Assembly (NCBI GenBank): GCA_964544585.1
Contig: CAZJBV010000001.1
Span: 45,330-109,329, forward strand
DNA length: 64,000 nucleotides
Reading direction: 5' to 3'
Source: an uncultured Gammaproteobacteria bacterium
GTDB taxonomy: Bacteria; Patescibacteriota; Microgenomatia; 2-02-FULL-39-11
Below the pieces are notes generated by a model. It was given only the letters and a program-made list of their open reading frames with translations. It did not search any database and had not been told where the DNA came from. Every line of letters starts with the position of its first letter. Positions within the stretch are counted from its first letter, which is position 1. The position numbers and the translations under genes were made by a program. Below are positions 1 to 64,000 of the stretch, one piece after another.

Positions 1-240
1 TTCGGCGGGAATGATTTTTTGATACAGACCCTCTTCCTGGGTTAAAGCCTTATTCATTGCTTTTTGAATTTCCTGCCAGGTGCCTTTACCGTTGAATTGA
101 CCTCTGATAAATACTTTTCCGATTTTTAATTTATTCATCCAGTAAGGGCATGGTACAATTTGGCCATTATCTAAATTGATATTTTCGTATTTTTTGACTA
201 TTTGGTTTAGAATATCAGATATTAAGGCTTTTGCGGTCAT
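1..240 (-). CDS. Partial CDS (N-terminal ~80 aa; gene continues past window start), hypothetical protein
   Basis: Minus-strand ATG at 238-240 (MTAKALISDILNQIVKKYENINL...); open frame runs to window edge; 10 nt downstream of the preceding minus-strand gene stop. Confidence 0.3.
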   Translation of the reverse strand, partial: MTAKALISDILNQIVKKYENINLDNGQIVPCPYWMNKLKIGKVFIRGQFNGKGTWQEIQKAMNKALTQEEGLYQKIIPAE

Positions 241-249
241 GCTTATATC

Positions 250-885
250 CTACCAGAAAAAAAGTGCAAGTAAACCAAGTGAAAGTCCCAAAAATGTTCC
301 TCCGATGACGTCTGATAGCCAATGTTCACCTAAAGAAATTCTACTGACAAAAACTATAATGAACAGGGCCAAGGTTGTCGAATAGGCTATTAGTCTGTAT
401 GTCTTATTTTTTATCCAGAGGCTTATAAGAAAGATAATAATTACAGCAAAAAAAGCAGTTCTACCTACATGACCTGAGGGGAAGGCATAATTTGTATGAA
501 TAAAACTCGATGGAAAGCGTAATATAAATGTATTACGAAGATACTCTTGAGGGGGCCCTGGATGATAGATGGCAATTTTGCCAATAAGCTCGATGATTGC
601 TATCAAAAAGAATAATAAAATAGAGCTAAATATTTTCTTTTCTTTTAAGAAAATTAATATAAATAGAAGACCAACATAGATGAGGGAAAATTCAAATGAC
701 TGAACTACCGAAAGAGTCGAGAAAAAGGGATCTATCCAGACTGGAATTTTTGCTTGGAGGGCTAAAGTTACGGCTGGGTCGATTGGGTTGAAAAGACCAG
801 AATTGACGATTATAACGGTGATAATAAATAGGAAAAAAGAGAAGGAACTTGCTAAAATAAGCTTTTTCTTTGGGGTAGAAGTCAT
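250..885 (-). CDS. PAP2-family membrane phosphatase (undecaprenyl-diphosphatase/phosphatidic acid phosphatase type 2-like)
   Basis: Multi-TM ORF with PAP2 signature motifs PSGH (AFPSGHVGRT) and SRxxxxxHxxxD (SRISLGEHWLSD). Confidence 0.7.
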   Translation of the reverse strand: MTSTPKKKLILASSFSFFLFIITVIIVNSGLFNPIDPAVTLALQAKIPVWIDPFFSTLSVVQSFEFSLIYVGLLFILIFLKEKKIFSSILLFFLIAIIELIGKIAIYHPGPPQEYLRNTFILRFPSSFIHTNYAFPSGHVGRTAFFAVIIIFLISLWIKNKTYRLIAYSTTLALFIIVFVSRISLGEHWLSDVIGGTFLGLSLGLLALFFW

Positions 886-890
886 TAATT

Positions 891-1442
891 TTACCTTTCA
901 ATTGTAAAATATTGGCCTTTGGGAATATAATTTTTAATTTTATAATCGTAGTTGAATTTTTTATTATCGAGAAAGGCCTTCAGAATAACCATTGGGTCTC
1001 CATGCGATACAGCCAGTACGGTTCTACCAGGATATTTTTTCGTAATTAATCTTACGAATTTTAGCATTCTATTTTTTATCGACTCTGGTGATTCGATACC
1101 TTTTCTCTGCCACAATTTAGTATAAAATATTGGTTCAATAAATTTATGAAAATACTCAGTATTTATACTTTCGACGGGGCGACTATCAACTTCGATGAGA
1201 AGTCTCGTTATGATTGGTTTTTTATCTAAAAATTTGCCAATTAGATTTGCCGTTTGTTTGGTGCGAAGTAAGGGGCTCGTAAATATTATGTCGATGCTTT
1301 CATTCTGAAGTTTTTTAGCAATGTCTTTGATATCTTTTATTCCTTTTGTCGATAAGGGAAATCCGGAAAGTCTTCCGTAAACTTGCTTTTCTGGATTTTC
1401 CACCTCTCCATGACGAAGAAAGATAATTTTAGTTTTCGGCAT
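891..1442 (-). CDS. Histidine phosphatase superfamily (phosphoglycerate-mutase-like) protein
   Basis: N-terminal IIFLRHGE motif (RHG catalytic His) and overall size typical of the PGM/histidine phosphatase family. Confidence 0.6.
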   Translation of the reverse strand: MPKTKIIFLRHGEVENPEKQVYGRLSGFPLSTKGIKDIKDIAKKLQNESIDIIFTSPLLRTKQTANLIGKFLDKKPIITRLLIEVDSRPVESINTEYFHKFIEPIFYTKLWQRKGIESPESIKNRMLKFVRLITKKYPGRTVLAVSHGDPMVILKAFLDNKKFNYDYKIKNYIPKGQYFTIER

Positions 1443-2544
1443 TAAATAAACTAATTAATTTTTCTGCTGTCTTATTCCAAGTATACATTTTACTTATTTT
1501 TTCCCCAAACTTACCCATAGAAATTCTGAGATTATTGTCTTTGACAAGTCTGTCTAAACTATTCATAAGCTCACCTTTATCTCCAGGAGTAAAAAGATAG
1601 CCATTTTTTCCTTGCCTTATAATTTCTGGGAGTCCACCAACCCTGGAAGCAATAACAGGAAGACCGCACGACATGGCCTCAAGAGAAGTCAGGCCAAAAG
1701 TCTCGGCAAAGGATGGAATTATCAAGATATCTGCAGCGGTATAAAATTTAGGCAAAATTTTATAGGGAATGGCACCAAAAAATTTGATATACTCCGACTT
1801 TTCCTGAATAAGATTATTTCCCTCACCGACGATTACAAGTCTTGTGTCATAGTTTGTGCTACTATTCCATTTTTTATATACCGATAAAAGAAAGTTTATT
1901 CCTTTTATTTTTTCTGTTCTGCCGACAAAAAGAAGGATAAGGGGTGAAAGTGGCAGACCCACTTCGAGCCTTATATTTATTTTATTTTGGGGAAAAAATT
2001 GTTGATGATTGACTCCGGGGTAAATTATATGTATTTTATTTTTGGCATTTCCATAATATTTTTCTAAAATTTTTGTTTCATATTTTGAAAGAGGAATAAT
2101 TTTATCTGCAGAATCAAATACTTTTTTTTCGCTTGTAAATCTTTGTGGGTCGCGACCTTCGAATCCTTCCTTGATTTTAGAAAGAGAGTGGAATGTGTGA
2201 TATAAGGGGATGCCAAATTTTTTCTTTAGTTCTATTCCAACACAACCTGATAAATAATAATGGCTATAGAAAAAATCATATTTCTTGTTTTTCTTGTTTA
2301 TGTAATCGGCGATTTCTGTTGAAGTTTGTAAACTGTTTCGAAGATGAATTAAATGAATATTTTTGTCAATTAAGCTGACTTCATGGGTGTTTTGGTGAGA
2401 GCAAGTAAACACGTCTACTTCGATTTCTTTTTGGGATAGTTTTTTTATTAGATTGCGGATAAATATGCTCATGCCGCCGTTTTTGCCAAATCCAACCGTA
2501 GATAAAGGACACGACCAAGTGGAAATAAAGGCGATAGACGTCAT
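1429..2544 (-). CDS. GT4-family glycosyltransferase
   Basis: C-terminal GT-B motif EAMSCGLPVIASRVGGLPEII, ~370 aa, typical GT4 architecture. Confidence 0.7.
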   Translation of the reverse strand: MTSIAFISTWSCPLSTVGFGKNGGMSIFIRNLIKKLSQKEIEVDVFTCSHQNTHEVSLIDKNIHLIHLRNSLQTSTEIADYINKKNKKYDFFYSHYYLSGCVGIELKKKFGIPLYHTFHSLSKIKEGFEGRDPQRFTSEKKVFDSADKIIPLSKYETKILEKYYGNAKNKIHIIYPGVNHQQFFPQNKINIRLEVGLPLSPLILLFVGRTEKIKGINFLLSVYKKWNSSTNYDTRLVIVGEGNNLIQEKSEYIKFFGAIPYKILPKFYTAADILIIPSFAETFGLTSLEAMSCGLPVIASRVGGLPEIIRQGKNGYLFTPGDKGELMNSLDRLVKDNNLRISMGKFGEKISKMYTWNKTAEKLISLFNAEN

Positions 2545-3902
2545 TTGTTGAGTTTTTCTATGAATTCCTCTTCTTCTTTGGCTAACTGTTCATCGAGATC
2601 CGCAAGTCGATTCTCTTCATCGGTCAGCCAAAGATTGTTTTTCATTTTGTCAAGTATACGGGTGGCATTGGCCTTTCTTTGATAAAGAGAATCGAGTAAT
2701 TTTTGTAAGTCGTCTTTATCTACAGAATCATTTTCTTTGAGGCTTTCCCAGGATGGAATGACTTCATTTAATTTGTCGACGAGTTTTTGCCATGATTCTA
2801 TTGTATCTTTTGAATAATTGGGCGGTTTGTAACCTCCAAAGTGAATAACGATTGCTTGCACGGGACAGGCATTTATTTCTCCCAATACTACACCGATGCC
2901 AATATCCTGATACTGTCTATCAATAGCAATTTTTTTAGTTTCCGGAAATTGAAAAATATTTTCCAGAAGTTCTTCTTCGTCATAATAACCTTGGGAAACG
3001 GTTTCGGCAAAAAGTATATTTTTGTAACCGCTACTTTTTACAGCGTCTTCTAGCGTATACCCACTTTGAGTTGCCTCGATGGAAAAATCATTGGTTTGAA
3101 TCATAATTTCGGCGCGGCTTTTGGCTGAACTGGCGAGGAGTTGGTTTGGTTTTAATTGTGGTACACCTTCTTCTACCCTTTTATTATTTAAAAGGGAAAC
3201 AAAGTTTTGGGTATTTAAGGTAACTTGGTGGGCGGTATTCCCATCCATATCGGTATTGCGCCATAGCTTTTTGTACTCATCCTGCTCTTGAAATGGTAAA
3301 AAATGGAGAACATCTTTAATATTGACGAGACTTAGCTCATGTCGGGAGTCGAGACTAGCTTTTCTGTTGTCGCCCATAACGAAGATTTGGCCATCGAGCA
3401 CTGTCAGTTTTTTGCAATCTGCCAAAAATGAGCCTCCGAATGTGGAGCGAGGTTTGGCAGTATAAGGCTCTTTAATCAGCTGACCATTTCTATAGACAAA
3501 CCCGTCGCGAATTTCGATGGTATCACCGGGAAGACCAATAATTCTTTTAACGAATCCGGCTTTTTCTCCATATTTTTCTGTGCTGATTTTGTCTGTTGTG
3601 GCATTTTCAAAATCAACGATATCCCCAAAAGACAGATTTTGGGGGAAAAGATGAAGGCCTAATATATTTATACCTCCCGGATACGTCTTTACTTTAGGCC
3701 AAGCGACTGTATTTCTGGCATTTGTAACATCATTGTCACTAGTACCTTTGGGGAATGTGGGATACATGGATCCTGTGCCGGCTATTCTTATTTCGTCTTT
3801 GACTATACCTATATTTCGTAAAATCCCGCGTAAAGTGGCTGCGTTCAGACCAATTACTAGGGCGATGAGTAGAGTGCAAACTGCGAGAATAATTTTTTTC
3901 AT
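2541..3902 (-). CDS. lepB: Signal peptidase I (S26) with ~250-aa C-terminal extension ending in a coiled-coil
   Basis: N-terminal TM anchor; S26 boxes GSMYPTFPKG (Ser nucleophile) and GDNRKASLDSR; long extra C-terminal domain not present in canonical LepB. Confidence 0.65.
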   Translation of the reverse strand: MKKIILAVCTLLIALVIGLNAATLRGILRNIGIVKDEIRIAGTGSMYPTFPKGTSDNDVTNARNTVAWPKVKTYPGGINILGLHLFPQNLSFGDIVDFENATTDKISTEKYGEKAGFVKRIIGLPGDTIEIRDGFVYRNGQLIKEPYTAKPRSTFGGSFLADCKKLTVLDGQIFVMGDNRKASLDSRHELSLVNIKDVLHFLPFQEQDEYKKLWRNTDMDGNTAHQVTLNTQNFVSLLNNKRVEEGVPQLKPNQLLASSAKSRAEIMIQTNDFSIEATQSGYTLEDAVKSSGYKNILFAETVSQGYYDEEELLENIFQFPETKKIAIDRQYQDIGIGVVLGEINACPVQAIVIHFGGYKPPNYSKDTIESWQKLVDKLNEVIPSWESLKENDSVDKDDLQKLLDSLYQRKANATRILDKMKNNLWLTDEENRLADLDEQLAKEEEEFIEKLNK

Positions 3903-3912
3903 CTAAGAGATA

Positions 3913-4992
3913 CTAGTTATATCTTAGCACCAGGGAGAGAAGTGATTCCACATCCTCTAATGAATGTTGGGGGAAATTGGCAATTCTTATTTGTTTGTCT
4001 TTGAAATCTTTGTAACCACTTCCGACTATATAGCCTTTTTCTTTTAAATAATTAAGAATTTGTTTTGAACCTCCGGCTATATTTAAGACTGCGACTGTAA
4101 GGGATCTAAATCTTTCCTCTTTGACGAATGGTGTAAACTTGTTATTTTTTTGTGTTAAGTAATAAATTTTTCTTGCTTTTATTATAGTTTCTTTACGGAT
4201 TGCGTTTAATCCTTTTTTATTCATGTCTTGGCAAACTTTTCCGAAAAGATAAATATTTAAGACATTTGGAGTTTCTGGAGTTTCATTTTTTTCATAATAT
4301 TTTAAATAATTTTCAAAAGAGTGATATGATCCTTGGGAAGTTTTTTTCTTTTTGACGGACATTGCCCTATTGATGACGTTGGGTTTGAGAATAAGTACGC
4401 CAAGGCCTGCCGGAAGTCCAAATCCCTTTTGCACGGAGAAAAAAACACAGTCGATCAGGGAAAAATCTACATTCACAAATGGAGCCGATGAGACGATATC
4501 CAGGGCAATAAGAGACTTTGGGAATCTTTTTTGGAAAGAATAAATATCTTCCATCGGAATCATGACGCCTGTCGAAGTTTCGTTTTGGGTAAAACAGGCG
4601 ATTTCAAAATTTATTGGAATTTTTAATTTATTAAAATCAAAGCCTTCCCCCATAGGTACTTCTATTTTTTTAGTATTGATGCTGAGACTTGTGGCGACCT
4701 TATAGAAAAGATTTGAAAATGAGCCGTTGACAAAATGGAGGCTATCTTTGATAACTAAATTTTCGATTATCCGCTCCATAGCTTCGGTAGCGGAAGATAA
4801 AAAAAAGACATAATGGCCTTTTGGAACCCGATACAGTTTTTTAAATTGGGCGATGGCACCTGAATAAATTTCATGAAATTTGTCTCCCCTATGGGAAATT
4901 GAGGGAATATTTAATGCTAGCGCTTCCTTAATATAACGATTTACAGTGGGATAGAGTTGGGAGGGGCCGGGAGTAAAGAAGATCTTTTTCAT
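3913..4992 (-). CDS. serC: Phosphoserine aminotransferase (class V aminotransferase)
   Basis: N-terminus MKKIFFTPGPSQLYPTV typical of SerC; ~360 aa; adjacent to serB-serA fusion. Confidence 0.7.
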   Translation of the reverse strand: MKKIFFTPGPSQLYPTVNRYIKEALALNIPSISHRGDKFHEIYSGAIAQFKKLYRVPKGHYVFFLSSATEAMERIIENLVIKDSLHFVNGSFSNLFYKVATSLSINTKKIEVPMGEGFDFNKLKIPINFEIACFTQNETSTGVMIPMEDIYSFQKRFPKSLIALDIVSSAPFVNVDFSLIDCVFFSVQKGFGLPAGLGVLILKPNVINRAMSVKKKKTSQGSYHSFENYLKYYEKNETPETPNVLNIYLFGKVCQDMNKKGLNAIRKETIIKARKIYYLTQKNNKFTPFVKEERFRSLTVAVLNIAGGSKQILNYLKEKGYIVGSGYKDFKDKQIRIANFPQHSLEDVESLLSLVLRYN

Positions 4993-6912
4993 TTAATATA
5001 AGACTCTTAATTTGATGGTTTCGGGCATTTTTTTCAACGCATCTATGACGTCTTGTTGATATGTTTTATTTACATCGGTGATGACATAACCAATATATTC
5101 ATTGGTTTTGAGGTATTGACCCTCGATATTGATCTTATGCTCGGCGAGTAAACTATTAATTTTGGCTAAAACTCCAGGAACATTTTGATGTATGTGAATT
5201 AACCTGTGAGCATTTTTTAGTTCTGGGAGTTGAAGATTGGGGAAATTGAGACTGAGAGTAGTATTACCTGTATTTATATAATTTATTACTTTTTCGGGAA
5301 CAAATTTTCCCATATGAGCTTGGGCTTCTTCTGATCGACCGCCAATATGTGGCGTAAGAATGACATTTTCTAGATTTTGCAGCGGTGAAGAAAAAGGCTC
5401 CGTATTACTTTTGGGTTCTTTGGGAAAAACGTCGAGTCCGGCGCCAAGAATTTTTCCTGTTTTGATATATTTTATCAGTGCATTTATATCTACGATGTGT
5501 CCCCTACTGGTGTTGACCAAAATTGCACCTTCTTTCATTAAACGAAACTCTTTTTCGGAAATTAAATTTGTATTTTCCTTTCTTCCATCCATATGGAGGG
5601 TGATGACGTCTGCAGTTTGCAGTAATTCTTTTAATGATTTACAAGGTTTGGCATTGCCAAGTGGAAGCCTCTCAATAATGTCATAAAAATAGACTTCCAT
5701 GCCAAGCATTTCGGCCAGGATGGAAACTTGAGAACCAATATTGCCATAGCCAATGATGCCCAATTTTTTGCCTTTTACTTCGTGGCAATTTTTAGCGCTT
5801 TTATCCCAGATGCCTTTGTGCATTTTGACGCTTTTTTCAAAGGTTCTTCTATAGAGCAAAATTATCTCTCCGATGACCAATTCAACGACACTTCTGGTAT
5901 TACTAAATGGTGCATTAAAAACAATAATTCCTTTTTGGGCACATGCAGCAAGATTTATATTGTTGACGCCTATACCGAACCGAGCTACGGCCATTAATTT
6001 GGGTGAATTTTCAGCTATTAATTGAGTAATTTGGGTCCGAGAACCTATACCAACAACGTGTATGTCTTTTAAATTGTCGAAGAGTTCCTCTTCATCAATA
6101 GACTGGGGTAATGATTCTACTTGATATCCCTCTTTTTTAAATGCATCATAGGCATTTTTATGAATATTTTCTAAAAGAAGTACTTTAATTCTATTTTTGG
6201 GATATGAAAGGGCTCTGGGCATACGCATAATATACAAGAACTCGTCGAGATTTGGAAGAAGATAATCTGCTTTGTTGGCAACGCTTTCTCTTCTAATATT
6301 CTCGCTGAAGAGAAAAAATTTGTCTGCAGATCCTTCCTTTTTTATTTCGTAGTCTGTGAAGCCGTCGCCAATTGCATAGATTGTTCCTTTTAAATTAAGC
6401 GTTTTTATCCTTTTAAACTTTCCTCCTTTTTGGGAAAGAAGATTTTTTCTATCAAAACCTTTGATTTGGTCTTTTTTGTTAAAGATAAATTCATTTGCCA
6501 GGATGTGATTTTCCTTTATGCCAAATAGTTTGAAGATGGGAGCTATATATTCTTTAAATCCGCCCGAAATAATAAAAATGTTATCTTTGTATTGTTTGAA
6601 AAATTCTTTATTTCTTATAATCGATGGGGTAATATTTTTCCTTAGAATTTTAATCAATTTGGCTATATGGTTTTTATTGGCATTAAATAATTTAATTCTT
6701 TTCTCCAGTGAAGTATCAAATGGAATCTTACCCGTCATCCCCTGATTGGTAAAATCTCGTATTTTTTCCATGATTTCCGCTTTCTTGGGATTTTCTTCCA
6801 GCGATATTTCTGCCAGTTTCTCTAATGATTCGATTTTGATGAAAGTACTATCGAAATCGATAATAAAAAAGAGATTGTGACTTTTCATTGGGAGGATTAT
6901 AATGCAAATCAA
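4993..6912 (-). CDS. Fusion protein: phosphoserine phosphatase (HAD, SerB-like) + D-3-phosphoglycerate dehydrogenase with C-terminal ACT domain (SerA)
   Basis: HAD motifs DFDST, GDGFTD at N-terminus; 2-hydroxyacid dehydrogenase NAD fold GIIGYGNIGSQV...; ACT-like C-terminus; probable real start at MKSHNLFF (about 6888). Confidence 0.7.
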   Translation of the reverse strand: MICIIILPMKSHNLFFIIDFDSTFIKIESLEKLAEISLEENPKKAEIMEKIRDFTNQGMTGKIPFDTSLEKRIKLFNANKNHIAKLIKILRKNITPSIIRNKEFFKQYKDNIFIISGGFKEYIAPIFKLFGIKENHILANEFIFNKKDQIKGFDRKNLLSQKGGKFKRIKTLNLKGTIYAIGDGFTDYEIKKEGSADKFFLFSENIRRESVANKADYLLPNLDEFLYIMRMPRALSYPKNRIKVLLLENIHKNAYDAFKKEGYQVESLPQSIDEEELFDNLKDIHVVGIGSRTQITQLIAENSPKLMAVARFGIGVNNINLAACAQKGIIVFNAPFSNTRSVVELVIGEIILLYRRTFEKSVKMHKGIWDKSAKNCHEVKGKKLGIIGYGNIGSQVSILAEMLGMEVYFYDIIERLPLGNAKPCKSLKELLQTADVITLHMDGRKENTNLISEKEFRLMKEGAILVNTSRGHIVDINALIKYIKTGKILGAGLDVFPKEPKSNTEPFSSPLQNLENVILTPHIGGRSEEAQAHMGKFVPEKVINYINTGNTTLSLNFPNLQLPELKNAHRLIHIHQNVPGVLAKINSLLAEHKINIEGQYLKTNEYIGYVITDVNKTYQQDVIDALKKMPETIKLRVLY

Positions 6913-6925
6913 TTTATAAAAAAAT

Positions 6926-8014
6926 ATGGCTTCTTATAAAATTGCTGTTATACCTGGAGATGGGGTCGGGCAAGAAGTTTCCCAAGAGGCAATTAAAATT
7001 TTAAAAGCTGTCTCTAAAAAATACGCATTTAATGTAAGACTTAATACATTTGACTGGGGTTGTGACTATTATTTGAAAAATGGGAAAATGATGCCTCCCG
7101 ATGCTCTGGAAATTTTGAAGCCGTTTGAGGCAATATTTTTAGGGTGTATTGGGGATAGTAAAAAAGTTCCTGATCATATTGCTTTGACTTTACTGCTTAA
7201 GATTAGAAAAGGTTTTGATCAGTATGTAAACTTGAGGCCGATCAAACTCTATCGGGGAGTTACATCTGTTGTTAACACTGCTTTGCCTGAAACTATCGAT
7301 ATGATTGTAGTCCGAGAAAACACAGAGGGTGAATATTCTTCTACTGGAGGTTTTTTTAAAAAAGATACCCCCGACGGATTTGCAATACAAACAAGCATAT
7401 TTACACGAAGGGGATGCGAAAGAGTGATGCGCTATGCTTTTGAGCTGGCTCGCAAAAGAAAAAAATTTGGCCGAAAAAAACCTTTTGGGATGGTAACTAA
7501 CTGTACAAAATCGAATGCTTTAAATTATTCGATGGTGTTTTGGGATTCTGTTTATCAAAAAGTTTCTAAAGATTATTCGGATATTAAAACAGATATGGCT
7601 TTGGTTGATGCATTATGTATGTGGCTAGTTAAAAATCCCGGATATTTTGACGTGATTGTGGCATCAAATCTGTTTGGGGATATAATTACTGATTTGGGGG
7701 CTATGCTCCAAGGAGGGATGGGGTTTGCTGCTGGTGGAAATATAAATCCGGAAAAAGTTTATCCCTCGATGTTTGAACCAATTCATGGATCGGCGCCTAA
7801 ATATGCTGGTAAATCGATTGTCAATCCGATTGCATCAATTGAAGCTATCCGAATGATGCTTGAACATATTGGAGAAGAAAAGGCGGCAGACGATATCCAA
7901 AAATCTGTAGAAAAAGTTTTAATTGAGGGTAAAGTAAAAACTGCCGATATGGGAGGAAAAAATAAAACTTACGAAATGGGTGATGTTATAAAAAAGGCTC
8001 TACTTTCAGGTTAG
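6926..8014 (+). CDS. Isopropylmalate/tartrate dehydrogenase family (LeuB/TtuC-like) decarboxylating dehydrogenase
   Basis: N-terminal KIAVIPGDGVGQEV and C-terminal HGSAPKYAGK motifs of the IDH/IMDH family; 362 aa. Confidence 0.7.
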   Translation: MASYKIAVIPGDGVGQEVSQEAIKILKAVSKKYAFNVRLNTFDWGCDYYLKNGKMMPPDALEILKPFEAIFLGCIGDSKKVPDHIALTLLLKIRKGFDQYVNLRPIKLYRGVTSVVNTALPETIDMIVVRENTEGEYSSTGGFFKKDTPDGFAIQTSIFTRRGCERVMRYAFELARKRKKFGRKKPFGMVTNCTKSNALNYSMVFWDSVYQKVSKDYSDIKTDMALVDALCMWLVKNPGYFDVIVASNLFGDIITDLGAMLQGGMGFAAGGNINPEKVYPSMFEPIHGSAPKYAGKSIVNPIASIEAIRMMLEHIGEEKAADDIQKSVEKVLIEGKVKTADMGGKNKTYEMGDVIKKALLSG

Positions 8015-8218
8015 GGAAAAAAAACCTTCCAGATTAAAAAAATGATAACCACAACAAGTATAATCCCCAACCAAAAAGGTAAAAATGTCAAAAAAAGAAG
8101 AAAAAGACCTAAAGCTATAAGTGCAAGAAGGATTTTGGGGAAATTAATGGTCATTTGATTTCTATATTAAGAGTTCGAAATTCAGTTGTCAATGGTTTGA
8201 AATTTTTATCTTAGTTCT

Positions 8219-8245
8219 GGATAGTGGCATTTTTTCCATTTTTTA
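8219..8245 (+). repeat. Intergenic repeat copy 1 (ggatagtggcattttttccatttttta)
   Basis: 24 bp identical to 13579..13602; core GGATAGTGGCA also at 9103 and 10730. Confidence 0.85.
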
Positions 8246-8260
8246 AAACTTTCCACCTTT

Positions 8261-8689
8261 TTAATCTTTGTCTTTTAGAATGGTCAGAAAATCGTTGGGA
8301 GTAACCAGTGTTATTCCTTCATAGGAACTACCAATCTTTCTCATGAGTGGACCATCTCCGGTCACCAAATAATCTACTTGTGCACTTAATGCTGTCGCCA
8401 AGGTAAGATCGTCTTCAGGATGTGTAGCGACTCCTTCAATTTTGACTATTATGGGAGTAATGGTAGCTTCATTTTGTAATAATTCAATAAAAGATATTAC
8501 CTCGTTTGGGCTGACCCGCTGTTGGAAATATGGTTTTTGAAGTGTTCGGGTTAATTCAACCAAAATGTGTTCTGAAACCACAAGATTAAATTGTCCGTCT
8601 CTCCAAGCATCAAGTATTTGACCCGGAGGAGTTGAGGTGGTTAGTGTGCCGGATGCTAAGATATTGGTATCTAATACTGCGAAAACCAT
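8261..8689 (-). CDS. vapC: PIN-domain toxin (VapC-like)
   Basis: MVFAVLDTNIL N-terminus and LVTGD acidic motif typical of PIN nucleases; 4 nt from upstream antitoxin gene. Confidence 0.7.
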   Translation of the reverse strand: MVFAVLDTNILASGTLTTSTPPGQILDAWRDGQFNLVVSEHILVELTRTLQKPYFQQRVSPNEVISFIELLQNEATITPIIVKIEGVATHPEDDLTLATALSAQVDYLVTGDGPLMRKIGSSYEGITLVTPNDFLTILKDKD

Positions 8690-8692
8690 GCA

Positions 8693-8995
8693 TTAATTAC
8701 GATTATCACTTACTCGTTTTTCTTTTCTTACTTCACTAAGTGCATTGTTTACCTCTTTTGCTATCTCTTGTGGAGGAACATTTTTAAATGCTTCCCGGAT
8801 TCGATCTAAAACTTTGAATCGTTCTCTACGCTGTTTCTCAAGCTGTGTAAATCTTTCTAAATCTTCTGCTGATATAACAGCTGCCACCGGAATACCACTC
8901 TTTTTTACCACGACTCTGGTCTGTCCACGAAATATTTTATTAAGCAGTTGGCTCCATTGTTGTCTCACGTCTGAAGATTTCATTGTTTGAGTCAT
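8693..8995 (-). CDS. Phd/YefM-family antitoxin
   Basis: 100 aa; RQQWSQLLNKI...GQTRVVVKKSGIPVAAVISAEDLERF matches Phd/YefM fold; immediately upstream of PIN gene. Confidence 0.65.
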   Translation of the reverse strand: MTQTMKSSDVRQQWSQLLNKIFRGQTRVVVKKSGIPVAAVISAEDLERFTQLEKQRRERFKVLDRIREAFKNVPPQEIAKEVNNALSEVRKEKRVSDNRN

Positions 8996-9100
8996 ATTTA
9001 TACCTCCTGTTCGTACATATTAGTACGAAACTGTACGAAAGTCAAGCTTCGAGTTAGATTATTTGTGTAACAAATTAATAGAGCAATTTTTATTCGAGAT

Positions 9101-9114
9101 CAGGATAGTGGCAA
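9101..9114 (+). repeat. Intergenic repeat copy 2 (caggatagtggcaa)
   Basis: core GGATAGTGGCA. Confidence 0.7.
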
Positions 9115-9124
9115 CGTTTTCTGT

Positions 9125-9304
9125 TTAATTGATCTTCTTTTCCCTGTCATTGTTGATCTTTTTTATTCTTTCTTCAAAATGCTTTCCGTACATGGTACAA
9201 CCTTCTGTTCCGCATTTTATCAAGCCATTTTTATATCTTTCCTCTGAAATTTCTGCATGGCATGTACCAGTACAGACATAAACTTTAGTCATTTTGGAAT
9301 TCAT
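9125..9304 (-). CDS. Small zinc-ribbon protein (59 aa), not in supplied ORF track
   Basis: Manual translation MNSKMTKVYVCTGTCHAEISEERYKNGLIKCGTEGCTMYGKHFEERIKKINNDREKKIN: two Cys pairs CTGTC...CGTEGC; sits between antitoxin and ATPase genes. Confidence 0.3.
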   Translation of the reverse strand: MNSKMTKVYVCTGTCHAEISEERYKNGLIKCGTEGCTMYGKHFEERIKKINNDREKKIN

Positions 9305-9317
9305 ATTAATATGTATT

Positions 9318-10679
9318 TTAATTTAATAATAGTTTTCTCAATAGTGCTTTTTTTTCCATTTCCAATTTAGCTGCAGGAATATGATAGATATTTGATTTAT
9401 TTGCTGACTCTCTCTCCGCGGATTTAGTGATGAGGAATGCAAATGGAGCTTGATGATGTTTTATAAATTGGACTAGTTCTTTTTCATCATCAGGAGTAAT
9501 GCGATCGCTATATTTGACTTCCCATGGTACCTTCATTCCTCCATGTGTTGTAGTTACAAAATCAACTTCATGATTTTGGAAACGAAAAAACTCTACCGGA
9601 ACAGGTAATTGTTTGAGAAAGGAATAAACATATGTTTCGACTAAATTACCTAATGATGATTGTTGGGAAAAATTTGTTGATGTAAGATATACTTTTTTTG
9701 CTGTCCGGCTTGATTTGGCAATTTTTTTTGTTTGATTATGACAAAGGTCGATAAGAAATGCTTTTTTCAACCAATCAATATATGCGCGCGTCGTACGAAT
9801 ATCCACCCCTAAATCTCTGGAAAGATTATCATATAGAAGGAGATTGCCGGAATGCTCTTTCAGATAGGCAAAGATGATTTTGAGAATGTCAGGTCGTTTT
9901 ATAGGAAATGTTTGCGGCAGATCAATCTCTATGATTTTATCTTGAATAGTCTCTAAATATTCATTCGCTTCAGCTTGTCCATATTGATGAATTACGGGTT
10001 GAGGAAATTGTCCTATTCTTAGATATTTCTCAAAGAATGTAGCCATGTATTCAGGAAAAAAGTGGCTATATTTATCTAATTTATCCCCTCTAAAATCGTT
10101 TTCATAAATTTCTTTGTGGGCTTTTTGATCAAGTTTAAGATACTCAGCGAAAGTAAGAGGCATAATTGCAATTTCCTTTAATCTACCGGCCAAACTTTCT
10201 GTCGATCTTTTCCGAATAAATAGTGAGGATGATCCACTAAGGATAAACTTCACATTTTTGGCTGTATCATAGTAAGTCTTAATGATATCTTGCCAGTAAG
10301 GGATAATCTGTATTTCATCTAGAAAAATGAAGGTAGAAGTATCAGTAACGCTCAAAGGAGTATGGAGATAGGAAGTGGCATACGTCTCTAGTATTTGACG
10401 CAATGTATCTGGTTCATTTTTGACAATGGAGCGATCGAAGGAAAAATAAAAAAGATTCCGTGGCGTGATGGATTTATTAAGGAGATGTCCAAGTATTTGC
10501 TTTATGAGAGTACTTTTGCCTACTCTACGTAGGCCGGTCAATGAGATGATCAAATCTTTTTCAAGCCAACGTAGAATTTCTGGGTAGTATGGACGGTGAA
10601 ACCAGGTTGTCTCTTGAGGTCGAAATCTAGGATCAAACCATTGCTGATTTTGATCTCTTAATAATGCTTCTAGATTCAT
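9318..10679 (-). CDS. AAA+ ATPase with DUF4143-type C-terminal domain (COG1373-like)
   Basis: Walker A GLRRVGKSTLIKQ; Walker B IFLDEIQ; paralog of 12331..13512. Confidence 0.7.
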   Translation of the reverse strand: MNLEALLRDQNQQWFDPRFRPQETTWFHRPYYPEILRWLEKDLIISLTGLRRVGKSTLIKQILGHLLNKSITPRNLFYFSFDRSIVKNEPDTLRQILETYATSYLHTPLSVTDTSTFIFLDEIQIIPYWQDIIKTYYDTAKNVKFILSGSSSLFIRKRSTESLAGRLKEIAIMPLTFAEYLKLDQKAHKEIYENDFRGDKLDKYSHFFPEYMATFFEKYLRIGQFPQPVIHQYGQAEANEYLETIQDKIIEIDLPQTFPIKRPDILKIIFAYLKEHSGNLLLYDNLSRDLGVDIRTTRAYIDWLKKAFLIDLCHNQTKKIAKSSRTAKKVYLTSTNFSQQSSLGNLVETYVYSFLKQLPVPVEFFRFQNHEVDFVTTTHGGMKVPWEVKYSDRITPDDEKELVQFIKHHQAPFAFLITKSAERESANKSNIYHIPAAKLEMEKKALLRKLLLN

Positions 10680-10690
10680 ATTTTAGATGC

Positions 10691-10719
10691 ATTATAATGT
10701 ATCTAATGTATATTGTCAA
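10691..10719 (-). promoter_or_regulatory. Consensus sigma70-like promoter TTGACA-17nt-TATAAT giving a near-leaderless transcript for the DUF4143 ATPase
   Basis: Minus-strand reading: ccTTGACAatatacattagatacatTATAATgcatctaaaaATG; ATG about 11 nt after -10, no SD. Confidence 0.5.
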
Positions 10720-10727
10720 GGCTGTAC

Positions 10728-10743
10728 TTCAGGATAGTGGCAT
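10728..10743 (+). repeat. Intergenic repeat copy 3 (ttcaggatagtggcat)
   Basis: core GGATAGTGGCA, about 10 nt upstream of the -35 of the ATPase promoter (minus strand). Confidence 0.7.
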
Positions 10744-11597
10744 TAAGTCGGACTTGCAAGAGACTGTGTACTTGTCAAAAGTACATTTTTAAAATGCTTA
10801 CTAAAGTCAGTCACTGTTAGTGGTGACTGAATAAATGGTTCTAAATCCCGTCGGACATCAGCCGGGTCTAGTTGAGTGATCTTCTTAATTAACTGCTTTA
10901 CTACTTCCTCTTTTGAGTTTACTTTTAGAGCTTTGTAGAGTCTTTCCCAACGCGGGTTTAGCTTGTTAGTTTTTTGTCTTCTCTCAAAAAACCATACTAG
11001 ATCAAATACATCCCTGCCTTTAAAGGATATAGTTTGAGTTTTGCCTTTAAAAAAATCTCGTTGTAAGAAAGCAATGATTTTATTGGTAAAAAGGCTCGAT
11101 AAGTCATATGCTTTCACAAAAAAAGTAAATTCACTTGTCGTTATCGGTTTTACTTCGGTCCTATACATACCAAGCGTCTCCAGAGAAAAATCCACTCGGA
11201 CAAAAAGTTGCGTCGCATCACTTTTGTTTTTTACCAATCCTGCTTCGGTCAAAAGATTAGGAAATTTAATAAATATGGTTTGCTTATTGCCGGCGATTTT
11301 TGATTCAATCTCCCGATATTGAAGATTCTTCGTAAAATATAATAATACTTCAGATGCAAACGTTTGGATATTAAATGGCTTTATAGAATCAAAATCAATT
11401 TCTTCAGATAGTCGAGGCAAACCATAGATTTTTCTAAGTGCAGTTCCGCCAGTAAAAATGAGTTCTTTATACAGTTTGTGATTGTAAACAAAATACAAAA
11501 TATATTCTTGCAGTGCCTCTTTTATTAAAGTTCGCAGAAATAACGGGTGTCTTCTCCCCTCTTTTTCGACGATAAGACGAATTGTATCAATAATCAT
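10743..11597 (-). CDS. AbiEii/DUF1814-family nucleotidyltransferase toxin (type IV TA / abortive infection)
   Basis: N-terminal NTase motif FTGGTALRKIYGLPRLSEEIDFD; 284 aa; 4-nt overlap with upstream AbiEi-like gene. Confidence 0.6.
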   Translation of the reverse strand: MIIDTIRLIVEKEGRRHPLFLRTLIKEALQEYILYFVYNHKLYKELIFTGGTALRKIYGLPRLSEEIDFDSIKPFNIQTFASEVLLYFTKNLQYREIESKIAGNKQTIFIKFPNLLTEAGLVKNKSDATQLFVRVDFSLETLGMYRTEVKPITTSEFTFFVKAYDLSSLFTNKIIAFLQRDFFKGKTQTISFKGRDVFDLVWFFERRQKTNKLNPRWERLYKALKVNSKEEVVKQLIKKITQLDPADVRRDLEPFIQSPLTVTDFSKHFKNVLLTSTQSLASPT

Positions 11598-12265
11598 AGT
11601 ATTCCTTCCCGCCGTAAAATCTCTCCAATTTGTTGCATTTTTGCTGATTGTGAGTCGGTTAGGGCTTTTTTTAATTTATCTTTTTCTGCAGAACCTAGAG
11701 CATCCCACTGTATTCTTCCCGTGTCAAATAAATAGTCACGCATATCTTCTGTTGATTTAAACTCCTTGAAATACAAAAAATCAAACAGCGCTTTAAATGG
11801 ATATGCTATCTTGACAGATAAACCCGTAGTACCAAATATGAGTAAGCGGTACCCAGAGTAATAATTGAAAAAATCTTCTTTGAGGCTACGATAGATGAAG
11901 GAAACTTTTTCAGTGTTGTATATACGTGATGATTTTCTTGTCACAGAGGTTATTGCATACGTAGATTCTGGAATAAGATTGTATTTAGAAAGCACATATT
12001 CAAGCGAGACGTATGATGGACTTCGAAGTGTATTGGCAATGTAAAGCCAGTAGAGCTCTGATTGTTCCGGATCTCTGATAAATCCGTCCTGGTATGGCTT
12101 GGAAATATAGAATCCTTTTTTAAGAGGGATTAAATATTGCTCACGGGTGAGCTTTTTGATCCAATAGTTAAGGTCCTCCCCTTCTTTTCCCAGCGCCACA
12201 CCCAGATTTTGTTTCTTAAAGCAGGGTACTTCTGCTAAAGTTGAGATTAGTTGTGCAGTAAGCAT
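11594..12265 (-). CDS. AbiEi-like antitoxin/transcriptional regulator (putative)
   Basis: Position and translational coupling upstream of AbiEii-like NTase; N-terminal helix-rich region compatible with wHTH; weak direct motif support. Confidence 0.45.
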   Translation of the reverse strand: MLTAQLISTLAEVPCFKKQNLGVALGKEGEDLNYWIKKLTREQYLIPLKKGFYISKPYQDGFIRDPEQSELYWLYIANTLRSPSYVSLEYVLSKYNLIPESTYAITSVTRKSSRIYNTEKVSFIYRSLKEDFFNYYSGYRLLIFGTTGLSVKIAYPFKALFDFLYFKEFKSTEDMRDYLFDTGRIQWDALGSAEKDKLKKALTDSQSAKMQQIGEILRREGIL

Positions 12266-12330
12266 ATATTCCAGAATTAGTAAATATTACTACTAATTCT
12301 AGAACAAAATGGGTTAATTGTCAAGTTAGA

Positions 12331-13512
12331 TTAAAGAACTACTGGTGATAAAAACCCAGCTTTTTCCTGAAACTTCTTTGAGATTACAAAGGGTTGAGTT
12401 ATCCCAAGTTCAGATGATAACGCTGAAAGTTTGGTGAGATCTTGCGATGTACCAGTTAACTTTATCTCAAAAGCTGTATTTTTATCTAGGATAGCATCAA
12501 TTTCGGCAGTGTTACGTTTGTTATAAAAACTTACCTTACCGTAACTTGAAAGTTGATTGATAACAGCATTTTCAAATATTTGCGCTTCACTGAATTTTCC
12601 AATCACATTTAAAAGCCCTGTATCAGTAAAATAGACCTTTTTCCCTCCTGCCACAGCTCGATCGATACTTTTGCTAAACCGAGGCAGAAGTTTGATAAAA
12701 AATGTTCCTTGTAAGAATTCAAGAAATCGGTATATCTTAACTCTATCAATAGAAAGTTCACTTGATAGACGAGTTACATCAAGCATTGATCCAACTCGAG
12801 GTACTAGAAGTAAAATCATGTCCCGAAGTTCCCGAATATCTGAGTAATCGGATAAAATTTTAATATCTTTTTCAAAAAATGAGGCAAAGATATTTTTCAA
12901 AACCATTATCTTGGTATCCTTATCTTCTGTAGTTACTACCTCTGGAAAGCCACCATATGTTAGAAAATCCTCGTATTCAGCAATCCTGCCTTTATGAGTA
13001 AAAATACTATTTTTCTTATATGCATCTTGCAAAGTAAAATTTTGAACTTCTTTCAATGAAACCACATCTTTAAAATAAAGATATTCTTGGAAGCTTAAAG
13101 GAGGGATTTCATACAGGAATTTACGACCAGACAGTGATTCAGGAAATAGATTTTTAAGATAAAAGCTGGAAGAACCTGTTAAATAAAATTTAATGTTATG
13201 ATGGTCAATAAGATACTTAATGACTTTGGTAATTTCAGGGAAATTTTGAATTTCATCAATAAATACTGATAATTTGCCTTTCTTTTTTCCCATATCAGTC
13301 AGTCTTTTATAGATTACATTATAATCTTGATCTTCAAAGACTTTCTGATCGAGCGGGTTGTCAAAATCAAACCACAATTTTGGCTCTTTGACTTCCTCAA
13401 AGACTTGACGCATGAGGGTAGTCTTCCCAACCTGCCGCATTCCAGTAATAAGTAGTGCGTTTTTGTGATTAAGATACTTTACTAATTCGTAATATAAGAG
13501 CCTCTTTCTCAT
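12331..13512 (-). CDS. AAA+ ATPase with DUF4143-type C-terminal domain (COG1373-like), paralog
   Basis: Walker A GMRQVGKTTLMRQV; Walker B VFIDEIQ. Confidence 0.7.
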   Translation of the reverse strand: MRKRLLYYELVKYLNHKNALLITGMRQVGKTTLMRQVFEEVKEPKLWFDFDNPLDQKVFEDQDYNVIYKRLTDMGKKKGKLSVFIDEIQNFPEITKVIKYLIDHHNIKFYLTGSSSFYLKNLFPESLSGRKFLYEIPPLSFQEYLYFKDVVSLKEVQNFTLQDAYKKNSIFTHKGRIAEYEDFLTYGGFPEVVTTEDKDTKIMVLKNIFASFFEKDIKILSDYSDIRELRDMILLLVPRVGSMLDVTRLSSELSIDRVKIYRFLEFLQGTFFIKLLPRFSKSIDRAVAGGKKVYFTDTGLLNVIGKFSEAQIFENAVINQLSSYGKVSFYNKRNTAEIDAILDKNTAFEIKLTGTSQDLTKLSALSSELGITQPFVISKKFQEKAGFLSPVVL

Positions 13513-13559
13513 AGTGTAAATATATTATTACAAATCTGCACAAATTTGTAAAGTAATGT

Positions 13560-16244
13560 TTACACCCCTAATTGCGGGTAGTGGCATTTTTTCCATTTTT
13601 TACCCGACCCGCACCAGCAGGGGTCGTTGCGGCCGAGTTTTTTATTAGTTTGTGGTTTGTAGTTTGTAGGTTGTAGTTTATCTGCTTGTTTCTGAATGGG
13701 TGTTTGTTGCTCGCGGCGCATTTGTTGGAGTTGGTCCGGAGCGAGCTGGACCTGGACTTTGAATATTCTTTGGGTTATTTCGCTGTCGATTGCGAGAACG
13801 AGTCTTTCAAACATATCAAAGGCCTCATTTTTGTACTCGACTAGTGGGTCTCTCTGGCCATAACCGCGAAGGCCAATGCCTTCACGAAGGGTGTCGATGG
13901 CATCTAGATGATCCATCCAGAGATTGTCAACCACTTGAAGCATGACCCATTTTTCGACCTGCCTGGCTACAGCTTGCGTGAGTTGTTTTTCTCTCTGAAT
14001 GTATACGTCATGAACTAATTTATTTAAAAATAAAATAATATCTTCCTCAGTTTTATTTTGGGCAATTTTTTTGCTTAATTCCTCTTGTGAACGTGGATCA
14101 AAAGGAACAATCGAGGAAAATTCTGTAATAATTTCTTTTCTCTCATTCTCTGAGATACCACTTGCTGAGTGTACAGTAACGATGCGACTAATACTATTTT
14201 CCAGTTTTTCGATTATCATGGATTTGAGATTATTTCCTTCGAGTATTTTTTTTCTTAAGCCGTAAACTATTTCCCTTTGCTTATTGAGGACATCATCGTA
14301 TTCGACCAGATGCTTTCTTGAATCGAAATGAAAACCTTCTACTTTGACTTGGGCTTGTTCTATGGCGCGGCTCACCATGGCATGTTCGAGAGGAACGTCT
14401 TCCGGCAATTTAAAAATAGTCATCAATTTAGCCACTTGATCACCGCCAAAAAGGCGCATAATATCGTCATCGAGGGCAACATAGAATCTGGTCGAGCCCG
14501 GATCTCCTTGTCTTCCCGATCTTCCCCGCAGCTGATTGTCTATCCTTCTTGACTCGTGACGTTCTGTGCCGATGACATGGAGGCCGCCAAAAGAAACTAC
14601 TTCATCATGATTTTTCTGCCATCCATCATGGAGTTGTTTATATTCTTTATTTTTTTCACCACCCTCACTTAAGTATTTATCCGGCGGGAAACCGCCAAGG
14701 ATAATATCGACTCCGCGGCCGGCCATGTTGGTGGCTACAGTTACCGCACCTTTTTTGCCGGCATCGGCGATAAACATGGCTTCTTTTTCATGATTTTTGG
14801 CGTTTAGTAAATTGTGAGGAATGCCTTTTCTTCTTAAGAGTTCTGAAAGATATTCATTTTTTTCAATAGAAGTTGTACCTACTAGTACGGGTTGACCTCT
14901 TTTATATGAATCTTCGATATCTTTGACGACTGCATCAAATTTGGCTTTTGACGTTTTATAGACGCTATCCGGATAGTCGGTCCGTATCATTGGCTTATTT
15001 GTAGGAATTACAACAACATCCAGGTTATATATTTTGTGAAACTCTTCTGCCTCTGTAGCTGCAGTACCGGTCATGCCGGCGAGTTTTTCATACATTCTGA
15101 AATAGTTTTGCAGTGAAACTGTGGCGAGAGTTTTAGATTCCTGCTGGATGGGAACGCCTTCTTTGGCTTCTATGGCTTGATGCAATCCTTCGGAAAAACG
15201 TCGGCCGTGAAGAAGTCTTCCTGTAAATTCATCGACGATAATTACTTGATTGTCTTTGACGACATATTCTTTATCTATGTGGAATAGAGATTTGGCTTTG
15301 AGGGCAGCCTCCATATGATGGACGACTTCAAAATCTTTTTCGTATAGATTTTCTACTCCTAAAAGTTTTTCCACTTTTTCGATACCTTTTTCGGTTAAAT
15401 GAGCGGTGTGCATTTTTTCGTCGACGATAAATGATTCTCCCTCTTGTGAGACTCGATCGATTATTTTGGCATATTCGTAATACTTTTGGGTTGGTTCAGT
15501 ATCGGGAGCAGAAATGATATGAGGTGTACGAGCTTCATCGATCAAGACTGAGTCAACTTCATCAACTACTGCGTAATGGAATCCTCGTTGTGACATCTGG
15601 GAAATGTCGGAAACCATATTGTCGCGAAGGTAATCAAAACCAAATTCGCTGTTGATACCGTAAGTAACATCTGCTTTGTAAGCTTCTTTTCTTGTAATCT
15701 GCTTTAGGTTTCGGAGTCTCCAGTCTGTAGCAGAATTATCAGTAAAATCTGGATCAAATATAAAGGATTGGTCGTGAATAATGGCGGAGACGGAAACTCC
15801 CAAAAGATGAAAAATCGGCCCCATCCAGCCAGCATCACGTCTGGCTAGGTAATCGTTGACAGTGACAAGATGGACGCCTCTTCCGGTCAACGAGTTTAGG
15901 TAGAGTGCGGGAATGGCTGATAGAGTTTTTCCTTCTCCCGTTTTTTGCTCGGCGACGGCTCCTCGATGGAGGGTGTATGCAGCAACTAGCTGGACTTCAT
16001 AATGTTTTTCACCTATGGTTTTTTTGGCTGCTTCTCGGACGAGGGCGAATGCTTCGGGAAGAATATCATCAAGAGTTTCGCCTTTTGCCAGTCGACTTTT
16101 AAACTCGGCTGTTTTTTCCTTGAATTCGTCTTTTTTAAGCTTTGCCATTTGTTCGTCAAGAGAAAGGATCCTATCAATTGTAGGCTTTATTCTAACTATT
16201 TCTTTTTGATTTGCATCGAGGAATCGGGAGAGAAATTTGAACAT
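13560..16244 (-). CDS. secA: Preprotein translocase ATPase SecA
   Basis: 894 aa; DEAD-like motor motifs (GEGKTL, VDEVDS), C-terminal zinc-binding CWCGSGKKWKKCH. Confidence 0.95.
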   Translation of the reverse strand: MFKFLSRFLDANQKEIVRIKPTIDRILSLDEQMAKLKKDEFKEKTAEFKSRLAKGETLDDILPEAFALVREAAKKTIGEKHYEVQLVAAYTLHRGAVAEQKTGEGKTLSAIPALYLNSLTGRGVHLVTVNDYLARRDAGWMGPIFHLLGVSVSAIIHDQSFIFDPDFTDNSATDWRLRNLKQITRKEAYKADVTYGINSEFGFDYLRDNMVSDISQMSQRGFHYAVVDEVDSVLIDEARTPHIISAPDTEPTQKYYEYAKIIDRVSQEGESFIVDEKMHTAHLTEKGIEKVEKLLGVENLYEKDFEVVHHMEAALKAKSLFHIDKEYVVKDNQVIIVDEFTGRLLHGRRFSEGLHQAIEAKEGVPIQQESKTLATVSLQNYFRMYEKLAGMTGTAATEAEEFHKIYNLDVVVIPTNKPMIRTDYPDSVYKTSKAKFDAVVKDIEDSYKRGQPVLVGTTSIEKNEYLSELLRRKGIPHNLLNAKNHEKEAMFIADAGKKGAVTVATNMAGRGVDIILGGFPPDKYLSEGGEKNKEYKQLHDGWQKNHDEVVSFGGLHVIGTERHESRRIDNQLRGRSGRQGDPGSTRFYVALDDDIMRLFGGDQVAKLMTIFKLPEDVPLEHAMVSRAIEQAQVKVEGFHFDSRKHLVEYDDVLNKQREIVYGLRKKILEGNNLKSMIIEKLENSISRIVTVHSASGISENERKEIITEFSSIVPFDPRSQEELSKKIAQNKTEEDIILFLNKLVHDVYIQREKQLTQAVARQVEKWVMLQVVDNLWMDHLDAIDTLREGIGLRGYGQRDPLVEYKNEAFDMFERLVLAIDSEITQRIFKVQVQLAPDQLQQMRREQQTPIQKQADKLQPTNYKPQTNKKLGRNDPCWCGSGKKWKKCHYPQLGV
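13576..13602 (+). repeat. Intergenic repeat copy 4 (gggtagtggcattttttccatttttta)
   Basis: 24-bp perfect direct repeat of copy 1; lies between secA stop and second DUF4143 ATPase start. Confidence 0.85.
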
Positions 16245-16289
16245 AGCTTGAAACTATTCATTTTATCACGTTGGAGGCTAAATGGCTAC

Positions 16290-16931
16290 TTATTTCCAGC
16301 AAAAGATGAGGTGGTTGATAATGGGAGTTTGGACCAAAACAGTTGAGAATTCCTGTTTTAGTTTTTTTATATATTCTTCTATTTCTAATTTATTGTCTTT
16401 ATTTCTTAATCTATTAATAATAACTACTCCATTTGTGTTTAAAATATTTTTTAAATCTTTAATAAAAGATTTATGAGTTAGTTGCGGAGGTATATTTTTG
16501 CCGATGTAGAGATCGATGAGGATAAGATCAAATTTTTTTGTGTTATTTTTTTTGACCCAATTTATGACGTCGGAGATGATAATATTTACATTTTTTGCAT
16601 TATCTAAGTTAAAGTATTTTTGGCCAAGTTTTGTCATCAGTGGGTCTATTTCTATACCAGTAATTTTTGCATGCGGGTAGTATTTATTAATTAATTGAAT
16701 AATTGTTCCACCTCCGACGCCTAAAACCAAACAAGTTCGTAGTGGGTAGTTGGTAGTTTGTAGTTCTTTAAGGCCTGATTCCCAAAGATTTTTGACCAGG
16801 CTGCCGCTTTGGGAGAGTCCGGCGACATGGATTGAATAATTATTCCAGAATTTAACTATTTTTATTTTTCCGTTTAGGGGAGAATTTATTTCTTCTATAG
16901 TCTGTGGAAACAAGAATGAGAGTAATTTCAT
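16290..16931 (-). CDS. Spermidine synthase-like / class I SAM-dependent methyltransferase-fold protein
   Basis: Rossmann MTase motif VLGVGGGT, acidic IEIDP and DLILIDLY segments resembling polyamine aminopropyltransferases. Confidence 0.45.
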   Translation of the reverse strand: MKLLSFLFPQTIEEINSPLNGKIKIVKFWNNYSIHVAGLSQSGSLVKNLWESGLKELQTTNYPLRTCLVLGVGGGTIIQLINKYYPHAKITGIEIDPLMTKLGQKYFNLDNAKNVNIIISDVINWVKKNNTKKFDLILIDLYIGKNIPPQLTHKSFIKDLKNILNTNGVVIINRLRNKDNKLEIEEYIKKLKQEFSTVLVQTPIINHLIFCWK

Positions 16932-16948
16932 TGTTAGGGTAGTTAGGG

Positions 16949-18025
16949 TCAGACCTTGAAGTATTTAAGGTCTGACCCTGTTCTGACCCCTGTTCTGGCC
17001 CTGATGATGGCAATTTCGATTAGTTTCTTGAGAAATTGGGGATATGAAAATCCCGCTGTTTTTGCTGATCGCACTGCTCCATCTTCAGGGCCTATGCCTG
17101 GATTGACATTTATTTCCAAAAAATATGGCTTGTTTTTTTCATCAAGTCTGATATCAATTCTGGCGTAATCGCGGCAGCCGGATGAATTATACGCTTCTAG
17201 TGCATATTTTTTAATCTTTTTAATAATTTCATTATCTAGTTTTGCTGGGCAGATGCCGACCGTTTCATTATAATTTTCTGATTCTTCGATCCATTTTGCT
17301 TCAAAATCAACTATTTTCCATTTGCCTTTTTTTTCAAAAGTTGGGCCAAAAATTATTTCGGATATGGGAAGCATGATAGCATCTTTACCATTACCTACAA
17401 TTGTGACATTAAGTTCTCTGGTGTTGATGAATTTTTCCACCAGGACTGGTTCTCTATACTGTTGTAAAAGCTGCAATACTTTATGTTGTAATTGACTCTC
17501 GTTTGTAATTACGGCATCGGAATGGATTCCCAAACTGCAATCTTGGTAACCAGGTTTTACTATCAAAGGATATTTTAGATGACCATTTATGACTTTATCT
17601 TGTGGGGTAAAAACTTCATAAGCTGGGGTAGGAATTTTAAATTTCTGAAAAAGTTTTTTGGTGGCGATTTTATCTGTGGTGAGAATGATTGATTTATCAG
17701 AAGCTCCGGTATATGGCAAAGCTATTTTTTCTAATAATTTAGGGATTTCTTGCTCTGTTTTAGGGATTGAACCAATTCCGTAACAAAGATTAAAGAAAAA
17801 ATCTGTTTTATAAGTTAAGAGATCGGTATAATTTTTTTCATTTACTTCTAATAGTTCAACATTTAATTTTTCTTTTTGGAGTGTTTTGAATATGGCGTGG
17901 GCGGTTTTTACGGTATCGTCATCGGCGAGAATATCTTGGGGCGATCCTATGGATATACTTTTTACCTGATTATACAAAATGGTTATTTTGTATGAAGACA
18001 GATTGTGAGCAGGTGTTTGTATCAT
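16949..18025 (-). CDS. ATP-grasp ligase, D-alanine--D-alanine ligase family
   Basis: Ddl-like layout: N-domain, central PLIVKPGYQDCSLGI, C-terminal ATP-grasp YFLEINVNPG. Confidence 0.55.
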   Translation of the reverse strand: MIQTPAHNLSSYKITILYNQVKSISIGSPQDILADDDTVKTAHAIFKTLQKEKLNVELLEVNEKNYTDLLTYKTDFFFNLCYGIGSIPKTEQEIPKLLEKIALPYTGASDKSIILTTDKIATKKLFQKFKIPTPAYEVFTPQDKVINGHLKYPLIVKPGYQDCSLGIHSDAVITNESQLQHKVLQLLQQYREPVLVEKFINTRELNVTIVGNGKDAIMLPISEIIFGPTFEKKGKWKIVDFEAKWIEESENYNETVGICPAKLDNEIIKKIKKYALEAYNSSGCRDYARIDIRLDEKNKPYFLEINVNPGIGPEDGAVRSAKTAGFSYPQFLKKLIEIAIIRARTGVRTGSDLKYFKV

Positions 18026-18066
18026 TTTGAATCACAGGGAAAGAATAGATTTATTTTATTTAGTTG

Positions 18067-19449
18067 TCAAGGGCGAGAGGGATTACGTAGAGATTCGAGT
18101 TCCTCTTCGTAGATCTTCATGAGTGGTTTTGTTAAATCATAAGTGAGAGTTTTGGTAGTATGAATGCCGAAATAAATTTTGCGCAATTTCTTTTCTTTGT
18201 GCTTGGCGATTTTGAGAAATTTTTTGATAAAAAGATCCATTAGCGGACCTTTTACACCTTTTTGATAAGCCATGAGAAAGGCAAGCAATTGCTCGTCGCG
18301 ACCTATACCACTTTCGGCATAGGCACTATCTTTAACACCATCTCCATTAGAAAAAATTGTATATAATTTCTTTTTTTTATTAAGTAGCATATTTTCGGTA
18401 AAACCTACTCGCCTGGGATTTATACCTAGGGCGAGCATAAAAATATAAATCCTGGCGCATTTGGTGCATACTCCGCACCATCGTTTGGTCTTTGCCTGGT
18501 CCTCGTCGGCAAAACAGGACATTTGGTATTTGGCAATTTGAGGATATCGATAGTGAAGTATCTTCATAATAGCCAATTCGTGAATTGGTTCGACAAGAGA
18601 AGCAAAAATGGAATTTGATCCCATCACTTTGGCGATGGCATTGCTTGATAGGAGCCATTCGCAACTTTGTTCAAAAACGGGGTTGACGCGGTAACCATCT
18701 TCATCGGTAAATACTTCATTACAACTAGCCTCATTTGCCCAAAAAAGGTACTTACTGCGAGTACCGAAAATGTAAGGAATAAGAAGCAAAGTGTACTGGG
18801 TGAGAAGTAAATCCCATCCCCACCATTTGCCTGTTGTTTGCCGCAGCCATCCGGGGGTGACGGGAAAGATATTGACGTCGATATCGAATTCATCAAAAAA
18901 TCTTTGGGCAAGGCGATATTTGTGTCTATTTTCATAGGGACTTCTGGGTTCGCGGAAAAAAATTGGGTATGGTTCTATACTCAATTCTTTGGAGAGGGCA
19001 AATGTAAGTAAACTATCTTTGCCGAATGAAAAAGGAATGATTGATCTTTTGGTACTATTTCGATTGACATTTTTAAAACGTGCGTATCGAGGGCGTTTTC
19101 CAAACTCGATTTTAAAATGAGTATTATAAAGTTTTTTGAGAAGAGTCCCCATGGTGACGTTGCTTTCTGTGAGTGAGGTTTCGGGTAGAGAATAAACCAT
19201 ACCTTTGAAGAAAAATGATTCTGTTGGCGGCGGAGGAAAGTTATAGATAAGTTTTTTATGATTAGTGAGGCTAAGATGCATGGTCAAAAAATAAGTGACG
19301 GAGTCGGCAAAGTTTTGGCGGTAGACGTCAGGAAATTGCCTCCAAATGGATTGAGGATATGTCAGGAAGTAATCTTTTCTCCCGAGAGAAATTTCGATGC
19401 CATTGTGTAAAACTTTGCGACGGATGTGCAGTTCTCCGTTTTTGACCAT
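18067..19449 (-). CDS. PP-loop-like ATP pyrophosphatase superfamily protein with C-terminal Cys cluster (function unknown)
   Basis: SFGKDS (SGGxDS-like PP-loop) motif; C-terminal CFADEDQAKTKRWCGVCTKC cysteine cluster. Confidence 0.35.
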   Translation of the reverse strand: MVKNGELHIRRKVLHNGIEISLGRKDYFLTYPQSIWRQFPDVYRQNFADSVTYFLTMHLSLTNHKKLIYNFPPPPTESFFFKGMVYSLPETSLTESNVTMGTLLKKLYNTHFKIEFGKRPRYARFKNVNRNSTKRSIIPFSFGKDSLLTFALSKELSIEPYPIFFREPRSPYENRHKYRLAQRFFDEFDIDVNIFPVTPGWLRQTTGKWWGWDLLLTQYTLLLIPYIFGTRSKYLFWANEASCNEVFTDEDGYRVNPVFEQSCEWLLSSNAIAKVMGSNSIFASLVEPIHELAIMKILHYRYPQIAKYQMSCFADEDQAKTKRWCGVCTKCARIYIFMLALGINPRRVGFTENMLLNKKKKLYTIFSNGDGVKDSAYAESGIGRDEQLLAFLMAYQKGVKGPLMDLFIKKFLKIAKHKEKKLRKIYFGIHTTKTLTYDLTKPLMKIYEEELESLRNPSRP

Positions 19450-19450
19450 G

Positions 19451-20689
19451 TTAGCCTATAAGATCTTTTCCCATATATTTGTGTAATATTTTGGGAATTC
19501 TAATTTGACCCTTTTCGGTTTGAAAATTTTCCAGTATGGCAATTAATGCTCGAGATATGGCTATGGCTGTACCATTGAGCATGTGGACATATTCTGTTAC
19601 TCCATCTTTTTTTCTATATTTTATATTGAGACGCATGGCTTGATAATCGGTGCAATTGGATGTGGAAGTGATTTCGCCATATTCTGCCTTTCCCGGCATC
19701 CAGGCTTCGACGTCAAACTTCCGCACTGCTGGGGCGCCGAGATCTCCAGAAACTATGTCTACTACTCGATAAGGAATTTCCAGTTTTTGATATATTTTTT
19801 CTTCTATTGACAAAAGATAATCGTGCATTTTGGGAGACTCTTCGGGTAGACAGTAAATAAACATTTCTACTTTAGTAAATTGGTGGACACGATAAAGACC
19901 TCTTGAATATCTACCGTAGCCGCCGGCTTCTCTTCGGAAACAATGAGAGATGCCGGCATATTTGAGGGGCAGATCTTTGGCATTTAAGATCTCATCTTTG
20001 TGATAGCCACCTATGGTGACTTCGGCGGTGGCGATCAGGCCCAAATTTTCATCTTCTATTTTATAAATTTGAGATTCGGGCCCACGCGGTTTGTAACCGA
20101 TGCCATCTAAAACTTCCAATTTTGATAGATCCGGTGTTTCGATAAAAGTAAAGCCTTCTTCTTTTAAAATATCAAAGGCAAAATTTATAAGGGCATATTC
20201 TAGTAAAACAGCATCATTTTTGAGAAAATAAAATTGACTGCCTGTAACTTTGGCGCCTTTGTCAAAATCAATAATGTCCAATTTTTTTCCAAGTTCGACA
20301 TGATCGAGAGGTTGGAAATCGAATTTTGGTGGAGTCCCCCACTTTTTTATTTCAACTGCTTCATTTTCGTCGGTGCCGATAGGGGTTTTTGGGTCTAATG
20401 TATTTGGCAATGTCCAGAGGAGTTCTTTTAATTTTTTTTCTGAATCGACTAATTCTGGTTCTATTTTTTTTAATTCTTCTTTTACTTCTTTGCCTCTTTT
20501 TATGTTTGCATCAGAAAAATTTTTACTTATTTTGTTTCTTTCTTCTCGAAGTTTTTCAATTTTTTGAATAAGATCTATTCTTTTTTTGTCAAGTCCCAAT
20601 ATTTGCTCAACGTCTATGTTGACGTTTCTTTTTTTCAATATATCAATAGCTTGGCTTTTATTATTGCGAAGAAATTTTAGATCGATCAT
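19451..20689 (-). CDS. serS: Seryl-tRNA synthetase
   Basis: N-terminal coiled-coil MIDLKFLRNN...; class II core motifs; 412 aa. Confidence 0.9.
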   Translation of the reverse strand: MIDLKFLRNNKSQAIDILKKRNVNIDVEQILGLDKKRIDLIQKIEKLREERNKISKNFSDANIKRGKEVKEELKKIEPELVDSEKKLKELLWTLPNTLDPKTPIGTDENEAVEIKKWGTPPKFDFQPLDHVELGKKLDIIDFDKGAKVTGSQFYFLKNDAVLLEYALINFAFDILKEEGFTFIETPDLSKLEVLDGIGYKPRGPESQIYKIEDENLGLIATAEVTIGGYHKDEILNAKDLPLKYAGISHCFRREAGGYGRYSRGLYRVHQFTKVEMFIYCLPEESPKMHDYLLSIEEKIYQKLEIPYRVVDIVSGDLGAPAVRKFDVEAWMPGKAEYGEITSTSNCTDYQAMRLNIKYRKKDGVTEYVHMLNGTAIAISRALIAILENFQTEKGQIRIPKILHKYMGKDLIG

Positions 20690-20698
20690 GTTTGGGGA

Positions 20699-21457
20699 TT
20701 ATCTTGTTTCGTAGCCTAAAGTGACGGAGACGTTTACCTCTGTTTGTCCCGATTGCAGTTCTGTTGATTTTTCGTCTGGTGAGCCTGCCGCAGTTTCCGC
20801 CGCGCGGTAAATTGGAGGAAATGGTTCGATCGGGTTTTCATAGACATTGATAATTTTACCTAATGTAATTCCAGTTTCTTTTGCTATTTCTTGGGCTTTT
20901 TGTTTGGCTTTTTCTATTGCCTGTTTTCGTGCTTCTGCTCTATATTTTTCCATGTCATCGATTTCAAATGACACCCCCCCTATCTGATTGGCACCGTTTT
21001 TGGAGGCGATATCAATGACTTGGTTTCCCTTTTCCAGATCTCTTGCCTTTACTTGGATATTGACATTTATAGAGTAGCCTGTAATTTTTTGAGTGCCACC
21101 GGAGTAATCATAATTTGGATTTATATTGTATGTGGTGGTTCGAATATCTTTTTCTTCGATTCCAATATTTTTTAGATCCTGAGTAATGGAATTTATAATC
21201 TCATTGGCCCTAGTTTGCACCTGAGATACATTTGTTCCTTGAGTAGAGTAGCCAATATTCACAACAGCAATATCAGGTTTGGCATAGGCTTTGCCTTCTG
21301 CTGTAACTGAAAAATAATCATTTTTCATGGTGGAAATTTGATTGACATAAAGTGGGAAACTTAGACCAAGAGAAGTGGTGAGAAATAGACCAACTAAGAT
21401 TGAGATTATTACTGCAACGGAGATAATAAGAATTTGTCTAAATTCTTGCGGAATCAT
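20699..21457 (-). CDS. SIMPL/DUF541-domain secreted protein (putative)
   Basis: N-terminal TM/signal anchor, size and composition similar to DUF541 family; weak. Confidence 0.4.
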   Translation of the reverse strand: MIPQEFRQILIISVAVIISILVGLFLTTSLGLSFPLYVNQISTMKNDYFSVTAEGKAYAKPDIAVVNIGYSTQGTNVSQVQTRANEIINSITQDLKNIGIEEKDIRTTTYNINPNYDYSGGTQKITGYSINVNIQVKARDLEKGNQVIDIASKNGANQIGGVSFEIDDMEKYRAEARKQAIEKAKQKAQEIAKETGITLGKIINVYENPIEPFPPIYRAAETAAGSPDEKSTELQSGQTEVNVSVTLGYETR

Positions 21458-21469
21458 AAGATAATTATA

Positions 21470-22036
21470 CTATAAACCTAGTTCTTGTGATATCTCCTGC
21501 ATCGCTTTTAGAGCTTTGGTGATGAAATCTTCTTTTTTTATACCAAGTTTTTCTTCGCACATGGCGATTTGTTCTCTTTTGGCGCCGGCAGCAAAGGATT
21601 TTGTTTTATATTTTTTCATCACAGAATCTGTTGTAACTGATAATAATTTCTTATCCGGTCTGACAAGTGCCACAGCAACTATAAGACCTGTCAATTCATC
21701 GCAGCAAAAAAGCGACCACTCGAGATTGTTTTTGGGCGGGTTTTGGCCGGTGTGGGCAAAGTTATGGGAGGCAATCGCCGATAAAATTCTTTCATCAGTC
21801 TCCCCTACTTCTTTTAACCATTCAGACATCTTAATGGTGTGTAGTTCTGGTTTGTCTTTGACTTCTTCATAATCTCCATCATGTAAAAGTCCCACTATTC
21901 CGTATACTTCTTCATCTTCTCCGAAATGTTTTGCCAGTGCTCTCATCACTGCCTCTACAGAGAGACAGTGGCGAATGAGGTTTTTATTCTTCATGTGGGC
22001 GTCTAATAATTCCCAAGCTTGTTGACGTGTAATCAT
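21470..22036 (-). CDS. HD-domain phosphohydrolase
   Basis: HD motif H...LLHDGDYE; ~190 aa. Confidence 0.7.
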   Translation of the reverse strand: MITRQQAWELLDAHMKNKNLIRHCLSVEAVMRALAKHFGEDEEVYGIVGLLHDGDYEEVKDKPELHTIKMSEWLKEVGETDERILSAIASHNFAHTGQNPPKNNLEWSLFCCDELTGLIVAVALVRPDKKLLSVTTDSVMKKYKTKSFAAGAKREQIAMCEEKLGIKKEDFITKALKAMQEISQELGL

Positions 22037-22090
22037 AAAAGTAATTTTAAATTTTTAATTCTAAATTTTAAATCAATATTCAATTTTAAA

Positions 22091-22420
22091 TTATTTTGTG
22101 CTAATTGCAATTCTAGAAAATATTAAAGTCAATTCTTGTGCTTCTTTCCAGAGAACTCTGCATTCATCTCTTACTTTATCGTCTGCTTTAACAATTAATC
22201 TGAGCCAGTATTTTGTCTCTCTTGCTTCTTTCTTACAAATAACAATTTTGTTTTTAAAATCTTTTTTACTTCCTGCACCGTTTGCTTCGAAATAGTTTGC
22301 TCCTATACTGGTTGCTGCTCTGACCAATTGATTAATAATCGGCGATGTAATAGATGAAGGTTTAACTTTCTTACACATTTCTATTACTCTTTCGGAAAAA
22401 TCGGCTGTTCTTTCTTCCAA
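22091..22420 (-). CDS. Four-helix-bundle protein (23S rRNA intervening-sequence protein family)
   Basis: Characteristic GANYFEANGAGSKKDFKNKIVICKKEARETKYWLRL segment; 109 aa. Confidence 0.7.
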   Translation of the reverse strand: MEERTADFSERVIEMCKKVKPSSITSPIINQLVRAATSIGANYFEANGAGSKKDFKNKIVICKKEARETKYWLRLIVKADDKVRDECRVLWKEAQELTLIFSRIAISTK

Positions 22421-22447
22421 ATCGTATTTAGTATTTAAAATTTGGAT

Positions 22448-24751
22448 TTAAATTACTAATCCTTTCATCTCTACGCTTCCACCACAGTATTTTTGAATAA
22501 TAGCGATTGTTTCGTCGAGAGATCTTTGGACTTTTTGCCGAGTGGCGTCATAAATTCCATCAAGATTTAAAATAACATTTTTCGTATCCAGGGTGACTGC
22601 GGTTCTTTTTGCATCTCGAAAATTAAAATCAATATTGTATCCGCCGATAGCATCAAAATAGGCAATTTCTTTTTCTGTGTAGGCGGTAGGTTTTTCGTCG
22701 CCTAAAAGATGGATTTCTTCTCCTTTTTTGGCAAATCTGATGATGGTCGGCAATTTCATTTTATCCAGATCAAAGGCGCCGACAGAGACTCTATGCTTCA
22801 TAACAATTAGATTGTAAGAATCGACGCAAGTATTTATGGTGTATAATCCTTTTTTAAGAGCAACCCGACGAAGAAGGGCTTCGGGAGAAGGACGACGTGA
22901 ATGCCAGTCGATTCCCGTCTCTTTATAGAGTCTTCTATAACTTATAATCTCCGGATATTTTCCAAGTTCTTCTGTGGTGAGGCCTTGAATTGAAGATAGA
23001 AATTCTTCTTTTTCTTTTTCTAATTCAGGGTTTGTTTTTTCTACTTTTATTCCTTTAATAATGGCGATGCCTATTGAGATCGATGGATATTTTTCTTTTA
23101 ATTTGGGATCGATGGAAAAAATATCCGGTCGAGAAATAGTTTTAATTGTTGATATTTTTTCTTTAGTTTTTTGTTGTTTATTCAGCGTTAATCGTTCGCT
23201 GATTACATCTTTGGGAAATTTATTGAGTAGCCAACCAGCTCTAGGTCCATAAGGTTTATCAAGTATTACTGTATACAATGCTTTAAAGGCATCTTGGTAA
23301 TTGATATTAATGGATTTAGTTAGCTGAAAAATTTCAGATTGCAACTTTTCAGGGTCTTTTGATTCTTGCCAAATTTTTGCCAGACCATTCAAAAATTTCC
23401 ATTGATTTTCAGATAGCGTAATTTCAGGAAATGATTTTATTGATATTTGATACTTATATTCGTTAGGAGCATATTTACTTAACCAAACAGTGGCATTGGT
23501 AAGTCGGTCCTGCAAAATATCATTTTCTTCATCTGTGAGTGAAGATCCTTTAATTTGAGCAAATCGGTCCCAGAGTTTAACGTTTGGAAGTTGTCTAAAA
23601 TTCGCTATATCTCGAAAGCGGGGAATAAAAAGATTAGGATTTTTTGGCGGAATGTCATCAATTTGAGATAATTCATAGGCACGGGAGAGGTCGGGGTCAC
23701 CGCTTTTATTATATGCTTGCCAGCAACGATCGTACTCGTCAAAAAGATCAGGGATAGCCATGGTTTCGACAGGATCAAACTCGATGGCCTGTCGGTAGTC
23801 TGTCCTTGTAAACATAAACCGGACTAGGTATGGTGGCATAATATCTGAAACTTCTTTTGCAGACACACCCATACCTTTACTGGATGACATTTTTTTACCG
23901 CCGATGAGGAAAAATTCGTGCGAAAACCCAAAAGGAGTAGGATAATCAATCACACGTTTACATATTTGTTCTGCAATATCATGCGAGCCTCCGGCGCCCA
24001 TATGGTCTTTACCCGCGCCTTCAATTGTCACGCCAATTACTTTCCATTTGACCGCCCATTCTACTTTCCAAGATAACTTTCCAACAAATTTTCCATTGTT
24101 GCTAAATGGGCTAATTTTACCTTCATACCCGCATCCCTTAGTCCAGTCGACGGCATCTTCTTTGCAGGTAAAATGAACGTTTTCACTATCCCATTTGTAG
24201 ACTCTGGTGGTAGACTCTTTACCGCATTTCGGACAAACTACTTGGAATGGATACCAATCAGGTTGGAGCGACTTTTTGTACATTTTTTCATAAATATCCC
24301 GAATAATATCAGCTTTATCCAGACAAATTTTAATATCCTTGTTCATTTTGCCTGATTTATATAAATCAGCACTCCAGATGATTTTTGGTTCCGATCCAAT
24401 TTTATTGAACACGTGTTTGAATTCCAAAGCAAAGTACTCGGCATAATTTTTCGCAGCTTTGGGATCAGGCGAGGGAATAGTAAATAATGGTTGCCCTAAA
24501 TATTTTTCCCATTTTTCTTTCTCCAGATAAATTGGCAAACCATCCATGGGATCCTGGTCTTCAAAAACATAGCTGAATGTCACTTTTTGTCCGGAGTCTT
24601 TTAAAGCGCGGTTTATTGAGTCGTGTACAACAACGCCCCGAAGTGAACCGACATGAATCCTGCCCGAAGGAGTCTTCATGTCGTCAACCCAGTAGGGAGT
24701 GTATTTACCAGAATCTATTATCTTTTTTGCAATTTTATCGGCCCAGAACAT
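22448..24751 (-). CDS. lysS: Class I lysyl-tRNA synthetase fused to a C-terminal B3/4-like domain
   Basis: HIGH-like PSGRIHVGSLRG and KMSKS-like KMSSSKG; N-terminal catalytic body is about 530 aa (class I LysRS-sized) with a ~230-aa extra C-terminal domain resembling PheT B3/4. Confidence 0.7.
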   Translation of the reverse strand: MFWADKIAKKIIDSGKYTPYWVDDMKTPSGRIHVGSLRGVVVHDSINRALKDSGQKVTFSYVFEDQDPMDGLPIYLEKEKWEKYLGQPLFTIPSPDPKAAKNYAEYFALEFKHVFNKIGSEPKIIWSADLYKSGKMNKDIKICLDKADIIRDIYEKMYKKSLQPDWYPFQVVCPKCGKESTTRVYKWDSENVHFTCKEDAVDWTKGCGYEGKISPFSNNGKFVGKLSWKVEWAVKWKVIGVTIEGAGKDHMGAGGSHDIAEQICKRVIDYPTPFGFSHEFFLIGGKKMSSSKGMGVSAKEVSDIMPPYLVRFMFTRTDYRQAIEFDPVETMAIPDLFDEYDRCWQAYNKSGDPDLSRAYELSQIDDIPPKNPNLFIPRFRDIANFRQLPNVKLWDRFAQIKGSSLTDEENDILQDRLTNATVWLSKYAPNEYKYQISIKSFPEITLSENQWKFLNGLAKIWQESKDPEKLQSEIFQLTKSININYQDAFKALYTVILDKPYGPRAGWLLNKFPKDVISERLTLNKQQKTKEKISTIKTISRPDIFSIDPKLKEKYPSISIGIAIIKGIKVEKTNPELEKEKEEFLSSIQGLTTEELGKYPEIISYRRLYKETGIDWHSRRPSPEALLRRVALKKGLYTINTCVDSYNLIVMKHRVSVGAFDLDKMKLPTIIRFAKKGEEIHLLGDEKPTAYTEKEIAYFDAIGGYNIDFNFRDAKRTAVTLDTKNVILNLDGIYDATRQKVQRSLDETIAIIQKYCGGSVEMKGLVI

Positions 24752-25406
24752 AGACCTTTCCCTTTTTTGCTTTATTCCAATTATACGATAATATGGGCGC
24801 AGAGCATACTAGTGTCATGTTTTTATCGTGATAGTAATGCAGAGAAAAATAATCTGAAAAGCTTGGGTATTGGTTAAGAAAATAAAAACTTTTGCCGTCT
24901 GATAATCCTATATTCATGCCTTCAATTGAACGTGAATGGGAAATGAGAGTTTTGTGGACAGAATCTAAAGCCTGACTTAATGATTTTTTTTGCTTTTTAA
25001 ATAATTGAATAAGAGAAAAAATTTTTTGTGCTCCGATTTTTCCGAAAAGGGGAAGATTTAGGCGAACGCCTTTTAGCATTCCATTGAAAACAAAACAGAG
25101 ACCATCGTCTATATACGGTTGATTGTATTCAATAATCCCCTTTTGGTCGGGAAAGCCTGCGCTCCTGGCGTGGACAATAAGGATTTTAGTTTCAGGCAAT
25201 TGTGGGAAAAGTTTATTATCTTTCCAGATGGGATTAAGTGATTTTTTGGTGATCCATTTTCCCGATGTTTCCCAAGCTACTCCCCAACCGTCATTCTGTA
25301 AATCTCCGTCTGGTGTGCGGCTTTTTTGGCACATTTGGGAAAATGCAGTTAAAAAATGCTGCGGATTAAATTTCCTTTTTGATTTTATGAGAAGGAAACG
25401 GCACAT
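24735..25406 (-). CDS. Class II (Ntn) glutamine amidotransferase-like protein (YafJ/EgtC-like)
   Basis: Starts MCRF (Cys2 nucleophile), DGWGVAW and HARSAG motifs of GATase class II; overlaps lysS start by 17 nt and lies last in the lysine operon. Confidence 0.6.
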   Translation of the reverse strand: MCRFLLIKSKRKFNPQHFLTAFSQMCQKSRTPDGDLQNDGWGVAWETSGKWITKKSLNPIWKDNKLFPQLPETKILIVHARSAGFPDQKGIIEYNQPYIDDGLCFVFNGMLKGVRLNLPLFGKIGAQKIFSLIQLFKKQKKSLSQALDSVHKTLISHSRSIEGMNIGLSDGKSFYFLNQYPSFSDYFSLHYYHDKNMTLVCSAPILSYNWNKAKKGKVYVLGR

Positions 25407-25407
25407 A

Positions 25408-26553
25408 TTAATTTTTAAAAATTTCTTTTAGAGCGTTTATGACCATGTCTACTTCTTTTTTAGTTATCAAGTACGGAGGAAGAAAACGGACTATATTTGA
25501 TCCGGCTGGAATGGCAATAATATTTTTCTCTTGCAAAGCTTTTAGTAACCAGGTAGCATTTTCTTTCAATTGGATTCCAAGCATAAGACCAATACCTCTT
25601 GCCTCTAAAATTTTGTCTGAATCAATTTTTTTCAGTTGGGATAAAAAATATTCTCCAGTTTTTTTAATATGACTAAAGATATCTTTATTACCAAATTCAT
25701 CTAGAGTTGTAACAACACCGGCGCAGGCTAAGGGATTGCCACCAAAAGTAGTTGTATGAAGATGCATGGGAATTTTTTGCGCTATTTGTTCTGTCACGAG
25801 CGTTGCACCAATTGGTATTCCACCACCCAATCCTTTTCCAAGACAAAGAATGTCGGGTGAGATACCAAGTTGCTCTGATGCCAGGAATGTACTTGTTCTT
25901 CCTACTCCTGTTTGAATTTCATCAACAATGAGTAAAATATTGTTTTCCCGGCAGAAAGACTGAAGGGAGTGGAAGTATTCTTTTGACGCTAATTTGATTC
26001 CTCCTTCTCCTTGAATGGGTTCTGTAATAATTCCGGCGATATCTTTCGGTGCCATTTTTTTGAGAGCATTCACTTCACCAAAAGGAATATGAGTAAAATT
26101 CCAAAGAAGCGGAAGAAAGGGTACACGATATTTTTCTCCTCCCGTTGCTGAAAGAGCACCTAATGTTTTTCCATGATAGCCATGTTCCATAGCTATAAAA
26201 TGTTTTTTTCCAGTTGCAAGACAGGCAAATTTTAGAGCTGCCTCTATGGCTTCTGCGCCAGAATTTGAGAAAAATACTTTTGTTAATTTGCCCCCACAAA
26301 TAGTAATTAATTTCTCTGCAGCCTGATTTCTCATTTCGTTGTTAAATGAACCATGAAGATCAATAAGTTTAGATATTTGATTTACTAGTGCATCGTTTAT
26401 CTTTTGATATCCATAGCCAAAAATATTTACACCATAATTACTCCCGAGATCTAGATATTGTTTCCTGCTTGTGTCTATAAGATACATTCCTTTTCCTTTG
26501 ATAAAGGTAATACCCCTATTGGGGTATGAGGCGACTAAATGATTATTTAACAT
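25408..26553 (-). CDS. lysJ: Class III aminotransferase (LysJ/ArgD-type acetylornithine / LysW-gamma-lysine aminotransferase)
   Basis: PLP aminotransferase class III motifs (DEIQTG, catalytic Lys region LCLGKGLGGG). Confidence 0.7.
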   Translation of the reverse strand: MLNNHLVASYPNRGITFIKGKGMYLIDTSRKQYLDLGSNYGVNIFGYGYQKINDALVNQISKLIDLHGSFNNEMRNQAAEKLITICGGKLTKVFFSNSGAEAIEAALKFACLATGKKHFIAMEHGYHGKTLGALSATGGEKYRVPFLPLLWNFTHIPFGEVNALKKMAPKDIAGIITEPIQGEGGIKLASKEYFHSLQSFCRENNILLIVDEIQTGVGRTSTFLASEQLGISPDILCLGKGLGGGIPIGATLVTEQIAQKIPMHLHTTTFGGNPLACAGVVTTLDEFGNKDIFSHIKKTGEYFLSQLKKIDSDKILEARGIGLMLGIQLKENATWLLKALQEKNIIAIPAGSNIVRFLPPYLITKKEVDMVINALKEIFKN

Positions 26554-27341
26554 ATGGTTGTACCTCCACCTTTTAAGGCATTTGTAATAGGATGGGGAAT
26601 TCTGCCATCGCCGAAATAAATTTTTTTTGCTCCGAAATGGATTGCTTCCTTGACGCCGAGAAGTTTTTTTCTCATTCTGTCTTCTGTTTTTTTTATATAT
26701 TGATCTAACTGGTCAAATTTGATTGTTTTAATCATTGATTTTTTATCATCTCTATCCTCTAGTAAACCCGGGGCTTCAAAGAGGATGACTATTTTTTTTA
26801 TATTGAGATCGCGGACCATGACTGCGGCAGCTCTATCATTATCGACATTGATGAGTAGTCCATCAGCGGTTATTGCCGGAATGGTGATAACAGGAATAAA
26901 GCCGGATTTTATAAGCAAGGCTATCAGAGTTTTATTAACTGAAATTACATTTCCGGTGAGAGAGTTTCTTATTATTTTGGTTTTATTGCCTACTTTTGCA
27001 TAAATTACGTCTTTTTGTTTGCCAAGCCAGGTTTTGCCATCGGCTCCGGAAAGTCCAACTGCATTTAGGCCATGTTTTTGCAGTGTAGCGACAATTTTTT
27101 TGTTGATGAGACCACTATAGACCATAGTAAGTAACTCTATGGTTTGGCTATCAGTGTAGCGGCTGGTTTGGCCTGTGGGAGAGGTAATTATTTTTTCTTT
27201 TAACTTTAGTTTTTCGGTAATATCTTTCATCCAGGCATTTGCACCGTGCACTATCACATATTCTTCAGAAATGCTTTGCAAATCCGCGGCAATGTAATCC
27301 CAGTTGATAGCTTTTCCGCCACCAATTTTAATGATAATCAT
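26547..27341 (-). CDS. lysZ: Amino acid kinase LysZ/ArgB-type
   Basis: AAK fold: IIKIGG N-terminus, HGAN, 264 aa; within lys cluster. Confidence 0.7.
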   Translation of the reverse strand: MIIIKIGGGKAINWDYIAADLQSISEEYVIVHGANAWMKDITEKLKLKEKIITSPTGQTSRYTDSQTIELLTMVYSGLINKKIVATLQKHGLNAVGLSGADGKTWLGKQKDVIYAKVGNKTKIIRNSLTGNVISVNKTLIALLIKSGFIPVITIPAITADGLLINVDNDRAAAVMVRDLNIKKIVILFEAPGLLEDRDDKKSMIKTIKFDQLDQYIKKTEDRMRKKLLGVKEAIHFGAKKIYFGDGRIPHPITNALKGGGTTIC

Positions 27342-28350
27342 GACTTCTTTTTAAATTTTTTATAACTTCTTTTGTTACTTCTGTGGTTGTTGCATTGCCC
27401 CCGATATCCGGTGTGGTGCAGTTGTTTTTTATTGTTTTTATGATGGCTTCTTTTATTGCTTGGGAATACTTTTCCAGTTTCAAATATTCCAGCATCAGAC
27501 ATACTGCAAAAAAAGTGGCGAGAGGATTGATGCGGTTTTTCCCTTTGTATTTTGGCGCCGATCCGTGTACTGGTTCAAAAAGAGCATATTTGTTGCCTAT
27601 ATTTGCAGAAGCTGCTACTCCCAATCCTCCAACCAATGCTGCAGCAACATCAGATAAAATATCACCAAACATGTTGGTGGTAACAATAATGTCAAATGTT
27701 TCCGGTTTTTTTACCAAGTTCATTGCACATGAGTCGACCAACATATCATCAAAATAAATAGAAGAATATATTGGAGCAATTTTTTGTGCCATTGCCAAAA
27801 ATAGACCGTCAGTTAAACGCAATACATTAGATTTATGTACGACAGTCACTTTCTTTCGTTTTTGGTTGGTTGCTAAACGAAAGGCAGATTCAATGATGCG
27901 TTTACTTGCGTATGTAGTAATTACTCTTTCTGCTATAGCTCCTTCTTTTGTCTTTTTTTCTCTTCCTATATAGAGATCTTCGGTATTTTCTCTGACGATT
28001 GTAAAATTAATGTCCTGCCGGGTCCCTGGTAATGGCAGTGAAAAAAAAGGTCGGATATTAGCATAAAGATTTAAGTCTCTCCTCAATTTTACAATGGGGC
28101 TGAAATAATTTTTTATATGGGGAGGACTAGTAACGGCTCCAAAGAGTATGGCATCAGCCATTTTACATGTATCGATCGTATGAGAAGGTAAAGGAATACC
28201 GCAATTTAAATAGCAATCATATCCGGCTCTCGCTTCAACAAATCTAAAAGGTATAGGTAATTGCTCCAATAACTGAAGAGATTGGTCGATAACTTCCGGC
28301 CCTATACCATCTCCTTTGATGACACAAATAGTGTATTTATTAGTTTTCAT
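27328..28350 (-). CDS. Homoisocitrate/isopropylmalate dehydrogenase family enzyme (putative homoisocitrate dehydrogenase)
   Basis: ICVIKGDGIGPEV N-terminus, HGSAPKYKGK; 340 aa; between homoaconitase and lysZ. Confidence 0.7.
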   Translation of the reverse strand: MKTNKYTICVIKGDGIGPEVIDQSLQLLEQLPIPFRFVEARAGYDCYLNCGIPLPSHTIDTCKMADAILFGAVTSPPHIKNYFSPIVKLRRDLNLYANIRPFFSLPLPGTRQDINFTIVRENTEDLYIGREKKTKEGAIAERVITTYASKRIIESAFRLATNQKRKKVTVVHKSNVLRLTDGLFLAMAQKIAPIYSSIYFDDMLVDSCAMNLVKKPETFDIIVTTNMFGDILSDVAAALVGGLGVAASANIGNKYALFEPVHGSAPKYKGKNRINPLATFFAVCLMLEYLKLEKYSQAIKEAIIKTIKNNCTTPDIGGNATTTEVTKEVIKNLKRSHDYH

Positions 28351-28808
28351 TGAAATGTAATTATATTTTTTAAACTTTTTAAGCCATTTTTTTGTAAATA
28401 GGGAATAATTCCACCCTCATGGTATAAACGGAGCATCAGAGGAGGAATCAGCACTTTTCTTTCTATGTATAAATTTAAGTCATCTTTTTCATCAATTTTT
28501 GAAGTATCTACCTCGATTAGAAGCATGCCTATATTTAAACAATTTCGGTAAAAGATTCTGGCAAATGATTTTGCCAGGATGGCTTTCACTCCTGCGTACT
28601 TAAGCGCAATTGCCGCTGTCTCCCGGGAACTGCCGCAGCCGAAATTTTCTCCCGCAATAATAAAATCACCTTTTTTAACTTTTTTTCTGAATTCGGGCCT
28701 ATATTCTATAAAAGCAATTTCGGCCAATTTTTTAGCGTCGGTTGTGATGTTGTATCGACCGGGAGTGATAAGGTCAGTATTGATATTGTCGCCAAACATC
28801 CAATTCAT
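28347..28808 (-). CDS. Homoaconitase/3-isopropylmalate dehydratase small subunit (LeuD-like)
   Basis: MNWMFGDNINTDLITPGRY N-terminus typical of LeuD/LysU small subunit. Confidence 0.75.
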   Translation of the reverse strand: MNWMFGDNINTDLITPGRYNITTDAKKLAEIAFIEYRPEFRKKVKKGDFIIAGENFGCGSSRETAAIALKYAGVKAILAKSFARIFYRNCLNIGMLLIEVDTSKIDEKDDLNLYIERKVLIPPLMLRLYHEGGIIPYLQKNGLKSLKNIITFQ

Positions 28809-30082
28809 GATAAATACCTCCTTGGATCTGTAATATATCCAGTAATTGCACTAGCTGCTGCTGTTGCCGGGGACGCCAGATATATTAGAGCTTTGGCGCT
28901 TCCCATGCGGCCGGTAAAGTTTCTATTACTTGTCGATACGCAAATCTCACCATCGGCTAGAACTCCCTGATGCCGTCCGAGACACGGACCACAACCGGGA
29001 TTGGTTATAATCGCTCCAAGTTTGGTGAAAAATTCAATGTATCCTTTATGGAGAGCTTGAATATAGACCAACTTGGAAGCTGGAGTGATAATGACGCGAA
29101 GGCCGGGACGAAGTTTTTCTCCCTTCCACATGATATAGACTATATCGAGATCCTCAATACGACAATTGGTACAGGAGCCTATAAAAACTTGGTCAAGTTT
29201 TATCTTTTCTTTTTCTACTTCAATGACGGTAACGACATTGTCGATATCAGGAGGACGGGCAATAAGAGGTTTCAAATCAGCGACATTAAATGACATTACT
29301 TTTTCATAGTCTGCATCTTTATCACTTTTTAGTTCATTTTCAGAAAAGGCATAATCCCGACTATTTTTCTCTAAATACTCTTTTGTATTTTTGTCTGGTG
29401 GTACGATCGCGGCTTTGGCTCCCATTTCGGCAGACATATTGGTAAGGGTCAACCTATTGGGAACGTTAAAGCTTGATACTACTTCTCCACCATACTCTAA
29501 TACTTTATAGTTACCCCCGTCTGGTCCAATAACTTTTGCCACAGAGAGGATGACGTCTTTAGAAAAGACGCCTTTTTTAAGTCGTCCGTTTATTTCTATT
29601 TTGATTGTTTTTGGTACACGAAACCAGCATTTTCCTGTGGCCATAGCTATCGCTGCATCTGTAGAGCCTACTCCGATAGTTAAAGCGCCTACACCCCCTC
29701 CTGTGGGAGTATGAGAATCGGCACCTAATACCAGATTTCCGGGATTAATGAATCGTTCAGACATAATTTGGTGGCAGACTCCTTCTGTAGTAATTGGTAT
29801 CCTTTGCTCGTCGGCAAATTTGCGAATTGCTGCTTGAAGCGTAGCTACCTGGGTATTCGGTGCAGGAAACGCATGATCAAAAGGAATAAATATTTTCTTT
29901 TTATTCCAAACTTTTTTGGCAATGGCATAGAAAGGTTCTAGCGCCCACGCACAAGTCGTATCATGCGCCATAACTAAATCGAGATCTGCCAAGACAAAGT
30001 CTCCCGCATGTACTTTTTTTCGGGCATGATTAGAAAATATTTTTTCGGCAATAGTTTGTCCCATATTATTGTAAGTTTTCAA
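28805..30082 (-). CDS. Homoaconitase/3-isopropylmalate dehydratase large subunit (aconitase family, archaeal-type LeuC/LysT)
   Basis: MGQTIAEKIFSNH...LVMAHDTT and Fe-S ligand Cys region GSCTN / GCGPCLG. Confidence 0.8.
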   Translation of the reverse strand: MKTYNNMGQTIAEKIFSNHARKKVHAGDFVLADLDLVMAHDTTCAWALEPFYAIAKKVWNKKKIFIPFDHAFPAPNTQVATLQAAIRKFADEQRIPITTEGVCHQIMSERFINPGNLVLGADSHTPTGGGVGALTIGVGSTDAAIAMATGKCWFRVPKTIKIEINGRLKKGVFSKDVILSVAKVIGPDGGNYKVLEYGGEVVSSFNVPNRLTLTNMSAEMGAKAAIVPPDKNTKEYLEKNSRDYAFSENELKSDKDADYEKVMSFNVADLKPLIARPPDIDNVVTVIEVEKEKIKLDQVFIGSCTNCRIEDLDIVYIMWKGEKLRPGLRVIITPASKLVYIQALHKGYIEFFTKLGAIITNPGCGPCLGRHQGVLADGEICVSTSNRNFTGRMGSAKALIYLASPATAAASAITGYITDPRRYLS

Positions 30083-31307
30083 TCCTATTCATCAATATTT
30101 GTTGTTTCATAGGTAATTTTTCTAACTTAAATTCTTCTACGACTTTCTTTAAAAGTACTTCCGGACGGTTTCTTTTCGTAACTCTATGTATATGTTTTTT
30201 AAATAATTTTGCAATTACTTTGGCTTGATCGGGTGTAACATCATAATAGTCAATTTCGCGTAAATAATAATAAATGAGATTCCATCCGCTGAGTGGACCT
30301 AGTAATAACTGGTTTCTAGTTACACCAAATTTTTGTAAATCATGTGCTTCATAAAGTCCATGGTGATTCATTACTGCTTTTTGATGCACTCCTGCGGTAT
30401 GTGTGCGATTGGTAAGAGACACCGGTTCGTTGTAGGGAACATGCCATTTGAGGATTGCGCCCATCAGTACATTAAGAGGATATGCGTATTCTAAATTATA
30501 ATTTTTGCAAAGTTGCCTTTGTTCAAAAAATGAATTGAGAAGAATTCCGGTAAGAGAAGTAATTCCTGATCTTTCAGCCATGCCCCAGATTGATGTATCT
30601 ATATAAGAAACACCAGATTGAATAGCGGTAAGAGCGTTTATTAGAGATAGACCTCGGTCATTGTGGAAGTGGCCCTCTAACATGACTTTTGGGTAGCGTG
30701 TTTTTAAAGCGGTGACATGATGTTTTACTAAGTCTGGGGTGGCACAACCTACGGTATCGGGCATACCAAACATATCAACATATTTATAAATAGTATCGTA
30801 AATACGAAATGTATCTTTTAAAGGAGTCCGGAAACAATCTTCGACACTAAATCGTATTGAAAGGTGTGGATATTTTAAGCGGACTGCAATAATAGTGTCT
30901 TTAATCATTTTTGCAATTGTATCAAAAGAATATCCATGGCTATATTTTTGGGCTCTTTCGGCGATACCCATGTATATTTGTAGTCCATCAAAACCAGCTT
31001 GGATGGCTTCTTCTATATCTTTAGGGTGACAGCGTACATGTGCGTAACAGGAAATTTTTTCTTGCACATTTTGTTGAATAAATTCTCTTAATCGTAAGAA
31101 GTCGTTTTGTTCAGCTTTACTTACGACAGGCGAAAAAAATTCGAATCGGCGAACTCCTAATTGGATGAGACCGTTTAGGAGTACTTTTTTATCGGCAAAA
31201 GAAAAACGATATTTTCCACTATCAAACATTAGTGGGGATTGTTGCCCATCTCGAAATGTTGTATCTATAAAGCCTTTAAATGTATTTAGGTGATTATTTT
31301 TTTTCAT
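30066..31307 (-). CDS. Homocitrate synthase / 2-isopropylmalate synthase family (LeuA/NifV DRE-TIM)
   Basis: TFRDGQQ substrate motif and HFHNDRGLSL...GMAERSG metal-binding HxH motif. Confidence 0.7.
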   Translation of the reverse strand: MKKNNHLNTFKGFIDTTFRDGQQSPLMFDSGKYRFSFADKKVLLNGLIQLGVRRFEFFSPVVSKAEQNDFLRLREFIQQNVQEKISCYAHVRCHPKDIEEAIQAGFDGLQIYMGIAERAQKYSHGYSFDTIAKMIKDTIIAVRLKYPHLSIRFSVEDCFRTPLKDTFRIYDTIYKYVDMFGMPDTVGCATPDLVKHHVTALKTRYPKVMLEGHFHNDRGLSLINALTAIQSGVSYIDTSIWGMAERSGITSLTGILLNSFFEQRQLCKNYNLEYAYPLNVLMGAILKWHVPYNEPVSLTNRTHTAGVHQKAVMNHHGLYEAHDLQKFGVTRNQLLLGPLSGWNLIYYYLREIDYYDVTPDQAKVIAKLFKKHIHRVTKRNRPEVLLKKVVEEFKLEKLPMKQQILMNRIENLQ

Positions 31308-31309
31308 AT

Positions 31310-32377
31310 TTATATGGGGTGAAGTCCGGGAAACTCTAATCCCGTAGTTTCAGGAAACCCATACATAATGTTCATGGCCTGAATTGCCTGGCCGGCAGTA
31401 CCTTTGCCTAGATTATCTATGGCGCCGATTGCAACTAGGCGATTTTCTCTTTCGGAGAGAGCAAAACCGATGTCGCAGTAGTTTGTACCTGTGAGGATTT
31501 TTGGCTCGGGAAAGCGATAGTTGCCTGTTTCTTTTTTGACAAGTCTTACAAATGGTTCGTTTTCGTAAGCTTGGCGATAAGCTTTCCAGACATCAAGTTC
31601 TTTTACGCCATGATGTGGTATGGCGTGGATTGTAACGAGGAGGCCGCGAACTATTTCAATGGTGGTAGCAGTGACAGAGACTTTTAGGTTTTTGACATAT
31701 GGCGATAATTCCTGTTCTATTTCAGCTGTGTGACGATGATTTATTGGCTTGTAAGTTCTGACTACGCCATGACGTTCAGGATGATGTGAAGAATAGGAAG
31801 GAGTATTCCCCCCTTGGGAACTGCTCATTTTGGCATCGATGATAATATCCGGCTTGATAAGTTTGTATTTGACAAGAGGATAAAGAGTTAAGATGGAGAC
31901 AGTAGCCTCACAGCCACCACATGAAACAAACGATGTTTTTTTTATTTTATGGCGATTGAGTTCGGCGATACCGTAGACAAATTTATTTAAAAGGGATGGA
32001 TATAAGTGAGTCGTTTTATACCAATCAGCAAAAATGCTTTTATCGTGCAAGCGAAAATCAGCGCCGAGGTCTATAATTTTTCTGGCACTTTTTTGGGCAA
32101 GGCGCATATATTCCATGGATTTGCCGTTGGGAAGAGCCAGAAATATGAGGTCGGTTTTTTTAATATCTTTAAATCGACAAAAAGTAAGATCTGTTATTTT
32201 TCTTAAGTTAGGATGAACTTCGCCGACTGGCAAACCTGCAAATTTGCGGGAAGTGACATATTTTAATTCAATGTAAGGATGAAAGAGGAGAATGCGAAGT
32301 AACTCTCCGCCTGCATACCCGGACCCGCCAATTATAGAAACAGATATTTTCCTGTTCATGATATTTTTTCCAGACAA
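31310..32377 (-). CDS. lysY: N-acetyl-gamma-glutamyl-phosphate / LysW-aminoadipyl-phosphate reductase (ArgC/LysY)
   Basis: VSIIGGSGYAGGELLR NAD-binding N-terminus, catalytic Cys region; 355 aa. Confidence 0.8.
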   Translation of the reverse strand: MSGKNIMNRKISVSIIGGSGYAGGELLRILLFHPYIELKYVTSRKFAGLPVGEVHPNLRKITDLTFCRFKDIKKTDLIFLALPNGKSMEYMRLAQKSARKIIDLGADFRLHDKSIFADWYKTTHLYPSLLNKFVYGIAELNRHKIKKTSFVSCGGCEATVSILTLYPLVKYKLIKPDIIIDAKMSSSQGGNTPSYSSHHPERHGVVRTYKPINHRHTAEIEQELSPYVKNLKVSVTATTIEIVRGLLVTIHAIPHHGVKELDVWKAYRQAYENEPFVRLVKKETGNYRFPEPKILTGTNYCDIGFALSERENRLVAIGAIDNLGKGTAGQAIQAMNIMYGFPETTGLEFPGLHPI

Positions 32378-33204
32378 TAATTAATAATTTCTCCTGCAAT
32401 GTTTACGTTTGTGACTCTTTGAACGTTTTTAAACTCCATGGTGTGATTGACTTCGTTTATGAGGAGTCCATCGTTTGTTTCAAAGACGTCTATTCCCAAT
32501 ACTCCCTCGCCTATTGCGGCAATAGTTTTTTGGGCGATATCCTCTAAATCTTTGGTAATTTTGCAGTTAAGAGGCAAGGCTCCGCGAGCTGTATTAGTGA
32601 TCCAATGATCACTCTTTCTATATATTGCAGCTATTGCATTACGTCCAATAACATTTAAGCGTATATCTCTTCCGTGCTTTTCTATATATTGCTGCATATA
32701 GAAGGCGTGGTGTGATGGTCCTCCTAAGACTGTTTTACTTTCTAAAATGGACTCGAGACTATCTAAGTCGTTTATTTTGGCTATAAGCCTCCCCCACGAT
32801 CCTGAAACCGGTTTTATAACAACAGGGAATCCCCCCCACGCTTCGACTGCAATCTTTGCTTGACGCTCACTAAATACCATACAAAATTTGGGTGTGGCGA
32901 CTTTATGTTTCCAAAGAGCTAAAGAGGTAATGAATTTATTCTCGCAGACTTGGGCGACAGAAAGAGAGTTTACACAAGGAATATTTAAACTGGCAAAAAA
33001 TTCCAGGGCGTGCATTCCTTTGACGGTTGAGACGCAACGCTCAAGAACGACGTCAAAGCCATAAGAATTATCCGGGTCGAAAATCTGTTCCCGGACATCA
33101 ATAATGTCAAGTGAAACTCTATTTTTTTTAGCTGCCTCGATGATGAGTTTTTCGTCGCCTCTTATGGTTGTATGTAAAAGGCCAATTTTTTTATTTTTTA
33201 GCAT
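32356..33204 (-). CDS. lysX: RimK-type ATP-grasp ligase LysX (LysW--alpha-aminoadipate ligase)
   Basis: 282 aa ATP-grasp; immediately downstream of lysW. Confidence 0.75.
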   Translation of the reverse strand: MLKNKKIGLLHTTIRGDEKLIIEAAKKNRVSLDIIDVREQIFDPDNSYGFDVVLERCVSTVKGMHALEFFASLNIPCVNSLSVAQVCENKFITSLALWKHKVATPKFCMVFSERQAKIAVEAWGGFPVVIKPVSGSWGRLIAKINDLDSLESILESKTVLGGPSHHAFYMQQYIEKHGRDIRLNVIGRNAIAAIYRKSDHWITNTARGALPLNCKITKDLEDIAQKTIAAIGEGVLGIDVFETNDGLLINEVNHTMEFKNVQRVTNVNIAGEIINYCLEKIS

Positions 33205-33207
33205 ATT

Positions 33208-33393
33208 TTATTGCCCCCAATCTTCTTCAACTTTTGGAGCTTCTTTTAAATTAAATTTACTACTTTTGTTGTCGACTGAGACTACTTCAAGCTTTGAACC
33301 ACAATCCTTACAGGAAATAATTTCCGAAACTTCAACGGATGTAATCTTTATATTTGCGTCACATATGGGACAACTACCTAGCATAAAAATCAC
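33208..33393 (-). CDS. lysW: Amino-group carrier protein LysW
   Basis: 61 aa; zinc ribbon CPICD...CKDCG; acidic C-terminus EEDWGQ (LysW EDWGE-like tail); strong RBS AAGGAGGTG. Confidence 0.8.
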   Translation of the reverse strand: MIFMLGSCPICDANIKITSVEVSEIISCKDCGSKLEVVSVDNKSSKFNLKEAPKVEEDWGQ

Positions 33394-33518
33394 CTCCTTT
33401 TAGCCATATCCCAGTACTATGCTTACCTCAAGCCGGAGGCTTCCAGCCTCGCGCTCTTGAGGGGCGCAAGTACGGGATTTGCAAGAGTAATACTCGCAAA
33501 GCTCGTAAACTCTTGCAT

Positions 33519-33545
33519 AAAAAAACCCCTCATTTGAGGGGTTAG
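33519..33545 (-). terminator. Intrinsic terminator hairpin inside lysW leader (attenuator terminator)
   Basis: Minus-strand CCCCUC-AAAU-GAGGGG followed by U7 run. Confidence 0.6.
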
Positions 33546-33569
33546 TAGGTCACGAAACGACAACAGAAA

Positions 33570-33632
33570 CTAACCCCTAATAAAAGGGGGTCGCTTCTTG
33601 GGTTCGTTGACAATATAATTTGTTTGTTTCAT
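33570..33632 (-). CDS. Putative 20-aa leader peptide with tandem Lys codons (MKQTNYIVNEPKKRPPFIRG)
   Basis: ATG 8 nt after a TATAAT -10 (leaderless-like); AAG AAG immediately precedes first attenuator hairpin; stop lies inside antiterminator segment. Confidence 0.35.
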   Translation of the reverse strand: MKQTNYIVNEPKKRPPFIRG

Positions 33633-33671
33633 TATGGACTATTATACCAGAGATATTTATCGAGTCAAATT

Positions 33672-34136
33672 TTAATCAATCGAGAGTATTTTGTAAAGGA
33701 TTTTTCCAACCGGCGCCTCTACCTCTACCTTTTCTCCTACCTTCTTTCCCAGAAGGGCTTTGCCCAATGGTGAAGAGTGAGAAATCTTTTTTTGGGTGGG
33801 ATCTGCTTCCCATTCGCCGACTATGGTAAATACGTCTCTTTTGCCATTGAGGTGAAGGGTGACTCTGGAGCCAACGTCTACTTTTGACCTGGAATGGCTG
33901 GAGACTATTTTGGCTTCGTGAAGGATGGTCTCTAGCTCGGCAATTCTGCCGTCGATGAAGCCTAGATCCTGTTTAGCCGATGTGTATTCGCTATTCTCGG
34001 CTAGATCTCCTTGGGAGCGCGCGTTGGCAAGCCGAGAAACTAGTTCCGGCCTTTTTTTATTAAGAAGCTCGTCGTATTCTTTTTTGAGCTCCGTCATGCC
34101 GTCTTTGGTGAGTAATATTTTCTGTATGTTGTTCAT
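33672..34136 (-). CDS. greA: Transcription elongation factor GreA
   Basis: N-terminal coiled coil with LTKDGMTELKKEYDELL, acidic tip, C-terminal FKBP-like domain; 154 aa. Confidence 0.9.
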   Translation of the reverse strand: MNNIQKILLTKDGMTELKKEYDELLNKKRPELVSRLANARSQGDLAENSEYTSAKQDLGFIDGRIAELETILHEAKIVSSHSRSKVDVGSRVTLHLNGKRDVFTIVGEWEADPTQKKISHSSPLGKALLGKKVGEKVEVEAPVGKILYKILSID

Positions 34137-34256
34137 AGTTCGACTTCGCTCACTACAAGTTTTAGGCTAAATAAAAAGACCCCTTACGCATGAATTATTT
34201 GGGAAAGCGCTTGGTGGGTCGAATTATTATAAATATTTTAGCAAATCTTTTTTGGC

Positions 34257-34285
34257 TTGTCAAGACAATCTTGAGGCTATATAAT
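34257..34285 (+). promoter_or_regulatory. Putative sigma70-like promoter for tRNA-Glu (TTGTCA-17-TATAAT)
   Basis: ggcTTGTCAagacaatcttgaggctaTATAATacc about 28 nt upstream of tRNA 5' end. Confidence 0.35.
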
Positions 34286-35915
34286 ACCTACTGAGGCTAA
34301 ATAAAAGCTTTTTGCCGCCATCGTCTAGTGGCCCAGGACGGTACCTTCTCAAGGTACAAATCGGGGGTTCGAATCCCCCTGGCGGTACCCAGTTCCGACT
34401 TGTCGGGGCCGCCCGCAGGGCGGCCCAAGGTTCGCGCGCGTTACCGCGCGCTATTTTGTGGTTGAGAGTCAGGTTCGAGCCGAAGATTTTTTGGGCCAAT
34501 ACCTTTTTCTGGTATAAATCATTGCCCCTTGCGATGTTTGCCGCGCTAGCGGCATCTATAACCCATGTCCGCATGGGTTCGAGCCAAGCATTTTGCGTTT
34601 GTTCAAATGTTTTTACTTTCTCTTCCAGCGTCTTCTTGATATTTAACAGTTCAGCTTTTTTAAAGCGGTACGTTTCTATATCAATTTCCTGATCCAAATA
34701 AGCATCTAGAAGACGCTGTAACTTGATATTAATATTTTCAATTTCCATTTTTTTCATTTGAACAAACGCTCGGCAGGATTGGGCAGTGTCTTTTTCTTCC
34801 TCTTTGAGTTTAACTAACATTCTATTTGCCCAATCCTGACGTAAAGAAACTTTTTGAATAAGGCTGGATAGCTGCCTATCCAGGACTTCTTCGCGAATAT
34901 AAAGTTCGCGGCAAGAAATTGTTTTGGATTTTTTGGTACACCTATAATAAGTATGGCCTTTTTGAATTTCAGCTGTAATCATCATGCCGCAACTACTGCA
35001 GCGAAGAAGCCGGGCAAATGGTTTGGGGATTCTTCCCTTGTCTTTGATATGTTGGGGCTTACTCCTGTCTTTCAAAACCATTTGCACTTTATCAAAAAGT
35101 TTCTTGGAAATGATGGGCTCGTGGATTCCCTCGTATAATTCTCCACCAAACCGAAAGAAACCGACATAAAACGGGTCGGAAAGTACATATTTAATTCTGT
35201 CTTTATGAAGAGGCTTGTTACCTCTTGAGAAAATACCATGACGAGCCAAAAAGTCAGATATATCTTCAAGTCTTGATTCATTTTGGGCATAGATACCAAA
35301 TGCAAGGGAAATGTAGGGTGATTTAAATTTATCAACTACAATTTTCTTAGTCCTGACATTATTTAGATACCCGATGGGTGCCAGACTGGGAAATTCTCCT
35401 TTTCTTACTTTTTGGCGAAGTCCTCTTTTGGTATTTTCAGAGAGGGAATCCACATAGTACTTACTTTGCCCAAACGCAATATTGAGCATAAATTTACCCT
35501 GCGGAGTGGATTCAAACCAGAATTGGGGAAATTTGAGAAACTTGATTTTACCAGTATCAACTAGATAAATAATCCTTCCTCCATCTATACTATTGCGCGC
35601 AAGTCTATCCGGATGCCAAGCCAAGATACCGGCGGCTTCACCTTTTTCAATTCTCTCAATCATAGAATTGAAAACAGGACGGCCGGGAATCTTGGCCGAT
35701 TGTTTCTCAATAAGTTCCTCAATAATGGAAATTGACTCACGTTTGGCAAATTCCCTAAGCTCCGTAATCTGTGCCTCGATAGATAATACCTGTTTATCCT
35801 CTGTATCTGTAGACTTGCGCGCATACAAAAATAATTTTTGCAGAGTTGGTAATTGAGATCTTAAATACTCTTTTGGAGGTCTTGTTATGAGATTGTTGGC
35901 AGGAGTGGTAATCAT
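34260..35915 (-). CDS. Large serine recombinase (resolvase/invertase catalytic domain + recombinase domain + zinc ribbon + coiled coil); 3' end as drawn reads through inverted repeat and antisense tRNA
   Basis: YARKSTDTEDKQ...SIEAQ catalytic Ser region, zinc ribbon CSSCGMM...YYRCTKK, long coiled coil; C-terminal ~70 aa are Ala/Arg/Pro/Gly-rich translation of GC-rich IR and tRNA antisense, so true C-terminus uncertain. Confidence 0.75.
   Translation of the reverse strand: MITTPANNLITRPPKEYLRSQLPTLQKLFLYARKSTDTEDKQVLSIEAQITELREFAKRESISIIEELIEKQSAKIPGRPVFNSMIERIEKGEAAGILAWHPDRLARNSIDGGRIIYLVDTGKIKFLKFPQFWFESTPQGKFMLNIAFGQSKYYVDSLSENTKRGLRQKVRKGEFPSLAPIGYLNNVRTKKIVVDKFKSPYISLAFGIYAQNESRLEDISDFLARHGIFSRGNKPLHKDRIKYVLSDPFYVGFFRFGGELYEGIHEPIISKKLFDKVQMVLKDRSKPQHIKDKGRIPKPFARLLRCSSCGMMITAEIQKGHTYYRCTKKSKTISCRELYIREEVLDRQLSSLIQKVSLRQDWANRMLVKLKEEEKDTAQSCRAFVQMKKMEIENINIKLQRLLDAYLDQEIDIETYRFKKAELLNIKKTLEEKVKTFEQTQNAWLEPMRTWVIDAASAANIARGNDLYQKKVLAQKIFGSNLTLNHKIARGNAREPWAALRAAPTSRNWVPPGGFEPPICTLRRYRPGPLDDGGKKLLFSLSRYYIASRLS
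34314..34387 (+). tRNA. tRNA-Glu (anticodon CUC)
   Basis: Cloverleaf readable: acceptor GCCGCCA/UGGCGGU, D-arm TCGTCTAGTGGCCCAGGACG, anticodon stem GTACC/GGTAC with loop TTCTCAA (CTC), T-arm GGGGGTTCGAATCCCCC; CCA not encoded. Confidence 0.85.
34386..34485. repeat. IR1 left copy: ~100-bp GC-rich inverted repeat starting at the tRNA-Glu discriminator base
   Basis: acccagttccgacttgtcggggccgcccgcagggcggcccaaggttcgcgcgcgttaccgcgcgctattttgtggttgagagtca... reverse-complement of 36106..36200; contains internal palindromes GGCCGCCCGCAGGGCGGCC and GCGCGCGTTACCGCGCGC. Confidence 0.9.
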
Positions 35916-36105
35916 GAGCTAAGGAGTACTATACTTTTTCCTTCAAAATTTTCAATATGACTTAATGAATCAAACATAAGCAAAAAATTCTTTTTGTTCG
36001 TTTGCACGTAAAAAATGCTGATGCATTTTTCAGTGTAAAGGCAAAGTTTCCCCCACTATTTAGTGGGGGACAAATAACATCGCAAGGGGCAATTAATTAA
36101 AATTC

Positions 36106-36200
36106 TTCGGCTCATGACTCTCAACCACAAAATAGCGCGCGGTAACGCGCGCGAACCTTGGGCCGCCCTGCGGGCGGCCCCGACAAGTCGGAACTGGGTA
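36106..36200. repeat. IR1 right copy (inverted), abutting IR2
   Basis: Reverse complement matches 34386..34471 perfectly, then 4-5-nt indel, then gagccgaag matches again. Confidence 0.9.
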
Positions 36201-36387
36201 AGCCTTTACAGTTACGCTCGAAACTATTTTATAAATAATTCTTAGTATTATAAATAAAATGTTGCGATGAGGAAAAGGGGTAAAGGGGAAAAGGAATCAT
36301 CGCAACATAAACCTTATTGCTCGGCCGCTTCGCGGCCTCGCATTATCCCAGGCCTCTCCTTCTCATTCTCTCTTTGGGAAATTTTCG
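36199..36387. repeat. IR2 left copy: ~190-bp inverted repeat bounding the cargo module
   Basis: Reverse-complement of 45440..45629 essentially perfect over ~190 bp; internal palindromes (gttgcgatga...tcatcgcaac; GGCCGCTTCGCGGCC). Confidence 0.9.
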
Positions 36388-36569
36388 AAATTTTTTAAAG
36401 CCTTCTTATAGGTCGCTAACGAGAATATTTATTAGAAAAAGGAGAATATTTTGTCAGAAATATCATGAAAATAGCAAAATACTAGCTACCATATAAAACT
36501 GTCAACAAACGCATAGCTTCATAATTATTTTTACTGTCTTTATCTTTCCAAAGTTTTTCGGTCATAAAA

Positions 36570-39500
36570 TCAACTGGCATTATTTTTAAGCCATGTTTGT
36601 TTAAAGTCGTAGTATTTAGGATTTCTCTCCATGAGCCCAGCAAACAATTTTTCTACTTGCTCTTTGTGGGTTTTAATAGAAGTTAAGTATTCGACTGCAA
36701 CATCAAGGTCGTTTGCAATTAACAGATCAGTTGGATAATCAACGAGTTTTTTAAACCAACGTAAAAATTCTTGGTTGCCTTTTACCTGCGCAATTTTTAC
36801 CAATATTTTTCCATTATAGAAGAATGGCCACCAATACATGTCAGGAAGATTATCTTTAGTATAGTTATCTTTAAAATACTGATACTCCGTTTCAATACAT
36901 TTCTTCCAAAGGTCAAAACACACATCAAAATGTTCTTCAATATAATCCTCAACAAAACGATAGATATTCTCAAAAGTCCTGTGGTCGTAGGTTACTGTCA
37001 TATACTCAAGATAATAAGCGGCGAGTTTTACAGCATCTTCAAACTTCGGTGTATCTTTTACCTCATGGGGTATACGTACCATTTGCCAAGCAAAAATTTG
37101 CTTAATTTCTGGATCACCACTTTTTACCAGACTAATCAATAATTTCTTAAAGGGTCTGTCATCAAACTTTCCTAGTGGTTCCCAGTCCTTTGGCCAGTCC
37201 TTGAAAGATTGTATTCTGTATTCAGCAAAAAATATGTATAATGGTGCTGCTTCGCTTAATACATCTGCTAAATATGATTCATGTCCTCTTTGTTTGTCTT
37301 TTTTAGGATACTCATTTTTAAGAAATATTTGTAAAACTTCAAATGCCTTCTTTTGATCTATACTTCTCATGTAAGTAAACACCATCGCCAAATGTTTCAT
37401 AATGGCAGGTAATTCGTGATTAACCAAATCACGTAGCATCAAAAAAGCTAAATCCTCTATTTTCTTAGAAATTTCAACTTGCAGAAATCTCTCTTTTCTA
37501 TTATCTGGAAGCACAGTGTTACGATTTTTTACTAACTCTAAAAGGGGAATACAAGATTGTAATCGTACATAATAATTTTTATCCTTAGTTAGCTTTTCAA
37601 CTAGAGGTAGAATTGCAGGTATATGTTTTCTTCCATAAAGAGTCGCAAATTTTTGTAAAACCCACGCGCAGTAACCTCTGACAGAACCAATTGATAAGTC
37701 ATCTTCACCGCCTATAATTTTTTGATGTCTATTAAAATTACCTTCTGGATCATCAAAGTAATTCTCAAGTATAGGATCGCTATCTTTTATAAAAATATTT
37801 AGTATGTAAAGAGTCTCATCAAACAATTTTACTTCGGCCAGTTTTTCAGCAAACTGTACAATTTGCTCTCTTGAGTGTCGGTTCGTAATTCTTTCTTCAG
37901 TTTTTGATATGTCATCGCCTAGGTTTTGTAAGAACGGGTATACAAAATCTTTATAAACCCCTTGGATTACTTCTTTGTTTTCTTTTGGTAAATCGTTTAT
38001 TGAACTGCAAATTAGAATTTGTTGATTTAATGTAAGAGTTCTTGAAGAGCCCACTTCTTTTAAAATGCTTACTCCAATACCCAGGTTTTTGACTATAATC
38101 TTGGCAAGATTTTTAGCCACCTCCCATGTCTCCCAATCGTCATCCTTCTTAACAAATTCATCGCTTGTGATGTAACTTATAAAAATCTTAACACCCTCAT
38201 CAAAAGTTTCTGGATTATCTAAAAGTTTAGAGATATTACCCATTACATTAAACGAACCTATGGTTTGTCTTTTGTGATATTCGGGATTCGTTATCCAGCT
38301 TGCGATAATAGCAGCTGCTTCTTTGTGCCTTTCTGCCGCCAAATCTGAAGTTATTTGCTCAACAAAAACGTTAGCCGATAAATTATTATATTCATCAAGA
38401 CTGACTTTTATTAGCGCCCACTTTTGCTCTTTTGTATAATCACCTCTCAATTCTTGGAATATTAAGTCTGCTTTCCATGGAATACCTTTTCTCATTCTTA
38501 CGAAGTCGCTTAAAATGTCAAAGGCTTCGGAGCTATGTTTACCACCTTTATATTCTGCAAAAATAACTGGAATTGAAGCACGATTGAGGAAATCTGGCTT
38601 ATTACTAGAAACATCACTTATTTTCCTAGCTATACAATTTTTGATAATAAACTTCCAATTCTTTTCACTATTTTTGTATAGTTCTTGCAAAGCTGGTCTG
38701 ATAATGTATCTTACAAAGTGGTTGTCTAAGATCGAAAAATTACTACCTGATTGAGAAATTCCGCTACCTGCTAAATCCCATCCATCAAACTTCCATTTCA
38801 AGCGAAACCTACCATAAAAATTATTGTAATGCTTCACACAAAGCTCTTTAAACCAAATAATCCTTTCTTCCGGATTTTCTATTACATAATCTCTAAAAAT
38901 CTCGAAAATAGCGGTAGGGGTATAATGCCAGTACTCCCCATGATCTTCTATAAGATTGAAAGTTTTACTTAGGTATTCAATAATTTCTTCTTTAAGTTTT
39001 CTATCTTTTGTATCTTGATATAGTTTTGTTAATAATTTACTAATTTTCTCTCTTTCCCATTTATCGTCTCTATGTCTTGATTTTTTTTCGGTATAGAAAA
39101 AGTCACTGATACTCGGACTAAATAATTTCTTAATCACTTCAAAAACTTTGCGATTAAGCTTAGGATTTACATCTAAAATTTTTTGACACAGTCGTGCAAT
39201 ATCAGTTTTGATAAATTCTTCTCTAAAGAAGTTGTAACTTCCGTCTTCCAGCACTTTATCTGCAAAATCCAGCGAGTATTCTTGATTATCTTTTGTAGGT
39301 AAGTTGTTTTCAAATATTTGAAATAGGTGCACAGAAAATGCGCTCTTAACTGTAGCCTCCCATAGATTATCCCATTGACTTAAATTTAAGTTTTGCTTGT
39401 CTTTGAGTCTCATCAACGCGTAGTAAAATTCCGAAGGGAGATTAGAAAGTTCAGAAATCTTATTGTTAGCCCATTTTTTCTTCTCTGGATTTTCTATAGC

Positions 39501-40178
39501 TTCAATAAGCCCTTTGATGTCTTTTTCGGCAGTTTGTCTCTCTTTTTCATAACCTGCGTCTTCAAGTATTTGAGTTTTTCTTTTATCTAGTTTCTTCAAA
39601 AAAACCTCGGCTGTTAAAGTCTTCCCTGCTGCCGATCCATCGTACACTTCCTGTTTAACAAGATGATCTCTTATTTCCTCCAGTGTATGTTTTGGGACCC
39701 AAACCTGAAGAAGTTTTGCGACTAAAAGCTCTACTATTTTTTCACTCATTTCTTTTGGAACCTCCCAAATTTTTAACTGTGCCAAAAGTTCAAAATGATA
39801 ATCTTTAAAATTGTGTGGTTTTTTGGCGAGCCTCTCTCTTACTCGATCTTGAAAGTATTTATAATTTTCAATATCGTTCTTAGCAGATCTATTTACCCCT
39901 TTGCAAATAATCACTATTTCATCCTGTTTGGTTACTTGGCCGTGCTCGTGAATTTTATCGAGAATATCTCTAATATCTGCGTAGTTTAAAATTGAGTCTT
40001 TTGATTCACAAATTATTTTTCGGCCATCCTCAAAGACCAAATAAAAATCTTCAAGCTTGTCACCTTCAAAACCAATATATCTAAAATCTGAACGTTTAAC
40101 ATATTGAAGAAACAGCGACATAGCTGCCCAAGCTTGGGCATTAACTCCTTTAACGTTATATTGACCCTGCTTACTCAT
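36570..40178 (-). CDS. 1202-aa protein: N-terminal restriction-endonuclease-like (PD-(D/E)xK) domain followed by ~1000 aa of alpha-helical (HEAT/ARM-like) repeats
   Basis: N-terminal LEDFYLVFEDGRKIICESKD (D...ExK); remainder helical repeat composition (e.g. LPLVEKLTKDKNYYVRLQSCIPLLELV); start overlaps stop of upstream 209-aa gene (ATGA). Confidence 0.5.
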   Translation of the reverse strand: MSKQGQYNVKGVNAQAWAAMSLFLQYVKRSDFRYIGFEGDKLEDFYLVFEDGRKIICESKDSILNYADIRDILDKIHEHGQVTKQDEIVIICKGVNRSAKNDIENYKYFQDRVRERLAKKPHNFKDYHFELLAQLKIWEVPKEMSEKIVELLVAKLLQVWVPKHTLEEIRDHLVKQEVYDGSAAGKTLTAEVFLKKLDKRKTQILEDAGYEKERQTAEKDIKGLIEAIENPEKKKWANNKISELSNLPSEFYYALMRLKDKQNLNLSQWDNLWEATVKSAFSVHLFQIFENNLPTKDNQEYSLDFADKVLEDGSYNFFREEFIKTDIARLCQKILDVNPKLNRKVFEVIKKLFSPSISDFFYTEKKSRHRDDKWEREKISKLLTKLYQDTKDRKLKEEIIEYLSKTFNLIEDHGEYWHYTPTAIFEIFRDYVIENPEERIIWFKELCVKHYNNFYGRFRLKWKFDGWDLAGSGISQSGSNFSILDNHFVRYIIRPALQELYKNSEKNWKFIIKNCIARKISDVSSNKPDFLNRASIPVIFAEYKGGKHSSEAFDILSDFVRMRKGIPWKADLIFQELRGDYTKEQKWALIKVSLDEYNNLSANVFVEQITSDLAAERHKEAAAIIASWITNPEYHKRQTIGSFNVMGNISKLLDNPETFDEGVKIFISYITSDEFVKKDDDWETWEVAKNLAKIIVKNLGIGVSILKEVGSSRTLTLNQQILICSSINDLPKENKEVIQGVYKDFVYPFLQNLGDDISKTEERITNRHSREQIVQFAEKLAEVKLFDETLYILNIFIKDSDPILENYFDDPEGNFNRHQKIIGGEDDLSIGSVRGYCAWVLQKFATLYGRKHIPAILPLVEKLTKDKNYYVRLQSCIPLLELVKNRNTVLPDNRKERFLQVEISKKIEDLAFLMLRDLVNHELPAIMKHLAMVFTYMRSIDQKKAFEVLQIFLKNEYPKKDKQRGHESYLADVLSEAAPLYIFFAEYRIQSFKDWPKDWEPLGKFDDRPFKKLLISLVKSGDPEIKQIFAWQMVRIPHEVKDTPKFEDAVKLAAYYLEYMTVTYDHRTFENIYRFVEDYIEEHFDVCFDLWKKCIETEYQYFKDNYTKDNLPDMYWWPFFYNGKILVKIAQVKGNQEFLRWFKKLVDYPTDLLIANDLDVAVEYLTSIKTHKEQVEKLFAGLMERNPKYYDFKQTWLKNNAS

Positions 40179-40180
40179 AA

Positions 40181-40810
40181 CTAGATGACCCCACTTTCTA
40201 CCTCGGAAGATATTGGTAGTGTAATACCGTTTATATTGGTATCTTTATGTGAAATAATTTTTTGACAAAATTCTTCAAAGTTATCGCAAGAGAAAACATA
40301 AGTTTTACCGATCACCGGACTAAAGTCATGTATTAGTGTGCGCACAACTTCACTTAGTTTATTCAGATCAAAAACTCTAAAATTTCTGAATTTTTTATCT
40401 GCAAATACCTCTGAAGCAAGATAATCATTTGCATCTCTGTTAATGTTGCCGTTACAGATAAAGTAGAATTCTTCAATGTATACTTTTAATGAAAAATCTA
40501 TAGGAGAGGAGAGGGGAATATCTAAAGCTTCTTCTATGGCTCCCTTAAATGATCTAATGTCATTGTTTCCGCTTTTTGTTATATCACCAGCTTTTATAAA
40601 AACGCAACAATGTCGAGCTTTTTTGAATAAGTCTTTATAAGAAAAGTATAAATCCTTACCCTTTTCGTTCCGGCCATGCATATCAACAACTGGATGTGCA
40701 CCCATAGCTTTTAATAAAGGGATGAGTATTTTTATCCTAAGATCGTCTTCGAGAAGCTCTCCTAATAGTGTCTGAACATCTTTAACCATCTGTATTTTTT
40801 TCAACCACAT
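40181..40810 (-). CDS. Mrr-cat-like (type IV restriction endonuclease catalytic domain-like) small protein
   Basis: LLKAMGAHPVVDMHGRNEKGKD...CVFIKAG resembles Mrr catalytic core (LLEAMGY...D...QCK); translationally coupled to 1202-aa gene. Confidence 0.4.
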   Translation of the reverse strand: MWLKKIQMVKDVQTLLGELLEDDLRIKILIPLLKAMGAHPVVDMHGRNEKGKDLYFSYKDLFKKARHCCVFIKAGDITKSGNNDIRSFKGAIEEALDIPLSSPIDFSLKVYIEEFYFICNGNINRDANDYLASEVFADKKFRNFRVFDLNKLSEVVRTLIHDFSPVIGKTYVFSCDNFEEFCQKIISHKDTNINGITLPISSEVESGVI

Positions 40811-41047
40811 TGGTTTCTTCCTGCCTAAGGCCGTAGAGTTTATAAACTAACTCATCAATCTGCCGTTCGTGGCCGAGTGCTTGGTGCTTATCTTTTTCCA
40901 AGATGGTTTTCTTCCAGTCAGATGATAGTGCTTATATATAGGCTTGTCAATTGATCTAAAAAGAGGTAAAAGGATTCAGTATGAAATTCTCATGAGGTAT
41001 AATAATCAAATATAGTAAAGAGTTTAGTTTTACTAATATTTATTACA

Positions 41048-42475
41048 ATGATCGAAGCGACATTATCTCGGGGTCCACTACCTGATCAGTTCGGTCAACC
41101 AGAGCGAAGCGTTGCTTCTCCCAAAATAATATTTCTGCATGGATATACTTCATCCCCACAAAAAGATTGGTATCCAACTATTTCCAGGCAATTAACTACC
41201 ATGGGTATTGATCATGACATACCTGAATTACCAGGAGGAGAACACCCAAATCCACAAGAATGGATAGAAGCGATAGATAAAGAAGTAAAGTCTTTGGATG
41301 GTCGACCCTTTGTTCTTGTAGGTCATAGTTTAGGAGCAAGAGCTGCTCTTTTGTATCTTAAAGACAAAAAACCTGCAAATCTTGAAGGGTTATTTCTTGT
41401 ATCACCCCCAGCTAATCGAACAGAGGATTACAATGTAAAAGGTTCCCAGGGATTCGGTGATTTTTTCAAAGAAAAAATTGATATTTCTGAAATTAAGCCG
41501 TTGATAAAAAGAAAACCAGCAGTAATACACTCACCTACTGATCCAGATGTTCGAGTTGAGCAAGCAAGGGAATTAGCTGATGAATTAGGTGCCAGATTTA
41601 TTAGCATTCCCAATCGTGGCCACTTTAATGATGAATTTCATCCAGAAATGGATGCAGAGGAAATTTTAGATGTAGTTTATCATCAATTAAATAGTACACC
41701 ACTTCCTAAAGAATTTGAAGATAAAAATGTTCACTTTGGTATTTGGGGAGTAATTGGAGGTAATAATGATAGAAAATTAGACAGTTTGGAACCATTTAGG
41801 CAAAATATAGAAGCCAAAGGTATAGAAGCACTTAGAAAAATTACTGATGCTATGCCGATACATGATTTAGAGGTGGGGATTTATGATACTACTCGCCATA
41901 TTATCAGAGAAGAAGGAATGGGCGGATTTGCATGGGGTGATCATAATCGAGCTATGATTTTTTTTAATACGGAGTTGCCTGATGATGTGATAAAAAACGC
42001 AATAGAAAAATATATGGTTAGAACAGTGGCACATGAAGTGGATCATATAATGAGGATGAAAGAAGTTGGATTGCCCACCACACTTTTTAAGTCATTTATT
42101 TTAGAAGGACTCGCACAGCATTTTTCGGAAGAAATTGAGCCTGGTGATCATCCTTTGTATGCGGTTGCATTGCAGGATCCTGCACAAATCCATAATTTAC
42201 TTTTGAAGGCTCAACCAGAGTTTGATATAGACCTTACGGAGGAAGACTATAAAGAAAATGGCAGATATGATCAGTGGTTTTTTGGTAGAGGTACGACTGA
42301 AATTCCCAGATGGACTGGGTATACATTAGGGTATCAGATAGTTGGTGAATATTTAAAAGATCATCCTGGTTCTAAACCATCTACTGTTTATAATGTACCA
42401 GATGAAGACTTTCGTCCTTATATTGAAAAGGTTCTGGCAACAACAGAACAAAGTATACAGAAAAATAAAGATTAG
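41048..42475 (+). CDS. Fusion: RBBP9/YdeN-type alpha/beta serine hydrolase + HExxH zinc metallopeptidase-like domain
   Basis: N-terminus IIFLHGYTSSPQKDWYP with GHSLG nucleophile elbow; C-terminus VAHEVDHIMR (HExxH) plus downstream EGLAQHF. Confidence 0.55.
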   Translation: MIEATLSRGPLPDQFGQPERSVASPKIIFLHGYTSSPQKDWYPTISRQLTTMGIDHDIPELPGGEHPNPQEWIEAIDKEVKSLDGRPFVLVGHSLGARAALLYLKDKKPANLEGLFLVSPPANRTEDYNVKGSQGFGDFFKEKIDISEIKPLIKRKPAVIHSPTDPDVRVEQARELADELGARFISIPNRGHFNDEFHPEMDAEEILDVVYHQLNSTPLPKEFEDKNVHFGIWGVIGGNNDRKLDSLEPFRQNIEAKGIEALRKITDAMPIHDLEVGIYDTTRHIIREEGMGGFAWGDHNRAMIFFNTELPDDVIKNAIEKYMVRTVAHEVDHIMRMKEVGLPTTLFKSFILEGLAQHFSEEIEPGDHPLYAVALQDPAQIHNLLLKAQPEFDIDLTEEDYKENGRYDQWFFGRGTTEIPRWTGYTLGYQIVGEYLKDHPGSKPSTVYNVPDEDFRPYIEKVLATTEQSIQKNKD

Positions 42476-42756
42476 TTTTTAAAAAACTGAGAAAATCGCA
42501 ACTTATATAAACTCTCCAAGAAATCTGATCCGGCATAGCCAGCCAATAGAGACATTCTCCAATCTGCGTTGGCAATAAGGCCAGCCATTTGGCCTGTAAT
42601 TATAGAGACAATTATGGTAATTGCAAAATATTTCCACTGAAACTTAAATTTTTCGGGATCGAATTCTTTAGCTTTGGTGATACCGACTACTGCACGGACT
42701 AGACCTCCCATACCTCCCGCCAGAAATTGAAACGCTGTTATTTGAAAATCCATCAA
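42472..42756 (-). CDS. Small 2-TM membrane protein (holin-like, speculative)
   Basis: 94 aa with two hydrophobic helices and charged C-terminus. Confidence 0.3.
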   Translation of the reverse strand: MMDFQITAFQFLAGGMGGLVRAVVGITKAKEFDPEKFKFQWKYFAITIIVSIITGQMAGLIANADWRMSLLAGYAGSDFLESLYKLRFSQFFKN

Positions 42757-42780
42757 TAATCACCTCCTATTTATACTATT

Positions 42781-43227
42781 TTAAGAGATATTTTTACTGT
42801 AAATAATATAATCCTGATGGTCATGATGATTGAAATGTTCTCCGGTTTTTACAAACCCGAGAGATTCATAAAACTTGGATGTTCTTTTAGTTTTTGAAGT
42901 ATTGAGAAATATTTTATGGGCTTTGAGTGATTGAGCTATCTTTATAGCTTCTTTTACAAGTTCGGTTCCAATACCCTGTCTGTGCTTTTCGTGTTTCACG
43001 ATTAGGCTTTCAATTCTGACTACTCCTGCCATGAGAGATAATTCTAAAAAACCTACCATTGTCCCGTTTTCTGTTGCTTTTAGAATCTTTCTTTGCTTTG
43101 TCCAATCTATTTTGGTACCAAACTCCTCCAGGTCTGCCAGTGCCCATTCTTTCTTTTGAAATTCTTCTATCTCTTTGGTGGTTTGATTGATTTCCTGTAT
43201 GGATATCATATGTTTTGTTTTGACCAA
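42781..43227 (-). CDS. GNAT-family N-acetyltransferase
   Basis: Acetyl-CoA binding motif HRQGIGTELV and GNAT fold length (148 aa). Confidence 0.75.
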   Translation of the reverse strand: MVKTKHMISIQEINQTTKEIEEFQKKEWALADLEEFGTKIDWTKQRKILKATENGTMVGFLELSLMAGVVRIESLIVKHEKHRQGIGTELVKEAIKIAQSLKAHKIFLNTSKTKRTSKFYESLGFVKTGEHFNHHDHQDYIIYSKNIS

Positions 43228-43766
43228 ATTCCTAACTTTTTTGATTTTGCTTCTTTTTCTGCAGATAATAATTGTTGCTGATAAATAAGTGGTTTTCTTT
43301 TTTCGTATATTGTAACTTTGGCTAATCCTCTTTTTGCCAACTCAATCGCAAGATTTTTGTCACTAATAATAATGTATGCAAGAATTCTTCCGAATCTGTC
43401 TGATTTATACTCATCGTATTCAATATTTACTTTTTTTCCTTCAACGAGTCTTTTAGCAAATTCTGTAGACTCTTCATCAAAAGGTTGTCCGTGATCCGGA
43501 GTATTTACTCCGACAAGTCGGACGATTTGTCCGTTTTGTAATTCGAGAGTATCCCCATCTATGACTCTTTTGATTTTGGCTTCTTTGGGAAACTCTATGA
43601 CTTGACTGGAGTTTATAATAGGCTGGTTTTCAATCGCATCTTTAATCTCACTTTCATACTTAGTCCCTGCAAAAAATGAGGAGAATGATAAAAGCAGGGC
43701 AAGAGGAATAAGGACATATTTGTTTTTATTTGACTTTTTGTTTTGGGGTTTGGATTTTGGTTTCAT
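43206..43766 (-). CDS. Thermonuclease / staphylococcal nuclease (SNase) homolog, secreted
   Basis: N-terminal signal anchor; SNase core VIDGDTLEL...VRLVGVNTPD...RFGRILAYI. Confidence 0.75.
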   Translation of the reverse strand: MKPKSKPQNKKSNKNKYVLIPLALLLSFSSFFAGTKYESEIKDAIENQPIINSSQVIEFPKEAKIKRVIDGDTLELQNGQIVRLVGVNTPDHGQPFDEESTEFAKRLVEGKKVNIEYDEYKSDRFGRILAYIIISDKNLAIELAKRGLAKVTIYEKRKPLIYQQQLLSAEKEAKSKKLGIWSKQNI

Positions 43767-44853
43767 AAAGTGTATTTTGCCCCACCTCGAATACCCTGTT
43801 GTTTGAGTAATCCCTTCTTTTCCAGTTCAGTCAGATAGTTAGTGGCAGTGCTTTGAGATACTCGACATAATCTTTGCACATCGGTGTTGGTTATGGTTCC
43901 CGTTTCTTTGATAAAGAGCATGATTTTATCTAAGTTTTTCTGTCTTTTGTTGAGTCTTTTTGCGTTGGCTTTCTGGCGAAGAGAGGATATGCCTTCCTTC
44001 GCTGAAGCTTCGGCGGCTAAAGGAGATTGGGGTAATGGGGGAGATGGGGGAATTTGGGGAGTAACCGCAGGAGATGGCTTCGGTGGGACGATGGGTTCTA
44101 TATTTATTTTTGGTTCATCCTGCAGGGACTGGTCTAATTGGGAGGGAGAGGTGTTTCCATGCAAGATATCTCCAAACGAAGATGGCTTGGGAAGAATAGA
44201 AGGAGCAGAAGAAATAGGAGGATTTGATGAAGATGGCGGATTTTCTTTCGCTAGGATCTCGCCGAAAGAGCTTTTGGGAGAGGTGGGAGGCTTAATTTCT
44301 TCTGTTTTTTGAGAATTGCCATTGGCCAATGGAGCGTTCTGGACTGGTTTTGGTGGCTCAGTCTTGATATTGGCCAAGTCGGGAGGAACTTGAAATGTTG
44401 TATTTATAGATGCACTATCTGACGGGCCGGATTGCACTTGAGACGGTGCAATTGGAGTAGTAGTGACAGAAACGGGAGGTGTAGAAATGTCGTTAGGAGA
44501 TGAAGGAGATTGGGGTAATGGGGGAGATATGGGAGAGTCGGAATCGTCCGATGAGGACGGATTGGCCAGATTGGAGGAAGATGTAATCTCGGTGGGTTTC
44601 GGCTCAATCGATGGTGGAGCAACATGGCCAGAATCCGTAGCCGTCTGATTGGTCAAGTCTGGATGAGCCGAACTATTATTGGCCAATGGAGTTTCTACTG
44701 ATTGGCCAGATGTTGATGCTTCCTTGGGAGCCTCATTGGCCATTTTGGTGGAAATTGGCCAAGTGGGATCAGATGTATTGGCCAATTGTGAATCGGCCAG
44801 CTTATCCTGAACTTGGCCAATAATACTTCCTTGCTGGAACTGATCATCAGCCA
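43763..44853 (-). CDS. Pro/Ser-rich low-complexity protein with C-terminal winged-helix DNA-binding domain
   Basis: Likely start MADDQF (44853) rather than ORF-track start; C-terminus ITNTDVQRLCRVSQSTATNYLTELEKKGLLKQQG is wHTH-like; internal ~30-bp direct repeats encode PISPPLPQSP repeats. Confidence 0.45.
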
Positions 44854-44975
44854 TATTAAATCCAGTATACAACAAAGTAAATGGCCAAGTGATTGGCCAA
44901 CACAAAAAGCAACATGGCCATTTTGGTGGAAATTGGCCAAGTGGAAAAAATAATTGGCCAAGTAATAATCGCCAG
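44680..44975. repeat. Dense cluster of ~13 ATTGGCCAA (TGGCCA palindrome) motifs incl. a 28-bp direct repeat
   Basis: TGGCCA occurs about 13 times in ~300 bp spanning the 5' end/upstream region of the wHTH gene; ccattttggtggaaattggccaagtgg repeated at 44738 and 44917. Confidence 0.8.
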
Positions 44976-44999
44976 TGGTCACCCACCCGTGCAATGCTC

Positions 45000-45420
45000 T
45001 CATGATGACACCGATGGAATACAAAGAGGGGTCATCGCACGGGGGGTGAAGGAATTTCTCCCCCGAGTGCCACGGGCACACCGGAAGCACGGGGTAGGGG
45101 GACCCCCGTGAGTGCAAACCCAGAGGACGAAGTCCGACTGGATGCACGAACGGAGGGAGACCCCCCGTGGGAAGTGATTGGAAAATACCTCTGAGGGAAC
45201 CAGGCTCTATAGCACTACGGGCACGGCAGGGGGTACGTGCGAAAAACCTATGACCTGATATAACAGAGAAACTCTCACAGTCTCCAAAAGCGAACCCCAC
45301 TGGCGACATATATAAATGTATATTTGGGAGTACCTTGTTGTTGTCCGCGGATGGGATGGGTGCCCATAAAAAATCGCTGAGGCGATTTTTCAGGGTAAAG
45401 GCCAAGGACAACTACAAATA
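45000..45420. other. GC-rich, hairpin-dense, apparently non-coding ~400-nt region (candidate structured RNA or cis-acting DNA site) ending in a bidirectional terminator-like hairpin
   Basis: Local GC far above window average; many stable stem-loops (GTGCCACGGGCAC; CACGGGG...CCCCGTG; GTGCA...CCAG..GGACGAAGTCC..CTGG..TGCAC); overlapping ORFs have implausible Pro/Gly/Trp/His/Cys-rich composition; aaaatcgctgaggcgatttt hairpin at about 45370-45395. Confidence 0.35.
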
Positions 45421-45439
45421 ATTTCCCCTTACCTTATAA

Positions 45440-45629
45440 CGAAAATTTCCCAAAGAGAGAATGAGAAGGAGAGGCCTGGGATAATGCGAGGCCGCGAAGC
45501 GGCCGAGCAATAAGGTTTATGTTGCGATGATTCCTTTTCCCCTTTACCCCTTTTCCTCATCGCAACATTTTATTTATAATACTAAGAATTATTTATAAAA
45601 TAGTTTCGAGCGTAACTGTAAAGGCTTAC
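45440..45629. repeat. IR2 right copy (inverted)
   Basis: cgaaaatttcccaaagagagaatgagaaggagaggcctggg...tagtttcgagcgtaactgtaaaggcttac is the reverse complement of 36199..36387. Confidence 0.9.
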
Positions 45630-47179
45630 AAAGTCTCTGCGTCTCTTTTAGTTATAACCGTAAATTTATAGGGGCTAGATTTGTTTGAAAAGTAGGCAGT
45701 ATTGGGTAATTGTTCAATATCCTGACCAAAATAGTACTTTAAAATCAAGCGAAAAGTATTTACTGGAGTTATTTCTGGGTATATTAGTTTATCCCCTCCG
45801 AGAGGTAAGTAATAAGCATTGAGGATGGCCATTTTTTGTCTCTTTTCTTCTTCTGTTGCATTTTTCCAATCAAAATTCAGTTCACCTTTTCTGTATGCTT
45901 CCGGGTATGGTCCTTCATCGCCCTGAATAATTATAATGGGTGGATTTTCTTTTGATTTTTCCATGATCGTGTTTACCAATTCCTGTATTTTTTTATTGGC
46001 GAATACTATTTGTTCCTCATAGTTTCTTTTTTCACTTCTTTTATCCGTTTCCTCCTGACTTAAGCAATTTCCATCTTTGTCAAAGACATATGGTTCATGC
46101 GTTAGGAGAAAATGAGCAAATGTAAACGTAGGTTTTGAAATATCAGGCACTTTGGCAATTTCGTCAAACTTGTAGTAAGGTCTTTTGCAGTGAGTGAGCC
46201 GGCTATTAAAAAGCGGGATATTTAGCTTTATTGTAAGTGGATGAAATAATGATTTGCTATACACAATCTCTGAAAACTCAGAGAGCGAAGGCAAATTAAT
46301 ATTTTTATCTGCATTTCTATTCCAGGCCGTTGGACCCCACCATGAGCCGGCATGGATATAGAGATAACCATTTGATTTTAGAAATCTTAAGACAGAATAA
46401 TCCTCAATAAGATCAATAAGGGGTCTAATATCATCTGATTGTCTACCTAAAGATTTTATTAGATCGTCATGATATTCCATATTCAAAGATGAGGATAATG
46501 ATAATTGAGTTTGGGTATAATTTGCCCATGATTTTTGGGGAATAGAAAAATTGCTATCCTGTAGAAACTTTATAAATTGAGAATTGTCAAACTGGTACAC
46601 ATTTTCTAAAATATCGCTTCTTCCATAACGGTCGAATACAAAATAGTAAATATCAGGAGGATTTTTCTGATTTGAGCTGGTCACCTGCCAGGTATATGTT
46701 TTTTCATTCACAGCATAATTCAAAGAATATAATATGTCATATTTTATTATTTCGAAAAGAGATGGAATTAAGAGTGCAATTCCAATAAAGTTAGATATCA
46801 GCATTATCGATATTAGATTGGATTTACTCTTAAGGATTAGGTAGCTTGTTAAGAAAATTATTGCTATTGCAGCAATAAAACCAGGGGTTTGTTTTCCTTG
46901 GAGAAGACTATCTAAAGGTGACTGCCGAAGCAAATCAAAAATATGCCCGTAGCTTAGAATGACTAGTGCTGAGAGGGAAACAATAAGTGATGATTTATAA
47001 ATATTCTTTATAAATATATTCAGAAGAGCAAAGACAAACAAGGTACAGGCCACAATAAAAAATAGAGGCAAAAAAATGCCTGAAATGTGAATTCCTGTAA
47101 TGTTGTGGCTGTAGATAAAAAAGATAGGATAGGAAGAAATAAGAATGGGAAGGAGGATGGGAAATAAATTTTTTCTCAT
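45626..47179 (-). CDS. Membrane-anchored sulfatase/alkaline-phosphatase-superfamily protein (LTA synthase / phosphotransferase-like)
   Basis: N-terminal ~5 TM helices; extracytoplasmic sulfatase-like domain (YYFVFDRYGRSD...); 517 aa. Confidence 0.55.
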   Translation of the reverse strand: MRKNLFPILLPILISSYPIFFIYSHNITGIHISGIFLPLFFIVACTLFVFALLNIFIKNIYKSSLIVSLSALVILSYGHIFDLLRQSPLDSLLQGKQTPGFIAAIAIIFLTSYLILKSKSNLISIMLISNFIGIALLIPSLFEIIKYDILYSLNYAVNEKTYTWQVTSSNQKNPPDIYYFVFDRYGRSDILENVYQFDNSQFIKFLQDSNFSIPQKSWANYTQTQLSLSSSLNMEYHDDLIKSLGRQSDDIRPLIDLIEDYSVLRFLKSNGYLYIHAGSWWGPTAWNRNADKNINLPSLSEFSEIVYSKSLFHPLTIKLNIPLFNSRLTHCKRPYYKFDEIAKVPDISKPTFTFAHFLLTHEPYVFDKDGNCLSQEETDKRSEKRNYEEQIVFANKKIQELVNTIMEKSKENPPIIIIQGDEGPYPEAYRKGELNFDWKNATEEEKRQKMAILNAYYLPLGGDKLIYPEITPVNTFRLILKYYFGQDIEQLPNTAYFSNKSSPYKFTVITKRDAETL

Positions 47180-47237
47180 AGTTTAAATTCAATTATAAAA
47201 GATTATGACGTCTAATGTACGGGTCTCGGGTACAAAA

Positions 47238-48356
47238 TTATTCCTTTAAATCGATGACTCGGATCGCGCGGGTGGGAGACAGGCGCGGAGAAGGAGAAGG
47301 TGGCGGTCCGATGGAAGAGTGAATGTAAAACTTTACCTCTTCCCATTTATTTTTTCCTTTTTGGGGAATGAGAATATACTGACCGTCATCGGAATAGTCG
47401 TATTTCAAGACATTATCTATATCTGGCGATACGGTATAGACTTTATAATCATCTTTGTGTGGCGCTTGTGACAGGAGAGAGGTTATATCAAGGGGTGTGA
47501 GGTCTGTTTGCACATAAAGACTTAGGGTTTCAAACAGTGAGGGAATTTTGGGCAGAATTGAGGGATTTAAAAGCTTTTTTGATAGTGCCTCCAAAATAAG
47601 TTGCTGCCTTTTGGCGCGGGCAAAATCTCCTTGTTCGCCGGCTCCGTGACGGGATCTGACATACTTTAAGGCTGTATCTCCATCCATGGTTTTTATACCG
47701 GCGCTAAAAGTAGCTATCTCAAATCTACAAGGAAAAGATTGCCGGGGCTTATCTTTAAATTCTTCAAGCGCTTTTTCCAGTTCCTCTCCCTCTTTTCCGC
47801 AGGTGTCTGCCTCTTTGCCGGCGATGGGGAATTCTTTATCCTCGAATGATTTTTCGACATTGACAGTTATCCCGCCAAGATTGTCGATTGCCTGAATAAA
47901 TCCATCAAAGTTGACTATAACTACTTTTGTTACGGGAAAACCGGTTATTTGGGAAATTGTCCTTTTTATAAGTTCTGAATCTGATGTGGGGTCGTGCTGT
48001 TTTTTATTTTTATTGAAACGTTCCAGTTGATATAAAGTATTTATTTTTGCAAACGTGCCTTTTTTATCGGGTCTTTCTACCCAAAGGTCACGGGGAATTG
48101 AAATTAAGGAAGCTATTTTTTTTGTTTTATTTATGCTGACCGTAAGGATAGTATCTGTGAGAAATGCGCCATCGTGTTTCCCCCCGGGGTAGCCTAGAAG
48201 AAGGATAGAATATATATCATCTGATGGTGTGGGGATAGGCATATTTCCAAAGAGTGGGCTTTTTGTAGTTTGGGAATTTTTGGACAAGGTCTTCCATCCG
48301 AAAAATATTATCAATCCAATAATAGAAATAATGATAAAAGACTTGAGCTTTTGCAC
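47238..48356 (-). CDS. LytR-CpsA-Psr (LCP) family cell-wall polymer transferase
   Basis: LCP core LLGYPGG...GAFLTDTILTVSIN...ISIPRDLWV; ORF-track start (48440) overlaps the plus-strand response regulator, so a GTG start about 48356 is more plausible. Confidence 0.65.
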   Translation of the reverse strand: MQKLKSFIIISIIGLIIFFGWKTLSKNSQTTKSPLFGNMPIPTPSDDIYSILLLGYPGGKHDGAFLTDTILTVSINKTKKIASLISIPRDLWVERPDKKGTFAKINTLYQLERFNKNKKQHDPTSDSELIKRTISQITGFPVTKVVIVNFDGFIQAIDNLGGITVNVEKSFEDKEFPIAGKEADTCGKEGEELEKALEEFKDKPRQSFPCRFEIATFSAGIKTMDGDTALKYVRSRHGAGEQGDFARAKRQQLILEALSKKLLNPSILPKIPSLFETLSLYVQTDLTPLDITSLLSQAPHKDDYKVYTVSPDIDNVLKYDYSDDGQYILIPQKGKNKWEEVKFYIHSSIGPPPSPSPRLSPTRAIRVIDLKE

Positions 48357-48386
48357 TATTAAATTATAATAGTAGATAAACAATTT

Positions 48387-48749
48387 ATGAAGAAAGTACT
48401 TTTTATTGATGATGATGCGAGTCTGACGAGGGTGTACCACCAGCGATTATCGGCTGAGGGATATGAAGTAATAAGCGCCGCAACGGCAGAAGATGGATTG
48501 AAAATTTTAGAAACTAACCAACCTGATTTGGTGGTTTTGGATATTATGCTTCCGGGAGCGATGAGTGGCATGGACCTCTTGGAAAAAATTAAAAGAGATT
48601 ATAAACTTAATAAGATTCCGACAATTATGCTGTCAAATATTGACAGTCACATGGTCAAATCGCTTGAATTGGGGGCAACGTGGTATTTTGTCAAAGCGAA
48701 TTCTTCTTTGGATGAAGTAATAAAAAAGGTGAAGTCAATCATCGGCTAG
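48387..48749 (+). CDS. Stand-alone response-regulator receiver (CheY-like REC) protein
   Basis: KKVLFIDDD...DLVVLDIMLPG...TIMLS with phospho-acceptor Asp; 120 aa, no output domain. Confidence 0.8.
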   Translation: MKKVLFIDDDASLTRVYHQRLSAEGYEVISAATAEDGLKILETNQPDLVVLDIMLPGAMSGMDLLEKIKRDYKLNKIPTIMLSNIDSHMVKSLELGATWYFVKANSSLDEVIKKVKSIIG

Positions 48750-49639
48750 GTGATATTGCGAGGAAGAAGTACACTAAATTCAGTGCCTTTGTCTACAGTT
48801 GAAGAGACCTTTATTTTCCCGTTCATAGCGTCAATTATAGCTTTGACTAAATAGAGACCTAGTCCGTGTCCACTAGGAGCAAAACTTTTGGCATTGGAAG
48901 CCCGAAAAAGTTTTGCGAAAATTTTATCTATTTCTTTTACGGGAATGCCGATACCGGTATCTTTAACTTTTATTTCAACTTCTTTAGGATCATCCAAAAT
49001 GGCAACCTCTAGAATCCCCCCAGTTTTACTATACTTGACGGCATTTTCTAATAGGTTTTTGACGACTATTTTAAAAACATTTTCTTCCATAGGCATGAAA
49101 ACTTGCCCGCTTCCATATTTTGTCCTAAATGACAATTGTTTTGCCGATATTTCTGGTCTCAATTCCGTCACGACCTGTTTTGTCAGATTGATAATGTTGG
49201 ACTTTTGGATAGCCGGTAGTTGCCTGAGCGCACCGAATGTAGAGATATTTAAAAGGACGTCGGTCAATTCCGCCAATCTTTTTGACTCTGTACCAATATC
49301 ATCTAAAACTCTTTTTATATCTTTGCCTAGATTTTTCTTCTTGAGTAAGCCCTCTGTCTCCCATCTAATATGAGTAATGGGGTTTCGCAGTTGATGGGCG
49401 GCAAAAGCGATAAAGTCCTCTTTGGTTCTAACCTCTTTTAAATTATTCGCCAATTCAAGTTCCTCGTCTCTTTTTCTTAGGATGTACCAACAAATAATGA
49501 TGATATTAAGGCCTACCAATAAACTCAGAATGTGAATAATACTAAGTTGGGCCCCCTGAAAAATATGAAGGCTGACTTTGAGGAGATTGTATGAAAAAAA
49601 AATGCCACCGAGGAGTGTACCAATAAGGAGAAGTTTCAT
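48746..49639 (-). CDS. Sensor histidine kinase (HisKA + HATPase_c)
   Basis: H-box FAAHQLRNP; G-boxes DTGIGIP and GHGLGLYLV; start set at MKLLLIGTLL to avoid 80-nt overlap with sortase gene. Confidence 0.75.
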   Translation of the reverse strand: MKLLLIGTLLGGIFFSYNLLKVSLHIFQGAQLSIIHILSLLVGLNIIIICWYILRKRDEELELANNLKEVRTKEDFIAFAAHQLRNPITHIRWETEGLLKKKNLGKDIKRVLDDIGTESKRLAELTDVLLNISTFGALRQLPAIQKSNIINLTKQVVTELRPEISAKQLSFRTKYGSGQVFMPMEENVFKIVVKNLLENAVKYSKTGGILEVAILDDPKEVEIKVKDTGIGIPVKEIDKIFAKLFRASNAKSFAPSGHGLGLYLVKAIIDAMNGKIKVSSTVDKGTEFSVLLPRNIT

Positions 49640-49676
49640 ATTAGTAATTCTACTATGGCAAATTGGGGTTTCGCGG

Positions 49677-50213
49677 TCAAGTAAGGAGGGCGACGATGAC
49701 AAATCGTTTGGAATCAAAAAAGCCGGTACAGGTATATAGAGTAAGGCGAACGTCATTGGAGGGATCGAGAATCTGAAAGTCTGTAGGACTGACTACGGTC
49801 GTATATTTAATAGTAAATTTTTTAATGGAGCGATCATCAAATTCTATGACTATTTCCTGACCTGGCCGGGCATTGGGCAGGTTTCCCAAGAGATTTGTCC
49901 AATTATGTCCGTATAAAATGCTATTTCCAACTTCGCCGGGGATAACTGATGATGAGAGGTAAGAGACTCCTTCGGTTGATGCCTCCCACTGTCCTTTTGC
50001 TAGAGTGGCCGGATAAATAGGAAGATCAATGCCGAGTTTTTTAATGGTTATTCTTTTGGGGAGTCTTTTAACGGCAAGAGTGTTCTTGGATGGATAAGTG
50101 TTGATGTCAAAAGAGAGACGACGAGGGGAATTTCTCTGCCAGACTAAATATGATGTAAAAATTAATGAAAGAAGACCAATAGTTATAAATGTGTAAGAGA
50201 AGAAGCGCTTCAT
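49677..50213 (-). CDS. Sortase (class E-like)
   Basis: Catalytic His in ILYGHNW, Cys in TLYTCTG (TLxTC), downstream Arg; N-terminal membrane anchor. Confidence 0.75.
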   Translation of the reverse strand: MKRFFSYTFITIGLLSLIFTSYLVWQRNSPRRLSFDINTYPSKNTLAVKRLPKRITIKKLGIDLPIYPATLAKGQWEASTEGVSYLSSSVIPGEVGNSILYGHNWTNLLGNLPNARPGQEIVIEFDDRSIKKFTIKYTTVVSPTDFQILDPSNDVRLTLYTCTGFFDSKRFVIVALLT

Positions 50214-50797
50214 TTCTCTTTTTTTAGATAAAGTCCCAGAGAAAGTGAGATAAAGCCAAGTGAGCCTAGGATAAAGATTGGAAGAATGCCTCCTGTTGCG
50301 GCGAGTCCTAAAACAGATCCGATGGAGGTCGAGGTTCCGGCGACAGTTCCTCCCCCGCTGCCGTTATCAGAGGTTGATCCATTTGTTCCTCCACTGCAGG
50401 AATAGTTGGCATTTTGGACTAAATATGGATCGTCTTCGAGTCCCCAAACAACACCAGTAGGAATGAATGTCCAGCCCTGGGAAAGAAGAATATCTATTTC
50501 TTGCCCTGTCAACGAATTTACATTCCACCAGTTTGTTTGAATTCCATTGCCGTCCTCAGCACAGAAGCACTGGACGTGATTTCCCGAGCCTAAATCATAA
50601 ACTGTATCGGACCCGGAAAATGAACTAGTATTACCTGGAATTCCGTGGGTACCTGATGGATAACTGACTTTGACTGTGCCTGTCGGATTTGTGCATGATG
50701 GGAATGAAGGAGGAGTTGTCTGGGCCAGAACAACTGAATGAACGCTGAATAAAAATGCGATGGCGATCGTTAAGCTTTGAATTATTTTTCTGGACAT
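50210..50797 (-). CDS. Secreted cell-wall-anchored protein with LAATG sorting signal
   Basis: Signal peptide; C-terminal LAATGG + hydrophobic segment + KKEK tail (LAxTG is the class E sortase motif); gene overlaps sortase start. Confidence 0.65.
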   Translation of the reverse strand: MSRKIIQSLTIAIAFLFSVHSVVLAQTTPPSFPSCTNPTGTVKVSYPSGTHGIPGNTSSFSGSDTVYDLGSGNHVQCFCAEDGNGIQTNWWNVNSLTGQEIDILLSQGWTFIPTGVVWGLEDDPYLVQNANYSCSGGTNGSTSDNGSGGGTVAGTSTSIGSVLGLAATGGILPIFILGSLGFISLSLGLYLKKEK

Positions 50798-50876
50798 TTT
50801 TGGGGGGCAAGAGGACAGCTTGTTTTATAGGAAATATTATGGGATTATAACATACTCCTTCAATTTTTACTAATTT

Positions 50877-52109
50877 TTACCATCCTAGGAGTTTGTATAG
50901 ATTTTTAAGAAATTTATAAATTAAATCAGGGTCCTTTTTAGACATAATGATAGGATCTTGATTTATATTATTCGGATCAAGTGTTATTGAGTAATATCCC
51001 GAAGCTTCAATTTTTAGACTTTTGCCGTGATTACTATAAAATAAGCTAAAATTGCCATTTTTATCTGTAGTTATAGACTGGGAAGAAATAGATACAGAAG
51101 CACCTATTATGGGCTGTTTTAATTCGTTAATTATTTTACCTTTAATAATTTTAGGAGAATAATATGATGTCACGACGTCTGCTGCCATTCTTTTTGTCCC
51201 GTCCGGATTCCAAAGTTGGGTCGAACCACCGACGCTGACCCAATAGTTTAGACCGATGAGATTTTTCTCGCTGGTTAATTTTTCCAGGGTCTCGGCTAAA
51301 TATTGAGCTTGATCGGTTTCACTTAAATTACCATGGATATCCGGAATGGGAGCACCGAATTCGCCCAAAATTATCTTTCCTCCCGAATTTAGGGCATAAT
51401 TTTTGATATCCTTTAATAGTTTATCCGGACTTCTGACATAATGATCGATGACGACTACTCCGTCGAGGGCTTTGGTTGTCGGGCGATCCATAATTATACT
51501 GGCGACGTCTCCATTCATAGAATATGTATTAGCCATGACATTTTTGCCAATTTTATTAAATGCATTTTTGGCAGCTTGGTATTCCTCAATGAGAAATTTA
51601 CGGTGGCCAGTGATGTCTCCGGTGCGTCTCGGGTCTCCGGGACCACCGTTTTCGCATTCGGTGCATGATGTAAAAAGATCGCCATCTTCGAATAATTCAG
51701 GATTTCTTTCAATAAAATCTTTTGTCTTTTGGATGTGTTCTTCTCTATTTATGCTTGTGTAGCCAAACCATTTTTCCCAACCAGAAAAATTGCCACGGAA
51801 CCAGACATTGAGGTCATACTTTCTGGCGGTGGAAACCCAGCGTTTTAGGAAGGGAATAAATTCTTCGTCGTAGGGGGTGCCGATGGCAATATGAGTTGCT
51901 CCTGTTTGGGAAATATTTCTGACCTGTTCATCGATAGTTCTGTCGAAGCTTTTGTCTTTTAATTTTTCCCGGGCAATGTCGCGGGAATATTTCATGACAT
52001 CTATAGACTGGATTTGCCACCAGGAATGACGGGGGTCGATTGCCTCCGGTTTTTCGATTAAGAGAAAAAAGAAGCTGAAAATTAAAAGTAAAATCAAATA
52101 CTTGGTCAT
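50877..52109 (-). CDS. Putative secreted glycoside hydrolase (TIM-barrel, GH5/GH113-like) with C-terminal carboxypeptidase-regulatory-like beta-sandwich
   Basis: ILGEFGAP nucleophile-like segment; C-terminal GASVSISSQSITTDKNGNFSLFY motif; weak. Confidence 0.4.
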   Translation of the reverse strand: MTKYLILLLIFSFFFLLIEKPEAIDPRHSWWQIQSIDVMKYSRDIAREKLKDKSFDRTIDEQVRNISQTGATHIAIGTPYDEEFIPFLKRWVSTARKYDLNVWFRGNFSGWEKWFGYTSINREEHIQKTKDFIERNPELFEDGDLFTSCTECENGGPGDPRRTGDITGHRKFLIEEYQAAKNAFNKIGKNVMANTYSMNGDVASIIMDRPTTKALDGVVVIDHYVRSPDKLLKDIKNYALNSGGKIILGEFGAPIPDIHGNLSETDQAQYLAETLEKLTSEKNLIGLNYWVSVGGSTQLWNPDGTKRMAADVVTSYYSPKIIKGKIINELKQPIIGASVSISSQSITTDKNGNFSLFYSNHGKSLKIEASGYYSITLDPNNINQDPIIMSKKDPDLIYKFLKNLYKLLGW

Positions 52110-52110
52110 A

Positions 52111-53733
52111 TTATTTATTATTTTTTAAAGTAGGATCAGTATTTAGTTCGGCAATAAATTCTTCTCTCAGTTGATAAACGTCAGCAAATGGATATTCTGC
52201 CACTTTGTCATATAGCTTAAATCCGGGGACGCGGCTGACTGCTTTCCAAGTTAGGTCGTTGTCGTCGTGCGTCCTCATGACGATCCAGCGGGCCCAGCGA
52301 TCCGGAGAAGTGGTGGCGCTTTCCCAGTATGAGCCCGTTCCTTCGTGGATAAAGCGCTTCATGGGTAATCCCGATGAGAAGATAATGGCGTCGTGGGAGG
52401 CAGCAGAGATAAGGATAAAACCTTTTTTGTCTGTGGCATGTGCTTTTAAATATCCGCTTACTTCTGAGACATTTTTCTGGCTGGAGCCGACGAGGGCATC
52501 ATCTATCGTGACCGCATCGCCATTGAGAAAAGAAAATGTAGTTACAAAAAGAAGGAGTCCAACGATAACCCATTTAAGATTTGCAAGTCTATAGATTAGA
52601 TAACCAACAAAGATGGCAATTGAAGGCATCATCATCACACCGTAGCGGACATTAAACCAGGTATCGCCTGATATCCCCTGAACGAAAAGAACGCTGTGAC
52701 CTAATACCAAGGCTAAAATATTGAAAAGAAAGGGGGTAAAAAGAAGGCCAATTATGCTTGCGCGCAGACTTAATTTTATGGATTTATCGAGGAGTAAAAG
52801 TATTGCGCCTACCAAACCTAACAGAGCGGTAAAGGCGCCGGAATTGAATATAAGTGCATAGAGATAGACTTTTAGGGATAAGATTAGATCTCCTTTGGTG
52901 GCGAGAACGCCTGCTTCTTCGAGCTGCTGCTGCTGGGCTCTGGCTGAAAATGGTCCAAAAGCAAAGTAGAGAGCGTCTTTAAAGATTAATTGGTTCCAGA
53001 GAAACCAAAGTGCGATTCCAAACCCTGCCAGTGTGACAAAAAGAATTGTCAGTCCCTCTGCGGTTTTGTATCCTTTTTCTTTTAATACTTTGAGGCCAAC
53101 AAGAAGTGTTGACATAAAAAGTAGAAACCAACCGTCATAGCGGACGAGGGTAGCGAGCATAATCCAAAATGCGGCCCGAATAATATAAATTATTTCAACT
53201 TTTTTAAACCAGGTGACAAGCTCGTAGACACCGAGTGTCATTGTGCCTATGAGTAACAATTCCGTCATGGCAATTGATTGAAGATATAAGACGTTTAAAT
53301 TAGCCACAAAGACAAAAACTCCTACCAGACGGCCGAATAAGCCGACTTTTAAGAAAGAGAGGAATTTATAGATAACGATGCTGGTAATGACAAACGAGAT
53401 CATTGACTGGAGGCTTCCAGAGAGTCCTGAGTGCCAGAAGAAATCATTCCAGACAGTCGGAACCATGAGGACGTGAGGAAGCGGGAGCCAGACTGATCCG
53501 AGTTGAGCAAGTCCGGGTTTTAAACCTTCCACGACACGGCGGCCTATATCCAGATGTGATCGGGCATCATTGTAAGAAAGACTGAGGCCAATCTGATAAT
53601 AATAGACAAAGAGAATTACTGATACGGAAGATAAAAAACCTATGATAAATATGAATAGATACTTATTGGAATTGTCTTTTAGAGAAGTGAAAATTTTTTC
53701 CGGTAGCGTAATTGTCAATTCTAGTGATTTCAT
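52111..53733 (-). CDS. Large polytopic membrane protein (GT-C-like / DUF2079-like, putative glycosyltransferase)
   Basis: About 12 predicted TM helices with large C-terminal soluble domain; in glycosylation gene cluster. Confidence 0.4.
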   Translation of the reverse strand: MKSLELTITLPEKIFTSLKDNSNKYLFIFIIGFLSSVSVILFVYYYQIGLSLSYNDARSHLDIGRRVVEGLKPGLAQLGSVWLPLPHVLMVPTVWNDFFWHSGLSGSLQSMISFVITSIVIYKFLSFLKVGLFGRLVGVFVFVANLNVLYLQSIAMTELLLIGTMTLGVYELVTWFKKVEIIYIIRAAFWIMLATLVRYDGWFLLFMSTLLVGLKVLKEKGYKTAEGLTILFVTLAGFGIALWFLWNQLIFKDALYFAFGPFSARAQQQQLEEAGVLATKGDLILSLKVYLYALIFNSGAFTALLGLVGAILLLLDKSIKLSLRASIIGLLFTPFLFNILALVLGHSVLFVQGISGDTWFNVRYGVMMMPSIAIFVGYLIYRLANLKWVIVGLLLFVTTFSFLNGDAVTIDDALVGSSQKNVSEVSGYLKAHATDKKGFILISAASHDAIIFSSGLPMKRFIHEGTGSYWESATTSPDRWARWIVMRTHDDNDLTWKAVSRVPGFKLYDKVAEYPFADVYQLREEFIAELNTDPTLKNNK

Positions 53734-55247
53734 ATATTTTCCCTTTCTCTAATTTGATCTTTTTGAGTAGCAATTAAGCTAATAAATAATATAGATGATA
53801 TTACTACTAGATAGGACGTGACAAAATATCTTGCGGAAATAAATTTTGCGAAATATAGATTGTAGGCAATTGAACTTGAGAAATCTTTTTCCAACAATTT
53901 CAGATTATATTGGTATGTATGAGGAATGGGCTCTGATAAATTGACTGCTTCTACTTTGGGCGGAACAGCATTGGTGGTGATTGCACCGACGAGAGAGATT
54001 GTTATGCTATATATGGAAATAACAGCAAACACGATCACGAAAGTTTTGTTTTGTTTAAATTTTTCTATTAATACTCCAATACCTGCTGAGGCTATTGCCG
54101 TTGCCGGAAGTAAGTATCTGGGACCAAAGGACCAGCCACCCCAAGGATCGCCAAACATAGAGTAGGAAGTAACAACTGTGAGGATGACGGCTACAGCCAA
54201 TATGGTATTGCCATTTACGTTTTTCTTCTTTAAGCTGACATACAGACCTATAAATCCAATGATAATAACTGGAGAATAAATCAACCAACCTCTTTCGTCG
54301 CTTATAAGAAGTATATAAAGACCGTTTAGTTGATTTCTGGTATCGAAGGGTAGCTTTTTTTCTATTTGCAATTTCTTTGTTCCACTTCGTGGTTTGGCGA
54401 TAATTTTTCCATTTACCTCCATCACATCCGATCTTCCGATTAGCTGGCCGGTTAAGGTATATGAGCCGGTGAGAGTATGATTGTACCAACCAAAAAGGGC
54501 AAGAAAAGGCAGTATGCCAAATATCAGTCCTACTATATTTAATTTTAGTGAAAGAGCGACTTTTTCCTCAATTTGCTTTTTGTCAAATGATTTATAAAGA
54601 GCATAAAGTAGAACCGGTATAAAGAAAAAGGCGTTAGGTATATCTGCCAATAATCCTATTCCGAATAAACCTCCCAGGACAACATTCTTGAGAAATGTTC
54701 TTTTACCGAAGAGATTTAAAAGCGAAAGAAGAATGACCAAAATGGTGAGGTGATGCTGGGTATATGTGGTGGCATAGGATAGTGCATTGGTGCCGAAAAG
54801 GAAAATAAATCCTGCTATATATGATGCTATATTGCCTGCACCGAATTTTCTGGATAGTTTTGCCACAAGGAGCATGTTTATAAAGGCAAGGATGACGTTT
54901 AGAAGATAGGTAGTGAATTGAGGAAAGCCAAAATATTTTCCTATTATATATAGCGGTACGCCTAAAAATGATACACCCGGGGTAAAGATGGAGAAAAATT
55001 TTCCATTGTGATAGACGACGTCGGGTGTAGCAAATTTGGCCTCTTTGGGGGTCAATTCAAAAGAGAATCGATCGGCTATAGCTTGAGTTAGTGCATAACG
55101 CGAGCTATTGTTGGAAGACTCAAATGGACCGCCAAGTGTAGTATCGTATTCTTTCTGATAAGCAATCGGCTCGCCCACTTTGCCTCTAACTAAACCCAAA
55201 AGAAATATTAAGCTCATAATTATTATTAGTAATTTGAATTTTTTCAT
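53730..55247 (-). CDS. GT-C family (GT39/83, ArnT/PMT-like) membrane glycosyltransferase
   Basis: N-terminal TM + first extracytoplasmic loop with acidic residues, about 11 TM helices, 505 aa. Confidence 0.5.
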   Translation of the reverse strand: MKKFKLLIIIMSLIFLLGLVRGKVGEPIAYQKEYDTTLGGPFESSNNSSRYALTQAIADRFSFELTPKEAKFATPDVVYHNGKFFSIFTPGVSFLGVPLYIIGKYFGFPQFTTYLLNVILAFINMLLVAKLSRKFGAGNIASYIAGFIFLFGTNALSYATTYTQHHLTILVILLSLLNLFGKRTFLKNVVLGGLFGIGLLADIPNAFFFIPVLLYALYKSFDKKQIEEKVALSLKLNIVGLIFGILPFLALFGWYNHTLTGSYTLTGQLIGRSDVMEVNGKIIAKPRSGTKKLQIEKKLPFDTRNQLNGLYILLISDERGWLIYSPVIIIGFIGLYVSLKKKNVNGNTILAVAVILTVVTSYSMFGDPWGGWSFGPRYLLPATAIASAGIGVLIEKFKQNKTFVIVFAVISIYSITISLVGAITTNAVPPKVEAVNLSEPIPHTYQYNLKLLEKDFSSSIAYNLYFAKFISARYFVTSYLVVISSILFISLIATQKDQIRERENI

Positions 55248-56152
55248 GTTGTGACCTTTTTGGAACTTGTGACAATATCGTATCTTGAGTGGTGTTTGGG
55301 TTCTATTTTGTACATAAGCCTAATCCAGGCGTTTAGGAGTAGGTAGGCGACAGTTGAGATGGGGCGGGTAATGAAAAACTTCATGAGTGTAAGAATGATG
55401 ATAGTTTTCGGGATGTAGTATTCTTGGCGTAAAAATTCCTTCGGGAAGAATTCCTCGAGTTTTTTCTTGCCATAGATATAGCGATTGCTTTGTTTTATAT
55501 GCCCTTTTATATTTTTGGGACAACGGAATTTGACATATGCTTTTTTGGCAAACGCGAATTCGAAGCCCCTTTTGATGCAGGCTAGATATGAATATGCATC
55601 TTCGGGACAATTATCCGGCCAGCGTAACTGGGTATAAAATTCTTGGGAAAATGCTCTGGCTTTACCATTGCAAAGATAAATATTGTTGCCTTTGTTTATT
55701 CTTTTAAACATGTATTGTTTTAAATGGTGACTGTTTCCTAAGAATCGTTCTAGGTGAGTCATGGGGGGTACAGTGAACGCATTTCCACCAACGAGTCCAA
55801 CTTTTTTATCCAGAAGGATTGGTTTTACAATTTCTTCAATAAAGGTTGGGCTTGCCGGAAGTACATCTGCATTGATAATGACTAAAATGTCTTCGCCTGC
55901 ATTTTTAAGTATTTCATTTTGAGCTAAGTTAACTCCTACTCTTGTTTTAAGTTCTATTAACTTAACCTTCGGGTCGGCTATTTCTTTTACTTTTTTTACG
56001 GTTTTATCCGTACTGCCGTCAGAAACGATAATAATTTTTTTTAATTTATAAGTATTAGCTTTTTGTGATAACAGAGATCGAATAAGCTCTTTGATATTAG
56101 CTTCTTCGTTGTATGCTGGAATTCCCACTGAAACTGAAATTTTTCTTTTCAT
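55244..56152 (-). CDS. GT2-family glycosyltransferase
   Basis: VSVGIPAYNEEANI...IIVSDGSTDKT (GT-A DxD region). Confidence 0.75.
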   Translation of the reverse strand: MKRKISVSVGIPAYNEEANIKELIRSLLSQKANTYKLKKIIIVSDGSTDKTVKKVKEIADPKVKLIELKTRVGVNLAQNEILKNAGEDILVIINADVLPASPTFIEEIVKPILLDKKVGLVGGNAFTVPPMTHLERFLGNSHHLKQYMFKRINKGNNIYLCNGKARAFSQEFYTQLRWPDNCPEDAYSYLACIKRGFEFAFAKKAYVKFRCPKNIKGHIKQSNRYIYGKKKLEEFFPKEFLRQEYYIPKTIIILTLMKFFITRPISTVAYLLLNAWIRLMYKIEPKHHSRYDIVTSSKKVTT

Positions 56153-57054
56153 AAGTTTAGTTTTCTTTTTGTAGAATAGGCAATAGCCCAGTGGTCGGTA
56201 AATTTGGCATTATTTAGTTTGGTCTTAAGCCAGAGAGCGATTAAAAAATAAAGAATAAAATAAAGTGGGAAATAGATAAGAAATTGGAAAGTCATTAATA
56301 GCTTTAGAAGAACTGGTCGATTGTAAAATTGGTCAATACTTTCCTTTGGGAAGTATTGTCTTAAGCTGTGTATACTCGATTTTATTTTTTGTCTTTGTTT
56401 TAATAAGTCTTCCAGACTTTCGGGAGGCTGATAAAAGCAAAGAGCATCTTTAGTAAAATAAGTTTTTATATTCATTTCTTGACACCACAGATATGCAAAT
56501 ACGTCTTCAGGTACATTTAGAGGCCAGATTAGATTTTTATAGACTTTTTTTGAAAAAGCCCTTCCACCCCTACCCGTACAGGACCAGTCCGTATTCCCTC
56601 TATACTTCAAGCTTATCTGATGGTAGATATATTGTTGCGTCCCAAGAATTTTGCTTAATAAATTCTTTGAAAGCGAGGGTGAAGAGTTTCCCTGGACATA
56701 GTCGACTTGAGAATCTTTGATCATAGGCTCTAAAAGAGTTTCCAGATACCTGTTGTTTGCGGGAAGTGTATCTCCCTCAAGAAGAATAACTATGTCTGAT
56801 TCTGTCTGATGAAAAATAAGATTTTGACAATAGATTTGACCAAATCTTTCCAAATTTTTTATAAGTTTTATTTTCTTATTTCTAATTGACTTAACTTCTT
56901 CTATTGTTTTGTCATTACTACCGTCAGAAATTACAATAATTTCTTTAAGATTGAAATTGTTTTGTTTTTGACCGAGAAGTACTAAAAGCAATCTTTTAAT
57001 ATTAGCTTCTTCGTTGTATGCAGGGACACCAATGGTAATAGATGGCTTCCTCAT
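56149..57054 (-). CDS. GT2-family glycosyltransferase (tandem paralog)
   Basis: ITIGVPAYNEEANI...IIVISDGSNDKT; same architecture as neighbour. Confidence 0.75.
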   Translation of the reverse strand: MRKPSITIGVPAYNEEANIKRLLLVLLGQKQNNFNLKEIIVISDGSNDKTIEEVKSIRNKKIKLIKNLERFGQIYCQNLIFHQTESDIVILLEGDTLPANNRYLETLLEPMIKDSQVDYVQGNSSPSLSKNLLSKILGTQQYIYHQISLKYRGNTDWSCTGRGGRAFSKKVYKNLIWPLNVPEDVFAYLWCQEMNIKTYFTKDALCFYQPPESLEDLLKQRQKIKSSIHSLRQYFPKESIDQFYNRPVLLKLLMTFQFLIYFPLYFILYFLIALWLKTKLNNAKFTDHWAIAYSTKRKLNL

Positions 57055-58235
57055 ATTAGTTGTTGATAAATTTTATTTACTTTCATGGCGATATCATTCC
57101 ATGAATTTTTTAAGGATTTTTTTTTATTAACTTCACTCATCTTTTGCATTTTTTTTGAATTTATATTTTCTAAAACGTATTTTAAATTCTCAGCAAATTC
57201 TCTATAATTATTTGTTTCAACACAGTAGCCATTAATTCCATTTTTTACAAGAAATGGTAGATTGGTATTATTGGCAACAATGCAGATTTTTCCCTGGCTT
57301 AATCCTTCGTTTACTGCATGGCAGAAACTTTCATTTTTAGATGTGTGAATTAAAGCTTGGGCTTTTTTGATAAGATAATATTTGTCAATCTTAGTTATTA
57401 CTCCTAAAAATATAACTCTACTTTGAAGATTTAAGTCTGTTACCACTTGGTTTATCTTTTTTGCGTATTCCTTATCCATGATAGGTCCTATAATTACCAA
57501 TTTTATATTGTCTGAAAGAAGACTTAAGGCATGGATTGAAGTTTCGTAATTTTTAATCGGATGAATTCTGCCGATTTGGATAATATATCGATCAAGCCTT
57601 TTTATTTGATTTTTAATGTTGATACTGGCTAAACTATCTATATTTTCATACGCCTCTTCTTCAATACCATTTCCGATGGTTATTAATTTGGGTTTAACTA
57701 TACCTCTTTTAGATAATTCTATTTTTTCCCATTCAGATATAGGGATAAGATAATCGACAATATGATTAATAAGCAATGCGCCAAGAGTAAAATGGTATAT
57801 TTTCTTTAATAAACCGAAAAAAAATGGAAAAGTTGACCATTCAGGAGTAAAACCGCCTTGAGGGCTTAATACTAAAGTGAATTTCTTTTTACCCAAGAGT
57901 TTAAGGACATGGCTAAAACTTAATATATAAAAATGGGGGAAAACGTCAAAGTTGAATAAATGCACTATTTTTGTGTTTTGGTAGTCGATTTTGGGGAAGT
58001 AACCAAAGAACCTAAGAGGATAGCGATTAATGTTTACTCCGTCTACAACTTCAAAATCTTTTAGTACGCCTTTACTCGATAATGTATTTTTTGATGCATG
58101 CATGTTGATATTCCATCCCTTTTTATAAAGAGCTGGATAGACATTAATGAGAAATGTTTCTATACCTGCTGTCACCGGGTAATAATATCTATTGATGACA
58201 TCGATACTTAGTTTTGTATTAGTTTTTTGATTCAT
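57051..58235 (-). CDS. GT4-family glycosyltransferase
   Basis: GT-B C-terminal motif EGLSQGKICIVANNTNLPFLVKNGINGY. Confidence 0.7.
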   Translation of the reverse strand: MNQKTNTKLSIDVINRYYYPVTAGIETFLINVYPALYKKGWNINMHASKNTLSSKGVLKDFEVVDGVNINRYPLRFFGYFPKIDYQNTKIVHLFNFDVFPHFYILSFSHVLKLLGKKKFTLVLSPQGGFTPEWSTFPFFFGLLKKIYHFTLGALLINHIVDYLIPISEWEKIELSKRGIVKPKLITIGNGIEEEAYENIDSLASINIKNQIKRLDRYIIQIGRIHPIKNYETSIHALSLLSDNIKLVIIGPIMDKEYAKKINQVVTDLNLQSRVIFLGVITKIDKYYLIKKAQALIHTSKNESFCHAVNEGLSQGKICIVANNTNLPFLVKNGINGYCVETNNYREFAENLKYVLENINSKKMQKMSEVNKKKSLKNSWNDIAMKVNKIYQQLI

Positions 58236-59151
58236 ATATTTTTTTGGTTGATAAGTCTATTTCCCAATTGGCGTTGAGGACGCGGCTTGGGTTTAGTTTT
58301 GCAAATCTACTGATCGTAAAAATGAAAAAGTAGGCAATTGTTTTTAATGGGTGAGAAAATAATTCTTCCAACAATGCTTGAAAAATTGTCAATCTGGGAA
58401 TTTTGTATTCTTTATCTAAATTGCCGAAATAGGAAGACATTTCTTTTTTGGAATACTGGAAGCGGCTACTTTTACGCATGAATTCTTTTATCGACTGTGG
58501 ATTTTTGAAGTAAACTGAGACAGTAGGAATATATTCGTACTTTCCGCCATTTTTTTTGTTGGCAAAATAGAAATAGGCATCGGTTGTAGCTACATCATCT
58601 GGAATTTCGGCCCATGATTTGAGAAATTCTGTACGGATTGCCTCGCATCTACCTATCACAGAAAGATAGTTGTCTCCCTTTTTCCAGAGATAGGCAATTC
58701 TATTGGCTATTCTTGTTCCGACGGTTAAGATATCTTCGATCGGATGGGTGGGAGCGATTGCTTTGTTGTGGATACTAATAAATGTTGTTTGGGGATGAAG
58801 TTTGAAGCGCTCCATAATACGGGCGATGGCATAACTATCAAAGAGAACGTCGTCGTTTGTGAGTAATAAAATGTCAGTATTACATTTAGCGATAATTTGC
58901 TTTTTTTTTGGCATTTGACCGCTTTCGTATTTATTTTCAATAAGCTCGACGTTAAGTTTTTTCAATTCCTTTTTTACCTTGGGTTTGATTGGATTTCTGT
59001 CGGCGACGATAATAAAGCGAAATTTCCCTATTCCTTTGGAGTTTCTAATCGAATGAACCGTATCAAGTATTGATTCATCTCCATAGCAGGTGGTGAAGCC
59101 AACTGTAAGTGTAAGTTTTTGATTTTTCATAGAGATTGTTGTTCCTTCCAT
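58219..59151 (-). CDS. GT2-like glycosyltransferase (putative)
   Basis: N-terminal GT-A-like LTVGFTTCYGDE...IIVADRNP; weak. Confidence 0.45.
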   Translation of the reverse strand: MEGTTISMKNQKLTLTVGFTTCYGDESILDTVHSIRNSKGIGKFRFIIVADRNPIKPKVKKELKKLNVELIENKYESGQMPKKKQIIAKCNTDILLLTNDDVLFDSYAIARIMERFKLHPQTTFISIHNKAIAPTHPIEDILTVGTRIANRIAYLWKKGDNYLSVIGRCEAIRTEFLKSWAEIPDDVATTDAYFYFANKKNGGKYEYIPTVSVYFKNPQSIKEFMRKSSRFQYSKKEMSSYFGNLDKEYKIPRLTIFQALLEELFSHPLKTIAYFFIFTISRFAKLNPSRVLNANWEIDLSTKKIYESKN

Positions 59152-60350
59152 AATTTGTCGGAGATTCTGTTTTGGGGCAAGGAAACATGGCTAAATTTTA
59201 TGGCTGTATCTTTGGGGATATCTTTTCTTAAGATGCAATTTTCGGAAAGTCCCATTGGTAATAAGTTTTCTTTTGTTGCGACTTCTGAATTTTCGATTGT
59301 GCCGTAGCAGGTGAACCCGCCGATACCATCCAGTCTTTCTCCTTTTTTGAGATCTTTTTTGGCAATGGTAATAACGTCACAAAATTTTCCAGTGGGTGCA
59401 AGGGCGGCATCTTTGAAAAGATACGCACGGGCAACAGTGAGAGGCGCCTCAAGAGGGCTAAGATGGTAAGGAGTGTAAAATGTATACACTGGCCCATCCC
59501 CCATTTTGTAGACTTTCATGTATTTTTGACGAATAGGATTTTCGGAATATCCCAAGACAAAAACGCCAAATGATGGCTCGGCGCCGAGAATATAGTCTAC
59601 CCAGCCACGCTTTAAGAGTTTTTCGATAGGAAATAGTTTTGCGGCTTCTTCGACTCGAGCGCAGGATGGACCTGTCATACCGCGTCTGTCTACCTTAAAT
59701 CCGGTAGCATTGGCGGCAGTCGCCATTTCAAAGGAAATTTTGGTGCCATCGGCAAAAGAAGTGATGTGTTTTGGTCTTTGAAAATGAGCTCTGGCAAAAT
59801 TGGCCTGGGTCTCGGGTGTGCGATAGTGATCGATGAGGCTTTTTATATTGCCGAGTAAGATTGGCTTGAATCCCAGGGACTTGACTTCCCTATAAAGATT
59901 CATTAACTTTGCCGGTTGGTCGCCGTCGGCTTGAGAGTAAATAACGCCTTTTTTATCTGCATAGGATTTGAGAATTGGGCCTAAAGTACCATCGAGCTCG
60001 GCATTGATGAGGATAATGTGTTTTCCATTTTTGATGGCGGAGAGAGCAACTTTGGCACCAAATTCTACTTCGCCTGTAGCCTCTATAATAACATCAATAT
60101 CGCCAGATGAACACAAAAATTCTGCATTATCTGTAATTGAATACTTCTTTTGATCAAATCCGTTCTCTTGGAGCAGTTCTTTAGCATGTTCGACTGTTCT
60201 ATTAGCTACTGCAACCAGTTTAATTCCTTTTTGAAGGGTCAAAAGCTGTAAGGCAAATCCGCGGGCGGCAAAGCCTGCGCCCACCAGACCGACTCTGATC
60301 GGTTTTCCTTCAATTTCAAGTTTTTCTAATAATTTATCGATAATAATCAT
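59127..60350 (-). CDS. NAD-binding oxidoreductase with C-terminal SAF domain (COG4091 homoserine-dehydrogenase-like family)
   Basis: Rossmann N-terminus IRVGLVGAGFAARG; dehydrogenase-like middle; SAF-like C-terminus. Confidence 0.5.
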   Translation of the reverse strand: MIIIDKLLEKLEIEGKPIRVGLVGAGFAARGFALQLLTLQKGIKLVAVANRTVEHAKELLQENGFDQKKYSITDNAEFLCSSGDIDVIIEATGEVEFGAKVALSAIKNGKHIILINAELDGTLGPILKSYADKKGVIYSQADGDQPAKLMNLYREVKSLGFKPILLGNIKSLIDHYRTPETQANFARAHFQRPKHITSFADGTKISFEMATAANATGFKVDRRGMTGPSCARVEEAAKLFPIEKLLKRGWVDYILGAEPSFGVFVLGYSENPIRQKYMKVYKMGDGPVYTFYTPYHLSPLEAPLTVARAYLFKDAALAPTGKFCDVITIAKKDLKKGERLDGIGGFTCYGTIENSEVATKENLLPMGLSENCILRKDIPKDTAIKFSHVSLPQNRISDKLWKEQQSL

Positions 60351-60360
60351 TTAAAATTAT

Positions 60361-60420
60361 CCACCATCCGAGGAGTCATGGCTTGCGCTGCCGCTTCAGC
60401 CTGCCACCTCGGAGGTGCTC
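60361..60420. repeat. ~58-bp conserved 5'-UTR stem-loop element (copy A)
   Basis: CCACCATCCGAGGAGTCATGGCTT...TCAGCCTGCCACCTCGGAGGTG; second copy at 61983..62040. Confidence 0.8.
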
Positions 60421-60951
60421 TTTTAATTGGAAATTCTCCCAACTTTTATCTTTTTGAGAAACTGTGGTCACGGGATTAGGCCAGTCTATATTGAATAAGG
60501 GATCGTCATAGCGGATACCATGCTCATATTCCTGTGAATAAAGAGCACTTGTAAGGTTTAATACTTCGGTATCGTCCTCGAGAGATAAAATAGCGTGGGC
60601 AAAGAGGGGTGGGATATAGAGCATTTTGTATTCATTGGCGTGGACAGAAAATCCGGCCCATTTTTTGTAAGTTTTAGATTTTGGGCGGAGATCGATGATA
60701 GCCTCAAAGATCGAACCTCGGGTACAGCGAATAAGTTTGGCTTCCTCTTTCGGACTTATTTGATAGTGGAATCCACGCAGTGTTCCTTTTTTTTCCGTTT
60801 TGGTCATGTAGCTTTGTTTGATGGTGAAATCTATGCCATGATGGTAAAATTCCTTCGTATCAAATGTGCGAGCGAGGAAACCACGATTATCTTCATGTCT
60901 TTGCAGATCAATAAAATAAACACCGTCAAATTTGGTGGGGATAAATTTCAT
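60376..60951 (-). CDS. RmlC-like cupin sugar-nucleotide 3,5-epimerase
   Basis: MKFIPTKFDGVYFIDLQRHEDNRGFLARTFD typical of dTDP/CDP-4-dehydro-6-deoxyhexose 3,5-epimerases. Confidence 0.7.
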   Translation of the reverse strand: MKFIPTKFDGVYFIDLQRHEDNRGFLARTFDTKEFYHHGIDFTIKQSYMTKTEKKGTLRGFHYQISPKEEAKLIRCTRGSIFEAIIDLRPKSKTYKKWAGFSVHANEYKMLYIPPLFAHAILSLEDDTEVLNLTSALYSQEYEHGIRYDDPLFNIDWPNPVTTVSQKDKSWENFQLKEHLRGGRLKRQRKP

Positions 60952-62000
60952 ATATTTTTCCAGTAATATTTTTCATCGATTGAATTTTGGGAAAGAAGAT
61001 ATTTAATTTGTTTGATTCTGATGAATTCCTTGGACTCAAACATTTGCCGAGTAAGATTAATTTGACCAAAGAGTTTTACAAGCTCTTCTATGCCATCTTG
61101 GAGGGAAATTCTGGCTTTGAATCCGGGAAGAGCGGCCTCTATTTTTTGGAAACCGACACGATAGTTTCTTTTATCTTTGCCTTCGGGGTTTAAGCTCACT
61201 TTACAATCTGGAAGTACCCTTTTGATGGCAACTGCTATATCTTTGATTTGGTAATTGCTTTTTGAGGAGCCGACATTGAAAATCTGTCTATGAGTCTTTT
61301 GTCTTGGGCTATTGACTACCGCTATAACTGCTCTTCCAATATCTTCTGTATGAATAAATGGTCGCCAGGAGCTGCCGTCGGATTCCATTTTGATAGTTCC
61401 GGTAGTAAAAGCTATGCCGACGAGATTGTTTACTACCAGATCAAACCTCATTTTGGGAGATGGGCCAAAGGCTGTCGCCAGTCTTAGTATTACGGGAGAG
61501 AATGTTTTTGATGCTTGTTTTAAAAGATACTTTTCATTTAAGACTTTGCATTTGGCATAGGTGGTAAGAGGATTGGCAGGCGATGCCTCATCGACAATAT
61601 TGTCCGATGAACCGTAGACGCTACATGAGGAAAAATAAATAAACCTGGCTACGCCTATCTCTTTGGCCATTTTTATCAGATGAACTGTGCCTCTGTGATT
61701 TATATCCATGGTAGTTTTTGGGTCTGTTTCGCCTAGAGGATCGTTTGATAGCTCTCCCAAGTGGATAACCGCATCATAGCCAATGAGATCTTTCTTTGAT
61801 ATTTTTCTGGTATCTTTATCGATGACGATAGGTGGCTTTTTTACTCCATTGTAGAGCCAGCCGTCTCGATAGAAGCCGGTGTCAAGACCCACGATTTCAT
61901 ATCCCTGCCTCAAGAGAGCCTGGGTAAGAGGAACTCCTAGATATCCTTCTGAACCTGTGACTAATATTTTCATGTGATTCCTCCACCTCGGAGGAGTCAT
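60948..62000 (-). CDS. NAD-dependent epimerase/dehydratase (extended SDR; CDP-/UDP-sugar dehydratase or epimerase)
   Basis: ILVTGSEGYLG glycine-rich NAD motif; YxxxK region; 350 aa. Confidence 0.7.
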   Translation of the reverse strand: MTPPRWRNHMKILVTGSEGYLGVPLTQALLRQGYEIVGLDTGFYRDGWLYNGVKKPPIVIDKDTRKISKKDLIGYDAVIHLGELSNDPLGETDPKTTMDINHRGTVHLIKMAKEIGVARFIYFSSCSVYGSSDNIVDEASPANPLTTYAKCKVLNEKYLLKQASKTFSPVILRLATAFGPSPKMRFDLVVNNLVGIAFTTGTIKMESDGSSWRPFIHTEDIGRAVIAVVNSPRQKTHRQIFNVGSSKSNYQIKDIAVAIKRVLPDCKVSLNPEGKDKRNYRVGFQKIEAALPGFKARISLQDGIEELVKLFGQINLTRQMFESKEFIRIKQIKYLLSQNSIDEKYYWKNI

Positions 62001-62040
62001 GGCTTCTCTTCGTTCAGCCTGCCACCATCCGAGGTGTCTT
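61983..62040. repeat. ~58-bp conserved 5'-UTR stem-loop element (copy B, stem arms swapped)
   Basis: CCACCTCGGAGGAGTCATGGCTT...TCAGCCTGCCACCATCCGAGGTG. Confidence 0.8.
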
Positions 62041-62084
62041 TGAGCTAGTACTGTTTTAGCATTGTTATCTATTTATTAATTTTT

Positions 62085-62861
62085 TTATTTCCATAATTTC
62101 CAGGGAGCCTGACCTTCATCCCATAATTTTTCCAGAACATTTTTATCACGAAGAGTATCCATGGGATGCCAGAAACCAGTGTGTCTGTATGCGGCCAGAT
62201 TTCCTTCGTGAGCAAGCTCTCTCAGGGGTCGGCCTTCCCAGATTTCACTATCGCCGTCGATATAATCCAAAACTTGTGGTTCCAGAACAAAAAATCCGCC
62301 ATTGACCCAGGTGCCGTCGCCGGGGACTTTTTCTTTGAATGTATGGACTTTGTTTTCACCTTTTTTGATATTGATGGCCCCAAATCTTCCGGGAGGTTCA
62401 ACTGCGGTGACTGTAGCAAGAACATTTTGCGTTTTATGAAAGTCAATGAGGCTTTTTATATTTATATTAGATACTCCGTCGCCGTAAGTCAGACAAAATG
62501 TTTCGTTGCCAATATAATCTTTGACTCTTTTTAGCCTTCCACCGGTCATCGTCCCCTCTCCGGTATCGACCAGGGTAACTTTCCAATTTTCGGCGCCATT
62601 TTTGTGGACTTTTATATCATGGGTTTTTAAGTCAAAAGTGATATCGGCGTTTTTAAGGTGATAGTTGGCAAAATAATCTTTGATAATTTCGCCTTTATAG
62701 CCACAGCAGATGATAAATTCATTTATGCCGTGGTGGGAAAAAATCTTCATGATATGCCAGAGGATGGGCTTTCCGCCAATTTCGACCATGGGTTTGGGGC
62801 GGACGCCGCTTTCCTCGCTAATTCTTGTTCCGTAGCCTCCTGCTAATATGACTGCTTTCAT
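62085..62861 (-). CDS. rfbF: Glucose-1-phosphate cytidylyltransferase
   Basis: [38 protein letters not shown]; 258 aa, RfbF length and motifs. Confidence 0.8.
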
Positions 62862-62903
62862 AAAGAATTTAGTATTATAATATATTCTATAGGTTATTTC
62901 AAT

Positions 62904-63953
62904 TTATTCGGCGATGGCGACTTTACCTGTATATATGCGTTGATAATCCTCTTTATAATTACTTCGCACAATATTTAATATTTTCTCCGCTCCCCTTTCC
63001 CAGTTGAATGTCTTTGCCCAATCATAGGCTCTTTTGGACATGTGGCGGCGGGTTTTTTCGTCGGTAAAAAGCTCTTCGATGGCTTTGGAAAATGCATTTG
63101 TGCTTTCTTGTGGAACTAGAATCCCCGTCTTTCTGTTTACAATAGAATCCCTTAGGCCTGGAACATTGGCGGCAACTACAGGGGTTCCGGAAATATTGGC
63201 TTCAATGACGGTAATTCCCCAGCCTTCGATCAGTGATGGCTGCACTAGAACCCAGGATTGTGCGAGGAGATTTGCTTTTTCTTTTTGGGAAACTTTTCCT
63301 TTGAAGGAAATGTTTTTGTGTAGACCGAGTCTGACGACGAGATTTGCTAGCTTTATTTGACTTTCCCCTTCTCCGGCGATAGTAAAGTATGCATCTTTAT
63401 ACGTTTTTAAAACTTCTGCAAATGCGTTTATTGCCAGATCAATATTTTTGTAGGGCTTTAGCCTGCCTAAATATAAAAGGGATGGGTGGGATGTTTTTTT
63501 CAGTCTGGTAAAGAGAGTAGGGTCTATGCCAGGGGAAACAACATAAATTTCCTCTTCTTTGGTAATACCCAGCTTTTGGATATCTTTTTTGGATGACTCG
63601 GAGACGGTGATAATCTTGGCATTTTTGTAACATATAGGCATAAGGCGCGATTCGATAAACATGGCAATTTTATTTAGGGGAAAATGGAGATGATTTCTAA
63701 AAACATCCTGGTGGATGTGGTGGATGAGAAGAAATCTGGGTAAGCCAACATATAAGGGCGTGAAAAAAGGGATGCCGTTTTCACTATCGATAACTACATC
63801 GTATTGCCCACGGAATTTGAAAAGATAATAAAGCATCGCCCAAATGTAAACTGTATAAAAGCCTCCGCGCCTGACGATTTTTAGGCCGTCTATGGTTTCA
63901 AATCTTTTGTGCTTTTCGTCGTTGCCACAGAAGAGAGTCACCGTATGCCCCAA
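62904..63953 (-). CDS. GT4-family glycosyltransferase
   Basis: EGWGITVIEANISGTPVVAANVPGLRDSI GT-B motif. Confidence 0.7.
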   Translation of the reverse strand: MGHTVTLFCGNDEKHKRFETIDGLKIVRRGGFYTVYIWAMLYYLFKFRGQYDVVIDSENGIPFFTPLYVGLPRFLLIHHIHQDVFRNHLHFPLNKIAMFIESRLMPICYKNAKIITVSESSKKDIQKLGITKEEEIYVVSPGIDPTLFTRLKKTSHPSLLYLGRLKPYKNIDLAINAFAEVLKTYKDAYFTIAGEGESQIKLANLVVRLGLHKNISFKGKVSQKEKANLLAQSWVLVQPSLIEGWGITVIEANISGTPVVAANVPGLRDSIVNRKTGILVPQESTNAFSKAIEELFTDEKTRRHMSKRAYDWAKTFNWERGAEKILNIVRSNYKEDYQRIYTGKVAIAE

Positions 63954-64000
63954 TGAAACCCAACGTTTGGCAAGTTCATGGATATAGACTTCGGCACCTC

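Follow-up and report, generated by a model that had tools for sequence, protein, structure and literature searches.

Long perfect inverted repeats beside a tRNA-Glu gene as probable attachment-site arms of a large serine recombinase island

Genes and repeats at the tRNA-Glu(CTC) locus

Screening the window, i.e. the whole 64-kb stretch of DNA analysed here, for inverted repeats of at least 40 nt, we recovered two, which adjoin each other next to a tRNA-Glu(CTC) gene and a gene encoding a large serine recombinase (LSR). The longer repeat (Z'/Z) pairs positions 36198-36387 with 45440-45629 as exact reverse complements (190/190, 0 mismatches), reaches 195 nt when 2 mismatches (36196, 36197) are admitted and encloses 9,052 nt. 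A near-perfect repeat around a 9-kb interval, far longer than the terminal repeats of IS elements or hix/gix sites, had been described at this position by a first-pass annotation, and our measurements agree with it on each of these points. The shorter repeat (Y/Y', 34386-34471 versus 36115-36200, 86/86) flanks the LSR gene, starts at the tRNA 3' end by its outer edge, abuts the 190-bp repeat with an overlap of 3 nt (GTA, 36198-36200) and extends imperfectly to 34538 and 36076; this second repeat, the LSR gene and the tRNA-Glu gene had escaped the first-pass annotation. A 26-nt arm end occurred exactly twice, versus 0.00 times expected from 100 shuffles. The features of the locus, named according to the interpretation developed below, are as follows:

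34260-35915, minus strand: LSR gene, a 551-aa ORF with the Pfam domains Resolvase, Recombinase and Zn_ribbon_recom
34314-34387, plus strand: tRNA-Glu(CTC) gene (Rfam tRNA, 61.5 bits; ARAGORN, 34313-34391)
X, T-arm and 3' end of this tRNA: putative left (B-type) half of the target
34386-34388, plus strand: putative attL core TAC, tRNA positions 72-74 (...CTGGCGG TAC CCAGTTCC...)
34386-34471, plus strand: Y arm at the putative attL, with a GC hairpin as well as a terminator-like hairpin ahead of a T-run
36115-36200, plus strand: Y' arm, inverted copy of Y upstream of the LSR gene (86/86)
36172-36226, minus strand: putative internal inverted attP, reading Z-TAC-Y on the minus strand (plus-strand core GTA, 36198-36200)
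36198-36387, plus strand: Z' arm, the left 190-bp arm (190/190 with the right arm)
36388-45439: cargo M2, between Z' and Z, delineated from ORFs and Pfam
45440-45629, plus strand: Z arm at the putative attR, right end of the island (190/190 with Z')
45627-45629, plus strand: putative attR core TAC at the junction of Z with W (...AAAGGCT TAC AAAGTCTCTG...)
45626-47179, minus strand: host gene for a 517-aa sulfatase-like protein, whose 3' end is W, the putative right (B'-type) half of the target

Both repeats carry internal structures. The minus strand of the Y arm codes for the non-conserved tail of the recombinase ORF, the Y' copy carries the terminator-like site, and arm pairs homologous to Y/Y' were found in the related loci L001, L003, L004, L005 and L008. 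From the core inward, Z' comprises a P-type half-site with a mimic of the tRNA T-arm (TTTCGAGC), followed by an AT-rich stretch, by a conserved hairpin whose loop is rich in purines, and by a GC hairpin. The two internal hairpins previously reported in each copy (gttgcgatga...tcatcgcaac and GGCCGCTTCGCGGCC) were both detected in the 190-bp arm, and the stem of the first is preserved in relatives through compensatory changes (ATGTAGCAA/TTGCTACAT in L003, GCTTGCAA/TTGCAAGC in L004 and L019, GCGGCG/CGCCGC in L107 and L112). Homology of Z' to L001 covers its first ~134 nt (79% identity) and that to L003 and L004 its first ~100 nt (69-72%). An Rfam scan of 30-50 kb (E < 0.1) returned nothing besides the tRNA. 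The minus strand of Z' also holds a promoter-like TTTATA-17-TAAAAT directed to the core. An A-rich block (often TAAAAT) located 2-3 nt upstream of GTTCGAGC is conserved, the key first T missing in many members; a conserved core-directed promoter in Z is hence doubtful, and the block may belong to the binding site of the recombinase instead.

The 551-aa ORF matched three Pfam families of LSRs, all above cut-offs (PF00239, 2.9e-22; PF07508, 1.2e-10; PF13408, 1.4e-07), and its alignment shows an invariant YARKSTD block, in which the serine nucleophile would lie. Conservation stops at FGSNL (~34470), beyond which the ORF tail crosses Y and the tRNA in antisense. Homologues at E <= 1e-20 numbered 7,888 among the candidates scored, with 60-76% identity among the matches listed and, where the sources name an organism, an origin mostly in the candidate phyla radiation (CPR). 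An exact-match query with the LSR protein as translated from the window gave no hit, although the LSR sequence is identical to P0001 in the homologue collection. Its best NCBIfam match was CcrB (E = 2e-30, 105.8 bits versus a cut-off of 900) and its best full-length PDB match the SPbeta integrase YokA, the resolvase-domain-only entries 3guv and 3g13 scoring slightly better. Viral contigs (IMG/VR) contained only 5 LSR relatives, arguing against a phage-borne family, and no candidate directionality factor was identified. Within a single 90%-identity cluster, near-identical LSRs displayed at least 9 different antisense-tRNA ORF tails, suggesting a mobile family in which a near-identical enzyme resides at at least 9 different tRNA genes.

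The cargo M2 encodes proteins of 1202 aa and 209 aa (both with no assigned function), a 475-aa Ser_hydrolase and DUF2268 protein, a 94-aa holin-like protein, a GNAT acetyltransferase, an SNase nuclease and a 407-aa Pro/Ser-rich protein with a winged helix, together with a GC-rich structured leader. With PADLOC and NCBIfam, the large cargo proteins could not be placed convincingly in any defence system or protein family, and all-against-all BLAST of the loci revealed no cargo gene conserved across them, so that the repeat does not appear tied to a particular cargo function. Pfam detected no transposase domain in the cargo proteins, and no target-site duplication was found: nothing but the 3-nt core, in inverted sense, is common to the two flanks, which are Y' and the host gene. 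Terminal repeats of an IS element or composite transposon were ruled out on these two grounds.

Insertion at the tRNA gene and related loci in CPR genomes

In the relatives L096 and L097, the gene order is sortase, histidine kinase, response regulator, sulfatase-like gene, 12 nt, tRNA-Glu(ctc) and GreA, with a 61%-identical homologue of the 517-aa protein ending 12 nt from the tRNA and no recombinase or cargo between the two. The C-termini of the host proteins end at the same residue position (PYKFTVITKRDAETL versus PYNFTVITERDSQEF in the relative, each followed by the stop codon); for the 517-aa gene, it is the island that contributes this codon (minus strand, 45626-45628). Given the direct adjacency of GreA, tRNA-Glu and the homologue of the 517-aa protein in the relative, the segment 34389-45626 (11.2 kb) is an insertion. 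A junction of X and W left by excision would read TTCGAATCCCCCTGGCGGTAC-AAAGTCTCTGCG. One point counts against the attachment-site explanation given below: in the reconstructed ancestral target X+TAC+W, the 517-aa ORF would extend into the tRNA by 15 codons, but in the relative the two are separated by 12 nt. JGI metagenome contigs gave 0 matches to the empty-site junction X+TAC+W, and 0 to the Z hairpin.

Aligning the three junctions of the island, X-TAC-Y (site 1), Z-TAC-Y (site 2, in reverse complement) and Z-TAC-W (site 3), left the TAC core as the sole sequence common to all of them, site 2 sharing an identical left half with site 3 and an identical right half with site 1. The halves thus appear swapped as in attP x attB giving attL and attR: the tRNA joined to Y would represent attL, Z joined to the 517-aa gene attR, and Y' joined to Z' an intact, inverted, internal attP. 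A half-site exchange at a shared short core was also found in 16 other loci. According to published structures (PMC11722253), DBD2 is positioned 4-5 bp farther from the centre on attP half-sites than on those of attB. Measured from the identity boundary, GTTCGA begins at 19 nt in the tRNA half (27/41 loci) and at 23 nt in Z (31/45 loci). The Z end mimics the tRNA T-arm 4 bp farther from the core, which is the spacing that distinguishes P-type from B-type half-sites; GTTCGA may be the motif bound by the zinc-ribbon domain. Judged by this motif spacing, both halves of the internal attP are P-type, and in family members the site displays an imperfect dyad symmetry over ~50 bp (e.g. L073).

Surveying 80 CPR genome loci, we found an LSR-flanking Y pair in 65 and an abutting tRNA 3' end in 52, the latter covering at least 14 amino-acid types. 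Where over 3 kb of upstream DNA was available (32 loci), the Z pair was present in 21, with arms of 146-405 nt and 81-100% identity. Arm identity across the family is mostly >=99% with a decaying tail, and arm length follows lineage (~300 nt in L025, L034 and L045; ~150-185 nt in the Saccharibacteria group). In addition, 20 contigs begin no more than 141 nt beyond the core, which matches the k-1 breaks that a repeated Z should cause. The LSR-proximal Y arm is adjoined by a Z motif in almost every locus, the exceptions showing a real tRNA or being off register, and the core is non-palindromic in most loci (CAC, CTC). The locus L075 shows a chain of repeat-bounded segments, one of which lacks an LSR and carries a Y-Y' hairpin of 35 nt. 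Two observations count against the explanation given below: the left half-site is not a tRNA in ~7 of 52 loci, and the exact position of the crossover dinucleotide is inconsistent within the family (within 72-74 in the window, within 74-76 in L112).

Four contigs from 4 samples (L107-L110) carry Z-Y-LSR-Y'-Z' without a tRNA; since their arms differ at 9 positions located 40-80 nt from the core, single 141-mers join the LSR 3' end to Z'. Contigs L112-L114 (3 samples) are 98.3-98.8% identical to them but read Y'-tRNA-Arg(ccg), L107 and L112 corresponding to attP and attL of one element. A second free-form case (L111) belongs to a different LSR cluster. In the free forms, Z lies on both sides of the LSR, within a continuous Z+Y repeat of 173-187 nt. 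From these contigs, one element was apparently recovered both in a free form, with two inverted attP, and in a form integrated at tRNA-Arg; the free-form contigs are short and could instead be LSR modules between two cargo segments of an array.

The block 94 aa-SNase-407 aa-leader-Z is common to the window and L001, in opposite orientation relative to the recombinase, and the cargo is likewise inverted between L034 and L025. Such differences between relatives imply that inversion occurs, with the reservation that opposite orientations were seen between species only and that 190-nt perfect arms exceed the resolution of short-read assembly. More generally, the orientation of segments lying between perfect arms longer than the assembler k-mer is unreliable, and the co-orientation of cargo genes with the flanking chromosome, analysed in 22 loci under this same restriction, showed no consistent correlation. 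Using the 1202-aa and a 363-aa cargo protein as probes for the alternative isomer, we recovered only the same arrangement or repeat-broken contigs.

Origin of the two abutting inverted repeats

We propose that the 190-bp arms are two copies of the P-arm (Z) of the attachment site of an LSR island, one located at attR and the other in an internal attP, and that the free form of this island has two attP (probability of about 0.8). The free element would contain two attP regions (Z-core-Y), which flank the LSR gene on both sides in inverted orientation. The attP lying 3' of the LSR gene would recombine with the target X-W at the 3' end of tRNA-Glu(CTC), and would thereby be split into attL (tRNA-Y, 34386) and attR (Z-host gene, 45629), the attP lying 5' of the gene remaining whole in the island as Y'-Z' (36115-36387). 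The integrated island, i.e. the 11.2-kb insertion plus a 3-nt core on each side, would then display two abutting inverted repeats, Y/Y' around the LSR gene and Z'/Z around the cargo. Among the components of this explanation, the insertion, the half-site swap at a 3-nt core, the P-type T-arm mimic, the family-wide layout and the existence of free and integrated forms are documented in the present study. Some cargo segments of Saccharibacteria include housekeeping-type genes (alanine racemase, ProRS, GuaA), which we counted against the island reading.

This explanation modifies the first-pass annotation in several respects. The interval that the repeat was said to bound is correct, but the arms do not form a free-standing pair; they would be P-arm copies of the LSR attachment site, and are neither transposon ends nor invertase sites. 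The recent duplication put forward to explain their identity becomes superfluous, as the duplicate belongs to the element itself and occurs both in the free form (L107-L111) and family-wide. Homologous recombination and gene conversion between the arms, already envisaged as RecA-type events, would be the most likely reason for their maintained identity; such recombination could also flip the cargo, in line with its inverted state in the window versus L001 and in L034 versus L025.

The retained attP may act as the upstream control region of the LSR gene, as a standing landing or exchange site, or as both. Canonical LSRs recombine attP neither with attR nor with another attP (PMC11722253); they do not recombine attP with attL either. 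A broader proposal, which we put forward tentatively and consider possible rather than probable, is that the two-attP design constitutes a functional device of a very large CPR element family, in which a T-arm-reading LSR would land in almost any tRNA gene and the spare attP, together with the identical arms, would allow isomerisation and the swap or capture of cargo, possibly also serving as LSR operator. Such a device may be likened to a natural recombinase-mediated cassette exchange or landing pad.

Inverted arms with a shared core at their outer edges are also found in the C segment of phage P1, and the locus could accordingly be read as a dedicated invertible-segment switch (shufflon, Gin/Cin-like), in which the LSR, by site-specific recombination at the arm ends, would invert the 9-kb segment as well as the gene encoding it and so vary expression. 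A serine recombinase gene adjoining the segment, a cargo orientation that varies between relatives, and the arms of L025, of which only the terminal 23 nt are still identical, suggesting selection on the site itself, are all consistent with a switch. We nevertheless hold it to be unlikely: compared with L096, the entire region is inserted, the enzyme is an LSR of 551 aa and no ~190-aa invertase, the cargo content is unrelated between loci and the same LSR is found at many different tRNA genes. Furthermore, the same Z arm faces the cargo at both ends, a symmetrical layout in which flipping alters no promoter-gene relationship, and the pairs attP x attR and attP x attP are those not recombined by canonical LSRs (PMC11722253).

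The fact that each segment has its own bounding inverted repeat, as well as the chain of segments with an LSR-less unit in L075, would also fit two independent units with terminal inverted repeats, an autonomous Y-LSR-Y' and a non-autonomous Z'-cargo-Z, moving via palindromic-joint circles and inserted serially at the tRNA. Such a history is very unlikely in view of the Z motif standing beside the LSR-proximal Y arm in almost every locus, of the free form, where Z and Y make one continuous repeat on both sides of the LSR, and of the inverted ends themselves, which cannot recombine to excise where the core is non-palindromic, as in most loci. Moreover, no solo Y-LSR-Y' was seen between a tRNA and host DNA.

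A one-off and recent inverted duplication (replicative inversion or template switching), unrelated to the recombinase, would account for the perfect identity of the arms. The closest relative with the same cargo block, L001, lends it two arguments, having one Z within 10 kb and a homology that crosses the inner edge of one arm only, continuing past that of the right arm (45440-45629; ttataaggtaagggg...) and not past that of the left. Against these stand the recurrence of the two-repeat layout, with arm ends exactly at the core, in 21 or more further loci belonging to many phyla, the arm length as a property of lineage and the duplicate already present in the free forms, which together render a one-off event highly improbable.

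Finally, the window derives from a metagenome assembly, and in a second deposited assembly of the same population (L010, GCA_016186845.1) the arms were mishandled, 61 and 65 bp being lost at their edges and overlaps of 141 nt being left. Where perfect arms exceed k, the segment orientation is arbitrary, and reads of less than 190 nt do not establish which way the 9-kb segment faces between its flanks. The Logan contigs, assembled independently from 4 sequencing runs, end exactly 30 nt (k-1) into the repeat at its inner edge (36387) and at its outer edge (45629), the pattern that a de Bruijn graph yields for a genuine two-copy repeat, and the joining of both cargo ends to the same repeat side requires two inverted copies. 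The 190-bp repeat is no artefact of a single assembly. With the same architecture in dozens of unrelated assemblies, some with diverged and unambiguously assembled arms, a chimeric join or collapsed repeat is scarcely credible. A single-stranded folded att site (as in integron attC or CTX phage-like systems) was rejected, because the sites of serine recombinases are duplexes and all four strands are cut.

The two-attP island explanation exposes an abundant element family, mostly from CPR where an organism is named, bacteria whose mobile DNA has been little charted and for which hardly any genetic tools exist. Should it hold, these loci would provide sequence-defined attP/attB pairs for LSRs targeting the conserved T-arm and 3' end of tRNA genes, of practical interest for integrase-based engineering, and would reveal a systematic cause of contig breaks and arbitrary segment orientation beside tRNA genes in CPR MAGs. 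It would also raise a question for serine-integrase biology, namely the retention of a second inverted attP that is inert by canonical rules.

Comparison with known recombinase systems

The repeat is ordinary in kind, its arms being att arms, and the architecture of the element is apparently undescribed, no description of an island with a spare inverted attP having been found in the literature searched.

Long inverted repeats that bound isomerising segments are known from herpes simplex virus and plastid genomes, and the yeast 2-micron plasmid carries Flp/FRT within 599-bp inverted repeats. As in the 2-micron plasmid, two unique segments are parted here by long inverted repeats, each with a recombinase target, the recombinase gene lies beside a repeat, and isomers differing in segment orientation are expected, as in the three systems. 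Unlike the plasmid, the island has a serine and not a tyrosine recombinase, is chromosomally integrated and has no recognised replication gene; no circular junction was obtained for this species, and nothing points to a role in amplification.

The P1 C/Cin, Mu G/Gin and Hin systems likewise comprise a segment bounded by inverted repeats, with crossover sites at its outer ends and a serine-family recombinase beside or inside it. They rely, however, on small invertases, a Fis-dependent enhancer, 26-bp sites and tail-fibre or flagellin cargo, in contrast to the LSR, the arbitrary cargo and the insertion at a tRNA gene observed here. Membership of the serine invertases (Hin, Gin, Cin, Pin; ~190 aa with a C-terminal helix-turn-helix) was discarded for the 551-aa ORF on account of its LSR domains.

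Similarity to SCC elements (CcrAB/CcrC) is indicated by the best NCBIfam match of the LSR, by small variable cassettes at the 3' end of a conserved gene and by tandem arrays with recombinase-less derivatives (here L075). In contrast to SCC, the island has a single recombinase gene, its internal site is inverted where SCC arrays have direct repeats, and, with a score below the CcrB threshold and a tRNA target instead of rlmH, it was not assigned to SCC.

Small cargo islands at tRNA 3' ends, with several tRNA targets and arrays, also characterize tRNA-targeting genomic islands and the tycheposons of Prochlorococcus. A minority of tycheposons use an LSR (10.1101/2020.12.28.424599). Most of these elements use tyrosine integrases and leave direct repeats of the 3' part of the tRNA; the text consulted describes no internal inverted attP or double inverted repeat for them.

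Close parallels also exist with LSR elements and prophages such as those of phiC31, Bxb1, A118/LI and SPbeta, with which the island shares an enzyme made of resolvase, recombinase and zinc-ribbon domains with a coiled-coil-like stretch, a conservative integration without long direct repeats, a half-site swap at a very short core and an outer motif ~4 bp farther out in P-type than in B-type half-sites. Unlike them, its family has weak sequence similarity to characterised LSRs and is almost absent from viral contigs, its att arms are conserved over 80-400 nt instead of ~25 nt, and one enzyme targets the T-arm and 3' end of many tRNA genes. In addition, the island keeps a second complete attP, inverted, 5' of the recombinase gene, from which the two abutting long inverted repeats of its integrated copies follow.

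Inverted repeats and att junctions of the island

The first-pass annotation had reported 190-bp inverted repeats bounding a 9-kb cargo, and this pair was recovered in full: 36198-36387 and 45440-45629 are perfect reverse complements of one another (190/190 positions), extendable in the repeat search to 195 nt with two mismatches (36196 and 36197), the arms being spaced by 9,052 nt and containing both hairpins described in them. That account had overlooked a second perfect inverted repeat (34386-34471 / 36115-36200), and these two are the only inverted repeats of at least 40 nt in the whole 64-kb window. The arm-end 26-mer of the 190-nt repeat occurs exactly twice, against 0.00 occurrences expected by chance. 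The features and junctions of the island are as follows, Y and Z denoting the 86-nt and 190-nt arms, Y' and Z' their inverted copies, X the tRNA-Glu end and W the 3' end of a sulfatase-like 517-aa gene.

Features and att junctions of the island (window coordinates; a slash separates half-sites)
34386-34471 and 36115-36200, inverted: Y and Y' arms, 86/86 positions matching
34260-35915, minus strand: ORF of the large serine recombinase (LSR), 551 aa, with resolvase, recombinase and zinc-ribbon domains, between the Y arms
34314-34387, plus strand: tRNA-Glu(CTC); the outer Y arm starts at tRNA position 72
36198-36200: GTA, three-base overlap of Y' with Z', where the second repeat adjoins the left 190-nt arm
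Junction X/Y: ...CTGGCGG TAC CCAGTTCC...
Junction Z/Y, minus strand at 36198: ...AAAGGCT TAC CCAGTTCC...
Junction Z/W: ...AAAGGCT TAC AAAGTCTC...

The locus thus reads X/Y - LSR - Y'/Z' - cargo - Z/W. TAC is the sole sequence common to the three junctions, around which the halves are exchanged, and their relation is that of attP + attB = attL + attR. The peculiarity of the element is that an intact attP persists within the island, in inverted orientation. The crossover dinucleotide would lie somewhere within tRNA positions 72-74 in the window and within 74-76 in the related locus L112. On a broader scale, the minus strand holds 51 of the 54 ORFs of at least 150 aa (window 1-64000), a bias shared by the cargo genes and the recombinase as assembled, the tRNA-Glu gene lying on the plus strand.

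The 190-nt repeat is independent of any single assembly. Logan contigs from four sequencing runs terminate exactly 30 nt (k-1) inside it, at its inner edge (L011) or its outer edge (L012-L014), and since the 9-kb segment is connected at either end to one and the same side of the repeat, two inverted copies are required; reads shorter than the 190-nt arm cannot determine the orientation of this segment. The same population is represented by another public assembly (L010; GCA_016186845.1, JACPKX010000015.1), which handles the arms incorrectly: it is 100% identical except at the repeat edges, where it lacks 61 bp and 65 bp relative to window 36340-36400 and 45581-45645, and it shows 141-nt overlaps resembling artefacts of merging at k=141. 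No recombinase gene figures among those recorded for this stretch.

Integration site, half-site types and the un-integrated form

The source name of P0121 makes the organism of the window a Candidatus Gottesmanbacteria. A relative (L096 and L097), in which the homologue of the 517-aa gene is 61% identical, displays the order sortase, histidine kinase, response regulator, sulfatase-like gene, 12 nt, tRNA-Glu(ctc) and GreA, with recombinase and cargo absent from the interval between the sulfatase-like gene and the tRNA. The 517-aa protein of the window and the homologue of the relative terminate at an identical residue position (PYKFTVITKRDAETL and PYNFTVITERDSQEF, each followed by a stop), the stop codon of the 517-aa gene (45626-45628) coming from the island. 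Together, this empty site and the matching protein ends identify window 34389-45626 as an 11.2-kb insertion between the tRNA and the 517-aa gene. One discrepancy concerns the reconstructed target X+TAC+W, which is devoid of the 12-nt spacer and in which the ORF would continue into the tRNA.

The final ~30 nt of Z mimic the T-arm and acceptor end of a tRNA (GGTTCGAGC-N14-CACCA vs GGTTCGAnTCC-N12-CACCA in real tRNAs). The half-site distance, counted from the first base of GTTCGA up to where the attL and attP sequences coincide, is 19 nt for the tRNA half in 27/41 loci and 23 nt for Z in 31/45 loci. In serine integrases, the second DNA-binding domain lies 4-5 bp nearer the centre on attB than on attP half-sites, according to cryo-EM and earlier work (PMC11722253); applied to our spacing difference, this rule designates X as B-type and Z as P-type, making Y'/Z' a complete attP. 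Imperfect dyad symmetry is visible in attP of this type, e.g. in L073. Since attP x attP synapses form without recombining (PMC11722253), the internal attP should be inert towards attL, attR and other attP under canonical rules. The Z hairpin (window 36261-36306; L112 1296-1342) carries a conserved purine-rich loop, GGAAAAGGGGTAAAGGGGAAAAGGAA, on stems that vary through compensatory changes, and in the L107/L112 group this loop faces the att core in the opposite orientation to that in the window, L001, L004 and L019.

The LSR ORF has no stop codon ahead of Y, so that its C-terminal tail reveals the sequence beyond the core. Near-identical LSRs bear at least nine different antisense-tRNA tails (...G[FI]EP...) within single 90%-identity clusters, a diversity which puts one and the same enzyme at a wide range of tRNA genes. 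Other tails enter Z' instead (...LLVQLYNSARIYFIKNS, then a stop), the hypothetical equivalent for the window LSR being ...SLYSYARNYFINNS, then a stop. Contigs with such tails (L107-L110, recovered in four samples, and L111, of a different cluster) read Z/Y - LSR - Y'/Z' without tRNA, and nine differences between the arms of L107, 40-80 nt from the core, mean that single 141-mers physically join the LSR 3' end to Z'. Contigs L112-L114 (three samples) match L107 and L108 at 98.3-98.8% identity across the upstream DUF3800 cargo gene, Z/Y and the LSR, and differ downstream of the LSR, where they read Y'/tRNA-Arg(ccg). This comparison indicates that the un-integrated element holds a pair of inverted attP copies, one on either side of the LSR gene, of which the 3' copy serves in integration and the 5' copy persists; the left 190-nt arm belongs to the persisting attP, and the right arm is the Z half of the used copy.

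The annotated LSR ORF crosses the att arm and the antisense tRNA strand in essentially all members (P0001-P0120 and the 90%-identity clusters), and deposited LSR lengths and C-termini are thus context-dependent and partly artefactual; the antisense-tRNA tails, of ...G[FIV]EP... form, can be used to read integration state and target tRNA.

The retained attP may constitute an upstream control region belonging to the LSR gene itself, towards which both a Y' terminator-like hairpin and a weak, possibly promoter-like element in Z' point. It may also represent a standing landing site, or half of a cassette-exchange device.

Distribution, arm evolution and derivatives of the family

Homology searches retrieved 7,888 LSR homologues at E<=1e-20, with 60-76% identity among the matches listed; the few with a named source are mostly bacteria of the candidate phyla radiation (CPR), and only 5 relatives were found among 2.9 million viral contigs. 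The closest loci among the matches listed (L001, L003, L004-L009) all have an inverted repeat of 78-89 nt that surrounds the LSR gene and is abutted on one arm by a tRNA-Glu 3' end. Across 80 surveyed loci (one genome per species), the Y pair is present in 65 and an abutting tRNA 3' end in 52, covering at least 14 amino-acid types. Z pairs (146-405 nt, 81-100% identity, enclosing 1.2-8.5 kb) occur in 21 of the 32 loci having more than 3 kb of upstream sequence, and 20 surveyed contigs start at most 141 nt outside the core, which is the mark left by a k-1 break where Z is repeated. The three-way half-site swap was observed in 17 junction-aligned loci (the window and 16 others), with a shared core, CAC, CTC or CACCA, corresponding to tRNA positions 72-76. 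Cargo is unrelated from locus to locus, ranging from defence-like genes (L003) to one-gene cargoes, alanine racemase, ProRS and GuaA among them.

Homologues P0004, P0006, P0009, P0011, P0045 and P0117 reach 865-932 aa, about twice the usual length, one bearing an additional PF07697 domain; they may have arisen by fusion or by read-through of neighbouring modules. Contigs with CPR-type recombinase and tRNA modules are often deposited as 'uncultured Gammaproteobacteria' MAGs (L017, L019, L030, L037 and others), suggesting mislabelled bins or mis-binned contigs.

Arm identities in the family are concentrated at 99-100%, tailing off to 81%, and in L025 identity is limited to the terminal 23 nt of each arm. 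Arms within a genome are closer to each other than orthologous arms of close strains (e.g. L082 vs L079, 95% identity), a pattern of concerted evolution from which arms occasionally escape, and which homologous recombination and gene conversion between neighbouring repeats would be expected to produce. In L001, the block 94aa-SNase-407aa-leader-Z is contiguous with Y-LSR, whereas it lies at the far end from the LSR in the window, the segment being therefore inverted; cargo is also inverted between L034 and L025, whose arms diverged enough for unambiguous assembly. Inversion between arms thus occurs over evolutionary time. Since the cargo meets an identical Z arm at either end, flipping alters no local promoter-gene arrangement, which argues against a phase-variation role.

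Within the cargo, an apparently non-coding, GC-rich leader (44960-45445, minus strand; ~0.5 vs ~0.36 background) lies between the Z arm and the 407-aa gene. Its predicted folding is much stronger than that of shuffled controls (MFE -190.9 vs -150.0 +/- 5.5 kcal/mol, z = -7.4); the leader has no Rfam match at E<0.1 and is conserved with L001 at its ends only. Several copies of a palindromic TTGGCCA(A/T) motif, also conserved in L001, lie at and just upstream of the start of this winged-helix gene, include an exact 30-nt direct repeat (44737-44766 and 44915-44944), and may form an operator array for the 407-aa regulator. A 9-nt periodic GGGGA/GGGGT-rich repeat within the 407-aa ORF (44020-44069 and 44494-44536) corresponds to its Pro/Ser-rich low-complexity region on the coding strand.

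Some loci have a non-tRNA left half-site. Others are tandem or multiple arrangements: L075 (5250-9713) is a chain of three inverted-repeat-bounded segments, one of them an LSR-less unit of which a 35-nt Y-Y' hairpin (7019-7055) is left, Z is present three times in L024, and L084 and L090 carry two LSR modules at neighbouring tRNA genes. In L092 (41-1992), the LSR module is flanked by two convergent tRNA genes (Tyr and Leu), and among strains L079, L082 and L087 a neighbouring tRNA-Gly is adjacent, moved or inverted, the breakpoint being its 3' end; such configurations hint that the recombinase mediates chromosomal rearrangements from one tRNA gene to another. The arrays of L075 type, L092 and the loci with non-tRNA half-sites show that rearranged and degenerate derivatives exist.

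Comparison with known integrative elements

By its domain set, its insertion, the half-site swap and the P/B spacing, the island is an LSR integrative element, distinct from invertase systems, IS elements and SCC elements. The 190-nt repeat is itself ordinary, being made of att arms, and any novelty would lie in the architecture of the element; our full-text literature search returned no description of the two-repeat, internal-attP layout, which is not proof of novelty. Compared with described LSR elements, the island retains a second, inverted attP and has long and conserved att arms, and its family, confined to CPR-type genomes, has as its targets the T-arm and 3' end of a wide variety of tRNA genes.

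What the first reader, a model, noticed from the sequence alone, without database searches (positions are those of the whole stretch)
44680..44975. Iteron-like cluster of ~13 ATTGGCCAA palindromes at the 5' end of a winged-helix gene
Sequence: TGGCCA occurs about 13 times in 300 bp (the expectation in AT-rich DNA is well under 1), with a 28-bp direct repeat (ccattttggtggaaattggccaagtgg, twice). The cluster spans the promoter and N-terminal coding region of a Pro/Ser-rich protein whose C-terminus is a winged-helix DNA-binding domain. Inference: these could be binding sites for that protein (autoregulation) or an iteron-type replication or partition origin of the element.
Basis: partly seen in the sequence, partly recalled or inferred. 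Interest (0 to 1): 0.55.

Follow-up and report, generated by a model that had tools for sequence, protein, structure and literature searches.

The report
Operator-site array inside a regulator's own gene
A DNA-binding regulator gene of an uncultured groundwater bacterium (Candidatus Gottesmanbacteria) carries 16 copies of one short palindromic DNA site in its promoter and in the first half of its own coding sequence. Comparison with relatives shows these are DNA-level binding sites, most likely for the protein itself, and not a peptide repeat or a replication origin.

Summary
The cluster is real. There are 15 TGGCCA plus one TCGGCCA in 638 bp (44323-44960), where about 0.13 are expected; 11 lie in the stated interval, not 13. 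It sits on a minus-strand gene (44854..43763) for a 363-aa protein with about 280 disordered Pro/Ser-rich residues and a C-terminal winged helix. Five sites are upstream of the ATG. Eleven are in codons 1-178, in all three frames (LAN, GQ/GH, WP).

Orthologues keep the array. Codons in the sites are frozen while neighbouring synonymous codons drift. One site keeps its position but changes frame. Other clades carry TGGCCGAT or TCGGCCGA instead, in both orientations.

Across Microgenomates the ancestral state is one palindromic box near the family gene. The box has two GGCC cores 19 bp apart and occurs nowhere else in 312 kb examined. Gottesmanbacteria multiplied the half-site into the disorder-coding region.

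Best reading: an autoregulatory operator array bound by the gene's own product (inferred, not shown). The iteron, partition-origin and peptide-repeat readings are not supported. The locus is chromosomal, with no Rep or Par genes.

Also noticed: a conserved, covariation-supported 410-590 nt structured RNA lies next to the gene in relatives. It has no Rfam match.

The parts
43763..44854 (-). Gene for the 363-aa protein P0001. About 280 residues are intrinsically disordered and Pro/Ser/Thr/Gln-rich, followed by a long helix and a C-terminal winged helix (residues 283-363, invariant VSQSTATNYL).
   Evidence: ORF; Pfam HTH_24/MarR; AF2 models; homologues annotated Candidatus Gottesmanbacteria.
44882..44960 (.). 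Upstream, non-coding array of five TGGCCA sites at 44955, 44934, 44915, 44894 and 44882, i.e. -106, -85, -66, -45 and -33 from the ATG. Spacings are 21, 19, 21 and 12 bp.
   Evidence: The same five-site pattern and spacing occurs in L001, L004 and L005. The upstream frame is not conserved, and in-frame stops lie 2-4 codons before the ATG in L006, L007, L010, L014 and L036.
44915..44944 (.). Promoter copy of the 30-bp box (gene-sense CCACTTGGCCAATTTCCACCAAAATGGCCA). Two GGCC cores lie 19 bp apart around a CCACC centre. This is the ancestral palindromic operator of the family.
   Evidence: Exact repeat D5. The box is present at the family gene in all lineages with enough sequence and nowhere else in 312 kb. 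Its orientation relative to the gene flips between lineages.
44737..44766 (.). Intragenic copy of the same 30-bp box, 178 bp downstream of the promoter copy. It is read as the peptide PTWPISTKMAN.
   Evidence: The equivalent second box occurs at +73 to +123 in L001, L002, L004, L005, L006, L007, L018 and L035.
44323..44819 (.). Intragenic array of 10 TGGCCA sites (44814, 44779, 44756, 44737, 44703, 44680, 44625, 44563, 44371, 44323) plus the variant TCGGCCA at 44793-44799. The sites fall in all three reading frames: LAN/MAN x6, GQ/GH x3, WP x1, LAD x1. The pair at +478/+526 is conserved across clades.
44864..44869 (-). Conserved -10-like hexamer TATACT, 9 nt before the ATG, with no Shine-Dalgarno sequence. 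This implies a leaderless or near-leaderless mRNA. GTATACTGGATTTA is invariant in clade A.
   Evidence: This is an inference from sequence only; the transcription start site has not been mapped.
43206..43766 (-). SNase-family (thermonuclease-like) gene with an N-terminal membrane anchor. Its start overlaps the regulator's stop, so it is probably the co-transcribed and regulated cargo.
   Evidence: Pfam SNase 4e-23; NCBIfam NucI-like. The wHTH-SNase synteny holds in L001, L004, L005, L006, L007 and L035.
44970..45306 (-). GC-rich (about 58%) element of about 340 nt immediately upstream of the array. It is closed by the 10-bp helix TCGCCAGTGG/CCACTGGCGA. It occupies the position that a conserved structured RNA holds in relatives.
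   Evidence: MFE -151 kcal/mol, z -5.7. No Rfam match. Not detectably homologous to the relatives' RNA by an nhmmer profile.

Best explanation
The cluster is an array of double-stranded-DNA binding sites with consensus AAT-Y-GGCC-R-ATT (TTGGCCAA in this clade). The most likely binder is the winged-helix protein encoded by the same gene, which would make the array an extended autoregulatory operator.

The ancestral unit is one palindromic box at the promoter, with two GGCC cores 19 bp apart around a G/C-rich centre. In Gottesmanbacteria the box was duplicated into the coding region, about 180-220 bp downstream. Single half-sites then multiplied to 12-17 copies across the promoter and the first ~530 bp of the coding sequence. 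That stretch encodes a disordered segment that tolerates the imposed codons (LAN, GQ, WP, or LAD/ESAS in other clades).

The inferred mechanism has three parts:
- Protein bound at the upstream sites overlaps or abuts the -35 region of a leaderless promoter.
- Protein bound at the intragenic sites cooperates with it by looping or oligomerisation, with sites mostly about two helical turns apart.
- Together they shut off, or tightly buffer, transcription of the regulator-SNase operon.

Shown: the DNA-level constraint, the cis-association with the gene family, the ancestry from a single box, and the wHTH fold. Inferred: that this protein is the binder, that the effect is repression, and that looping or cooperativity is involved.
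For: 1. Enrichment is local. Fifteen of 26 TGGCCA lie in 638 bp and the rest of the window is at chance level. Only 2 of 38 YGGCCR sites elsewhere fit 10 or more of the 12 consensus positions.

2. Five sites are non-coding. The upstream frame and stop codons are inconsistent between loci.

3. Intragenic sites use all three frames. In clade B the asymmetric 12-mer ACTGGCCGATTC occurs in both orientations, read as LADS and as ESAS.

4. The codons are frozen. LAN is TTGGCCAAT in 4 of 5 cases and CTGGCCAAT in 1 of 5, where codon usage predicts a frequency of 0.03. Among five orthologues, 7 of 9 same-residue columns inside sites keep identical codons, against 11 of 70 outside (Fisher p = 3e-4). L005 keeps ATTGGCCAA at one aligned position but in another frame, IGQ instead of LAN.

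5. The array is conserved in orthologues that are 55-63% identical, with the same upstream spacing.

6. The motif varies by clade around an invariant GGCC core: TTGGCCAA, TGGCCGAT, TCGGCCGA.

7. A single box sits at the promoter in distant family members. Its orientation relative to the gene flips (CCACC versus GGTGG centre), as expected for a double-stranded DNA site.

8. Every one of the 50 boxes found in 312 kb is at a family gene.

9. The C-terminal domain is a confident wHTH. Its nearest folds are operator-binding repressors: ROK Lmo0178, MarR/BpsR, and the autoregulator Stf76.
Against:
- The recognition helix (VSQSTATNYL) is invariant while the bases flanking GGCC change between clades. 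There is therefore no protein-DNA co-variation to tie this protein to the site.
- An 8-12 bp palindrome is short for a classical wHTH dimer, so the stoichiometry is unclear.
- Pairwise distances between sites show no strong 10.5-bp phasing (vector strength 0.07-0.14). The spacing between the two boxes is not an integral number of helical turns across loci.
- Three distant relatives with upstream sequence (L016, L026, L032) have no box.
- In the M23-peptidase subfamily the box lies about 700 bp upstream, beyond a structured RNA, and not at the gene's own promoter.
- More than ten sites is far more than simple autorepression needs.
Confidence: 0.58

Rival explanations
1. The sites are the same, possibly with the same binder, but the purpose differs. 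The array would be a nucleation or centromere-like platform, comparable to parS within or near parB, tubC with TubR, or the pNOB8 AspA site. On it the disordered-tail wHTH protein would build a large nucleoprotein complex used for chromosome organisation, segregation or anchoring. Autoregulation would be a side effect.
For: There are 12-17 sites per locus, more than a promoter switch needs. Most adjacent sites are 19-23 bp apart, which puts them on the same DNA face. The long disordered tail carries conserved short motifs (SFGD[IL]L twice, EPxINIEPI) that could recruit partners. A wHTH centromere-binding protein (AspA, 4rs8) and a chromatin protein (TrmBL2) are among the fold matches. One MAG carries two paralogous modules with the same motif.
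Against: No partition NTPase is adjacent in any of about 30 loci. Most family members have just one box, which looks like an ordinary operator. The fold matches are generic, with E of 3e-3 to 2e-2.
Confidence: 0.15
2. The sites are read by a different trans-acting factor, or they serve the neighbouring structured RNA gene (its termination, processing or promoter) and not the wHTH gene.
For: In the M23-peptidase subfamily the box lies upstream of the RNA, just after a TATAAT, and not at the gene's own promoter. The recognition helix does not co-vary with the flanking bases.
Against: Loci without the RNA (L033, L036, L022, L029, L010, L012) still carry boxes or arrays. The box is never seen away from a family gene in 312 kb. 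The array extends 530 bp into the coding sequence, pointing away from the RNA.
Confidence: 0.1
3. The motif acts at the RNA or single-strand level. Self-complementary UUGGCCAA copies, or forward and reverse 12-mers in clade B, would pair to form hairpins such as the box with a UUUCCACCA loop, controlling mRNA stability or translation.
For: The box is an inverted repeat. The changes on its two arms between clades A, B and C are complementary: TTGGCCA/TGGCCAA, TCGGCCA/TGGCCGA, TCGGCCGG/CCGGCCGA. The centre of the box is conserved.
Against: The box is found in both orientations relative to transcription (CCACC versus GGTGG centre), which would change the RNA loop. The inner arms are not complementary in L010, L011, L014 and L017, and the outer arms are not complementary in L033. 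The upstream sites lie before the conserved -10 and would not be transcribed from it. The same sequence, not just complementarity, is conserved at every site.
Confidence: 0.05
4. The cluster is an iteron-type replication origin or partition site of an episomal or integrated element.
For: Many repeats lie next to a wHTH gene. Some spacings of 19-23 bp resemble iteron periodicity. Serine recombinases lie near some loci: the L005 upstream neighbour, L002 downstream, and 10 kb away in the window.
Against: The context is chromosomal housekeeping genes. There is no Rep_3, DnaA or Par hit. There is no GC-skew turn at the site. The protein has no plasmid or phage relatives. The module is conserved in many genomes with different flanks. 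The sites are palindromic 8-12-mers, partly inverted, and not tandem 17-22-mers.
Confidence: 0.03
5. It is only a peptide repeat (PLAN / TWPISTKMAN) whose codons happen to spell the motif.
For: PLA[ND] and T[WR]PxSTxxA[ND] are conserved as peptides across clades. Several repeats are spaced in multiples of 21 bp, i.e. 7 codons.
Against: There are non-coding copies. The sites use three frames and both orientations. Synonymous positions are frozen. One site shifts frame at a fixed position. Distant members have the box only in the promoter.
Confidence: 0.02

Closest known systems
Autoregulated MarR-type / small wHTH repressors with palindromic operators in their own promoter (e.g. MarR, ROK repressor Lmo0178, Stf76 of pSSVx)
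   Same: The fold is a winged helix (Pfam HTH_24/MarR above cut-off; these proteins are the Foldseek top hits). A palindromic operator sits next to the gene's own -10 region. Negative autoregulation is the likely logic.
   Different: The domain is a 75-residue C-terminal module behind about 280 disordered residues, or behind an M23 peptidase domain in a sister subfamily. It is not a ~140-aa MarR dimer. The operator half-site is multiplied to 16 copies, 11 of them inside the coding sequence.
Promoter-flanking operator pairs that repress by DNA looping (gal OE/OI with OI inside galE; lac O1/O2 with O2 inside lacZ). Named from general knowledge, not tested here.
   Same: An identical operator box lies upstream of the promoter and again 140-220 bp downstream inside the first gene. 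Auxiliary intragenic sites are present.
   Different: Here the intragenic operator lies in the regulator's own gene. It is accompanied by about nine further half-sites and has visibly shaped the protein sequence. No helical phasing between the two boxes is conserved.
Centromere-like repeat arrays bound by small DNA-binding proteins (parC/ParR, tubC/TubR, the pNOB8 AspA site, parS within spo0J/parB). Named from general knowledge; AspA also appears.
   Same: Multiple short sites are clustered at or in the gene of the binding protein. The binder is a wHTH in the case of TubR and AspA. Autoregulation is coupled to complex formation.
   Different: There is no partner NTPase. The locus is chromosomal. 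Most family members have a single box.
Iteron origins of theta plasmids (RepA, pi, TrfA)
   Same: Repeats lie next to a wHTH-encoding gene, and some spacings are about 21 bp.
   Different: There is no Rep_3-type two-wHTH initiator, no tandem 17-22 bp direct repeats, no plasmid context and no AT-rich unwinding element. The sites lie inside a coding sequence.

Membership tests
Winged-helix (HTH_24 / MarR-like) DNA-binding domain | Sequence match to the domain model above the curated threshold | tested here: met
   PF13412 HTH_24 scores 25.8 bits against a cut-off of 21.9. PF01047 MarR scores 25.7 against 24.6. Both match residues 310-351.
Winged-helix (HTH_24 / MarR-like) DNA-binding domain | H1-S1-H2-H3-S2-wing-S3 fold | tested here: met
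   The AF2 domain model has pLDDT 91.3 with elements H2-28, E30-32, H33-40, H44-56, E61-64, E70-72. Foldseek top hits are ROK and MarR repressors and Stf76.
MarR family proper (full-length ~140-aa dimeric regulator) | N- and C-terminal helices forming the dimer interface around the wHTH; whole-protein match | tested here: not met
   Only 41 residues of the 59-position model match. The domain is C-terminal, after about 280 disordered residues. PDB sequence hits are marginal, with E >= 0.017.
Autoregulatory operator | Palindromic site at the regulator's own promoter, conserved across relatives | tested here: met
   A box with two GGCC cores lies 20-60 bp upstream of the -10/ATG in the window, L001-L007, L010-L012, L014, L017, L018, L022, L027, L029 and L035.
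Autoregulatory operator | The gene product binds the site and changes transcription | not testable with these tools
   Needs EMSA, footprinting or a reporter assay.
Iteron-type replication origin | Adjacent Rep initiator (Rep_3-type, two wHTH domains) | tested here: not met
   Pfam and NCBIfam give only a single generic wHTH and no Rep family.
Iteron-type replication origin | Tandem direct repeats of 17-22 bp in one orientation | tested here: not met
   The sites are 8-12 bp palindromes. Spacings are 12-68 bp within the main cluster 44625-44960, with larger gaps further into the gene. The only long repeat is the 30-bp box, present twice 178 bp apart.
Iteron-type replication origin | Episomal or mobile context, or a replication signature | tested here: not met
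   SecA, LysRS and LytR-CpsA-Psr lie in the window. There is no GC-skew turn at 44-45 kb. The protein has no plasmid or phage relatives.
Partition centromere (parS / parC / tubC) | Adjacent partition NTPase (ParA, ParM or TubZ) | tested here: not met
   The neighbours are SNase, GNAT, a small membrane protein and a sulfatase-like protein. No such NTPase appears in the related loci.
Partition centromere (parS / parC / tubC) | Clustered repeats bound cooperatively by the centromere-binding protein | tested here: inconclusive
   Clustered repeats are present. Binding and cooperativity are untested. The fold similarity to AspA is only generic.
Peptide tandem repeat (codon repeat) | The motif is confined to one reading frame of the coding sequence, with free synonymous variation | tested here: not met
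   The sites use three frames and both orientations, include non-coding copies, and have frozen codons.
Known RNA families (Rfam 15), for the adjacent GC-rich element | Covariance-model match | tested here: not met
   No hit at gathering threshold or at E <= 10 in the window or in 12 related loci.

The most novel reading that the evidence does not exclude
The disordered-tail wHTH protein, the GGCC-site array embedded in its own gene and the adjacent unclassified ~500-nt structured RNA together form a previously undescribed self-nucleating module of Microgenomates. In this reading the gene body itself is the assembly platform: a centromere- or condensate-like locus, or an RNA-protein-DNA switch controlling an extracellular nuclease. 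The regulatory DNA code has overwritten about a tenth of the protein's disordered region.
Probability: 0.15. Interest if true: 0.8.

Novelty: new variant of a known kind. Interest (0 to 1): 0.58.

Why it matters
- It is an unusually clean natural case of two codes in one stretch of DNA. A transcription-factor site array has colonised the factor's own coding region, in all three frames. It has dictated recurring peptides (LAN, TWPISTKMAN, LADS/ESAS) in a disordered domain. This shows how disordered regions can act as free space for regulatory DNA.
- It gives an uncharacterised regulator family, found across the Microgenomates lineages sampled here, a predicted operator (AAT-Y-GGCC-R-ATT; box with GGCC-N15-GGCC), a predicted leaderless promoter and a likely target operon (an SNase nuclease). 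These predictions can be tested with synthetic DNA even though the organisms are uncultured.
- It also exposes a conserved large structured RNA with no Rfam family next to the same gene.

Tried and rejected
- Rfam searches of the window and 12 loci, at gathering threshold and at E <= 10, gave nothing for the GC-rich neighbour. ARAGORN found only tRNA-Glu.
- An nhmmer profile of the relatives' RNA did not find the window's element, so homology is not shown.
- The PDB sequence search gave only marginal wHTH hits, including FtsK-gamma at E = 0.07. Foldseek matches are generic wHTH and do not discriminate repressor from centromere binder.
- The metagenome scan with P0001 returned only 3 loci, two of them the already known P0003 type.
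- Literature searches for the motif, for intragenic auto-operators and for Microgenomates RNAs found nothing relevant.
- A test for helical phasing of the sites found no clear 10.5-bp periodicity.
- I considered that the upstream sites are translated from the GTG at 44986. I rejected this because frames and stops differ between loci.
- I considered a DnaA-box reading of the TTTCCACCA spacer. I rejected it because other lineages have CGCCC, GGGCG or CCCACCG there.
- I considered an R-M site bias (YGGCCR is the EaeI/CfrI-type specificity, from general knowledge). I rejected it because the motif is at chance level outside the locus.
- The simple promoter scan gave no convincing -35/-10 pair. The leaderless promoter is inferred from conservation only.
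Full report
**1. Observation**

TGGCCA occurs 26 times in the window, against 12.6 +/- 3.7 in shuffles. Fifteen of these lie between 44323 and 44960, and the other 11 are scattered at chance density. Four more sites lie further into the gene, and a variant TCGGCCA is at 44793-44799. Nine of the window's ten perfect TTGGCCAA are here. The direct repeat is exact over 30 bp: 44737-44766 = 44915-44944.

**2. The gene**

The sites sit on a minus-strand gene, 44854..43763. It encodes a 363-aa protein that a source annotates as Candidatus Gottesmanbacteria (P0001).
- Pfam finds a winged helix at residues 310-351, above the curated cut-offs.
- An AF2 model of the last 73 residues has pLDDT 91 and shows a long helix followed by a canonical wHTH.
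- The full-length model has no secondary structure and pLDDT of about 40-60 for residues 1 to about 280.
- The stop codon overlaps the start of an SNase-family nuclease gene that has a membrane anchor.
- The window is chromosomal: SecA, class I LysRS and LytR-CpsA-Psr are present.

**3. DNA motif or peptide repeat?**

Five sites lie upstream of the ATG at -106, -85, -66, -45 and -33. That region is not coding. In relatives the upstream frame differs from locus to locus, and in-frame stops lie 2-4 codons before the ATG in five loci.

Inside the gene the sites fall in all three frames: TTG GCC AAT = LAN, GGC CAA = GQ, TGG CCA = WP.

Codon usage in the rest of the window predicts TTGGCCAAT for only 3% of LAN tripeptides. 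In this gene 4 of 5 use it, and the fifth is CTGGCCAAT.

In a codon alignment of five orthologues, columns with the same residue keep identical codons in 7 of 9 cases inside sites. Outside sites the figure is 11 of 70 (p = 3e-4).

At one aligned position L005 keeps ATTGGCCAA but reads it as IGQ, where the others read LAN.

The constraint is on the DNA.

**4. Relatives**

Orthologous loci that are 55-63% identical carry the same array: L001, L002/L003, L004, L005 and L035. They have 3-5 upstream sites with the same 21/19/21/12 spacing and 8-14 intragenic sites. Positions +478 and +526 are conserved in L001, L002 and L004, and the equivalent 48-bp pair lies further in (at +691/+739 and +857/+905) in L005 and L035. 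These loci have almost no TGGCCA elsewhere.

A second clade (L006, L007, L018) has the asymmetric ACTGGCCGATTC instead. It occurs in both orientations within the coding sequence, read as LADS and as ESAS, with 3-4 copies upstream.

A third clade (L034, L036) has TCGGCCGA. L033 has a mixture.

Aligned on GGCC, all clades give AAT-Y-GGCC-R-ATT.

**5. Ancestral state**

Twenty-two further loci from Microgenomates (Beckwith-, Ames-, Woese- and Gottesmanbacteria) show that the family is broad. Levybacteria is represented by the protein hit P0039. All proteins start MADD/MSD. They end in a wHTH with VSQSTATNYL, which is invariant or changed at a single position in nearly all members; the most divergent, P0038, reads LPQSTLTDYF. 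In between they have either a disordered region or an M23 peptidase domain.

Most members have a single box. Two GGCC cores lie 19 bp apart, with A/T-rich inner flanks and a G/C-rich centre (CCACC, CGCCC, GGGCG). The box lies 20-60 bp upstream of a conserved -10-like hexamer. That hexamer (TATACT, TACACT or TACAAT) lies 4-9 nt before the ATG with no Shine-Dalgarno sequence. This suggests a leaderless mRNA, which is an inference.

The orientation of the box relative to the gene flips between lineages. This is expected for a double-stranded DNA site and not for an RNA element.

A regular-expression scan of all 312 kb held found 50 boxes. Every one is at a family gene.

The window's 30-bp repeat is this box. 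One copy is at the promoter. A second copy lies 178 bp downstream inside the gene and is read as PTWPISTKMAN. The same duplication is seen in the other array-bearing loci.

The Gottesmanbacteria array is therefore a lineage-specific expansion of an ordinary promoter operator into DNA that encodes a disordered region.

**6. Mechanism**

The simplest reading is that the gene's own wHTH protein binds these sites and autoregulates the regulator-SNase operon. The upstream sites overlap or abut the -35 region. The two boxes bracket the promoter. Adjacent sites are most often 19-23 bp apart (54 of 189 gaps). These features fit cooperative binding or looping.

This is inference; nothing here shows binding. 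Several points limit confidence:
- The recognition helix does not vary while the bases flanking GGCC do.
- There is no clear 10.5-bp phasing.
- In the M23 subfamily the box lies about 700 bp upstream, beyond a structured RNA and just after a TATAAT.
- Three distant relatives lack a box.

**7. Rivals**

- A partition- or centromere-like platform is not excluded but lacks a partner NTPase.
- An iteron origin is contradicted by the chromosomal context, the absence of Rep, the absence of plasmid or phage relatives, the flat GC skew at the site and the nature of the repeats.
- An RNA-hairpin role is unlikely because of the orientation flips and the non-complementary arms in several loci.

**8. Comparison with known systems**

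The domain is a generic MarR/ROK-like wHTH. The protein is not a MarR-family member in architecture.

The system works like an autoregulated repressor with auxiliary intragenic operators, as in gal and lac looping. It has centromere-like multiplicity.

I found no description of it in the searchable literature. I rate it a new variant of a known kind.

**9. The neighbouring RNA**

In 13 related loci a 410-590 nt GC-rich element lies on the same strand, directly upstream of the promoter. Its predicted fold has 47 pairs in 8 helices. Of the cells, 92% are paired, against about 50% in slid controls. Twenty pairs show compensatory changes, against 5-7 in slid controls, and 0 of 500 shuffles reach the observed values. 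Many G-U pairs fix the strand. It has no Rfam match.

The window has a 340-nt GC-rich, strongly folding element in the same place, 44970-45306 on the minus strand (z = -5.7). Profile search does not show it to be homologous.

One MAG, GCA_016186845.1, carries both P0001 and the paralogue P0002. The P0002 locus has the typical RNA.

Noticed in passing
L001:5283-5870, L002:5417-5905, L004:94-538, L005:5282-5871, L035:3383-3928, L018:2486-3015, L027:2233-2771, L009:462-935, L011:2127-2537, L019:2555-3044, L020:2553-3006, L021:1227-1697, L025:2542-3016 (all + strand): A conserved 410-590 nt GC-rich structured RNA lies directly upstream of the wHTH gene on the same strand. It starts ..ACCCACCCACCC..GGCGGCGACCCC and ends ..CCCTCCTTTTTAGC..GGCGGGGGCGGCGGAGCCGCCAAC. 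The fold has 8 helices and 47 pairs, 20 of them with compensatory changes, and 0 of 500 shuffles reach the observed values; G-U pairs fix the strand. There is no Rfam 15 match even at E <= 10. It may be an undescribed RNA class of Microgenomates.
   Followed up: partly
window 44970-45306 (- strand): A 340-nt element with 58% GC in a 37% GC genome is closed by the 10-bp helix TCGCCAGTGG/CCACTGGCGA. MFE is -151 kcal/mol, z -5.7. It occupies the slot of the relatives' RNA but is not detectably homologous by nhmmer and has no Rfam hit. Just upstream, the sequence CCCAAATATACATTTATATATG resembles the promoter-plus-ATG of the M23 subfamily. The element could be a replaced or remodelled RNA, or an insertion.
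   Followed up: partly
window 45519-45568, and 45420-45470 (- strand sense): A hairpin has a 12-bp stem that co-varies between the window (GCGATGA/TCATCGC) and L001 (GTAGCAA/TTGCTAC). Its loop, GGAAAAGGGGUAAAGGGGAAAAGGAA, is conserved and purine-rich. A conserved block, TTTGGGAAATTTTCGTTATAAGGTAAGGGGAAA, is shared with L001, L004 and L005. The function is unknown. It may be a 5' extension or the promoter region of the RNA.
   Followed up: no
window 45364-45395: A bidirectional terminator-like hairpin, AAAAATCGC-TGAG-GCGATTTTT, has a T-run on the minus strand. It lies between the upstream conserved block and the GC-rich element. The M23-subfamily loci have an analogous terminator (CCGGCGG..CCGCCGGTTTTTTT) between the far-upstream box and the RNA.
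   Followed up: no
L009:260, L019:2382, L020:2352, L021:1026, L025:2350: In the subfamily whose middle domain is an M23 peptidase, the palindromic box AATCGGCCAAAATGGTGGAAATTGGCCGATTC is not at the gene's promoter. It lies about 700 bp upstream, immediately after a TATAAT and before the structured RNA. These proteins show no N-terminal signal peptide on inspection of their sequences, although M23 domains normally act outside the cell.
   Followed up: partly
L037 (GCA_016186845.1 contig 15) and L001 (same assembly, contig 17): The same MAG holds two paralogous wHTH-SNase modules, P0001 and P0002, which are 63% identical. Both have TTGGCCAA arrays, so cross-binding would be expected. A chimeric bin cannot be excluded.
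   Followed up: no
window 45581-45645: These 65 bp are present in the window but absent from the otherwise 100% identical contig L037. The indel is at the 3' end of the sulfatase-like gene, which is 517 aa in the window and 514 aa in L037.
   Followed up: no
window 43763-44854 (protein residues ~195-235 and 245-260): The disordered region carries real peptide-level motifs that are conserved across clades without any DNA motif: SFG[DE][IL]L twice, EP[KT]INIEPI.PPKP and PSQVQ. They are probably partner-binding short linear motifs.
   Followed up: no
L006:783, L007:667, L012, L018, L033:4003, L035:4003, L036:3917 (start codons): The family-wide N-terminus MAD(D) is encoded as ATGGCCGAT in many loci, which is itself a half-site lying on the start codon and the presumed transcription start. 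The window has ATGGCTGAT, one base off.
   Followed up: no
L032:2460-2973: A distant relative has no GGCC box. Instead it carries three copies of a different 31-43 nt repeat, CTTGCCACGCCGAAACAAAGTGAAGGCGGG (peptide LATPKQSEGG), in its disorder-coding region. This may be a parallel case with another operator.
   Followed up: no
window 34260-40178: A large serine recombinase ORF (34260-35915, minus strand) overlaps a tRNA-Glu gene (34313-34391, plus strand). It is followed by a 1202-aa ORF with no Pfam match. The cumulative GC skew dips across 24-40 kb. This may be an integrated element. It is unrelated to the motif cluster.
   Followed up: no
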